Assembly (NCBI GenBank): GCA_964016885.1 | Contig: OZ024740.1 | Span: forward strand, 217,682,001 to 217,746,000 | Direction: 5' to 3' | Length of the DNA stretch: 64,000 nucleotides | DNA from: Eledone cirrhosa | Taxonomy: Eukaryota | In this document: one piece after another, positions 1 through 64,000 of the stretch | Numbering within the stretch: the stretch's first letter is position 1 | Layout of the letters: every line of letters begins with the position of its first letter | Notes under the pieces: generated by a model | Told to the model about the DNA's origin: nothing | Database searches by the model: none | Seen by the model: the letters and a program-made list of their open reading frames with translations, nothing else | Program-made: the position numbers and the translations under genes

Positions 1-170
1 TTTGGGCGAGATTTCAATGTGTCATGGAAAAATATTTTAGGGAAAATCTACAAGAATTGTATTGAAACCTGATTGAAGAAATTACCATTAATTCATTAAC
101 ATTTTCACTAACAAAGTATACATTGTCTAATCTTATGTTATAAATTGTTTACAAATCATTGTTTGTAAAC

Positions 171-510
171 ACATTGATTGACATGTGCAGGAAATTACTT
201 TCAAATATAAATAACTTGGGAATTTGTTTCCCAAGCTATTGTAAAGGTGGCACCCACATTGATTGACATGTGCAGGAAATTACTTTCAAATATAAATAAC
301 TTGGGAATTTGTTTCCCAAGCTATGGTAAAGGTGGCACCCACATCTTCAAGGATATTTCGGGGTAAATGCTGGTTTCTTCACCCACATTGATTGACATGT
401 GCAGGAAATTACTTTCAAATATAAATAACTTGGGAATTTGTTTCCCAAGCTATGGTAAAGGTGGCACCCACATCTTCAAGGATATTTCGGGGTAAATGCT
501 GGTTTCTTCA
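171..510 (+). repeat. Triplicated ~85-130 bp promoter module upstream of gene copy 1
   Basis: acattgattgacatgtgcaggaaattactttc...cttgggaatttgtttcccaag...ggtggcaccc occurs at ~171, ~255 and ~385; single copy in the paralogous promoters (~39035, ~52508). Confidence 0.9.
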
Positions 511-596
511 ATGTAAAAATAAATTCAAAAGAAGTGAAAGTGAATAAATTAATGTTGTTTAATTAATTAATTCAGTTGATCACGTTGAACAGGGAT

Positions 597-604
597 TATA
601 TAAA
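597..604 (+). promoter_or_regulatory. Putative TATA box of gene copy 1
   Basis: TATATAAA ~100 nt upstream of the ATG; conserved at 52735-52742 in copy 3, TATATGAA in copy 2. Confidence 0.55.
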
Positions 605-704
605 GCGTTCGTCTTAGACATTTGTTAAACCTGTCCTTGTTTCGATAAAATAAAGATAACGACCATCACAATTCTACAACAGGAAGATAAACCAACTGAC
701 CACC

Positions 705-4790
<4,086 letters not shown>

Positions 4791-4975
4791 AGAACACAAC
4801 AGGCTGCTTTCTGATTCGGGATAATTATGTTTCTGAATAATAATTGCAATTTTTGTGAATAATAATTGTAAATTTTGTAAATAATAATTTAAATATTTTT
4901 TTAATAAAATAAACAAACATACAACAACAATTTATTGTTTTCCTAGATTCTTCTTCTTGTTCTTCTTATTAATAT

Positions 4976-7683
4976 TGGTCTAATCGGACGACTTTTTGCT
5001 CGCTTCTGTAAGTCTCCTTATTTACCTGCCATAATTATTTATTGTTAAATTTTTGTTGTTGTGTAAAGGATATAAGCCCTTGGACTTTGCCCTGTCAAGG
5101 GAAAAGTACAATATTCGAACCTTTTACATTTAAAAATTATCGAAAAAAAAACATGGCTGAGCCATGCGCCCAGCGATATGTCTGCTGACGTGCGACAACG
5201 ACGAACAAGTTGAGAGGAGGGTTACGCCGAACACAGAAATTGATACAACAAACACCACCACAAACAACGTGAACACAGACAGCGATGACAAGAAGATTGA
5301 GAACACTAATAAAAAGAAAATGGCCACACAAACCACAACAGTAACAGCGACAACCAAAATACAGACAACAGAAAAAATGACAACAAATGCAACAACAATA
5401 TTAACACCACTAACATGAAAACAAATAGCGACAACACCAACACCAATGATACAAATTGTACCGAGAACAACAACAACGGCAGAACCAAAGACACAACCAA
5501 CTGCAACAGTGATAACAGCAACAACACCAACAACATCATTTGTAGCAACAGCAACAGCACAAACAATAAGACCAGTAGCAGCAGTAGTGGCGGCAACAAT
5601 GATGATAAAGGGACCAGCTCTTTTCCAAAGGTGGCTCGCAACGTAGAAACGGTCTTGGTTACAGAGGAGGAGATGGCGGTCGCAAGACACATGGTAACCA
5701 GAACTGAATTTTCAGTGTCCTTGATACCACCAACCGACTTCCTGGGGGAACAAGAGCGACGCACAGTGTCATACCGCACGATTGCCACGAAATCGCGTCG
5801 TGAGGAGAGAGTCTCGGAGGCCCAAATCCAGAAGGCCTTGGGAAATGTGTGATCACGGTAAACCCACATCACCTGTGGCAAGAAATATGCTACTGTGGAC
5901 CTTCTTTTTGCTACCACCAGGAAGCAAAATCACACTCACTGAGGACCTTACGAAGTGATGAGATAATGTTAGTCCCGTTTTACTGCGGGAAAATAAATTG
6001 CAACGGTCAGGATAACCCAGGTTCCGCCCTACGTACCCATGCCTTGGCTGGTCGTGTCTGTTCTTGCAGGAACAGAAGTGGAGGAGAGAGGACTGGTCAG
6101 GTATTGGAATGGAGATGCTTATCCCAACCGACCAGGATTGCATCAGCGCTATTCCCGACGTTATAGACCTATGGAATGGCTCCCAACTTCCCATATCTGT
6201 AGAAGGCAGGTGCCCAAAGTGTTTCAACTATGGATTGAAGTTTCACCTCAAGGCCTTCTGCCCAGAGAAAATAACAAAGGCGAAGTTTCCGCCGCCACAA
6301 CCCCTTCCAACGCCGGAACCGCTGCCATCAGAAACAGAGCAGTCAGCGAAAATGTCAGGAGCTTCCACAGAGAGTAGGAAGACAACGTCCGTGGCACCCA
6401 CACCAAATCCACGGACAACAAAAGCAGCGGCGGCAGCTGCAGTATCAGAACCAGGCTCCACCATCACAAACAACAACGCGCTTTTTGTGGAAGGGACGTG
6501 CACCCATGGTCAGACGATCCATTTGCTGTCAACACCCGTTGCGTGGAGGACTAGTCTTGCCGTGGCTGATGATGTGCAAACATACGCTGGGGCTGCGACA
6601 TCTCTGGTGCTTCCTTGACGGTGAACAGGTGTGGTCGCCGTTAGCCAGACGCGCTTTTCCCCATCTCGTCTTCTTGATGGAGCTGCAGTCCTGGAAAAGA
6701 CCGAGGGATAGCGCTTGGAAGTTGGAATGTCTTCAGGCGCTCACCACCCTCTACCAGCTGGGCACTGATATCAGTAGGACAGCCACCTCGGCGTTCTATA
6801 GCGGGCTAGTGGAAGTGAAGTGTGACAACGTTCTCCGGGAGACCCTGGGCCCGAAGACGATCAGCTGTTCGCTCTCTTCAAGAGAACTTTCAGCCCGGGG
6901 TCTTTGGACAACTTCCAGAAATCCTTGGCCTGGTAGTGCCACCGGGGAGCGTTGCCGGTTCGGGATAAGCTCTACAGGCACGGAGGTGCTGTCAGCTGAG
7001 CCTGTGTGAGATGCGCGCAGGGCGACGAAACCGCCCTGCACGCACTCGTTCTATGCCCGAGGATTGCTGACTTGTGGAGCTATGTCAAACATTTGCTGTC
7101 GCGTGTGGGACATAACCGGTTATCGTCTGAGTTCATTGTGCAGATAGCCCCTCCAGGAAGGACATGTAGTTTTCATCTGCCTGGTGACCATGGCGAAAGA
7201 GATTGTGTGGTGGACAAGGTTGAAAGGGTTGAAGACGCACACTTTCCTCTCCGGCCAATCCCTTATTAACTTCTTCAAGTTTCACTTGAAGAGGAAAATC
7301 AGGGTGGAGAGGCAAGTGCTGTCTTCTAGTAAGTTTGTTGAAAGGGGGGTGAAAGTGGCGAGTTTGCTCCGAGAAAACGGGCCCGCTCTGAGTATGCACC
7401 TGTAGACTGAGGAGTGGGACAACTGAGAGAGGGCGCTTGCCCTGGTAGTCAGGGTGGCCGTGGTCTTTTGTGTGGTTTTCGCCACGAGTAACCCTCGGAC
7501 GTTTCCCATCTTTTGGGGAATTTTTGTTGTTTTAATTTTTTTATTTGTTTTTATACGTTTCCGTCTTGTTATAACCTTTTTACACGGCCAAAACCCACTT
7601 TGTATTGTCCTGTACCGTTCTCAGCCCTCTGTATTGTTTTTCCTCATGTTAGCGCTTGTGGCCAATAAAAAACCATTATTATT
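4976..7683 (+). mobile_element. Tx1/L1-clade non-LTR retrotransposon, internally deleted (ORF1 fused to 3' part of ORF2)
   Basis: ORF1 remnants with zinc knuckle CPKCFNYGLKFHLKAFC; jump at ~6478 into ORF2 C-terminus (LWKGRAPMVRRSICCQHP); AATAAA then (ATT)n; same insertion as 43231. Confidence 0.85.
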
Positions 7684-9248
7684 GCAGCCTCATACATTCA
7701 GGACGTATCGGAGGGTTCTTGCTGTTTCCAGCAAGCATGCCTTTTGAAGAGTTCCAAAAGGCGGGGCTGGACTAATCTTCTTTAACCATCCCTGGAAACT
7801 CTTTGAGATAGTACCTAGTGCGCCTATGACAATCGGAACGACCTTGACTTCATGGCAGTTCCAAATCCTTTTTACCTCCCACTTTAAGTCCTGGTATCGG
7901 TTAATTTTCTCCCTCTCCTTTTCTTGCACTCTCGTGTCAAATGGGCAGGCTACATCTACAAGCAGGCACGATCTTTTTTCCTTGTCCAAAACCACCAGGT
8001 CAGGCCTATTGTGTTCTAATTTCTGTATCCTAAAATCCTAAAATCCCATAGCACCTTCACCTGATTGTTTTCTATCACCGACTCTGGCTTATGCTCATAT
8101 CACTTCTCAGGATGTGTTAAATTATTTATTTTGCATAGATGCCAGTGGATCACCCTGCCTATCACATCATGTCTCCAGCCTTTATAGTGAGTCTGTGCTA
8201 GGTGTTTACACTCGGATACAATGTGAGCGACAGTCTCCTCTCTCTCTCCACAGATCCTACACAGTGCGCTAGCCTCCTCCTTGTCAATATGGTGCTTCAC
8301 CCATTTTGTTCTGAGGGCTTGCTCTTGCGCAGCCATTAGCATTCCTTCTGTAGCTTTTTTAAGGTCTCCTATTTTTAACCAGTTCCATGTCTGTGGATCT
8401 CTAAATTCAGTTTTCTTAAAGAAGGTACTATGAAGGGATTTTTCATGAAGGTTGCTCTTCCTCCTCGTTGTTATTTCCTCCTTGGACATCCCCTGGTCTA
8501 TTGTCTCCTCCTTCAGTACAATTTTGAGCATTGGCTCCCTACTGTCAGTCACGTATTTGTACAGGTTGTTTTTCTCCCTCTGAACACAGTCCTTTATGCT
8601 GATAAGACCTCTTCCACCTTCAGAGCTCTTTAAGTAGAGTCTATCTACATCACTCCTCTTGTGGAACATGTTGTAGATAGTCAATAGCTTCCTAGTCTTC
8701 TATCCATTTCTTTTTGTTCAGCAACATTCCATTTCAGAATTCCCGCACTGTACCTAATAATAGACACAGCTCGGGAATTCACTGCACTTATGACATTCCT
8801 ACTATTTAGACATGATTTTAATACGTTCCTTACTCTCCGAATGTACTCAGATCTTCTCAATTCCTTCATGTTTTTGTTCTTGATGTCTTCTTCCTCCAGA
8901 ACACCTAAATATTTGTATCCCTCTTCAGTGTCAATTTCCTTTATCATCTCACCTGTTGGTACCTGTATTCCCTTGCTTCTGCTCAATTTACCCCTCTTTA
9001 TCAAAGGGATTCCACACTTAATACCAAATTCCATACATATATCATGCCTAGAGATCATCAAGGTGACAGATAACATCAGACAGTTGTTGAGCAAAAGTAT
9101 GAAGTCCTGGGAAATAGAGTTAACATCGGGTGGAGAATCCTTGGGAGGCGTGAAGATCAAGAGAGGTATCTTCCAGCCAGGGAGATAGTTTGTCCCCTTT
9201 GCTGTTTATCCTTGCCTTGATACCCCTGACCGTTATATTGCTCAGGGT
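7684..9248 (-). mobile_element. R4/Dong-like (RLE-type) non-LTR retrotransposon fragment with inverted 5' segment
   Basis: Minus-strand CRICGEREETVAHIVSEC, RPDLVV..VDVACP..KINRY RLE motifs; 9045-9248 encodes upstream RT (GIFQGDSLSPLLF) on the plus strand. Confidence 0.85.
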
Positions 9249-10706
9249 CTGGAGCGAGGTAACGAGCAAGTTGGCCTCCCTCACTCAGAAATTGGCTGAG
9301 AGGAAGCTGTCCCTGAAAGGCCGGGCGGAGGTGGCGAATACGTACATCACATCCGTCATTTGCTACCGTCGTCCCTTGCCCCGGCCCGACTCTCACCAAA
9401 ATGGAGTGCCTCCTCTTCCACTTTTTGTGCAAGGGACGCGCTCCCATGGTCAGACGATCCATCTGCTGTCAACAGCCGTTGCGTGGAGGACTGGGCATGC
9501 CATGTCTGATGATGCGCAAACATGCGCTGAGACTGCGAGATCTCTGGTGCTTCCTTGACGGTGAAGAGGTGTGGTTGCCGTTCGCCAGGCACGTTTTCCC
9601 ACAGCTCGTCTCCTTGACGGAGCTGCAGTCCTGGGTCAGGAAAAGACCGAGCGATAGCGCTTGGAAACTGGAATGTCTCCAGGCGCTCACTGCCCTCTGC
9701 CAGGTGGGCACCAGTATCGGTGGAACATCCACCTCGGCGTTCTATAGAGGACTAGTGGAGGGGAAGGGCGACGACGTTCTCGGAGAGATCCTGGGCGTCG
9801 AAGAAGATCAGCTGTTTGCTCTCTTCCGGAGAACTTTCAGCCAAAGGCCTATGGATAACTTCCAAAAATATCTGGCCTGGCCGTGCCACCGGGGAGCGTT
9901 GCCGGTTCTAGATAAGCTCTACAGGCACGGAAGTGCCGTCAGCCGAGCCTGTCCGAGATGCGCGCAGAGCGACGAAACAGTCGTGCACGCACTCGTTCAG
10001 TGCCCGAGCATTGCTGACTTGTGGAGCTATATCGAACAGTTGCTGTCGCGTGTAGGACTGATCCGGTTGTCGACTGAGTCCATTGTGCAGATGGTCACGC
10101 CGTCTTCCTTCGAGGAGAAAGAGTAGGCGGTTTTCATCTGCCTGGTGGCCATGGCGAAAGAGATTGTGTGGTGGACAAGGTTGAAAGGGTTAAATACAGA
10201 TACTTTCCTCTTCGGCGAATCCCTAATTAACTTTTTCAAGTTTCACTTGAAGAGGAAAATCAGGGTGGAGAGACAAGTGGAGAGACAAGTGGAGAGACAA
10301 GTGGAGAGACAAGTTTGTTGAAAGGTGGGTGAATGTAGCGAGAATGGTCCGAGTGAACAGGACCGCTCTGAATATACGCCTGTAGTTTGAGAGATGGAAA
10401 CATTGAGAGAGGGCGCTTGCCCTGGTGGTCAGGGTGGTCGTGGTCATTTGTGTGGTTTTCGCCACGCGTAACCCTCGGAGGTTTCCCCCCTATTTGGGAA
10501 TTTTTCATTGTTTCAATTTTCATTTTTATTGTTTATATATATATATGTTTCTATGTCTTTTTCTTTTTCTTTTCTTATATAAATAATAAAATCTTTACAC
10601 GAACAAAACCCATATCGTACCGTCCTGTACCGTCCTGTGGCGTCTGTAATGTTTTTCTTGATGTCAGCCCTTGTGGCCAATAAAGAAATTATTATTATTA
10701 TTATTA
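9249..10706 (+). mobile_element. 5'-truncated Tx1-like element
   Basis: ORF2 C-terminus (LSLKGRAEVAN, CPRCAQSDETVVHALVQC), 3' UTR, AATAAA, (ATT)n tail; (GTGGAGAGACAA)x4 at ~10265-10312. Confidence 0.85.
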
Positions 10707-10708
10707 TT

Positions 10709-11610
10709 GTTCTTTGAATCTCAGTCATTGATGTTAGTTAACTGTAAAGTTTGTTGAAATGAATACCAAGCCACTACCTGCAGCCTCAGATATTCAGGAC
10801 GTATCGGAGGGTTCTTGCTGTTCCCAGCAAGCATGCCTTTTGAAGCGTTCCAAAAAGTGTGGCAGGGCCAATTTTCTTTAACCATCCCTGGAAACTTTTT
10901 GAGATAGTACCTAGTGCGCCTATGACAATCGGGACCACTTTGACCTCATGGCAGTTCCAAATCCTTTTTACCTCCCACTATAAGTCCTGGTATCGGTTAA
11001 TTTTCTCCCTCTCCTTCTCTTGCACTCTCGTGTCGAATGGGCAGGCCACATCCACAATCAGGCACGATTTTTTTCCTTGTCCCAAACCACCAGGTCAGGC
11101 CTATTGTGTTCCAGTTTTTTGTCCGTCTGTATCCTAAAATCCCACAGCACCTTCACCTGATCGTTTTCTATCACCGACTCTGGCTTATGCTCATACCACT
11201 TCTCAGAATGTGGTAAATTGTTTACTTTGCATAGGTGCCAGTGGATCACCCTGCCCATCACATCATGTCTCCTGCCCTTATAGTGAGTATGGGCTAGGTG
11301 TTTACACTCGGATACAATGTGAGCCACAGTCTCCTCTCTCTCTCCACAGATCCTGCACAGTGGGCTAGCCTCCTCCTTGTAAATATGGTGTTTCAACCAC
11401 TTCGTTTTGAGGGCCTGCTCTTGCGCAGCCATTAGCATTACTTCTGTAGCCTTTTTAAGTTCTCCTCTTTTCAAGCAGTTCCATGTCTGTGGGTCTCTGA
11501 ATTCAGTTTTCTCAAAGAAGGTACTATGAAGGGATTTTTCATAAAGGCTGCTCTTTCTCCTTGTTGTTATTTCCTCCTTGGACATACCCTGGTCCATTGT
11601 CCTCTCCTTC
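10709..11610 (-). mobile_element. ~900-bp 3' fragment of R4/Dong-like element flanked by (ATT)n
   Basis: CCHC knuckle and RLE motifs; nearly identical to 17830-18732. Confidence 0.85.
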
Positions 11611-11653
<43 letters not shown>

Positions 11654-11816
11654 GTTCTTTGAATCTCAGTCATTGATGTTAGTTAACTGGAAAGTTTGTT
11701 GAAATGAATATCAAGCCACTACCTGCAGCCTCAGATATTCAGGATGTATCGGAGGGTTCTTGCTGTTCCCAGAAAGCATGCCTTTTGAAGCGTTCCAAAA
11801 AGCGGGGCGGGGTCAA
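11654..11816 (-). mobile_element. Short 3' fragment of the same R4/Dong-like family
   Basis: Matches 10709-10870; (ATT)n on both sides. Confidence 0.8.
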
Positions 11817-11849
<33 letters not shown>

Positions 11850-14800
11850 GAATGCTATGGTTGACGGAGGCTCGGCTCTGTAAGATATTGTAAATTTTGA
11901 ACGCTATAACAATTGTAAATTGTTTAAAACTTTAACGAACTTGTAGACAAAAACACCCTCCTCCTCGTGAGAGGGGTCTTTCTGCCCGTTATTTGGCCCT
12001 TCGGGGTTAAATAACTGCTTATTGGGGTTTTGTGCCCAATATTTATTTTAAACAAAAAAAAACAACATGGCTACGAAAAATAATTTTCATAGGTCACTCC
12101 CACTCATTCCGTCTTCTTCTTCCTCAATCATCACTACAGCAGAGAGAAGATTGTCTCTCTCCCTCCCTTCTTTAAATGTGTCTCTCTCCCTCCCTTCTCT
12201 TTCGCAAGCGACGACAGAAAAGAAAAGTCTCGTGCAAAGCGTGCAAGATTTCTCCACGATGACAACGACGAAACAGGTGTGCGGGAAATACGAAAATCCA
12301 TTTCATTCGTCTGACGTCAGGAATAATAGCAGTAGCAGCCGTAATAACAACAGCAACAGTGACAATGAAAACAATAGTAGCAGCCGCAACAGCATCACCA
12401 GCAGCATAAACAACAACAGCATTAGCAGCAGCAACACCAACAACAACCACAGCAACAGCGGCGGAGGCAGTAGTCGTAGTACCTGCAGCAACAACAAAAG
12501 TAACAGCAGCTCTGACGACAACAACAACAACAGCAGCAAAGAAAAACCAATCTCGTTTGCAGGTATCGCGAAGAACCTGGAAACAATCCTCATAACAAAT
12601 GAGGAATTAGAGGAAGCGAAGAAGATGGTGACAAAGACTGGACACCGAGCAATCTGCAAGGCAGCGAAAACATTTTTCGAAACCCAACAGCACTGTACGG
12701 TCACGTACCGTACAGTAAGTACAAAATCCCGTAGGGTTGAAAGAGCCACAGAGGCTCAAATACAAAAAGCCTTGGGGTCTGTGTGGCAGCGGAAAACGCA
12801 CATCACCCGAGGCAAAAAATATGCCACCGTAGACGTACTTTTTGCCACACCCCAGGAGGCAAAGGCTCAATCCGTAGTGACCCTAAGGAGCGAGGAAATG
12901 GTGTTGGTGCCCTCATACTGCGGGCAAAAAATTGTGAGGGTCAACCAACCCACGTCCCCCCCGGGATAGCCCCTTCTTGGCTGGCCGCGTCTGTCCTCGT
13001 CGGAATCGAGGACAAAACAACTGTACTGCAAGTACAGAAAAAACTAAGAGAAGATTGGGTCGGCACCTCCATTGAGATGTTAATCCAAACCAACCAGGAG
13101 TGCATCGAAGCTATCCCGGATGTGATAGACTTCGATAACGGCACTCAACTGCCCATAAGTGTTGAGGGCAAACGCCCGAAATGCTTTCGCTGTGGATCGA
13201 AGACTCACCTCAGGGCCTTCTGCAACGAGAAGACCCTGAGAAAGGAGAAAACCCCCCTCCTTCCGAAACTGGCTCCACGGCTACCAGCAACAGGACAAGC
13301 GGCAACCAGGAACGATAGGTCCGTGGCACCCATACCCACGCCACGGAAATCAAAAACAGCAGCAGCAGCGGAAATATTAACAACAACAACAGCAATACCA
13401 AATGCAGCTGCAACAGAGACTCCAGTGCAAACATCACCAACAACAACAAGTGAAAGAGTGGAGCTGGTACCCCTCCCCGACCTCACAGAATCAGACATGG
13501 AATGTGCGGTGGGAGAGGAATGGCAAAAGGTCGTAAGAAGGCACAAACGCAGAAGCAGCGCATCGTCGCCTTTGAAAAGGGAGGAAAGAAATGAGAAAAG
13601 GGTAAAGTCTACTGCAAAGAGACTCACAGCAGCAACACCACCAACACCATCACCACCCACACTAGTACCACCATCACCACCGGCGAAAACCCCACCGCCA
13701 ACAACACCTTCAACACCACCACAACAAGCACCAACATCGCAAACACAACAACAAAACACACACACCCAGCAACAACGACAAGAAAATAGCAGAACCACAC
13801 CCCACCCCCAGAAAAACAAATGCATGGCAATAAATACACACAACAAGAAACTAATGACTTACATAATTGAACACACAGACATTTCACAACACGACTACAT
13901 AATACCAGCACCAATCAAAACGCCAACTAACATAAGACTGCTAAAAATAGCACAGAAACAATACACAAACATTAAAACGAATTCCCCAACGCAGTTGGTG
14001 ATTTCAGGGACCTAGGAGGAACTATCAATCGAAGAGTATATTCGGACATACTCATAGAAGAGCCGACGACCAGCCGAAGGGACGATTCAACGGTCCCTTC
14101 ACCAGACGATCAAGTGAAAAGGGATGTAAAAACCATCCCTCCTCTACGAAAAGTACGGTAAGTGGTCTTTCCCATCTTTTCCACTCTATTTTAAACATGA
14201 CCTCACTCAGAATAGGCAGCATAAATGCGCGTGGCTTGGGATCGTCATGGAAGCAGGGTCACCTGCTCAACGACCTCAGGTCACTAAACATAGATGTAGT
14301 GGCCATCAGCGAGACCAGAATCTCCGAAGCACGGGCCTTCGCACCCATCTTCGGCGGCTACGATGCGTACGCATCTCCCAGCCGTCCGGGATCGGGGGGA
14401 AGAGTTGCTGTGCTTTTTCGGAGAGGTTTGGATCTCGCCATACGGGCCATCTTCCTGGACCCAGAGGGTAAGCTGGTGGTGCTGGACGTGACCAGCGGAG
14501 ACGGGCAAGCTTTCAGGCTAGTGGCCGTCTATGCCCCGACAGGAGCAGGGCGGCCTGATTTCTTCTGGCGTCTGGAGACGTTTCTTGGAACGTCCCGCTC
14601 TTTAGTGTTAGTGGGCGACTGGAACGGGATCTTAGATGCACGCTGGGAGTGTGTGGGATTAGCGGATAGGGGTGGAGGGTGCAAGAGCCTCACCAACCTG
14701 CTCAGGCGTTTTGAACTGTCTGACAGGTACCGATTGGATTTCCCGAATGTGCCAATGTGGACTTGGACAAACCGCATAGGGGCAGCTAGATCATATCTAG

Positions 14801-17800
14801 ATAGAGTATTTTGTAGGGAAATAGATAGGTCTAGCATAGGCTGTCCACAATTCAAGATAGTCAGCTACACGGACCACAAATTCGTGATCTGTGTGCTTGA
14901 CTTAGATAGGCTTCATAGACGAGGACCCGGCTACTGGAAGCTAAACGCGTCCTTACCAGCGCGCAAGGCCTACAGAGACCGGATTAGCGAACTAGTTAAG
15001 CGGGCATTGACGGGGGCCATCGTCAACAACAAGTGGTGGTTTGCTCTGAAAAGAGCGATTAGAATAGAATCCATTAGGTTTAGTAAGGCTTTAGCAATAG
15101 AGAAAAATAGAGCAGAGGGAGAACTAGTTAGAAAATTAGACGAGGCGCTTAGCAAAGGCATTGCGACCGACGTGCTTGCGGCGAAATTGGCCCTTGACCA
15201 ATTCTTCAATGCAAAGCACGAAGGCTGCGTTGTCAGAGCAAGGGTGCGTGCTCTCAGACACGAGGGGACGAAAGCCGTTCAATGGGCCCGAGTGGCGGAG
15301 GCGCGTCGTGGCAACAAAGTCTTTGGTGAACCACGACGGGCGCATGCTACTCGATCCCGGGCAAATGTGTGAAGCTTTTCAGCGACACTTCGTTCAGCTG
15401 TTCGGGGGCAGCGGTGGGCCTGGTCGAGGGATGGACTTTAGTGTCTACCTCGACGGACTGCCGCGGCTCTCGGCCACTGAGGCGAAGTGTTGCGAAAAGC
15501 CGATAACAGCCGCTGAAGTAAGGGAGGCAATGACTGGCTGCACAAGGGGTAAATCGCCTGGTTTGGATGGTCTTCCCTATGAACTTTACGTACAGATGCC
15601 AGACTTGTTCGGAGGCCTCTTGGCGGACGTCTACTGCAACTGGCAACAGAACGGGAGAATTCCCAGTTCTGTGAGCCGAGGAGCGGTGGCACTGCTGAGA
15701 AAGGATCCGAACAAGGGGGATAACATAGATAATTTCCGGCCCATAACTCTGCTAAACACAGAGTTCAAGATTTTGGCCAAGGTGCTAGCAAAGAGGTTGG
15801 CGCTTGTCGTTGGTGGTCTGGAGGGAGAGGCGCAGACATGCGCCATTCCCGACAGATCCAACCACGACAACCTCCACCTCATGCGATACATCGTAGAGAG
15901 GGTAGCTAGGGAACCTGGCACGGGTGGGTCCTTGATCAATTTAGATCAGTCGAAAGATTTCGATAGGGTCGACCATCGTTACCTAGCGGCAGTCCTGAGG
16001 GAGGCTGGCTTTGGGCCCATCTTCAGAGGCTGGATCGCTGCCATGCACAGCGACATCTGCTCTGTGGTGAGAGTGAACGGTCACCTGTCAGAACCGTTCA
16101 ACATCATGCGCTCGGTCCGCCAAGGATGTCCCCTCTCGTCCTTCTTGTACGTATTGACTCTCGAGCCATTACTGCACAAACTGGAGACGTTGAGGGGCGT
16201 CCCGCGCGAACTAGGATGCGGAAGATCCGTGTCAGCATATCCGGACGATGTCACCGTAGTGGTGTCGAACGCCAAACACATCGAGGCGATCGGCACTACA
16301 CTAAGAGAATACGAAGCGGTGACAGGAGCAATGATCAACCAGGAAAAGTCAGTGGGCCTGCAGCTCGGCACCTGGCGAGGCAGGTCCATGCCGTCCAACA
16401 GCGTCGTCGGACGCTGGACGGACGGACCGGTTAAATTGCTAGGGGTCTGGTTCGGTCCGGACCTCCAGACGGACAAAAACTGGGACGAGGTGACGAGTAG
16501 GGTGGCTTCTCTCACCCAGAAATGGGCGGAGAGGAAGCTATCCCTGAAAGGTCGAGCGGAGGTGGCTAACGCGTACATCGCGTCTGTCATCTGCTACCGC
16601 CTGACCGTCGTACCTTGTCCTAAGCCTCGCCTGACTGCGCTGGAGCGTTTGCTCTTTCGCTTTTTGTGGAAGGGACGCGCTCCGATGGTCAGGCGGTCCA
16701 TCTGTTGTCAACACCCGCTATGTGGAGGAGTGGGCATGCCGTGGCTGATGATGTGCAGGCACGCGCTCAGGCTACGACATCTCCACCTCTTCCTCGACGG
16801 TGATCAGGTGTGGTCGCCGTTTGCTAGACACGTATTTCCCCAGCTCGTTTCCTTGACGGAGCTGCAGTCCTGGCTCAAGCGAAGACCGAGAGGGAGCGCC
16901 TGGAGACTGGAATGTCTTCAGGCGCTCACAGCCCTCGACCAATCGGGCAATGTGATCGGTGGAAACTCCACCTCGGGGTTCTATAGAGGATTAGTGGAGG
17001 GGAAGAGCGACGAACGTACTTGGGGAAACGCTAGGCGTCGACGAAAATCAACTAGCCAATCTCTTTGGAAGAACTTTCGGGCCGGGGCCTATGGACAACT
17101 TCCAGAAATCTCTGGCCTGGCAGTGCTACCGAGGAGCCTTGCCAGTTCGGGATAAACTCTATAGGCATGGAGGTGCCGTCAGCCGGGCATGTCCGAGATG
17201 CGCGCAGGGAGACGAAACCGTCCTGCACGCACTCGTCCAGTGTCCGAAAATTGCTGACTTGTGGGTTTATGTCGAACACCTGCTGTCGCGTTTAGGACGG
17301 ATCCGGCTATCATCTGAGTTCATCGTGAGGATTGCCCCACCCTCCTCCTTTAGCCGGGAAGGGCAAGCAGTTTTTATCTGTCTGGTGGCCATGGCGAAAG
17401 AGATAGTATGGTGGACACGTTTGATGCTCTGATTGACTTTTTCAAATTTCATTTGAAAAGGAAAATCAGAGTAGAGAGGGAAGTGCTCTCTTCCCAGCAT
17501 TTTGTTGAAAGATGGGTGAGAGAAGCAAGAATGGCCCGAGTGAATGGGCCTACTCTGAGTATATATCTGTAAATTAAAGGTGAAAAACTGGGAGAGGGCA
17601 CTTGCCTTGGTGGTCAGGGTCATTGTGGCCTTTTACTGGGCTTTCTGCACAAATGTCCCTCGGAAGTCTCCCCCTATTGGGGAATTTTTATTTGTTATTT
17701 TATTTCAACCTCTGTTTTTTTACACACAGAAATGCCCATTTGTACCGTCCTGTATTGTCCTGTACTGTCCTTAATGTATACTTTATGTAAACCCTTGTGG

Positions 17801-17829
17801 TTAATAAAGAAAACATTATTATTATTATT
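11850..17829 (+). mobile_element. Near full-length Tx1/L1-clade element (frameshifted ORF1 12067-~14160; ORF2 14197-~17571)
   Basis: ORF1 CFRCGSKTHLRAFC; APE motifs SINARG, SETR, GDWN, SYLDR, TDH; RT KSPGLDG, FRPITLL, QGCPLS, YPDD (degenerate YADD); C-terminal CPRC..H..C; (ATT)n at both ends. Confidence 0.9.
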
Positions 17830-18732
17830 GTTCTTTGAGTCTCAGTCATTGATGTTAGTTAACTGGAAAGTTTGTTGAAATGAATATCAAGCCACTACCT
17901 GCAGCCTCAGATATTCAGGACGTATCGGAGGGTTCTTGCTGTTCCCAGCAAGCATGCCTTTTGAAGCGTTCCAAAAAGTGTGGCGGGGCCAATTTTCTTT
18001 AACCATCCCTGGAAACTTTTTGAGATAGTACCTAGTGCGCCTATGACAATCGGGACCACTTTGACTTCATGGCAGTTCCAAATCCTTTTTACCTCCCACT
18101 TTAAGTCCTGGTATCGGTTAATTTTCTCCCTCTCCTTCTCTTGCACTCTCGTGTCGAATGGGCAGGCCACATCCACAATCAGGCACGATTTTTTTTCCTT
18201 GTTCAAAACCACCAGGTCAGGCCTAGTGTGTTCCAGTTTCTTGTCCGTCTGTATCCTAAAATCCCACAGCACCTTCACCTGATCGTTTTCTATCACCGAC
18301 TCTGGCTTATGCTCATATCACTTCTCAGAATGTGGTAAATTGTTTACTTTGCATAGGTGCCAGTGGATCACCCTTCCCATCACATCATGTCTCCAGCCCT
18401 TATAGTGAGTATGGGCTAGGTGTTTACACTCGGATACAATGTGAGCCACAGTCTCCTCTCTCTCTCCACAGATCCTGCACAGTGGGCTAGCCTCCTCCTT
18501 GTAAATATGGTGTTTCAACCACTTCGTTTTGAGGGCCTGCTCTTGCGCAGCCATTAGCATTCCTTCTGTAGCCTTTTTAAGGTCTCCTCTTTTCAAGAAG
18601 TTCCATGTCTGTGGATCTCTGAATTCAGTTTTCTCAAAGAAGGTACTATGAAGGGATTTTTCATAAAGGCTGCTCTTTCTCCTTGTTGTTATTTCCTCCT
18701 TGGACATACCCTGGTCCATTGTCCTCTCCTTC
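17830..18732 (-). mobile_element. ~900-bp 3' fragment of R4/Dong-like element flanked by (ATT)n
   Basis: ORFs 18318..18719 and 17907..18296 with knuckle and RLE; same end points as 10709-11610. Confidence 0.85.
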
Positions 18733-18765
<33 letters not shown>

Positions 18766-18769
18766 CATT

Positions 18770-21700
18770 ACAGTTGCATTTATCTTGCTTTATGTTCATA
18801 CGAGTTATCACCAAGTCACAACCAGTGACCTCAAGAGACAACAAGGTCCGCCATGTTCAAGAAAGAACATACATACTCACACATGCATCTTTAGTGTTTA
18901 GACTTGTGATGTACTTATATTGACAGAATCTTCCTTAGTATATGGGCAGTTCCCATTAGTACTATCTTTTGTATTTCTCCTATACGCGGGTTTCCTGGGA
19001 TTTGCGATAAGTAATCATTAGACCCCTTAGGTATCATTCCCAGAGCGCCTACAACCACTGGTATTGTTTTAGTTCTCAATTTTCACATTTTTTCCAATTT
19101 CTATCTCCAGGTCCTTATACTTGCTCAATTTTTCAAATGTTTTTATAGATACATTCTTGTCTATTGGAACAGACATATCAATTAGCAGGCATACCCTCTT
19201 TTTAAAGTCCTTCAATATTATATCAGGTCTGTTTGCATCTATTTTTCGGTCTGTTTGGATGCTAAAGTTCCACAAGATTGAGATGTGATCTTTTTCAAGT
19301 ATGGGCGGTCGTTGGTGCTCCCACCAATTCTTTTGATGTGGCAGGTCAAAATGCTTACACATTATCCAATGTATGTATTGTGCAGCTCTGTCATGCCTGT
19401 TTAGGTATTCGGTTGGAGCTATAGGACTGCACATTGAAATTATATGGTCAATGGTCTCTGGTTGTTTTTTGCATACAACGGCATAATGGGCTGCATCCAT
19501 TTTTTATTATGTTGGCTTGGTAATTTTTTGTTGGCAGACACTGATCTTGTGCTGATATAATCAGTCCTTCAGTCTCCGATTTCAGTCCAGAGGATGCCAA
19601 CCACTGATGGGTTAAAGTTTTGTCAACATCAGGATTGTTAGCTCGCTCTGGGTATTTTCCAGACAGAGGCTTTTCTTGCCATTTCTTAGCCAGTTTCTGT
19701 AGCAGTTCTTTCTTTGCAGTTACTTTTACCTGCTTTGCTTTTTCTGTGTTTTCCATTTCAGCAGTAAATGGGACTTCTGAAATTTGTAGTCCATTACTGT
19801 ATGTTTGTGCATCTTTTGTAATGGAATATGATCTTTTGATGCTTTCGTGTTTCAAAACGAGTTTGATCATCCAATCATGTGATTCCCTTAGATATGTAGA
19901 TAATCCAATTGTTGCAGTTTTCAACGCAATGTCTAACTGGATTAACCCACGTCCTCCTTCTTTCCTAGGGAGATATATTCTATCTATATCTGCCTTAGGG
20001 TGATGCATTCTGTGCATGGTTAAGAATTTTCGAATTTTTGTATCGAGCCTACGGATCTCTGTGCTTGACCAGTTGATGACATTGTAACTGTAGGTTACAA
20101 CTGGTATGGCAAACGTGTTTATGGCATCGATCCTATTCCTTGCATTCAATTCCGTTCTTAAGATTGCTCTTACTCTGCGGTAACATTCCTTCCTTATCCT
20201 TTTCCTCATTGTCGAGTGCTTGATTCCGTCTCCTTCACAAACACCTAGATATTTGTAAGTTTTTTCTTGATCAAGCTCTCTTATCACGTTCCCCCGATCA
20301 AGATTAATGTCTGAACTCTTCAGCAGATTTCCTCTGGTGAACGTTGCTTTGGCGCATTTATCTAGTCCAAACTCCATTTTAATGTCATCACTGAACTGCT
20401 TCACAGTGGATAATAGCCCTTGCAATTGTTCATCATTCTTTGCAAATAGTTTCAGGTCATCCATGTAGAACAAGTGATTAATGGTTTTGTCATAGACTTT
20501 ATATCCATGTTTCGTTTCATTGAGCATTTTACTTAATGGTATAAGTGCGATGCAGAATAAAAGCGGTGATAAAGAGTCACCCTGAAAAATTCCACAATTA
20601 ATATTAACTTCTCCAGCTTCCAGTGATTTTGTTTCACTATTCAAAAGGAGTGTCGTTTTCCATGTCTTCATACTGAATGACAAAAACCTCCTGACAACGG
20701 GGGATACTTTGAAAATCTCTAAACATTTTTCAATCCAACTGTGTGGCAAACTATCAAATGCTTTTTTATAATCTATCCAAGCAATCGATAGATTTTTGTG
20801 TCTATTATGACAATCTTCCAGTATCATTTTAACCAGAAGCTGATCCTTACAGCCATATGAGCCTCGTTTACACCCTTTCTGCTCAATGGGAAATAGGTCA
20901 TTTGTTATCAGGTGGTCATATGTGTATTCAGTTAGGACTGATGTTGAAATTTTATACATTGTGGTCAAGCAAGTTATCGGTCTGTAATTTTTGGGATTGT
21001 TTGTCTCATCATTCTTCGGAAGCAGGAATGTAATGCCGTTAACTAGCCATGATGGTATCTTTTCTGGCTCCTTAACTATTTCATTGTAAAGTTGGGCTAA
21101 CAGCTCATGAGACTCTGTGAAGGCATTTATCCAAAAGTTTTGTATTTTGTCTTTTCCTGGGGATTTCCATTTGCTGGTTTTTCTTAGAGCCAAACGCAAC
21201 TGTTCAACTGTTATATTTTCCCATGTTTGTTCCTCAAGGTGAGCTGTATCTTTCATTTGTCTGTCTATCCATGGGGCATGTATGTTATGAACTTTTTCTT
21301 CGGCCCAGATCTTTTCCCAGAATTCTTGCACTTCCTCCTTGGGTGGTATTGATTTAGCAGTTATTGTTGACTTACCAATTTTTCTGTAGAAGTTTCTTTG
21401 GTTGTTTTTGAACATATTATTGTCCTTATAGAATCTAGATCGTTTTTCAAAGTGCCTTATACGAGCAGCTTTGGCCGACACTTTTTGCTTGATTATTTCT
21501 ATCAGCATGTCTATGTCACATGTTGATTTTATACTGTACTTTTTTTTTAATTTTCTAAGTTTAGTTTGTTTAACATGTTCACCTACTTTATAGTTTGTTA
21601 AAATTTCTATGTCAGATCGGGGAAGGTTTATTTGGCGATTGATGTTCTCTTGCCAAGTAGATTTCTTATGGGAATTCCTTTGTTTTTTCATCTTCACTCC

Positions 21701-22740
21701 ACATAAGTGAGTGGTGACTTTAGCCGATGCAAAATAGAGATGATTTAAATCAGTAATGTTTAGTTTGTTTGTGATGATAATGTTTTTGAGAATTATGTTA
21801 GTCTTGTGTATTATCTTTTGGTTCTGTTTGGAGTTCTGGATCTTAGGGAGGGTGTCTCGTTGCCCCATGTCAGATTCTTTCATTTTCATCCATTCGATCA
21901 TAATTTCATCCTTCAAGTTGGCAAGTTCATTCTCATTCATTTCTTTATCATTTACGATCTCATTATTTTCATTTGGAGTTTCATCCTGAGCATGCACTCC
22001 CTCCACTTTTTCGATCCTTTCTTTAATTTGTTCTGTTGCCAGTGATTCCGCCCCAACCCTGGGATTCGAAGTGTTACAGTTTACCTCGTTTTCACTGACA
22101 CATGTTTCATTTTCCCTTCGCTGACTTTGTGCTAATAGCTTGATCTGATCAATTTCTATATCAGTTAGTAACTTTTTTCTTACAATATTTCTTCGTATAT
22201 TGGCTAGTTTTTTGCTGTCAATATAGCCTCTGTTTTCGGGATGTTTCTTTTTCCAGTTGATATATGTCTGTTCTGTATTCGATTTATTTGATGGGTAGTA
22301 CATGGCAGTGTAGAAAGCCTCAAGTGCTTCTTTATTATCTTCCCTTGACCATTTTTCTCTCTTTTTCTTTGGATTTCTTGGTGGTGAGCATGGAGGGCCA
22401 ACAGTAGGAGTATTTCGGTTATGGGAGGTCTCCAGCTCCGAAGTGATGGGAAGGTTTGAACCATTAGCTGATTTTTCGACCCCAGTCTGGTTCCTCTCTG
22501 AGCGACGCGGCCCTTTTTCACCCGGGTGACGGCCGATCCGGTATGAGATTTTATCATTAGACATTTACTTTATTTTTTCGCGTTTTATCCTTATCCGCCA
22601 AGGGGTAATCATTTCGTGTTACCACTTCTAGAACGAGTGTCAACCAAGACTAGAGGGGTCGTTCTCCCCTAGAGACACGGCTATTCCCCGCCGGCCGCCA
22701 TCCCGGTATTTCTTAGTCACGGGGTTTTCTTTTTGTTGTT
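18770..22740 (-). mobile_element. Full-length R4/Dong-like single-ORF retrotransposon (RT + CCHC + restriction-like endonuclease), frameshifted near 19480 and 19075
   Basis: 1038-aa ORF 22564..19448 with KSPGKDKI, YRPITCL, IDYKKAFDS, GIFQGDSLSPLLF, YMDDLKL; continuation ETIDHIISMC, RPDI..IDMSVP..KLSKY; stop at ~18915; (AAT)n tail. Confidence 0.9.
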
Positions 22741-22749
22741 TTTTTTTTA

Positions 22750-23700
22750 AATTGTTATTATCATGAGTGGTTCCTTAATGTGAGCATTGCGTGGCTTAAG
22801 AATGAAATTATTAATAATTGTCTCCACTCCAGGCACAAGGCCAGCAATCACCCAGTGCATTACAATAATATAATATACTTTTTGTTGTAGTTGGCTGTTA
22901 TTGTTGCTGGCTATGTCGGTGGTGGTGCCGGGGCTTTTTATATTGTTGGTGAGGAAGGGGTGAGCCAGCAGTCCCATATTTGTTGATATTGTCGTTTGAC
23001 CTTGGCCAGGTCACTAAGTCAATCTATTTATATCTTTTGCTAGCCTCTCCCTTGTCTAGTGATACCGCCACCTTCCCCTTTCTCTCTCAAGTTAACAGGG
23101 GAATAGTGGTGGTAGCATTGAAGGAGTGGTGGCGGCGGGGAGATGTGGGAGACAGTAGCGGCGGTATCGATACTGAGACAGTGGTGGTGGTGATGTCGAT
23201 ACCGAGGCAGTGGTGGTGGTGACGTGATCGTATTACTGTAGTGATGGTGTTGTAGCGGTTGTAGCAATGAAGGAGTGGTGGCGGCGGTGATGGGATAGTT
23301 GTGGTAATGATGGCAGTAGTGAGTGGTGGCGGTGAAATTGCCGTTATCTGGCTGTTGTGTTTAGTGTACACAGAGAGGTGATGGGGTAGGTGTTGTATCT
23401 AGTTTCCGGTGTTGTTTGGCTGTTCTATATAGCGTAGACAGAGGAGGGGGAAGGTTCTTCTTCCATTTATAGCCATTTTCTTTTTTGAATATACAATGTA
23501 CAATACAAAGTAGAATATTTGAATATTTGAGCCTTATAACAATATATTTTGGGTCCGAATTTTTTGGGGCTCAAGCCGGATGCTTTACGTAGCATTTGTA
23601 CTAAGAGTTGTTATTTCACAAATGATTTAAATATGTTAAAAATTCAAAACTTACGGGAGCGATTTCATGACCTTCCGTCACCTCGTGCGTCTTATTCCCT
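22750..23700 (-). mobile_element. Degenerate 5' part (UTR + ORF1 start) of a Tx1-like element
   Basis: Starts gacgcac like the 58810 element; 5' UTR hairpin-like sequence near 23550-23580; Thr/Pro-rich low-complexity remnant. Confidence 0.45.
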
Positions 23701-23707
23701 TATTCCC

Positions 23708-23708
<1 letters not shown>

Positions 23709-23758
<50 letters not shown>

Positions 23759-24270
23759 CTGGAGGAAGAGTCCTCAAACACTCGTTCCAGCAGGTTCTGT
23801 TAGAAGCACCCTTCTCCAGCTGATCCGGCGCATGGTTGTTATCTTCAATTCAGTATTCATGCCAACCCTTACCTATTGTCATGAATCTTGTGTAATGACC
23901 GAAAGAATACGATCACAAATACAACGGCCCAAACGGGATTCCTCCAACAGATCTTCGGAGTAACGTTACTCGATAGAGTGCATAGCTTGGAGATCAGAGC
24001 TTCACTCCAGGCAGAGCCGCTACTTCTAATTTATCACAGCTCTGATACTATGGACATGTGGTTACAATGTCTCAAGGAAGAATCGCTGGACAGATTTTAC
24101 GGGAAAAAATCAACCGGCAGTAGACCCAGGGGTAGACCCGAGCAAGATAGTTGGATAACATCCAAGAGCTTGGCTAGTCTCGCTTGGAGATCCAGCCGGA
24201 TCAGTTGGAAACGGTTGCTTCCAACAGCACCCGCTGGAATGAGTGTTTGAGGGCTCAGCTCCCACGAGCC
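23709..24270. mobile_element. RTE-like LINE 3' fragments (short minus copy with (TAA)n tail plus a plus-strand copy)
   Basis: PTLTYCHES..GVTLLDRV..GSRPRGRP RT C-terminal remnants; 23760-23830 is a diverged reverse complement of 24190-24265. Confidence 0.6.
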
Positions 24271-24274
24271 TCTT

Positions 24275-24367
24275 TCTTGATACTTGTACATTATTCTATG
24301 TATTAAACATGCACCTTTGATGAGTTGTGGTACACCTGAGCACTGTACACAATAATTTCATTATTAT
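24275..24367 (+). mobile_element. CR1-like 3' tail
   Basis: gagttgtggtacacctgagcactgtacacaataatttcattatt matches the 3' end of the CR1 at 58812-58880. Confidence 0.6.
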
Positions 24368-24438
24368 TTTAATATTACATTAAAATAATAATGAAATTAT
24401 TGTGTACAGTAATTTCATTATTATTTTAATATTACATT

Positions 24439-24622
24439 GGCGGTGGATTGGCAGTATCGGTAGAGAGTCGGACGCCATGCTTTTCAACATAGTTACGTCC
24501 CTTTACGATCTGAGTTCAAATCCCGCCGAGGTTGACTTTGCCTTTCATCCTTACGGGGTCGATAAAATAAAGTACCAGTAAGGCACTGGGTAATTTCTGG
24601 CCTTGTGCCTAAAGTAGAAACA
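24439..24622 (+). mobile_element. tRNA-derived SINE (octopus OK-like)
   Basis: A box TGGCAGTATCGG, B box GAGTTCAAATCC; TSD attattttaatattacatt; empty site at ~47742-47761. Confidence 0.85.
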
Positions 24623-25096
24623 ATTATTTTAATATTACATTCCGAACAATTTCACGATCGAAACGCCCTTCATGGGTGTCCGACACTTAAAACTCAACAT
24701 AGGTGATACCTGTGATAGTGCAGTTTGAGAGGAACTTGTTTGTGAACTTGCTGGAAGTAACGGGCATGTTTTGATCTTGTTAGATCTCATCAGCGAAGAA
24801 AATTCACTTTGCAAATTGGCCTAATAAAGATATGGGTAAAGAGTAATATTTTGGTAAGCTAATGAAGGAGATTCTACGTGGTCGTTAAACAACTAGAAAT
24901 AGCAGTTAAATTTCCTTCAATTCTCATGCTACTGTCGTAAAAGAAGACACATTATATAATGTAGTTTTAAATACAATACTCCGAAAACAAAGAAAGAAAA
25001 AAAGTAGGATGATCACCGCTAGGAATACCTGTGAATATCGGTCTGTTGGACCAGGGCTTGTCTTAGAGCTAAACAGTAACATTGGCGACAACAATT

Positions 25097-25106
25097 CCTA
25101 CTACTG

Positions 25107-25168
<62 letters not shown>

Positions 25169-25201
25169 TGTACAACAACAACTACTACTACTACTACTAC
25201 A

Positions 25202-25259
<58 letters not shown>

Positions 25260-25288
25260 TCACCACCACCGCCACTACCATCACCACT
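25097..25288. repeat. Compound (TAC)n(TGC)n(CAC)n microsatellite
   Basis: Direct reading. Confidence 0.95.
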
Positions 25289-25889
25289 GTTGGTTTGAGA
25301 GCAGATGAAATCTCATAAGGACCTGCAGAACCCTACTTTAGATAAGACTTAAATATAACTCCTCAAGATTAGGGAATGGAAATACGTTTTAAATGTCGCT
25401 TTTAATAATTCTTATATGATAAAGGGAAGTTTCGGTACCAAGGTCATTAAATATCCATTTATCAGAATTCGTACATTGCTTAATTAGACCTGGATAACTA
25501 GTAGAATGTAATTTCTATTTTATCATTTATACTCCTCTGCTAACCAGTAAATTTCAAAATGGCGTCACAATGATTTGATAACAAACAGCTTTTCAGCCAT
25601 ACCAAATATAAATTGACAGACTTATACAGACTGTTCGTCTCGCTGGTGAGTGCACAATTGCATCAAACTTTTACGCATCAATGCTCTCACACACACACAC
25701 ACCTCACACATCTCACACACGTATACATACGTATATTCTGTGCCTAAATAATTTTTTGATGCTCATCAAAACATACACACAGGCACGCTTATCCCAATAA
25801 CAGCATTGTACATTCACTGTTTCATAGACACATTGGCTTTTCACGGTGTCACTTCTACCGCCACATGAACTATGTGTCTTTAGGTAATG

Positions 25890-26534
25890 GTAGAAGTCAA
25901 AATTCGTTTACTGAACACACTTGTGTGGTCAATGCTTCTTTACGGCTGCGGATGGTGGACTTTCACGAATCAGACCCAGAGATAACTCGAGTCTACTGAG
26001 ATCTATTTCTATCGCAGAATAATCAGGACCTCGTACGTCGATTGGATAAAAAATTGTTTCTACTTTTGGCACAAGGCCAGCAATTATCCAGTACATTACT
26101 GGTACTTTATTGACCCCGTAAGGAGGAAAGGCAAAGTTAACTTCGGCTGGATTTGAACTCAGAATGGATAAATAATGAAGAGATTTTGAAGTCAGTGCGG
26201 ACGGAACGTGAGATACTGCTCACTATTAAAAAGAGACAACTAATGTTCCTCGGACATGTCATCAGGAAAGGCATGATGGAAAACTTTTCCACTAGCGGAA
26301 ACATTCCTGGGAAGTGTGCCAGAGGTCGTCAAAGGAGGTCGTTTTGTGACAATTTCAACATCAAAGCCACAGAAGTAAGGGATCTCGCCCGAGATCGTAC
26401 ACCATGGAATGAATGCCATTATTGGTCAAACACTGAAACAGTGATGGCACAAGAAGAAGAAGAAGAAGAAGAAGAAGAAGAAGAAGAAGAAGAAGAAGAA
26501 GAAGAAGAAGAAGAAGAAGAAGAAGAAGAAGAAG

Positions 26535-26563
<29 letters not shown>
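25890..26563 (+). mobile_element. RTE-like LINE 3' fragment with long (GAA)n tail, interrupted by a 5'-truncated SINE (26054-26163, minus)
   Basis: VWSMLLYGC, NEEILK..KKRQLMFLGHVIRK..RGRQRR; (GAA)n 26452-26563; SINE flanked by tggataaa. Confidence 0.7.
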
Positions 26564-26565
<2 letters not shown>

Positions 26566-27088
26566 CCCTATCACTTCTATCGCTACATGAACGATGTATC
26601 TTTACTGGTAGAAGTGACAACATCCATATGAATACCATTTGTCTCTTACTTCTTTTGATATGCTTCATGTTCAACAGAAACTTATGACAAATAACTGAAT
26701 CATAATTTACAGCAGTGTCAAATAATATTTAAAAGAACATTTATTTCTAGAAGACAATTCGAGATGAAATTTATAACCAGATATTTTCTTAGAATTTCGA
26801 GTGACATTTTAATGTTTCATAAGAGTTTCCGAGAAAATCTACAAGAATTTTTTCGAAACCTAACTAAAGAAATTACCCTTTAGTCATTAAAATTTACATT
26901 GACAATCTCTCTCTCTCTCTTTCTCTCTCTCACTCTCTCTCTCTACCTGTTTCACTCTCTTCTTTATCTCTCTCTTTCAATCTCTGTCTCTCAGTTCAAT
27001 ATATATATATATATATATATTATGAAGAGAGAAGAAACATTAGATATAATTAGTAATAAGATGTATCATACCTAAACTGCTTCTAAAT

Positions 27089-27178
27089 TCCTCGACTACG
27101 TAGTTTCGTGGCATAATCAAAAACAATACATCACAGAGATATATAATTTTTGTGAGGTCTGCCGACTTATCAAGAGGA
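27089..27178 (-). ncRNA. Type I hammerhead ribozyme (U3-A8 core, palindromic stem III)
   Basis: Minus strand: UCCUC-UUGAUAA-GUCGGCA...UGCCAC-GAAA-CUACGUAG-UC/GAGGA; stem I UCCUC/GAGGA. Confidence 0.8.
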
Positions 27179-27680
27179 TACCTCATTAAGGGTTTCAAAA
27201 ACACGTCTGTAAGATGCGAGATAGAATCCCAAAAGGCGGAGGGGGAGTCAATCACGTGATACAGCGGTCAAGAAACAGAGCTAAGCTTCTTATAACCCTG
27301 AAAAAAATACTACGGAGGCGGAGGGGGTATTTATATCGAGGCCGTAGAAGTGGTGGTTAAGGAGGCAAGAAGTATGAGTAATGGTAGCTTTCCAGCAGTC
27401 ACTACACTTCAAGGGTTACTCGACCAAAGGGAGTTATAAACAATATATAGAGAAACACACATATACATGCGGACACACACATATACATAAATATACCCAC
27501 ATTCATCCTTGAGTTAATGGTGCCAACCTTAACCGATGTTGCTCTATGAATAACTGGGACAAACTAATCCGAATGGATTAGACTGAACCAGTATCAGAGC
27601 TATAAAGTACATTATGAAGAGAGAAGAAACATTAGATATAATTAGTAATAAGATGTATCATACCTAAACTGCTTCTAAAT

Positions 27681-27770
27681 TCCTCGACTACGTAGTTTCG
27701 TGGCATAATCAAAAACAATACATCACAGAGATATATAATTTTTGTGAGGTCTGCCGACTTATCAAGAGGA
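27681..27770 (-). ncRNA. Type I hammerhead ribozyme, second tandem copy
   Basis: Identical to 27089-27178, exactly 592 nt away. Confidence 0.8.
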
Positions 27771-28410
27771 TACCTCATTAAGGGTTTCAAAAACACGTCT
27801 GTAAGATGCGAGATAGAATCCCAAAAGGCGGAGGGTGAGTCAATCACGTGATACAGCGATCAAGAAACAGAGCTAAGCTTCTTATAACCCTGAAAAAAAT
27901 ACCACGGAGGCGGAGGGGGTATGATAGATCTTATTACTAATTATATCTAATGTTTCTTCTCTCTTCATAATGTACTTTATAGCTCTGATACTGGTTCAGT
28001 CTAATCCATTCGGATTGGTTTGTCCCAGTTATTCATAGAGCAACATCGGTTAAAGTTGGCACCATTAACTCAAGGATGGATGTGGATATATTCATGTATA
28101 TGTGTGTGTCCGCATGTATCTGTGTGTTTCTCTATATATTGTTTATAACTCCCTTTGGTCGAGTAACCCTTGAAGTGTAGTGAGTGCTGGAAAGCTACCA
28201 TTACTCATACTTCTTGCCTCCTTAACCACCTCTTCTACGGCCTCGATATAAATACCCCCCCCCCCCCGACTCCGTGGTATATTTTTCAGAGTTATAAGAA
28301 GCTTAGCTCTGTTTCTTGACCGCTGTATCACGTGATTGACTCCCCCCCTCCGCCTTTTGGGATTCTATCTCGCATCTTACAGACGTGTTTTTGAAACCCT
28401 TAATGAGGTA

Positions 28411-28500
28411 TCCTCTTGATAATTCGGCAGACCTCACAAAAATTATATATCTCTGTGATGTATTGTTTTTGATTATGCCACGAAACTACGTAGTCGAGGA
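28411..28500 (+). ncRNA. Type I hammerhead ribozyme, inverted copy (G10.1>U variant)
   Basis: tcctc-TTGATAA-ttcggca...tgccac-GAAA-ctacgtag-TC-gagga. Confidence 0.7.
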
Positions 28501-28745
28501 ATTTAGAAGCAGTTTAGGTATGATACATCTTATTACTAATTATATCTAATGTTTCTTCTCTCTTTATAATGTACTTTATAGCTCTGATACTGGTTCAGTC
28601 TAATCCATTCGGATTGGTTTGTCCCAGTTATTCACAGAGCAACATCGGTTAAGGTTGGCACCATTAACTCAAGGATGGATGTGGATATATTCATGTATAT
28701 GTGTGCGTCCGCATGTACGTGTATCTGTGTGTTTCTCTATATATT

Positions 28746-28798
<53 letters not shown>

Positions 28799-28834
28799 TA
28801 TGCGCGCGTCTGTGTATTAGTAGAGTGTAAACAT

Positions 28835-28876
<42 letters not shown>

Positions 28877-29246
28877 AGGGAGTGTAACTTGGAGTTACTG
28901 TAGGTTCACCCGGGTGAGCACTCAATGTTGAGGTTCACTTCAGTGTCGAAGTGTAGAGCTTGACACAGTGTACTATAGTGAAATAGATTTTAGTTACTAT
29001 GGAGAATTTTATAAAAATAACAAAATAAGATGCTGAGGTTACATATATCGTTTAATCATTATACTTATTTCCACTGTTCACCATGCAATCGAGATGCCCT
29101 TCATGCATTTGCTGTTGCTATGAGAACAGTATCCTCAGATGAATAACCGATATGTTTGATATGTCGCTTGCAGGTAAAACACACGTCCTATTGCTCGTGC
29201 GCCTAGCAGACATATGAGTTCCTAGAAGGGTTTGCCCACGGTCGTG

Positions 29247-29332
<86 letters not shown>

Positions 29333-29552
29333 CGTTTGCGTATTAGAAGAGTGGAAATATCAAGATTAATATAGAAATGGCTTCTACAGGACTAGAAATG
29401 TTTCAATAAGAAAAAATCATCAGGCTTTATTGAGGATTCAATTTGAATGCAACAGTTCTATTCTTGTGATATACGTATATATATATATATATATATTTCG
29501 TTTCTGAATTTGTTTAGCAAGATTCTTTATCTGAAATCGTGTGTTGAAACCG

Positions 29553-30038
29553 ATATTGTTATACTTTGGGAGGGTCATGTTGCCAATAAGAAACACACGC
29601 ACCAGTTGCTTTCAATTCAATTTATTATTATAATAAATTTATAATAAATTTATAAATTTATAAATTTCTGGTTGGTTGGTTGGTTCCACAACCAGATAGT
29701 TGTTTATATATTGTCATAGTTCTCTCGTCACACACTCTGTGACCTCTTCAGTGACTGGGGATTCCTTTCTTTGTTTCTGTGCCTCTCCTTTGTTCTGTCC
29801 TACGCCATTTTGTTTCTGTGTGTGTGTTGTGTGCTCAGTCTGCGCATGCGCCACATCCGGGTGTCTGTGTGTGTTTATGTTCATTTATTTATTTGTTTAT
29901 TTGCATGTTACTGGTTGGTTGTTTGTTCTATGTGCGTGTGTGTTTTCATTTTGTCCTTAATTGTAAGTTGTGATATATAATTTAGATGGTGCGTGTGTTT
30001 CTTATTGGCAACATGACTCTCCCAAAGTATAACAATAT
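29553..30038. repeat. 52-bp inverted repeat pair (29553-29604 / 29987-30038) between (TA)n tracts
   Basis: atattgttatactttgggagggtcatgttgccaataagaaacacacgcacca and its reverse complement with one mismatch. Confidence 0.8.
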
Positions 30039-30559
30039 ATATATATATATATATATGCAATATATTAATAAATGGAAACTATATTTGTAAAACCATAATT
30101 ATTTTATTATATATATTTCAAGGGCAACCAAGGTAAATTTTGGTGCGCTGTCATCAGATAAAATACAAAATTTGTTTTATAAATGTTGACATACCCGTAG
30201 AAAAACAAGCTTGACGGTTGAAGGTCCTCTGGATAGTGGAAACATTTTTTTTTTATTTCGGGTAATTCAAAGTTATGTGTGAGTATGCAAATGAATGTCA
30301 GAAAGATTTGAAAAAACAACGGTTTATTTAAATTATACTGTTGGAAGAAGAGGGAGAAAAAACAGAGAAAAAGAGAAAGAGAGAAGAAAAAAAAAGAGAA
30401 TAAAAAAGTAAATATAGTTTCCATTTATATTGAATATTTACTCCAGTAAACTGTTGAGTGCTTCATATCAGTTATAAAACTTTTAAGCTTGTTGAATCCC
30501 AACAAATTAAATATAACATTTGCATATATATATATATATATAGATAGATAGATAGATAG

Positions 30560-32300
30560 ATATTTAAAGGTTAAACAAGGTTCAATGAATAAATCAAAGA
30601 ATGAGTTTTACAATAGATTGGAAGCACTCAACAACAATCGTTTTCCGGAGTTATTAATCAGATTGTAAAACTTTAATAATGTTTTATTTTCTATTCATTT
30701 ATGATAGAATTAATGTTAGACTAAAGGGTCTTGTTTAGGTATATAAACATATTGTTTGTTAACATGTTCTCTTGATGAATATGCACACCTTTGGATATTT
30801 TAGATATATATAATTTAGATTGGGATCCTTATATATTTGTTTTTGTTTTCAATATATAATTTGGATATATAACTTATAAGAATACCGGTTATAATTGAAC
30901 CGTAAATCATTCATGTATTTATATATTTTACTCATTTTGAGTATGTTTTAGGATTCAGAAAGTTAGATTTGTACATTTTTTATTTTCTCATATATATTTA
31001 GGTACAAATGTCACAAATGATACTAGTCGACACATATTGGTCTTTCTTTCCACTGAACTGGATGTAAAACTACAATTATAACATTACTAATAATGATTGT
31101 AATTATTTATTTATTATATGTATATCGTTTCACTAATACCTATAATACTCTCTCTATATATTTGAACAAATCTGTTTATCTAGTATAATGACATGCTCCT
31201 AGTTACATTTATAAGTAATTTGGATACTTAAATGACTCTCTATTGTTATAATTGTTATATATTTTCTGAATGTTCTAAATTATATAACGATTATTACTTA
31301 ATTTAATTTAATTTATTTTAATTAAATTCGGGTTACCTTCGGGTCATTGAAATCCTTAGCTCCTCTTTCTATCATCTTCGTGGACACTTTAGAAGTGTTG
31401 TTAGTCTACTATATAAATTTAAAAAAACTCTCTTGCATTTTTAAACTATATTCTTTGATATTGGGCACTTTTATGATCGCAAACAATTCATTATTTTTAC
31501 TTTTTCACTTTTTATTTTGAATCTAGTCCGTATCCTTAGGATTGATGAAGTTTTTACTTGTATATTTATAGTATATATCTATTAAATGATCCTATTATAA
31601 TAATTGATGTAAAACATTAATTTTAACAATATTATCAGTAACTTATTTATTGTATTGTATTATGTTATGTCTAATTGATAGGTATCATCTTAATCTTTAG
31701 ACAATATAATCTTTGTGTATTTTTTCGATAAACGTATATATATAATTTAATAATCAAACTTTTTAAGTTTAATTATAAGGCCTGTTGATCCATTAGGCAT
31801 TCAAATTGTTTATCTTAAAATTCTTTAAAAATTATAACTGTAATTATTTTCTAAATTATATACTGTAAACTATTTTCAATATAATATAAATAATTTAATA
31901 TTATATAATAAATTTAGTAAATTTATTATATAATATTAAATTTAGTAAAACATTATGTTTTCTTTCTCGTGTTTGTAAATCCTTTAAATTTGATTTCAGA
32001 AAATTTGATTTTATGAATTAAATATGATAGTATACTTTAATATTAATAGAGATATTTATTAACTTTTATAACCTAAAATATTATTCATTGCTCTGAACTA
32101 ACTTAAATTAAATGATTTGAATGTTTACGGTCAACCAGATATGTTTGGATATATATTGTATATATATAGATAATTATCTAAAGACTTGGTATTAACCTTC
32201 ATATGAATACACCAATTATATTTAAAATTTCGATTGATGAATACTTTTAGATAATTCAATAATTCAATGAATTAAGATTTTTTCTTTTTCCAAAAGCTAA
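30560..32300 (-). pseudogene. Highly decayed Penelope-like element (RT + GIY-YIG traces)
   Basis: Minus-strand traces resembling KQ..MG (~31790-31815), DDT (~31680-31700) and YIG (~30850); very AT-rich, no ORF; hammerhead nearby. Confidence 0.4.
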
Positions 32301-32323
32301 GCCCAAATGTTGTTCTAATTAAT

Positions 32324-32506
32324 TGTTTCTACTTTAGGCACAAGGCCAGCAATTACCCAGTGCATAACTGGTACTTTATTTTATCGACCCCGTAAGGATG
32401 AAAGGCAAAGTCAACCTCGGCGGGATTTGAACTCAGATCGTAAAGGGACGTAACTATGCTGGAAAGCACGGCGTCCGACTTCTACCGATACTGCCAATCC
32501 ACCGCC
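32324..32506 (-). mobile_element. tRNA-derived SINE (OK-like)
   Basis: Reverse complement of 24439-24622; 18-bp TSD aatgttgttctaattaat at 32306 and 32509. Confidence 0.9.
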
Positions 32507-32872
32507 CTAATGTTGTTCTAATTAATATCTCCCTATATATTACACTATAAAAATTATTCCCGTTTATCTCTCTCTGTGTAATCAACTCTCTTTTGCTTTC
32601 TGTGCTCTTACTAGCTATATTATCCTCTCATCTGTTTCTTTCTCTATGCCTTTCTTTTCTTTCCTCTTTCTTCAGTAATTTAAATTATTTGAATCTCTAA
32701 CAGTTATATTGCTGCTATATATGTTTTAAGCTTTCTCACACGCACCCTCTCTATTATATGTATTATATGTAGGTTCTTTTCATGTTTCAATATTAAGGTA
32801 TATAAATATTGAGTTTTGTCATATATTACTCACTACCATCTACTATCTCAGGGTATATCATGCATCATCTCA

Positions 32873-32935
32873 TTTTATCTGATGAGGACGTACTGTTGAA
32901 GTTAACTCAGTACCTCTGAAATATGTATAATGAAA
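32873..32935 (+). ncRNA. Minimal type I hammerhead ribozyme (canonical core)
   Basis: ttttat-CTGATGA-ggacgtactg..cagtacctct-GAAA-tatgta-TA-atgaaa; stems I and II pair, short stem III. Confidence 0.7.
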
Positions 32936-33044
32936 ATATACTTGATCACAGGAATATCTATTTTGTTAATATTTTGAATTAATATTATATATATATATAT
33001 ACATATTCATTCTATTAAGGCTAAATTTCTATTTTATCATTTGT

Positions 33045-34965
33045 ACGCTCGTCGTCGAGAACCTGGTCGGCGAAGCGCAAACATGTGCAATCCCGACCAG
33101 GTACATACTCGACAACCTCCACCTCATTTGATACACCATAGAGAGGCTAGGGTGTAAACCTGGCTTCGGTGAGGCTTTGATCAATTTAGATCAATCAAAG
33201 GCATTTGATAGGGTCGACCATCAATACTTGGAAGCGGTTTTCAAGGCAGCCGGTTTCGGCCCAGTCTTCAGAGGCTGGATCGCTGCTACGCACAGCAACA
33301 TCTGCTCGGCAGTCAAGGTGAATGGCTACCTATCGGAGCCATTCCAAATTATGCGTTCCAGCCGTCAAGGATGTCCGTCTCTTCCAGTCTGTATGTACTG
33401 ACTCTCGAGTCACTACTGCAGAAGTTGGAGCTATTGCATGGCATCCTGATGGAACCAGGACTGCGAAAAGCAGCGTCGGTCTACGCTAGCGAGATGACCG
33501 TAATTGTGTCGAAAACCTCGGAAATTGGGGTAATCGTCAACAGGAATACAAAACGTTCACAGGAGCAAGACTAAACCCAAACAAGTATATCGGTTTGCAA
33601 CTCGGTACATGGATAGGCAAACCCATGCCGTCAGAAAGCGTCATTGGATGCTGACAAAAATTGGAACGAGTGGGCTGAGTGCAAACTCTACTTAAAAGGT
33701 CGAGCGGGGGTGGCCAACACATACATAGCATCCATCATCTACTACCGTTTGATAGTCGTGCCTTGCCCCCACGAACACCTCACCAAAATGGAACGCCTAC
33801 TCTTCAAGTTTCTCTGGAAGAATCAGGCTCCATTGGTGAGGAGATCCATCTGCTGTCAACGACCTTCCAACAGAGGGCAGAGCATGCCGTAGCTGATGAT
33901 GCGCAAACACGCGCTGAGGCCACGCCATCTCCAGGTATTCCTGATCGGTGTGGCTGTCGTTTGTGAGATCAGCTCTTCCACAACTCGTCCCACTAACAGA
34001 GCTAGAGTCCTGGGTCAAGCTAAGACCGAAAATGGGCGCCTGGCACCTCGAGTGCCTTCAGGCGTTCACAGCCCTCTACCAAGCGGAAACGGCAATCAGC
34101 GGAGACTCAACTTCAACATTCTATAGGGGATTAATGGAGGATAAATGCGACGACGTTCTCGGGTAACTCTAGGCATCGAGGAGAACGAACTGACCAGTCT
34201 GTTCGGAAGGACTTTCCGTCCAGGGCCTATGGATAACTTCCAGAGGTCTCTGGCCTGGCAGTGCTACCGAGGAGCTCTAACGGTTCGAGACAAAATCCAC
34301 AGGCACGGACGCCCTAGCAGAGATCCTGCTGAAAGGATCTGTCCAAGATGCGCGCAGGACATCGAAACCGTACTGCTCGCAATTGTTCAGTGCACAGGGG
34401 TGACCGACCTGTGGAATTATGTCGAACAGCTACTGTCACGTGTGGGACGCATCTAGTTGTGAGGATCGTGAGGATCACCCCGCCGCCTTCATTTAAGAAT
34501 GAAGGAGAGGCGATTTTGTTCTGTCTGGTGGCTATGGCGAAAGATGTAATATGGTGGACGAGGTTAAAAGGACTTATCCCCTTCTTTAAGTACCACTCCA
34601 GAAGGAACGTGAGAGTGGAGAGGGAGGTGCTACACCCTAGTAAATTCGCTGAAACGTGGGTGAATGTGGCGGAAATGGACCGAGGGAATGGGCCTTCTCT
34701 GTATATAAACCTGTAGGTTGAGGAAGATAAACAGAGGGAAGACGGGAACACGTACAAAACGTGCTCCTGGCGTTGAGGGTTGTTCTATCCACGCGGTGTA
34801 AAACAACCCTGCAGTAACGTTCCCCCTATTTCAAATGTTAATTTATCATATATAGTTTATTGTTATTTATTAATGTTAAAGTTATAGGATTTTTATGTAA
34901 AACCCCCGCTGTCACGTCTTGTAATGTCCGATTTTTGTACGCCCCTGTAGCAAATAAAGAAAGAT
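33045..34965 (+). mobile_element. 5'-truncated Tx1-like element
   Basis: INLDQSKAFDRVDH, QGCP, CPRCAQDIETVL remnants; AATAAA at ~34952. Confidence 0.85.
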
Positions 34966-37632
34966 ATCTATCTATATGTGTATGTATATATATATATATA
35001 TATATAAATGCAAGTTTACCATTCTGTGTGTCCGCTTAAAACTAGCAAACTACCGGACCAAACTCCTCAATATTACATGTACATATTCACTATACACTCG
35101 GACAGGTAACGGTCGAAAAAGGATTACTTTGCAAAGCATGGAATTCATTTAAAATCAATTTATCTTATTTACTAATGAATATCAAAAGAGATTTTTTTTA
35201 TGTTCTCCAGTCTATAGATAAGAGAGTGAGGGATGGGAAGAGAGAGAGTAAAGGATGCGAGAGAAAAAGAGAGAGAGTGGCAGATGGGAGAGAGGGTGTA
35301 AGGGGATGAGAGAGAAAGAGAGAGAGAGTGAGTGTATGGGAGAGAGAGTAAGGGGATGTTAGAGAGAAAGAAAGAGAGTAAGGGATGAGAGAGATAGAGT
35401 GGGAGATGGGCGAGAGAGAGAGAGAGTAAGAAGATGTGAGAGAGAAAGAAAGAGAGTAAGGGGATGAGAGAGAAAGACGATGAAAGAGAGAGAGGCAAAG
35501 TAATCAGCAAGACCTGGAATCGAAGAAAGTAGTGTCATTTAGTGTAAGGTCATGAAGTCAAGTCAAGTGATACTATTGGGCGTGTTTACAATGTCCATCC
35601 CAACAACAGAGAATGTTTTTATTTACGGCTATTTCTGCATACTGTTCGAGGACCAACGTCATTTGAGCATCTTAGGTGCTTCAGAGGAAGGGAGTGTGCA
35701 ACATACCAAGAAGCATGTAAACAGCATGGACTCCTGCATGACAATGGACACTGGAAGAAGTGCCTAAAAGAAGCAGCAATCACTCAAGTACCCAGCCAAA
35801 TAAGACAATTATTTGTTATTATGCTCACGGCATGTGGAATTGATGAAGCTCATCTACTCTGGCAGGAGTACAAAAACAATATGCCGGACGACTATCTACA
35901 CCTAGCCCGAAGACATCATGGCAATATGTATATGGAATATACCCCCAGGATTTACAATCAAGCTCTCTGTGACGTGTCCCATCGAGTTCAGGCAATGAAT
36001 AGCACATTAGCTAACTGCGGGATGCCAGAGCCAGATGAAGAAATAGAGGTAGCACAAGACATTTTTAAGGAGACAAACTACGATATCCAAGCATTGCGTA
36101 AGTTTGTGGATGAAAATGAACCTCGATTGATGGGTGACCAGAAATACGCCTACCACAACATCATCGAAAACATTCAAAATGACAGGAGAGGACTTTTCTT
36201 CATCGATGCTCCTGCTGGCACAGGCAAGACATTCCTCATAAACCTCCGGCTTGCAAAAGTTCGCCAAAAGCAACATATTGCCCTTGCTGTGGCTTCAAGT
36301 CACATCGTAGCAACACTCCTGTATGGAGGAAGAACTGAACACTCCATGTTTAAGCTGCCCATAGATCTCACACGGCATAAACATCAAAAGACATTTTTCC
36401 AACATCAAGAAGAACTCACCCAAGGGCAAGCTTCTGCAAACATGCAAGATAATAATTCGGGATGAAGCTACTATGAGTCATAAAGGAGCAATTGAAGCTT
36501 TGGACCGGACGATAAGGGATCTGAGAGAAAATAGTTGCATAATGGGAGGAGTGACAATGGTTCTTGCTGGTGATTTCAGACAAACTCTGTCTGTAATTCT
36601 TCGAGGGACTCGAGCTGATCAGGTCAATGCCTGTCTGAAAACATCCTATCTCTGGCCCCACTTTCAGCTGCTGAGCCTTACAACCAACATGCGAGTGCAC
36701 TTAACTGTTGACGAACGTGTCAGTGAGTTTGCCATCCAACTACTTAAATTGGGAAATGGACTTCTTGAAAAGGACTCCTATGACCATATTCAGTTGTCAT
36801 TTGGCCATATCATTGACACAGAACAAGAACTGATTGCCAGAGTGTTTCCAAACATTCAGACCAGGCAATGCGATCTGAAATGGCTCCGTGAACGAGCAAT
36901 CTTAGCACCTAAAAATGTTACTCTGAAAGAAATCAACAGAAGGCTGCTGGAGATGTTACCGGGAGAGAAAATATTCTACAAATCAGTTGACACAATCACT
37001 TCTCAAGACCAGGTTGTAAACTATCCAACTGAATTTTTGAACAGTCTTGAACAAGCGGGAATTCCTACACACAACCTGATGCTTGGAGCATCGGTTATGC
37101 TACTTCGCAATCTGGATCCTCCAAAACTTTGTAATGGCACAAGACTCATCATCAAAAATATGATGTCCAATGTTCTAGAAGTTGCAATCATGTCAGGAAA
37201 ATTTGCTGGTGAAAATTGTTTTATTCCAAGAATACCTCTGAAGCCAACTGATTTGCCATTTGAATTTCAAAGACTTCAATTTCCGATCAGGCTCAGTTTT
37301 GCCATGACCATTAATAAATCTCAAGGGCAATCATTGAAAGTCGTTGGGTTGAATCTGGCAGATCCTGTCTTTTCACATGGTCAACTCTATGTTGGCACAA
37401 CAAGGGTTGGGAACCCTGATTGTCTCTTTATTGTGGCACCGCAGGGCAAAACAAATAATGTTGTTTATCCAGAGGATTTGGAATGAGCAATGTTGTAATT
37501 CCTCATTCAATGACAATACCTACAAATCCTAATTTCTTAGTCATGTAGTTTGCAAGGAATTCTGAAGCCGCAAATTTACTGCATGGAGGTACTTTGGAAG
37601 AATGTGCAGGCTTTCCCGGGTACCTCTGCTAT
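34966..37632 (+). mobile_element. Internally deleted Helitron with Pif1-family helicase remnant (35821-37486)
   Basis: DAPAGTGKTFL (Walker A), DEA, GDFRQ, MLLRNLDPPKLCNGTRL, AMTINKSQGQS, SHGQLYV; 3' ccgggtacctctgcta end. Confidence 0.85.
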
Positions 37633-38424
37633 ATAAAGTAGTATTAGTAAGGACTTTGTTGGGTAGAAATAGCAGCCAAATTTCCTTCAAATCCCACCTT
37701 ACTTTCTCAGATATGTATATATGTATGAAGCAAAAAGAAATGGTTCTATGTGATAACTCGATCTACTAGAAATATTAGCAAAATCCATTTCAAATCACAA
37801 ACAACTGTCTTACACACACACACACATGTGTGTGTATGTATCTATGTATATCTATGTCGTGTGAGCCACTATAACTGTTGGTATAGCTAATAGAAATAGA
37901 AAGCAAATCTCCCTCAAACAAGATCCTACTGCCATAGAGACAAAGATTGGTGAAAGCTACAGTGTACAAATTTAAATACACTTTCCCCGAATTAAAGAAA
38001 TGAGTAAGTAAATGCTTCATTCAATCATAAACCAACTCTAAATTTATTTTCTTATTTTATTTATGGTTTTTAAAATAGTCTTTACATGTTTGAATTTCAG
38101 AGGTTCAGATTGAGCAAAAAAAAAAAAAAAGAAAGAAAAGGATAAACAAAAAAAATCCAAATGTATTTTTTTGGTCATGCCCTGACAGCAAACCTAATGA
38201 TTCATCTATGAGTAAAGCAATATATATGCTGACTGTATTAGGGAGAAGTATTTAAAAAAATCACCACTGGAAAAAACTAATATTTTTATCTAGATGATTT
38301 ACTTTGACCAAACGACAATAAATATTCTGCTATAATTCCTACTTTGGCTAAAATTCAGCAATCATATTTGAATGGTCAAATATTTTGGAATGTGTGCCAA
38401 ATATACTGTAACTTTCATAAAATA

Positions 38425-38452
38425 CCCGGGTATCACCGGGTCCATCAGCTAT
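38425..38452 (+). mobile_element. Helitron-type 3' terminus
   Basis: cccgggtatcaccggg hairpin followed by cagcta(t), resembling the CTAG end. Confidence 0.4.
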
Positions 38453-38588
38453 ATATATATATATAGTATATATATATATATATATATATATGTCTATATA
38501 TGTCTATATATGTATTTATATATAAAAAACAAGTTGACAGTTAGAATCTTCAGTTAATTCTTAATTGTGTTGTTATATATACACACAC

Positions 38589-38739
<151 letters not shown>

Positions 38740-39370
38740 TGTTTGTGTGTGAGTAAGTATGCATCTAGGTACATAAATATATACATAAATAAATACACAC
38801 AAACGCGCGCGCATATACACACATACATATATAGAAACATATTTGTCCTCTGTTATATGTAGCTATTAAGTGCGAGATTTCAATGTGTCGTGGAAAAATA
38901 TTTTAGGGAAAATCTACAAGAATTGTATTGAAACCTGATTGAAGAAATTACCATTAATTCATTAACATTTTCACTAACAAAGTATATATTGTCTAATCTT
39001 GTGTTATAAATTGTTTACAAATCATTGTTGTAAACACATTGATTGACATGTGCAGGAAATTACTTTCAAATATAAATAACTTGGGAATTTGTTTCCCAAG
39101 CTATTGTAATATGTCACTGGTAAAGGTGGCACCCACATCTTCAAGGATATTTCGGGGTAAATGGTGGTTTCTTAAAATGTAAAAATAAATTCAAAAGAAG
39201 TGAAACTGAATAAATTAATGTCGTTTAATTAATTAATTCAGTTGATCACGTTGAACAGGGGTTATATGAAGCGTTCTTCTTAGACATTTGTTAAACCTGT
39301 CCTTGTTTCGATAAAATAAAGATAACAACCATCACAATTATACAACAGGAAGATAAACCACCTGACCACC

Positions 39371-40346
39371 ATGTTGTACGAAATTCTAGTAGTATTTGCA
39401 GCATTTTCATTCGTAAACGGCTACACCAACTGTAAGTAAATCATATTACTATATTTTGTATATTTCTTGGTTTCTTTCTTCATATTATTATGATCTCTGA
39501 GTTACACACTCTATCGAGCAACGTTACTCCAGCCGACTGATTTTACACCTGCCAGTCGTGATACCATTTACAACACGGCTACGCATGTAAATCTTGTTCA
39601 TAAAAGTAATGAACAGGAGAGGGGGCTGTATGCACCCTCGGCGGAATCCTTCTCTCTCATTTAATGGTATCGGTTTAGCACCATTATTCCGAACATAAAT
39701 TCCCCTCTATATTCGTATAGAGACATCAGGGAAGCAAGAAACTGACAATCGATCCCATACTCCTGTAGAACCTTCTACAGCAGGTTTCGACTAAAATGCT
39801 GCTTTTCAAAATATATTTTTAAATAATTCTAGTCTACATTAATGTAATCTGGACGACAACAGAAACAAGTAAAATCTCAACCACAGAAGAAACTATAAAA
39901 ATAAAAAAAAGGACAGACGCTGGATATCGTTCCAAAAGATAAAAAAATGAACGGCAAATTTCAAGAGAGTAGACTTTTTAGCAGATGACATTTCGTGTTT
40001 AAAGTATAGATTCTGATTGAACATGTTTTAAAAAGATAAGTTATAACACTGGCTATCCCTTTAAATCACAAATATCTATGCTACAGAAACTTTCCTTATT
40101 GCAGTAGCTGTGAAATACATATATTTCTGGGGTTAATGGGGGTTTAAGTTGATGGAATATCAGATTTCATGAAGCCTCTCACATTGCTAAGGATAGGGAA
40201 CCAATAGTGAAAACAAATTGGTGAATATAGAGTGAACAAAATCAGTTCTGTTGGAGACTGTTTTATGGAATCAGAAGAAGATAGTGAAGAAATAATCATA
40301 TTCTATTCTAAAAAAGGGAGTCTTTAACACTGTCTCTGCTCTTAAT

Positions 40347-40420
<74 letters not shown>

Positions 40421-43023
40421 TGTGTAAAGTGTATATATATATATATGTGTGTCTGTGATTGTGTGTTTAGAGGTGATACGAGCACATACACTGTTTTCTG
40501 ATAGATGTGTTAATACAAAAATATTGTAATAGATTCAGGTGTCCATATGTCTGTCACATTTGTTGTAATTTACTCATGTAAGAAAATATTTTGAACTAGA
40601 AAAGGTGTTGCACTCAATATATAATAAGTTTTATTTAATATGAGTTCAAAACTCATTATCTTGTGAAACGACATAATATTTTTGAGGGCCCTGAGAAAAA
40701 AACATTAGATATTTTAAAGAAAAGAGTTAAACATTTACATCGTTAAGTAGTATATCTAATTGTTATAGATACAATAAAATAATACAACAGTTTATGAACA
40801 AACAGAAATAATTATGATTGAAATCTAACTATCTTGCGAAACCCCAGAATGTTTTGAGGGACCTCACTGTGGAAAATACAGCATTGAATATTTGAAATTG
40901 TTTACATTAATGCCAAGAAGTGTTTAACTTTGATATCGTTAAGTATTGTTATATATAATTGATAATAGATTCTATATAAATAGAAAAATCAATGATGTAC
41001 ATTAAAGCTATATATTGAGATGATAATGTTATTCTTTTTACAGATGAATGTACCCATAATGGAAGAAGGTATGAAGGTACATTTAGCATCGACTGTAACA
41101 CGTGTGTGTGTCTTGAAAGTGGACGAGCTCAGTGTTCAAATAAGATATGTGACTATGGACAACGATCAACATGTTGGTATGAAGGTAGACGTTACACAGT
41201 AGGACAGACAATCCAACAGTCATGTAATACATGTGTATGCAGAGCCAATGGTCAAATGGATTGTACAAAGAATACATGTCAGTGTACATATAAAGGACAA
41301 AATTACAATATTGGCCAGAGGTTTAATGAGGATTGCAACCAATGTGAATGTTTATCTAGTGGTATTGTACGGTGTTCTAACAAACGATGTCAATGTTTTG
41401 CCAATGGAAGAACATATCCAGTGGGGGCTACCTTTCAAAGGGAATGTAACACTTGCAAGTGTGACATTAACGGCAGAATAGTGTGTTCTGACAACATATG
41501 TAAATGTTTTGAAAATGGAAGATCTTACCCCATTGGTGCTACATTTAGCAAGGACTGCAATACATGCACATGTCAACAAAATGGACAGTTCAAATGTACA
41601 AATAACCCATGTACTTGCACCTACAACAATATGGTCTATAATTTCGGCCAACAAATCAGGAACGGTTGTAACACCTGCACTTGTCAACAAAATGGACAGG
41701 TCCAATGTACAAATAACCCTTGTCAATGTACATACAACGGTAAACGTTATGATGTTGGTTCTATATTCTACAATGATTGCAACAAATGTCAGTGCCATGA
41801 TGATGGAAGAGTCCAATGTGAACAGAAAATATGCTCCAAACCATGCGTATTCAACGGACAAACCTATTCTGTGGGAGAATCGTTTAAAAATGACTGCAAT
41901 ACATGTACATGTGGACAGTTTGGTCAAGTAGGATGTACTGAAATGTACTGCCCTAAAACATGCCAATACAACGGAAAAATCTACACAGTTGACCAAATAT
42001 TCAAGGCTCAAGATAATTGCAATACATGTCGATGTTCAGCTGGGATGGTCAAGTGTACCAACTTAATATGTGGTCAAGTGAGTATGGTTTTTATTACTCC
42101 TTTATTGTCTCAAATATTAACAATTCTATCTTTCCTCTTATGTAATTTGTAGTCCTTTAGACACATTACACAAAGATATCATTACAATTTCCCTGTGTAA
42201 TTACTGCTGTGATATAAGAAACAGGGGAACATCATCATTAGCATAGCTACCATTTAGTGAATGTTTGTTAGAGTATGACAGAGGTGATGGCATTCATTCA
42301 TTGCTCCCTTTTGACCGATGAGATTAATTTTAATAATCTTTCACATAAATTGCTGCATATTGCTGCCGGTAGGTATGACGGGAACATGGAGAAAATTCGA
42401 GAAGGCCGATATTCTCTGTAGGACAGGTAACGTGTAGAGGGTTTCTGTGGATCCTGGTGGGCAGACACAATATGTGATAAGAAATGGAGATACGATTGAG
42501 TTGGAATTGTCTGAGTGGAGGTGACATGAAACCTGCCATCTTAGAAGCTCTATACCATTGTAGTAGCAGTAGAAAGGGTAATGAAATAAGTCATTACGAC
42601 AGTGCTTAAGAGACTGGGATGTGACTTTAAACCGATTAGTCAAGAAAATTTATCTGGATGTAGAACATCATATCTCCAGTCGTATGTCAAAATAGATGGC
42701 AATGTTATAGTCACTTTTATATAACTATGAAATATATATTCTCTTTCAAAGAAATGCTTCAGTAGGAATGTTATTGGACTTACCAACATTCTGGTTAAAG
42801 GTTCAAACGTTCACTGCTGTTTCGTTTAATTTCCAACTAAGGGAGTTAATTCAACGTAACTTCGTTCCTTTATTTATCGCTAATATATATGTATATCGAT
42901 ATGTTAAGGAATTTTACCTATATCTAAATTGTTATATTTCGTAAATCATTTATTTGATATTGTTTCAATATCAATAGTAATACAATATAAAACTTTATTT
43001 CATTACAGACTGGATACTACTAA
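39371..43023 (+). CDS. Secreted cysteine-rich protein with 9 pacifastin-like/half-VWC modules, copy 2; join(39371..39431,41044..42077,43009..43023), 369 aa
   Basis: Same exon/intron structure and splice sites as copy 1; exon 2 is 777 bp (7 x 111) shorter; open frame; AATAAA at ~43158. Confidence 0.85.
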
Positions 43024-43230
43024 AGAACACAACAGGCTGCTTTCTGATTCGGGATAATTATGTTTCTGAATAATAATTGCAATTTTTGTGAATAATAATT
43101 GCAATTTTTTAGAATAATAATTGTAAATTTTGTGAATAATAATTTAAATATTTTTTTAATAAAATAAACAAACATACAACAATAATTTATTGTTTTCCTA
43201 GATTCTTCTTCTTCTTATTACTATTATTAT

Positions 43231-46200
43231 TGGTCTAATCGGACGACCTTTTGCTCGCTTCTGTAAGTCTCTTTATTTACCTGCCATAATTATTTATTGT
43301 TAAATTTTTGTTGTTGTGTAAAGGATATAAGCCCTTGGACTTTGCCCTGTGAAGGGATAAGTACAATATTTGGGCCTTTTGGCCCAAATATTCGAACCTT
43401 TTACATTTAAAAATTACCGAAAAAAAAACATGGCTGAGCCATGCGCCCAGCGATATGTCTGCTGACGTGCGACAACGACGCAAAAGTTGAGAGGAGTGTT
43501 ACGGCGAACACAGAAATTGATACAACAAACACCACCACAAACAACGTGAACACAGACAGCAATGACAACAAGCTTGCGAACATTAATTTTGAAAAAAATG
43601 ACCACACAAACCACAACAGTAACAGCGACAACCAAAATACAGACAACAGAAAAAATGACAACAAATGCAACAACAATATTAACAACACTAACATGAAAAC
43701 AAATAGCGACAACACCAACAGCAATGATACAAATTGCACCGGGAACAACAAAAACAGCAGCAGCAAAGTCACAACCAATTGCAACAGTGATAACAGCAAC
43801 AACGCCAACAACATCATTTATAGCAACAGCAACAGCACAAACAACAAGACCAGTAGCAATAATAGTGGAGGAAACAAAATCACACTCACTGATTACCCGA
43901 CGAAGTGATGACATAATGTTAGTCCCGTTTTACTGCAGAAAAAAATTGCAACGGTCAGGGTAACCCAGGTTCCGCCCTACGTACTTGGCTGGTCGTCTCT
44001 GTTCTTGCAGGTACAGAAGTTGGGGAGAGAGGACTGGTCAGGTATTGGAATGGAGATGCTCATCCCAACCGACCAGGCTTTCATCAGCGCTATTCCCGAC
44101 GTTATAGACCTCTGGAATGGCTCCCAACTTCCCATATCAGTAGAAGGCAGGTGCCCAAAGTGCTTCAACTATGGATCGAAGTCTCACCTCAAGGCCTTCT
44201 GCCCAGAGAAAATAACAAAGGCGAACATTCCGCCCCCCCCCCTTCCAACGCCGGAACCGCTGCCATCAGTCACAGAGCAGTCAACGAAAAAGTCGGGAGC
44301 TTCCACAGAGAATAGGAGGACAACGTCCGTGGCGCCCACACCAAAGCCATGGACAACAAAAACAGCGGCGGCAGCTGCAGCAACAGAACCAGGCTCCACC
44401 ATCACAAAAAACAACAAAGAACTCATACCCATCCCCGACCTCTCACAGTCGGACATGGAGTCTGAGGCGGCTGAGGAGTGGAAAACGGTTGTCAAAAAAC
44501 GAAAAAACAAAAAAAACGCAAAAACACCACAGCTTCTCCCTCCAAAAGCGAAAGCAAAGAAAGAGGGGTAACGGCTGTAAGGAGACTTGAAGCAACACCA
44601 CCACCATCACCACCACAAGCATCACCACCACCAACAACCACACCACCACCAACATCACCACAAACAGCAACATCGCAAACACAACAAAGCACACACACCC
44701 AACAGCAACAAAACTACGGCTACCCCCCAAAAAAAGTACACAGCCATAAACATTGCACACAAAGGAACATTAAAACACCACACCGATATTTCAGACTTAA
44801 ATTACCACACCCCACCAACACCAAGAACATTACCCAAAAACATTACAATTGTCGACATTAAACTGGAAGACTAAACAATTAAAGCAAAAATTCCCCAACG
44901 CAGTTAGGGATTTCAGGCGGTCACTCTCCAAAAGAATATATAGAGATATCACCTTGGAGACACCCATGACCAGCCGAAGGGAAGGTTTTACTGTCCCTTC
45001 CCCACACGATCAAGGTAAGTGATCCTTTCTCACTTACCCTGTTTCCTCATCTAGCATGGGCGTACTTAGAATAGGCAGTATAAATGTAGGTGGCCTGGGG
45101 TCATCTTGGAAGCAGGGTCACCTGCTGAACGACATCAGGTCACTAAACATAGATGTGGTGCCCATCAGCGAGACCAGAATCTCCGAAGTACGAGCCTTCG
45201 CACCGATCTACGACGGCTACGATGTATACGCATCTCCCAGTCGTCCGGGATCGGAGGTAGGAGTTGCTGTGCTCTTTCGGAGAGGTTTGTATCTCGCCAT
45301 ATGGGCCATCTACCTGGACCCAGAAGGTAAGTCGGTGGTGAAGTACGTGACCAGCAGCGAAGGCAATGCTTTCAGGCTAGTAACCGTCTACCCCCCAACA
45401 GGGGCAGGACGGCCAGATTTCTTCAGACGTCTAGAGACCTATCTTGGAACGTCCCGCTATTTAGTGTTAGTGGCCGACTGGAACGGTATATTAGATGCAC
45501 GCTGGGATTATGTGGGGTTTAGTAGACAGGAGGGTGGGCTTAAAAGCCTCAACAACCTGCTCATACCTTTTGAACGGTCTGACAGGTATAGAATGGATTA
45601 TCCGAATGTGCCAATATGGACATGGGCAAACCGCATCGGGTCATCCAGATCGTATGTAGATACGGTATTCTCTAGGGAAACAGATAAGGCTAGTGTAGGC
45701 TGTCCACAATTTAAATAGTCGACTATACGGACCACAAATTTGTGATGTGTGAAGTTGTCTTAGATAGACCCCATAGGCAAGGGCCCGGTTACTGGAAGCT
45801 GAACGCGTCGTACCCGACGCGGAAAGCTTACAGAGACCAGATTTGCGAATTAGTTAAGCGTGCATTGACGGGTGCGATCGTCAAAAACAGGTGGTGGTTT
45901 ACTGCGAAAAGGGCTATTAGAGTAGAATCGATAAGGTTTAGCAAAGGAGTAGTGATAGAGGACAATAGAGTAGAAGGAAAGCTAGTTAGAAAGCTAGAAA
46001 AAGCGTTTAGGACACGCATCCCAACCGACGTGATTACGGCGAGATTGGAACTCGACCAATTCTTCAACTCAAAGCATGAAGGCTGCGTTGTCAGAGCTAG
46101 AGGGCGTGCTTTGAGACACGAGGGGACGAAAGCCTTTCAATTGCCTCGGGTGGTGGAGGCGTGACGTGGTAACAAATCCACAATTCGGTCTTTGCCTGAT

Positions 46201-47572
46201 CAAAGCGGGTGCATGTTGCTCGAATCCGAGCAGATGTGTGCAGCTTTTCAACAGCACTTTGCTCAATTGTTCGGGAGCAGCGGCTGGCCGGATCGGAGTA
46301 TGGTCTTCGGTGCATACCTCAACGGACTGCCGATGTTATGGACCACAGCACAGTGCTGCGAAAAGTCGATAACAGCAGGTGAAATACGAGAACAGATGTC
46401 TGACTGCACGTGGGGTATATCGCCAGGTTTCGATGATCTGCCCTACGAGCTTTATGCGTACATGCCATACTTGTTCGGCGACCTCTTGGCAAATGTCTAC
46501 TGCAAACAAGGGGGACGTTATAGACAACTTCAGGCCCATAACTCTGCTAAACGTAGAGTGCAAAATTTTGGGAAAGGTGTTAGCAAAGATAATGGCGCTT
46601 GTCATGAGTGATCTGATGGGAGAGGCGCCAGACATGCGCCATTCCGGGCAGATCCATCCATGACAACCTCCATCTAATGAGATACATCATAGAGAGGGTG
46701 GTTAAGCATTAGATAGGGTCGACCATCGGTACCTGGCTGCGGTCCTCGGGGCGGCCGGCTTCGGGCCCGTTTTTAGGGGCTGGATCGCTGCGATGCACAG
46801 CGACATTTGCTCGATTGTTAGGGTAAATGGTCACCTGTCGTAACCGTTCAGCATTATGCGCTCTGTCCACCAGGGTTGTCCCCTCTCGTCCCTCTTGTAT
46901 GTACTGTCCCTCGAGCCATTACTGCACAAATTGGAGACCATGAGGGGGGTACCACGCGAACTGAGATGCGGGAGATCCGTGACAGCTTACGCCGACGAAG
47001 TCATCGTGGTGTCGTCGAGCACCAAACACGTCCAGATGCTCGGCACCGCTCTCAAGGAATACGGAGCGGTGAGAGGAGCAAAGATAAATCGGGAAAAGTC
47101 GGTGGGCTTGCAACTCGGCACCTTGAGAGGAAAGTCCATACTGTCCAATAGCGTCGTGGGGCGCTGGACGGAAGGACCGGTTAAATTGCTTGGGGTCTGG
47201 TTCGGTCAGGTCCTTCAGATGGAGCAAAATGACGAGCAGGATAGCCTCTCTCATCCAGAAAAGGGCCGAGAGGAGGCTGTCTCTGAAAAGTCGGGCGGAG
47301 GTGGCGAATGCGTATATCGCGTCCGTCATCTGCTACCACCTGACCGTCGTGCCTTTCCCCAGCCTAACTCTGATCAAAATGGTGCGCCTTCTCTTCCGCG
47401 CTTTTTGTGGAAGGGACGTGCTCCCATGGTCAGACGATCCATTTGCTGTCAACACCCATTGCGTGGAGGACTAGTCATGCCGTGGCTGATGATGCGCAAA
47501 CATGCGCTGGGGCTGCGACATCTCTGGTGCTTCCTTGACGTTGAACAAGTGTGGTCGCCGTTAGCCAGACGC
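43231..47572 (+). mobile_element. Tx1-like element (same insertion as 4976), degenerate ORF1 and ORF2, 3' end lost
   Basis: Same junction after the gene's 3' end; APE 45056-45718, RT QGCPLS/YADE; truncated at ..gccagacgc. Confidence 0.85.
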
Positions 47573-47576
47573 TAAC

Positions 47577-48088
47577 GGTTGGAAACGGTTGCTTCCAACA
47601 GCACCCGCTGGAATGAGTGTTTGAGGATCAGACCCCACGATCCTCGATCCTCATTCTTGATAGTTGTACATTATTCTATGTATTAAATATGCACCTTTGA
47701 TGAGTTGTGGTACACCTGAGCACTGTACACAATAATTTCATTATTATTTTAATATTACATTCCTAACAATTTCACGATCGAAACCCCCTTCAGGGGTGAC
47801 CGACCCTTAAAAATCAACAAAGGTGATACCTGTGATAGTGCAGTTTGAGAGGATCTTGTGTGTGAACTTGCTGAAAGTAACGGGCATGTTTTGATCTTGT
47901 TAGATTTCATCAGCGAAGAATATTCAATTTGCAAATTGGCCTAATAAAGATATGGGTAAAGTGTAATATTTTGGTTAGCTAATGAAGGAGATTCTACGTG
48001 GTCGTTAAACAACTAGAAATAGCAGCTAAATTTCCTTCAATTCTCATGCTACTGTCGTAAAAAAAGACACATTATATAATGTGTCTTT
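47577..48088 (+). repeat. Segment paralogous to 24204-24965 (without the SINE)
   Basis: Near-identical sequence from gttggaaacggttgcttcc to gacacattatataatgt. Confidence 0.85.
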
Positions 48089-48089
48089 A

Positions 48090-49688
48090 ACGTGACAGTA
48101 ATGGTGTCGAGCACCTCGCAAATCGGGGAGATCGGCACTTTACTGGAGGAATACGAAAGGTTCACAGGAGCGAAGCTGAACCGGGACAAATCCGTCGGTT
48201 TGCAACTCGGAACGTGGAGAGGCAAACCGATGCCTTCCGATGGCGTCGTCGGTCGCTGGACGGAAGGACCGGTAAGGCTGCTCGGGGTCTGGTTTGGTCC
48301 GGACCTCCAGGTGGAGAAAAACTGAAACGAGGTGACTGCCAAGGTGTTTGCGCTCACCCAGAAGTGTGCCGAGTGCAAACTATCCTTGAAAGGTCGAGCG
48401 GAGGTGGCGAACACTTTTATAGCTTCCGTCATCTACTACCGCTTGACCGTCGTGCCTTGCCCAGCCAACACGCTCAACAAAATGGAGCGCACGCTCTTCC
48501 AATTCCTTTGGAAGAAACGGGTTCCTTTGGTGAGAACATCCATCTGCTGCCAACACCCTTCAAACGGGGGGAGGGGGGGGGGGGGATGCCGTGGCTGACG
48601 ATGAGCAAACAGGCGCTCAGGCTGAGGCACCTCCACGTATTCCTCACCAGACAACCGGTGTGGGCCCCGTTCGTGAGGCGAGCCTTTCCACGACTCCTCT
48701 CGCTGACCGAGCTGCTGTTCTGGGTCAAGCAAAGACCGAGGAAAATGGGCGACTGGCACATCGAATGTGCTCAGGCGCTCACAGTCCTCTGGCAAACGGA
48801 CCCGGCGATCAGTGGAGACTCCACTTCGACATTCTATAGAGGGTTGGTCCGCAGCAAGTGCAACGACATGCTCGGAGAAACTGGCCAGTCTGTTCGGTAG
48901 GACCTTCCGCCCGGGACAAATGGACAACTTCCAAAAGTCCCTGGCCTGGCAGTGCTACCGAGGAGCTCTACCAGTTCGGGACAAGCTCTACCGACACGGG
49001 CGCCCGGGTAGGGACCCTTCGAAAAAGATCTGTCCGAGATGCGTGCGCGACGAAGAAACCGTCGCGCACGCATTTGTACACTACCCGGGCGTTACCAACC
49101 TGTGGGGCTATGTAGAACGACTGTTGTCGCGGGTGGGACCAATCCAGTTGACCACCAAGTCCATAGTCATGATCAAACCGCCACCCTCCTTCAAAAAGGA
49201 GGCAGAGGCGCTTTTCCTATGTGTTATGGCTATGGTGAAAGAGATTATATGGTGGACGAGGTTAAAAGGGCTGAGGTCAGACACCTTTCTCTCCGGCGAG
49301 CAACTGATTCGTTCTTTCAAATATCATTTTGGAAGAAGAATCTGGATGGAGAGAGAGGTGCTGTACCCCAGCAATTTTATAAAAGGTGGGTGAATGTGGC
49401 AAAGATGGCCCGAGTGGTTGACCTTCTCTCTATATAAGCCTGTAGGTTGAGGAAAAAGAGGAAGAGAGGAAGGGAGTACTCAGTCTTGGTGCTCCTGGAG
49501 ATGAGGGTTGTACATTTGTTCGGGGTGTGTACAACCCCTGTGTAACGCCTCCCCTCTATTGGGGATATCAATTGTTATTTGTTATTTTATTTAGTTTTAT
49601 TTTCATATACCTGTATGTAAACTCCCCATTTGTATTTGTCCCCTTCTTTTGTGCCATAGTGGCTAATAAAGAAATCTCTCTCTCTCTC
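48090..49688 (+). mobile_element. 5'-truncated Tx1-like element with (CT)n end
   Basis: KSVGLQLGTWRG, LSLKGRAEVAN, CPRCVRDEETVAH; AATAAA then tctctc. Confidence 0.85.
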
Positions 49689-49689
49689 C

Positions 49690-51465
49690 ATTACAAAATA
49701 GGCAAGTGGGGTGTTATAGCCCTAGTCTACCCACCCACCCCGGGTCATTATGGGGTTTGAGGGCGAGGTAAGTCCTACGTAATCGGTGTTTACATGCAGT
49801 AACCAGTTCATCTTTCTTGTTTAGGAGTTGGTCCGTCGAAAACAGCATTTGTAATGTTTCCTCCGAGCATAAATTGCATGGACGGCGTCCTCCCGTGTAA
49901 GAGTTGGCTCTGGACAGTAATTTCCAAGTGAGATCATAGTTGAGTTTGGCTATAAGGAATAATCCTATAGCCAAACTCACCGATATGTTGCCTGCTTTCG
50001 GTGGTGGATTGTACCGTGATGATGGGCTCCTTACCCTTAAAGGGTACAACCCCAGTAGTACAGATCGGGTCCGTAAACAATTAATCAGCTTCTTCCGCGA
50101 CTGGGGATTTAAAATAACCCTATAAACGTCCCTGACCCGAGTTAATTTCCTGGACGTCACCCTCGATCTCAATAATGACCTGTACTACCCATACAGGAAA
50201 CCCAATGACAACCTGCACCACATCCACCGCCGATCTAACCATCCTAGGAACATCACCAACAACCTAGTCAAAAACATCTCCCTCCGTATATCCCGTTTGT
50301 CAGCTAATGAGAAGATATTCGATGAACATGCGCCTTACTACAACCAGGCCCTTAAGCGGAGTGGTTTCCGAGAGGAAATATCCTACTGTCCAGCTCCCAT
50401 TAGCGGAACCAGCAGGCGACACCGCCGCTCACGCAATGTAACATGGTTCAATCCTCCCCACAACGCCGAGGTGACAACTCCCATCGGGAAAATTTTCTTT
50501 AGGCTCATTGAAAAACACTTCCCACCACAACACCGCTATCACAACATAATTAACAAAAATACCATCAAACTCTCTTACAGCACTACACCTAACTTCGCAC
50601 AAAACATCGTCTCCTCCAACAACAAAAAGCTCAACCCCGATGGAAGAAACAACCTAAATAGCAGTGGAGAGCCGACCAGGAGGTGCAACTGTCCCGATAG
50701 ATCCAGTTGCCCCCTCGACAACAGATGCAGAGACCGTAATGTGATCTACCAGTGCAACGTGAGCACGGACACCTCCAACAAAGCCTATATAGGATTAACC
50801 GCATGCGACTTCAAGACCCGGCTATACCAACACAGACATACCTTCCGAAACCCGGCCCGGCGTCACGCCACTACACTTTCGGGCCACATATGGGACCTCA
50901 AGGACAACAACATCAACTATGATCTCACTTGGAAATTACTGTCCAGAGCCAACTCTTACACGGGAGGACGCCGTCCGTGCAATTTATGCTCGGAGGAAAC
51001 ATTACAAATGCTGTTTTCGACGGACCAACTCCTAAACAAGAAAGATGAACTGGTTACTGCATGTAAACACCGATTACGTAGGACTTACCTCGCCCCCAAA
51101 CCGCATAATGACCCGGGGGGGGGGGGGGTAGACTAGGGCTATAACGTACGATCTTTCATGTAGCTTGTATAAGACTTTTTGTTTCGTGGCGGTACCCTTA
51201 GAGTTAGCACTAGTATTTTTTTGCGGGACCCTGAATTATATTCTCGTACTAGTTTACTTTCTTGCACTGGGTGGTTGCTGGCCCTGTGATTGGGGTAGAA
51301 ACCTTTATTATTTTCGTGGTAGTCTCTTTAGTATTCTGGTCCCCCCCCCCTTTGTTGACCAGTCACCGTACGATACACGCACTTATACCTCGTATAAGGG
51401 TCCCTTTATTTCCGTCCCACCTAGTTTATTTCTATTATTATTATTTATTTTTTTATTCTCCGTTA

Positions 51466-51496
<31 letters not shown>

Positions 51497-51981
51497 TTTT
51501 CTATTCTTTTATTCACTTATTTGTTTATTTATTTATTTATGTATTTCTTTAGCCTAGCAATAGCGAGAGACTTATGTCTTAGTAACCAGATTTGGCTTTT
51601 TTTTTCTCTCTCAGTACCTTTTATAGTTTTACCTTTCTTTGTTCTACTTACCGTTTCGACCTCCTCCCCCTCCCCCTCCCCAGTATCCTCTTTGACCTCA
51701 CACCCAGCTGTAGCTGGCACTACCAACGCATGAATGGGTCTACACCACCCCCTCTCCCTTTTTCTCCTACCGGCAGGTTTAGCTACCCCTTCCCCCACCA
51801 AATTGCCATCACAGATTTACTACTAACTTGTGATGTGACCAATCCTGGTGATTATCTCTTTGACCATATATGGAATTACCCCTTGATAAGTTCGGCTATT
51901 TAAATACCAGAATAAATTTTCATTCAGTACAGAATTAGCCGTCGAAACGGCTTGAGCTCAGCCGTCGGGGTCTTACTTGTT

Positions 51982-51985
<4 letters not shown>
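49690..51985 (+). mobile_element. Penelope-like element (RT end + GIY-YIG endonuclease) with inverted 5' segment
   Basis: GLYRDDGL, NFLDV, PYRKPN, WFNPP, VIYQC..AYIGLT..FKTRLYQH, CNLCSEE; ~49712-49943 is the reverse complement of ~50913-51145; ends in (TA)n. Confidence 0.9.
51878..51971 (+). ncRNA. Type I hammerhead ribozyme at the 3' end of the Penelope element (U3-A8 core)
   Basis: acccc-TTGATAA-gttcggcta...tagccgtc-GAAA-cggct(tgagctc)agccg-TC-ggggt. Confidence 0.75.
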
Positions 51986-52054
<69 letters not shown>

Positions 52055-52060
<6 letters not shown>

Positions 52061-52104
52061 TAAGTTGACAGCTACAATCCCTATTTAATTCTTAATTGTG
52101 TTGT

Positions 52105-52188
<84 letters not shown>

Positions 52189-52824
52189 CGTCTATGTACA
52201 TAAACATATACATAAATAAATACACACAAACGCGCGCGGCTGCATATGCATACATACATATATAGAAAGATATTTGTCCTCTATTGTAGCTATTAACAAG
52301 TTTCAAGTGTTTGAGGTCCACCCTTTAACTTCAGAAATTCAAATCCAAAATCAGATATTTTGGGCGAGATTTCAATGTGTCATAGGCAATTATTTTACAG
52401 AAAATCTGTTTGAAGAAATTACCATTAATTCATTACCATTTTCATTAAACAAAGTATATATTGTCTAGTCTTGTGTTATAAATTGTTTACAAATCATTGT
52501 TGTAAACACATTGATTGACATGTGCAGCAAATTACTTTCAAATATAAATAACTTGGGAATTTGTTTCCCAAGCTATTGTAATATGTCACTGGTAAAGGTG
52601 GCACCCACATCTTCAAGGATATTTCGGGGTAAATGGTGGTTTCTTAAAATGTAAAAATAAATTCAAAAGAAGTGAAACTGAATAAATTAATATTGTTTAA
52701 TTAATTAATTCAGTTGATCACGTTGAACAGGGGTTATATAAAGCGTTCTTTTTAGACATTTGTCAAACCTGTCCTTGTTTCGAACAAGATAACAACCATC
52801 ACAATTCTACAACAGGAAGATAAA
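52055..52824 (+). promoter_or_regulatory. Upstream region and 5' UTR of gene copy 3
   Basis: Paralogous to 38525-39358 and 1-691, including TATATAAA at 52735; ends at aggaagataaa. Confidence 0.8.
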
Positions 52825-52920
52825 TAATAATAATAATAATGAAATTATTGTGTACAGTGCTCAGGTGTACAAATAATGTACAAATGTCAGGAAAATGAAC
52901 AGTGTATGAGTCATGATATA
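52825..52920 (-). mobile_element. Short CR1-like 3' fragment with (ATT)n tail
   Basis: Reverse complement gtacacctgagcactgtacacaataatttcattattatt. Confidence 0.6.
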
Positions 52921-55900
52921 ATAATAATAATGATTTCATTTATTAGCCACAAGGGCCGACATGTAGGGGACAATACAAAGACAGGGACAGTGGGGGTTTA
53001 CAATAAGGTCGAGTAAAAGTGCACAATGGCAAGACTAATTTAACAATGAAAATATAAAAATATAAAATAAACTATGCATAAATATAACAAAATAAATTCC
53101 CCGATAGGGGGTGGACGACCCTGGGGTGATTCGGGTACCCCACCAATCCTGAACCACCCTGTGCTTCTAGGGCAGCCAGGAGAGCACCCCTCTCCTCAAG
53201 TTAGCCAGCCTATAGGCGCATGGTCAGAGTAGGCTCATTCACACGAGCCATTCTCGCCACATTCACCCACCTTTTAGCAAATGTACTGGGGGGCAGCACT
53301 TCTCTCTCCACCCTCACCCTCCTTTCCAGGTGAAACTTGAAGAAGTTGATGAGGGATTGGCCGAAGAGAAAAGTGTCTGTCTTTAGTCCTTTCAACCTGG
53401 TCCACCATATAATCTCTTTCGCAACTGCCACCAGACAGAGGAAAATGTCCTGCTCTTCCTGACCTAAGGAAGGTGGCGGCTCGATCTTCACTATGGACTC
53501 GGCCGATAGCCGGATTCGTTCCACACGCGACAGTAGCTGTTCGACATAACTCCACAAGTCAGTAATGCACGGACATTGGACAAGTGCGTGCAGAACGGTT
53601 TCGTCGTTCTGTGCGCATCTTGGGCAGGTCCGTCTGACAGCACTTCCGTGCCTGTAGAGTTTATCCCGAACCGGCAGTGCCCCCCGGTAGCACTGCCAAG
53701 CGAGGGATTTCTGGAAATTGTCCATCGTCCCCGGCTCAAAAGTCCTCCGGTACAGACTGGTCAGTTCGACTTCGTCGAGGCCCAAAGCTTCTCCGAGTGC
53801 GTCATCGCACTTGCCCACCACTAATCCTCTATAGAACTCGAGAGTGGAAGTTCCACTGATCGCATTGCCCGCTTGGTAGAGAGCAGTGAGTGCCTGGCAA
53901 CATTCCAGGTGCCAGTCACCCAGTCTCAGTCTCTTCTTGACCCAGGACTGCAGCTCAATTAAAGAAATGAGCTGCGGAAAGGCCCGTCTGATAAACGGCG
54001 ACCACACCTGTTCACCATTGAGGCAGAATATCTGAAGATGTCGCAGCCTCAACGCATGTCTGCGCATCATTAGCCAAGGCATGCCCAGCCCTCCGCGTAG
54101 AGGGTGCTGGCAGCAGATGGACCGCCTCACCAACGGAACTTGTCCCCTCCACAAGAATTTGAAGAGGAGCCGTTCCAACTTGACGAGGCGCGGACGGGGG
54201 CAGGGCACGACGGTTAGGCGGTAGTAGATGACGGACGCGATGTACGCATTCGACACCTCCGCGCGACCTTTCAGTGATAGCTTCCCCCCAGCCTATTTTT
54301 GGGTGAGACTGGCTACTCTGCTCGTTACCTCGTCCCAATTCTTTTCCACCTGGAGGTCTGGTCCGAACCAAACCCCGAGCAACTTTACCGGTCCGTCCGT
54401 CCAGCGCCCCACGACGCTGTTGGACGGCATGGGCTTGCCTCTCCAGGTTCCGAGCTGCAAGCCCACCGACTTTTCCGGGTTAAGTTTGGCTCCTGTCAAC
54501 CTTTCATATTCCTTTAATAAGGTGCCGACCACCTCGATTTCTGAGGTGTTCGACACCATCACGGTGATGTCGTCCGCATAAGCCGACACTGCCCTTCCAC
54601 GTCCCGGTTCGAGCGGGATGCCCTGCAACAGCCCCAGCTTCCGCAGTAAAGGCTCGAGAGGCAATACGTACAGAAGGGAAGAGAGAGGGCACCCTTGACG
54701 GACCGATCGGGAGAGCCGAAATGGTTCCGAGAAGTGGCCATTAACTTTGACCACCGAGCGTGTGCCGCTGTGCATTGCAACGATCCAGCTTCTAAAGACA
54801 GGGCCGAAGCCAGCTGCTTTGAGGACAAACTCCAGATACCGATGGTCGACCATATCAAATGCTTTCGATTGATCTAAATTGATCAGTGCCCCACCGAAGC
54901 CAGGTTTACACCCTACCCTCTCTATGATGTATCGCATGAGGTGGAGATTGTCGTGTATGGACCTGGCTGGGATTGCGCAAGTTTGCGCCTCCCCAACCAA
55001 ATCCTCGACGACAAGCGCCAATCTCTGCTAACACATTGGCCAAAATCTTAAACTCTGTGCTGAGCAGAGTTATGGGCCTGAAGTTGTCTAATGTATCCCT
55101 CTTGTTCTCGTCTTTCCTTATCAGCGTCACCACTCCCCTGCTCACAGAACTGGGAATACTCCCATTCTGCTGCCAGTTGCAGTAGAGTGCTTCGAGGAGT
55201 TCGGAGAACAAGTCTGGCATATTTACGTAAAGCTCGTAGGGCAGGCCATCCAAACCGGGTGACTTGCGCCTCATGCAGCCGACAAGGGTGTCCTGAATTT
55301 CGGCTGAAGTAATCGGCCTTTCGCAGCGCTCAGCGTCGACCGTCGAGATGCGCGGCAAGCCATCAAGGTAGGGACTGAAATCCGCTACTCTCTCTGACTC
55401 GCCACTCTCCCTGAACAACCGAGCAAAGTGCTGGCGAAAGGCCTCACACATCCGCTTGGAATCGCTTATCTCGTGTACGTCTCGGTCCGCCAAAGACCGA
55501 ATTGTGGTTTTATTACCACGCTGCGCCTCCGCCACGCGGGCCCATCGAACAGCTTTAGTTCCCTCGTTCCTTAGCGCACGCGCCTTAGCTCTGACAATGC
55601 AACCTTCGTGTTTGGCATTGAAGAAATGGTCTAATTCCATTCTCGCCGCTAGCACGTCAGTTGCGATGCCACTACAAATAGCCTCGTCTAACTTATCTAC
55701 CAGCTCCCCCTCCTTTCTATTTTTCTCTAACGCTAGTTCTTTGCTGAACTCTATCGAAGTTACTCTAATCTCTCTTTTGAGAGCCCCCCACCATCTGCTG
55801 TTGATGATCCCCCCTGTTAACTTTTGCTTAACTAAATTGTTGACTCGGTCCCTGTAAGCCTTACGTGCCGGAAATGACATGTTCAGCTTCCAGTAACCCG

Positions 55901-58811
55901 GTCCTAACCTACGCGTTTTATTTAGGTCGACCGTACAGATCACAAATTTGTGATCTGAATAGGCGACCGTTTTAAAAAGTGGACAGCCCACACTATTTCT
56001 ATCTATTTTCCTAATGAAGATCCTGTCTATATACGATCTAGATGACCCCATTCGGTTGGTCCATGTCCATACTGGCACATTGGGGAAATCTAGTCGATAC
56101 CTGTCAGACAGTTGGAACTGGCTGAGTAGGTGCTTGAGGCTTTTGCACCCACCGCTCCTATCGGCTATTCCCACACAATCCCAGCGTGCGTCTAAGATGC
56201 CATTCCAGTCCCCCGCTAACAGTAAAGGGCGAGACGTACCCAGAAAGGTCTCCAGGCGCCTAAAGAAGTCAGGTCGTCCGGCCCCTGTAGGGGCGTAGAC
56301 GGCCAGCAGTCTAAAGGCACCACCTTCGCTACTGCTCATATCCAAGACCACCAACTTACCGTCCGGGTCCCGGAAGATCGACCTTACCTCGAGATCCAGT
56401 CCTTTCCTAAATAGCACTGCCACCCCACCCCCCCATTCCCGGCATGCTAACAGATGCGAAGATCTGATAGTCGTCGAAAATGGGGGGCTAGTGCGCGCGT
56501 GTCGGAAATTCTGGTCTCGCTTACGGCAATCACATCCATTTCCAGCGACCGGAGGTCGTTGAGCAGGCGACCCTGCTTCCAGGGTGACCCCAGGCCGCGA
56601 ACATTTAAACTTCCTACTCTTAATATGGCCATATTGGTAAGCTAAGAGAGAGAGAGGGAAGGTTTACTTACCTCCCGGGTCTTGTGAAGGTCGGGTGGTT
56701 CGACCTCCATGGTTGGTGGGGTTTCTTTTGGGAACCCCTATAAAAGTCTTGATGTGGATTTCACATTCGGGGTTCCCACGTCTTGAGGAAAGCTCTCTCG
56801 AATTTCTTTGAAGGAATTGAGTGACATTCGGACCAGAAGCAAATCTTCTGGCTCGCAAAATGTGCTCATTTCAAAAATCTCCCCCTCTGTTTGAATGTCC
56901 TCGCTTCGCGCTAAGAGGGCCATCAGTTTATGGTTGGCCCTTCTGACAAGCACGAAGTTTTTAACATTTTGTTGGTGTGGTTTTATTTGTTTTAGTTTTG
57001 GTGAAGGGGGTGGCGATGGTTTTGGTGGTGTTGTTTCGGGTATGTCTATGTTTGTTGTAGGTGTGGTGTCTGCAATTTCAGGTATTTGTGTGTTTATTTG
57101 TACTTGTGTTTGTTTAGGTTGTTTGCGTTTCGGGGATTGTGGAGGTGGTGTCGATGTTGCTGTTGGTGATGATGTTATTGGGGAAGTGTTTGCGTTAGTG
57201 GTGTCTGTATTTTTTGTTGTGTGTGTTTTTGTGTTTTGTTGGGGCTTTTTTTTTTGTGAGTTTTCTCTGCTTTTTTTGCACTTTTGGGTTTTCCTTCATC
57301 TTCGCTGCTGGAAGACAAAGGGTCTGTGTCTGTGAGTGTCTCTGTGTCTGTGTGTGCGTTTATTGTTTTGTCTATGTGTATAATTGGGGGTGTAGGAGAG
57401 CTTTCTTCGTTTTCTCCTTGGATTGGTTTTGGTGTTGGTGGTGATCCGGCTGCTTTTGATGTTGGTGTCCGTGTTTTTGTTGATGTTGTTTTTGGTGGTG
57501 GTGATGGCGGTGCAGCTTTCCGTGCTGACACTGGCGTTGGCAACAAAGGAGGTTTGCGACCCCCTGCATTTTTGCGCTGAGGGCAGAAGGCTTGAAGATG
57601 CGTTGCTTCCCCGCAGACGAAGCAGCGTGGCCTTCTTCCGTCAATCATTAGTTGGATTGTTGTCCCATCCTGCAGGCGGGCAAAATCCGGGATGTTATTC
57701 ATATCTTCCGGTTTCATTTGGAGAAGAATCTCCAAATCCATTCCGGACCAGTCCTCTCTCTCTGTCCTTTTGATGTCTAGGAGGGCAGTGTCTGTCCCCT
57801 CCTCGATTACGCATCCCAGCAGCCACCATATGTTCATTCCTGGTGGGATGCTGGGAATGCGTACCTTCACTGTCCTTTTACCCATATAGGACGGATGCAT
57901 GATAATGCGTTCCGTTCTGCAGGGGGTCACCGAGTGCTTAATAGCGAAGGCCTCGGTTTTGAACAGTACCGAACTGTTTGCCTCTTGCTTTGTACTCTAT
58001 GTTACTTCCGATGTACTCCAAAGCAGCCTCTACCTCTGCTTGGCTCGCAAGTTCCACTTTTCGTGTCTGCACCGAAATACATCGAAAGAGCACCGTCCTC
58101 CTTTGCATGGCCGCTATTGCCTCGTCCGGGATGGTCAGGTTTTCCCAGGACTTCTCCCGTTTAATTAGCCTCCACGCTTTGGCCAACTGTTCGTCTTTAT
58201 CGCTAATATCAATATCAATATTCAATAAGCGCTTTGTTTTTGCTGCTGCTGCCGAAAATGTGGTGTTTCTGATGCTCTTATTGTTGTTGTCATTCTTGCT
58301 GTTGCCACCGCCATCCTTGTTTACATTGAAGCTGTCAGTGTTATTGTCGTTATTGCTCTGAGTTGTTGTTGTGGTGGTGGTGGCGGTGGTGGTGATGTCG
58401 TTTTCAGATGATACTGCTGCTATGGCAGAAGGTTGTGATGGTAGCTTTTGAGTTTTGCCTTCACATTCAGTAGAGTGGATGACAGGCATGACTGTAGCCG
58501 TCGTAGTCGTGGTGAAATCTGCAGTGGCTGCCTTTAAACTTTTGACCTGAACGTTGTTTACCGTTTCAAGGTCGAAAATTTCCATAATTTTCTTTTGGTG
58601 GGGAAGCGATTTTTTTCGAAATTTTTAAAAATAAATCTGAATATTCGGGCTTAAAGCCCGAATATTGAGAGGTATCCCTCTCTTTAAATCAAGATGTGTA
58701 CCTTAAGTTTCTTTAACGACAAGAAAATACAAAAAAATGACACTTTAAAACAGCTTAAAGTTACGAACCTTTTCCCCCTCAGATTTGTACTGTCTTCACA
58801 CATGTGCGTCC
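52921..58811 (-). mobile_element. Near full-length Tx1/L1-clade element (ORF1 from 58585; ORF2 56632-53210, frameshifted)
   Basis: ORF1 CFVCGEATHLQAFC; APE SLNVRG/SETR/GDWN/SDH; RT QGCPLS, YADD; C-terminal CPRC; (ATT)n at both ends. Confidence 0.9.
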
Positions 58812-61800
58812 ATAATAATAATAATAATAATAATGAAATATTGTGTACAGTGCCCAGGTGCACCACAACTCATCAAAAAGTGCATGTACAGTACATAGGG
58901 CAATGCACAAACATCAGTAAAATGACCAGTGCACGAGTCATGATACACACATGTGTGCATGTGTATCGAAGGGGTACATCAGGTGTAGTTTTGGCGTATT
59001 TCGGGAAGCATGAGTGTCTTAATGGATGCAGTGTCTCGGCAGCTAACAACTGACGCAGGCAGTTTGTTCCATGCTTCAGCAACTCTGAGCGTGAAAAAAT
59101 GTCTACGAAAGTCATGGGAGCTGTGCTGTTTTCTGATTTTGTAGGCATGTCCACGTGTGTTAGACACATGGAGATCAAAAAGGTGCTCAGGGTTGCAATT
59201 GGCGAGATGGTTAATAACTTTGTGGGTATTCACCAAGTCCATTGCCAGACGTCAGAGCTTCAATGAATCCATGCCCAGGGAAGCAAGGCGTTCAGAGTAT
59301 GGTAGGTGTCTGATGGAGGGTATGCGCTTGGTTGCACGTCTCTGAACAGTTTCCAGGAGGTCAATGTTCTGGGCAAGATAGGGGTTCCAGACTGATGATG
59401 CGAATTCCAAGTGTGGTCGTACCAAAGCTGTATACAGTTTTAAATAGATGGTTGGAGAGCGGCTAACAAAGGTCTTGCTGAGTGATGCCAAGACACCCTC
59501 GGCCTTCTTGACAATCTTAGAGACATGCTTTGTCCAACGTAAATCGCTGCTGACAGTAATGCCCAGGTCACGTTCACAAGAGGACTTCTTGATATCAGTG
59601 TTGTGGAGGGAGTATGTGGACGCTGGATTTTTCCTTCCAAAATGCATGGTGGTACACTTGTCCACAGCCAGCTTCAGTTGCCAGTCTGTGATCCATTGCT
59701 GTATTGTGTCCAGGTCTGATTGTAGGAAAGAGTTGTAAATTTCAGGATCAGTCCTTTTGATTTCAAGGTACAGCTTGATGTCATCTGCATATTTCAGTAC
59801 CGTGGCATTCTGTAAGTTGGCATCTATGTCATTAATATATGCCACAAACAAAAGGGGACCAAGAACAGATCCCTGTGGTACACCAGATGACATCTCATAT
59901 GGTGAAGAATGCTGTCCTAGAACCGTGACTACTTCTTTCGGCTGAGAATGAAGGATTTCAACCAGTCGAAAAGATCATCCCTCACACCCATTGCAGAGAG
60001 TTTTGCCATAAGTCTTTTGTGTGGCACAGAATTAAAAGCCTTAGCAAAGTCAAGGTAAACAACATCCACCCATGAGCCGCTGTTAGTGATCCGGGTGATG
60101 TCTTCAAGGAACTCGATAAGCTGATCACAGCAGCTGGAGTTAGGGATAAATCCAAACTGTGAGGGCCGGATGAGGCTGTGAGAGCTCCAGAAGTTCCAAA
60201 GTGTTTCTCTGACACAGGATTCCATCAGTTTGGCCATACAGCTAGTAAGACTGACTGGACGATAGTTGACAGGTGACATGCGGTTGCCCTTTTTGAACAG
60301 GGGGATGACACTGGCAGTTTTCCACTGCTCCGGAGTAGCACCATTGTTGAGACAGTATTGAAAGAAGAAAGAAAGCTGGCGCAAAAGGAAATACCCGCCA
60401 CGTTTGAGAAGCAGATATGTCACACCATCAAGACCAGGGGAGGCATAGTTGCGCTTATTCTTAAGGTGACGTCGCAACATTGCAGGTGTAAATTCCATAG
60501 TTGTTATGGAATTTGATGTTAGAGATGGTGGAGATGGTACATTCTGGTTTTCAACAGTAAAAATACTTGCATAGCACTCAGCAATGAGTTCTGCGCATTC
60601 TTTGTGATCGTCAGTGATCTGGCTTGTGTGGGGATTGCGAAGAGGACCAACTGGAGAGTGAGGTCTCTGCTTTGAATGAATATATTTCCAGAACACCTTA
60701 CTGTCAGGATTGGTTGCTATGCACTGTTCAAATTCAAGCACTGCCTTCTTTGTCACTTGCTTGAGATGGTTAGAAGATTTATTCCGCTTTTTTCTGTTGG
60801 CATCTGATTTATGCAGTTTATATTCCCGTTCAGCGTTCCGACGTTCTTTCCTGGCAAGTCGGACCGCTGAAGTTTCCCAAATTGCACTTTTGGGGGTGGT
60901 TATTTTTCCGCTTACGTGGCACCGATGCTGCACACGCTATCCATATTAAGTCCAGGATGCTCTGGAGTATAGTGTTCACATCTCCAGAGTTATACATCTC
61001 ATGCCAGTTTGGGCGCTGTAGCTCAGTGCAGTACAAGTTCCAATCCGCCCTCTTCCAATCAAAGCAAGCAGATTGGAGATGGCTCTGGTTTTTGTTGCTG
61101 CCCTCAAGTGCCAGATTGGCAATGATCATAGCATGATCAGAGTCGCCTAGAGGTTCCTCAGTAGTACAACTGATAACCACTTCAGGAGTAGTGGTGAAGA
61201 TCAGGTCCAAAGTGTTGTCACCTCTTGTTGGAGAGGTGACTACTTGTGACCAGTTTGAGTCCAGCACTAGTTCAAGGAAATCGTTTGCACCTTGTGGCCA
61301 ACGAAAGGTTTCCCAATCGATCTCAGGATGATTGAAGTCACCTGCAATAAACACATAAGTGGCTGTTTTCTTGGCAGCAACTCTGAGGATATCGCAAAGC
61401 TGTGCGTCCTGATGGTAGTGGGGGGGGGGGCGATAAACAACACCAAGCAGAAGTGTTGACATGTTCATACGTATGTCACAGAAAAAAACTTCTTCCTGTG
61501 ATTCGTTCAAATCAACGCAAGGAATTACCGAAAAGTTTGAACGAACGTAGACCATCACACCACCACCACGGCGATTAATGCGGTCCTTGCGGAAAAGGTT
61601 GTACCCAGTAATGCTGAAAACCCCATCACAGAGTAAGGAATGTGCCCATGTTTCCATTACTGTGATGAAGTCAGGGTCGATGCTTCTGACGTAGGATTCA
61701 AACAGATGTATCTTGTTGCATAAACTGCGAGCATTTAAGGACAACAATTTGTAGCCTGCTCGCAGTTTATGATGGTGTGTAGAGGGTGGCAGGTTGTTCT

Positions 61801-62449
61801 GGTTTAGTTTCCCAGAGTTGTAGCAGTTTATACATTGCCAGTTATTGTGGGTAGATCACACTCAGACCAACTGGTATCTCTCTTCCACGTTTCACAAGCC
61901 TTGACAAACCTCCAGATCTGCCCATCATCACGCAGACTAAAACTTTCATGTTGTGCTGAGTTCCGATTCAAGGAAGCTGCAGCACGGAGCTTTGGACGTA
62001 CATGGGGTGGTAGGCCTGGGCGTGTTCGGAAAGCAATCCGATCCTCACGCCCAGCTTTAACAGAGGCCAGATGGTATGAGGTTGCCTCAGCGGGGTCCGA
62101 AAAAGACAGCCTGATGAGTCTGGGTTTTGGACCAGGTCGACCAAGGCGGAGAGCACCCTTTGGGGGAACACAGCCTAGGTCTTTGGCTGAGCTGGCAGCA
62201 AATGCCTGAAGATCAGCCTTGTCCTCTGGTACGCCAATGGCAATCACTTCATGGGTAGCAGATTCCGCAGACTTTTCAGTGTGGCCAGATACGGCAAGAG
62301 GTACAGGGAGATTCTTTAGCAAGGCATTCCGATGAGACCTCTCATTGTGGTGTCCTACCCGAATGCTTGCCTTTATTCCTGTTACTTCCCTTCTTAAAGC
62401 AGAAATCATTAGTTGCAATTCTGCAAAATCTGTACTGGTCGGTTGTTGT

Positions 62450-62481
<32 letters not shown>

Positions 62482-62700
62482 TTGTTGTTGGTGATGATGA
62501 TTTTCCTCCACGGGAATGGTAGGGGAAGACACAGTCGCAGGTTGTTGGTGTCGAGATGTACTGGGAGCGGAGGACAAGGGTTGTTGTTGTTTCTGATGTT
62601 CTCCCACAGGAATAGTAGTAGAAGCCAGTGTCATAGGTTTTTGCCGTTGTTTTTGCCGTTGTTCAGTAACAATGGTAGAGGAAGATACAGTCATTGGTTT
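58812..62700 (-). mobile_element. CR1-clade LINE (ORF1 remnant with polyQ; APE + RT ORF2 from 61747, frameshifted)
   Basis: SLNARS, GDFN, SDH; YLDFAKAF, GVPQGSVLGP, YADD; RGHAYKI, FFTLRVAEAWNKLP; (ATT)n tail. Confidence 0.9.
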
Positions 62701-64000
62701 TTGTACGAAATTCTAGTAGTATTAGCAGCATTCTCATTCGTAAACTGCTACACCAACTGTAAGTAAATCATATTACTATATTTTGTATATTTCTTGGTTT
62801 CTTTCTTCATATTATTATGATCTCTGAGTTACACACTCTATTGAGCAACGTTACTCCAGCCGACTGATTTTACACCTGCCAGTCGTGATACCATTTACAA
62901 AACGGCTACACATGTCAATCTTGTTCATAAATGTAATGAACAGGAGAGGGGGTTGTATGCACCCTCGGTGGAATCCGTCTCTCGCATTTAATGGTATCGA
63001 TTTAGCACCATTTGTCCGAAAATAAATTCTCCTCTATATTCGTATAGAGACATCAGGGAAGCAAGAAGCTGACAATCTCCTGCAGAACCTTCCACGGCAG
63101 GTTTCGACTAAAATGCTGCTTTTCAAAATATATTTTGAAATAATTCTAGTCTTCATTAATTGTTTCTACTTTAGGCACAAGGCCAGCAATAACCCAGTAC
63201 ATTACTGGTACTTTATTTTATCGACCCCGTAATGATGAAAGGCAAAGTTAACCTCAGCGGGATTTGTACTCAGACTGTAAAGGGACGTAACTATGCAAGA
63301 AAGCATGGTGTCCGACCCTCTACCGATACTGCCAACCCACCGCCCTTCTAGTCTACAATAATATAATCTGGACGATAAGAGAAACAAGTAAAGTCTCAAC
63401 CACAGAAGAAACTCTAAAAATAAAAAAAAGGACAGACGCTGGATATCGTTCCAAAAGATAAAAAAATGAACGGCAAATTTCAAGAGAGTAGACTTTGTAG
63501 CAGATGACATTTCGTGTTTAAAGTATAGATTCTGATTGAACATGATTTAAAAAGATAAGTTATAACACTGGCCATCACTTTAAATCACAAATATCTATGC
63601 TACAGAAACTTTCCTTATTGCAGTAACTGTGAAAAACATATATTTCTGGGGTTAATGGGGGTTTAATTTGATGGAATATCAGATTTAATGAAGCCTCTCA
63701 CATTTCTAAGGATAGGGAACCAATAGTGAAAACAAATTGGTGAATATAGAGTGAACAAAATCTCTTCTGTTGGAGACTGTTTTATGGAATCAGAAGAAGA
63801 TGGTGAAGAAATAATCATATTCTATTCTAAAAAATGTAGTCTTTAACACTGTCTCTGCTCTTAATCAAGTGTATGTGTGTGTATGTGTGTGTGTGTATAT
63901 GTGTATATATAAGTGTGTGTGTATGTGTGTGTGTGTATATGTGTGTGTGTGTTTTGAGGTGATACGTGCACGTACACTGTTTTCTGATAGATGTGTTAAT
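62701..64000 (+). pseudogene. Gene copy 3: exon 1 remnant (62701-62758, ATG deleted) and intron 1, continuing beyond the window
   Basis: ttgtacgaaattctagtagta...caccaact|gtaagt matches exon 1 from codon 2; intron matches copy 2. Confidence 0.8.
63161..63345 (-). mobile_element. tRNA-derived SINE in intron 1 of copy 3
   Basis: 17-bp TSD ttctagtct(t/a)ca(t/a)taat; single empty site in copies 1 and 2. Confidence 0.9.

What the first reader, a model, noticed from the sequence alone, without database searches (positions are those of the whole stretch)
51878..51971. Penelope element carries the same unusual U3-A8 hammerhead: plausible autonomous partner of the retrozyme
Seen: just before its (TA)n end the Penelope has acccc-TTGATAA-gttcggcta...tagccgtc-GAAA-cggct..agccg-TC-ggggt. 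It shares the core variant, a long stem II starting G..CGGC, a (TA)n flank and a divergent inverted layout with the 27-28 kb repeat. Inference: both belong to one PLE lineage, an autonomous/non-autonomous pair.
Basis: partly seen in the sequence, partly recalled or inferred. Interest (0 to 1): 0.75.

Follow-up and report, generated by a model that had tools for sequence, protein, structure and literature searches.

The report
Hydra-Penelope hammerhead; retrozyme pairing unproven
A hammerhead-shaped RNA motif, predicted to cut itself, sits at the end of a young Penelope-type jumping gene; the nearby non-coding repeat is likely copied by enzymes of this same class, but the odd core shared by the two is common in this genome, so it does not single this element out as the repeat's partner.

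Summary
The motif at 51878-51971 is a real type I hammerhead fold with a U3-A8 core, in the terminal repeat of a young Hydra-clade Penelope family (A). The 27-28 kb repeat (B) is a 592-nt non-coding hammerhead tandem unit (retrozyme). The specific pairing is not supported. U3-A8 is published for Schistosoma Penelope elements and here outnumbers C3-G8 (about 34,000 against 24,000 pattern matches after controls). Long stem II, (TA)n flanks and inverted arms recur in many families. A and B share no sequence above shuffles. What they do share is an insertion footprint (one short and one long fixed end: 32 of 40 A, 66 of 71 B two-armed copies) and a CTC...GAG stem 6-10 nt behind each end, likely an RT start signal. 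Two other autonomous Hydra families (F4, F5) have it too, and B's distal stem matches theirs better than A's. So B is likely moved by Hydra-clade enzymes; A is one of at least three candidates. A's demonstrable non-autonomous offspring are its own tiny half-hammerhead copies (45,900 matches). The scan noted B, the signal and these copies earlier on other DNA. No cleavage or RNA data were obtained.

The parts
51878..51971 (+). Type I hammerhead fold of Penelope family A: U3-A8 core 51883-89, 54-nt stem II domain, 6-bp stem III with a palindromic loop, predicted cut after 51966
49955..51983 (+). Right arm of the family-A insertion: 5'-truncated ORF, 3' UTR (445 nt missing at 51145 relative to a full 3629-nt unit), hammerhead, and 17-nt tail ending at the short fixed end
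49967..51136 (+). Truncated RT-thumb plus GIY-YIG endonuclease frame of Hydra type (CxCx5C linker, CxxC and CxH motifs); interrupted by a stop at 50123-50125, so this copy cannot make the protein
49688..49943 (-). Inverted left arm of the same insertion (ORF end and start of 3' UTR), cut short at a (CT)n tract beside a LINE
51984..52055 (.). (TA)n target tract at the 3' end
27016..28752 (.). Two-armed insertion of retrozyme family B (592-nt unit); the minus arm 27922-27016 ends 78 nt past the cut site, the plus arm 27918-28752 ends 251 nt past it
27681..27770 (-). Family-B hammerhead, U3-A8, 59-nt stem II domain, palindromic 8-nt stem III
27089..27178 (-). Second family-B hammerhead, 592 nt downstream on the same strand
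28411..28500 (+). Third family-B hammerhead, with G10.1 changed to U
27541..27600 (-). Proximal start-like stem of B (GCTC...GAGC), beginning 7 nt behind the short fixed end
27418..27434 (-). Distal start-like stem of B (ACTC...GAGT), beginning 7 nt behind the long fixed end; resembles those of F4 and F5 more than those of A

Best explanation
The motif is a hammerhead fold, predicted to self-cleave, in the terminal repeat of a young Hydra-clade Penelope family, and the 27-28 kb retrozyme is likely mobilised in trans by a pool of Hydra-clade reverse transcriptases of which this family is only one candidate. Shown: the 3629-nt cut-to-cut unit of A and the 592-nt unit of B both insert at microsatellites as two opposed arms, one ending at a near and one at a far fixed site downstream of the cut. 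Each fixed end lies 6-10 nt before a CTC...GAG stem, also in families F4 and F5. Inferred: the protein cuts both strands in (TA)n, binds that stem in an uncleaved or circular RNA, and starts reverse transcription internally at the two sites, one per DNA end. Any RNA with the stems can then be copied, whatever its hammerhead core. U3-A8 is a compensated swap that recurs in many families and carries no information on partnership.
For: Footprint: 32 of 40 two-armed A insertions and 66 of 71 two-armed B insertions have one short and one long end; F5 and F4 also have two fixed ends. Signal: CTC starts 6-10 nt after all 10 ends examined (A, B1, B2, F4, F5; 9 of them at 7-10 nt) and is closed by GAG[CT][AC], against 108 of 10,523 background positions for the 7-10 window. 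The same stem is visible in the published coral Hydra-2_Amil sequence. Internal initiation at two sites, extension of both strands and dispensability of hammerhead cleavage were shown in vitro for a Poseidon element (PMC11167929). Non-specificity: U3-A8 patterns 30,261 and 8,643 (controls 4,475 and 433) against C3-G8 14,859 and 10,634 (controls 629 and 583). No A-B homology: 10-100 of 100 shuffles reach the score; stem II z from -1.0 to 0.5. B distal stem scores: F4 25 and 23 (0 and 1 of 2000 shuffles), F5 17 and 33 (257 and 0), A 12-19 (37-1725). Ages from arm-to-arm difference: A 1.8%, F5 1.7%, B1 2.1%, B2 0.66%, F4 0.84%.
Against: No cleavage, expression or transposition assay. The fixed ends used were marked by me from observed junctions, B1 and B2 are not independent, and the first pair of the stem is mismatched in B2 and F4. 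Shuffle counts are inflated because windows were anchored on the shared motif; only the ranking is meaningful. A overlaps in age with B1, the subfamily in this window. One looser alignment ran through both hammerheads (6 of 300 shuffles), and a C-rich 21-nt stretch of the A 3' UTR matches B (8 of 300). One direct A-B junction exists (L136). Only four Hydra families had tails available (F6 one site only); F2, F3 and others were not resolved. F4 dating rests on 4 insertions, and A, F4, F5 and B1 samples are top hits, biased to young copies.
Confidence: 0.65

Rival explanations
1. A is the specific autonomous partner and ancestor of B; the hammerheads are homologous and the rest has diverged beyond recognition.
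For: Same TTGATAA core and similar stem II base; same 8-nt register between end and CTC at A's far site and both B1 sites; overlapping age of A and B1; weak alignment through the hammerheads, 6 of 300 shuffles; one A-B2 junction with 2-nt microhomology (L136).
Against: No homology of the units. B's best downstream match is another ORF-less hammerhead family, L128 (z 3.7-3.9, 0 of 200 shuffles, best of 14 clusters), and A scores below zero. The core is the majority type. L136: the A arms differ by 3.7-3.8% while the B part is 1.0% from its nearest copy and B2 arms differ by 0.66%, so B probably came later; A-F4, F5-B, F5-F4 and F5-A junctions occur too. B2, the commoner subfamily, is younger than most sampled A.
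Confidence: 0.12
2. B has a specific partner, but it is another Hydra family (F4 lineage, F5, or one not yet found).
For: B's distal stem resembles F4 and F5. B and F4 share the GAGYAA closure at both sites, whereas A has GAGYAC. F4 has an intact 784-residue frame, 99.6% identity among top copies, a long stem II and a palindromic stem III like B, and its age matches B2.
Against: B shows no unit-wide homology to F4 or F5. F4 is C3-G8 and F5 lacks a canonical hammerhead. F5 is not enriched beside B (7 of 60 B loci, 4 of 60 A loci, 4 of 30 C3-G8 loci). No Penelope with a B-like stem III was seen in 30 fetched of 52 pattern hits.
Confidence: 0.18
3. B is a satellite or degenerate terminal-repeat relic spread by DNA-level mechanisms, with no need of a Penelope enzyme.
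For: Tandem units; the satellite route is discussed in bioRxiv 10.64898/2026.07.22.740005.
Against: Dispersed short insertions (65-2684 bp) with fixed, paired ends at microsatellites, 66 of 71. The monomer folds strongly (z -5.07, 0 of 100 shuffles).
Confidence: 0.05

Closest known systems
Hydra clade of C-terminal EN+ Penelope-like elements (Craig et al. 2021, PMC8557442; e.g. Hydra-1_Obim, Hydra-2_Amil)
   Same: RW[K/R] and DKT motifs, CxCx5C linker, CxxC and CxH motifs, no CCHH pair, (TA)n targets, hammerhead in the terminal repeat, inverted 5' arm, tail at one end.
   Different: All 26 Hydra rows of their File S2 have a C3 core and short stems; A has U3-A8, a 54-nt stem II domain and a 6-bp stem III. 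The unit is 3.6 kb, against mostly under 3 kb.
U3-A8 minimal hammerheads of Cercyon Penelope elements, Schistosoma mansoni (Cervera and De la Pena 2014, PMC4209133)
   Same: Same core covariation in a Penelope terminal repeat; about 1,300 genomic hits there.
   Different: Those lack a real stem III and are thought to work as dimers. A has a stable stem III and is predicted to fold as a monomer. In this genome U3-A8 is the commoner core.
Metazoan non-LTR retrozymes (Cervera and de la Pena 2020, PMC7229834; Li, Clavereau and Pollet 2026, bioRxiv 10.64898/2026.07.22.740005)
   Same: B: non-coding tandem unit with one type I hammerhead, strongly self-paired; Penelope elements are the proposed mobilisers.
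   Different: B has no detectable homology to the terminal repeats of the three Penelope families tested, whereas 24 of 57 Xenopus families matched known elements, nearly all Penelope-like. The link here is the end footprint and the start-like stems. Circular RNA not tested.
Poseidon element of Anolis carolinensis in vitro (Frangieh et al. 2024, PMC11167929)
   Same: Two internal start sites downstream of the hammerhead that define the tail; AT-rich targets; both strands extended.
   Different: Different clade; its starts lie in an AC-rich stem-loop inside the ORF. No non-autonomous RNA was tested, and no CTC...GAG stem is described.

Membership tests
Type I hammerhead ribozyme | Core N3-UGA-N-N8-A / GAAA / UH with a 3-8 Watson-Crick pair | tested here: met
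   U3-A8; kept in 67 of 76 whole motifs
Type I hammerhead ribozyme | Three helices, stem I open, G10.1-C11.1 and A15.1-U16.1 | tested here: met
   Rfam models do not detect it
Type I hammerhead ribozyme | Self-cleavage after C17 | not testable with these tools
   No assay; no RNA holder listed
Hydra-clade Penelope-like element (family A) | Single ORF with RT and C-terminal GIY-YIG endonuclease | tested here: met
   Open frames up to 801 residues in other copies, read by eye against Hydra-1_Obim; Pfam gave no family
Hydra-clade Penelope-like element (family A) | RWK, DKT, CxCx5C, CxxC and CxH motifs; CCHH absent | tested here: met
   By inspection translations against section 11 of PMC8557442: RWR, DKT, CNCPDRSSC, CNLC, CKH; one cysteine inside the GIY-YIG core
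Hydra-clade Penelope-like element (family A) | (TA)n insertion, terminal repeats with hammerhead, inverted arm and tail | tested here: met
Hydra-clade Penelope-like element (family A) | Placement in the Hydra clade on an RT tree with reference sequences | not tested
   The tree holds only 9 in-genome rows, no references
Non-LTR retrozyme (family B) | Tandem non-coding unit with one type I hammerhead per unit | tested here: met
   592-nt unit; longest frame 75 residues
Non-LTR retrozyme (family B) | Accumulates as circular RNA and self-cleaves | not testable with these tools
   No RNA run available
Specific autonomous/non-autonomous pair A-B | Shared sequence ancestry of B with A's terminal repeat | tested here: not met
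Specific autonomous/non-autonomous pair A-B | Shared features restricted to A and B (core, long stem II, (TA)n, inversion) | tested here: not met
Specific autonomous/non-autonomous pair A-B | Shared cis signal at the reverse-transcription start | tested here: inconclusive
   Shared, but equally with F4 and F5, which match B better
Specific autonomous/non-autonomous pair A-B | Contemporaneous activity | tested here: inconclusive
   A overlaps B1 (1.8% and 2.1%), as does F5 (1.7%); B2 (0.66%) fits F4 (0.84%, 4 insertions)
Specific autonomous/non-autonomous pair A-B | A protein copies B RNA | not testable with these tools
   Needs the in vitro priming assay

The most novel reading that the evidence does not exclude
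Hydra-clade Penelope enzymes recognise one small clade-wide RNA element, a U/A-rich start tract followed by a CTC...GAG stem and present twice per unit. Many unrelated retrozymes in this genome carry it and are thereby copied by a shared pool of enzymes; the hammerhead is a passenger whose core swaps freely and can be lost (F5) or halved (45,900 mini-copies of A). This names the cis signal and three candidate enzymes, at least one with an intact frame, for the long-assumed Penelope-driven mobilisation of animal retrozymes.
Probability: 0.5. Interest if true: 0.62.

Novelty: new member of a known kind. Interest (0 to 1): 0.33.

Why it matters
That Penelope enzymes move animal retrozymes has been proposed in 2020 and 2026 papers but, in the papers read here, not shown. 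The pairing offered in the finding would not settle it, because the shared traits are generic. The end footprint and start-like stems do give a concrete test: three Hydra proteins, one 592-nt RNA and two stems to mutate in a published in vitro assay. The result also warns against using a hammerhead core variant as a lineage marker.

Tried and rejected
Rfam scan: no hammerhead. Pfam: no family for either A protein. RNA evidence: no RNA holder listed; the contigs laid are of unstated kind and say nothing on expression or cleavage. B as an internal-deletion derivative of A: rejected. B as the terminal repeat of an unseen Penelope: a pattern for B's stem III with a different stem II base gave 52 hits; the 30 fetched first showed no ORF in register, and 19 of 121 B insertions have a Penelope ORF within 1.5 kb, all but two behind a microsatellite. 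F5 as B's parent because three B loci lay beside F5: rejected; 0 of 29 further F5 loci held B and there is no enrichment. The L136 A-B junction as a template switch: judged more likely a later insertion with deletion, not excluded. Copies starting at the predicted cut site: 0 of 75 incidental A arms (nearest -6 and +8). A multiple alignment of the four tails was uninformative. The most abundant U3-A8 family could not be tied to an ORF. F2, F3 and F4-related 3' ends were not recovered. Sequence look-ups in earlier findings and the near-place look-up returned nothing.

Full report
Observation. The motif is present exactly as described: stem I 51878-82/51967-71, core TTGATAA 51883-89, stem II domain 51890-51943, GAAA, stem III 51948-64, UC, predicted cut after 51966. 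It folds into the three-helix form at an ordinary energy (z -1.10). A strict descriptor finds it and two motifs in the 27-kb repeat, and nothing in 200 Markov-simulated windows. Rfam misses it. Of 76 distinct whole motifs of this family in fetched loci, 67 have the same core, GAAA and cleavage pair; 3 have a mismatched C3/A8.

Family A. The window copy is 5'-truncated, has a stop at 50123-25, an inverted left arm and a 445-nt gap in the 3' UTR. The genome (3.0 Gb; probably a cephalopod, my inference from likeness to Hydra-1_Obim and from earlier notes) gave 2,626 first-look candidates, the 40 scored being 98-100% identical. Other copies have open frames of 680-800 residues and a cut-to-cut unit of 3,629 nt. 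The motifs RWR, DKT, CxCx5C, CxxC, CxH and the lack of the CCHH pair fit the Hydra clade as defined in PMC8557442 (section 11, passages, and parts of the supplement read). I did not place it on a tree with reference sequences; the in-genome tree separates A/A2, F5, the F4 group and the F2 group (9 rows; two fragments under 200 residues left out).

Family B. The 27,016-28,752 repeat is a two-armed insertion of a 592-nt unit with one hammerhead per unit, no frame over 75 residues and a strongly folded monomer. It has three subfamilies; B1 (this window) and B2 are about 85% alike. 79 of the first 100 listed long-stem U3-A8 matches are B, 12 are A lineage and 9 are others (counted by eye). Of 121 distinct insertions, 19 have a Penelope ORF within 1.5 kb, and only L394 and L136 abut Penelope sequence directly. 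It meets the sequence definition of a non-LTR retrozyme (PMC7229834, passages read; bioRxiv 10.64898/2026.07.22.740005, parts 1-3 of 5 read).

Testing the four shared traits. Core: U3-A8 is already reported in Schistosoma Cercyon elements (PMC4209133, parts 1-2 of 4 read). Here U3-A8 patterns give 30,261 short-stem and 8,643 long-stem matches (controls 4,475 and 433), and C3-G8 patterns 14,859 and 10,634 (controls 629 and 583). The long U3-A8 pattern fixed position 7 as U, and the short class is dominated by one family. Among 329 motifs with full geometry in fetched loci, 7 of 15 clusters contain U3-A8 and one holds both states (7 C3-G8, 1 U3-A8). Long stem II: 11 of the 15 clusters, 6 of them purely C3-G8. 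(TA)n flank and inversion: general to Hydra elements in print and seen in many families here. Among autonomous Hydra families, F6 has a short-stem U3-A8 motif, F4 a very long C3-G8 motif, and F5, the closest relative of A found outside its own lineage (53% identity), none that my patterns detect. All 26 Hydra rows in the published table are C3. So the core does not track the clade.

Homology. BLAST finds nothing between A and B beyond microsatellites. Local alignment of circularised B against the 5' part, 3' part and whole unit of A is reached by 10-100 of 100 shuffles. The stem II interiors score z -1.0 to 0.5, and downstream of the cut A scores below zero, while an ORF-less U3-A8 family (L128) is B's best match for both subfamilies (z 3.9 and 3.7, 0 of 200; best of 14 clusters). 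Against this, one looser alignment passed through both hammerheads (6 of 300) and a 21-nt C-rich match exists (8 of 300). With the number of comparisons made I treat these as weak.

What really links them. Copies of both families end downstream of the cut site, at two fixed places: about +17 and +97 in A, +78-85 and +237-251 in B. In two-armed insertions one arm takes each: 32 of 40 for A, 66 of 71 for B. This is the Penelope 'tail', which for a Poseidon element reflects two internal reverse-transcription starts, with both DNA strands extended and hammerhead cleavage dispensable (PMC11167929, parts 1-3 of 4 read). The same stem follows F6's near end and is in coral Hydra-2_Amil. Paper searches turned up no description of this stem or of a named Hydra-retrozyme pair; the library lacks most subscription papers.

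Which enzyme? The signal is clade-wide, and B's distal stem ranks F4 (25, 23) and F5 (17, 33) above A (12-19). F4 has an intact 784-residue frame and 99.6% identity among top copies; F5 has 492 pattern matches at its ORF start (30 of 30 fetched are F5). Arm-to-arm differences date insertions: A 1.8% (22), F5 1.7% (19), B1 2.1% (20), B2 0.66% (32), B3 3.9% (7), F4 0.84% (4). B has thus been active across the lifetimes of several Hydra families. One locus (L136) joins an A arm directly to B2 and obeys the long/short rule, which a template switch would produce. But its A arms are 3.7-3.8% apart while the B part is 1.0% from its nearest copy, and similar junctions join A-F4, F5-B, F5-F4 and F5-A, so later insertion with deletion is the likelier reading.

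A's own offspring. The 3' half of A's hammerhead has 45,900 exact matches (control 0), while only 6 whole TTGATAA motifs of A fall in the 17 Mb holding the first 100 (variants with other cores not counted). In loci not chosen for A, 49 of 75 arms begin 31-54 nt upstream of the cut, inside stem II, and none at the cut. Contig depth rises 20- to 30-fold over the same stretch. These 90-240 bp two-armed copies lack the core's 5' half, so they cannot form the ribozyme in cis (inference); an internal transcription start is my inference, and it agrees with note e1-9570153.

Verdict. A real motif and a new Hydra-clade family with a precedented core and an unusually large fold. B is a retrozyme likely moved by Hydra-clade enzymes. 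The specific pair is unproven, and the traits cited for it are not diagnostic. That U3-A8 retains catalytic activity is recalled from the hammerhead literature and was not confirmed by any search (PMC7151607, passages, did not address it).

Noticed in passing
genome-wide; e.g. L149, L278, L123, L209: Tiny two-armed copies of family A that begin inside stem II and lack the core's 5' half; 45,900 exact matches to the 3' half.
   Followed up: partly
L315, L307, L310, L314, L297, L311: Miniature F5 units in which the 5' tail (to about +200-243) joins the last 55-165 nt of the element: internal-deletion derivatives that look like retrozymes at birth, without a canonical hammerhead.
   Followed up: no
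L271-L278, L291-L320 (family F5): A young autonomous Hydra family with two fixed ends and both stems but no hammerhead that my patterns detect; a degenerate core-like stretch lies near its end.
   Followed up: partly
L342, L322-L340 (family F4): Very young Hydra family (99.6% among top hits, intact 784-residue frame) with a C3-G8 hammerhead whose stem II domain is about 88 nt.
   Followed up: partly
L136:3042-7548: A insertion whose right arm is joined by a 2-nt microhomology to retrozyme B2; template switch or later insertion with deletion.
   Followed up: yes
L121-L123 against L142, L144, L096: One long-stem hammerhead family holds both U3-A8 and C3-G8 members.
   Followed up: partly
L171-L198: The most abundant U3-A8 family (13-nt stem II), mostly short inverted pairs; no ORF tied to it.
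   Followed up: partly
window 32873-32935: A C3-G8 hammerhead-like match in the loose scan that failed the strict one.
   Followed up: no
window 2008-3918 and 41019-42152: Two near-identical cysteine-rich repeat exons about 39 kb apart with different repeat numbers (VWC/pacifastin-like is a recalled label).
   Followed up: no
window 19448-22564 (minus): A 1038-residue open reverse-transcriptase frame of a non-LTR retrotransposon.
   Followed up: no
window 35548-37486: Helicase-like frames resembling Helitron Rep/helicase (recalled label).
   Followed up: no
window 14002-17432, 45023-49393, 53210-56663: Several copies of an endonuclease-RT LINE family, one lying against the left arm of the Penelope insertion.
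   Followed up: no
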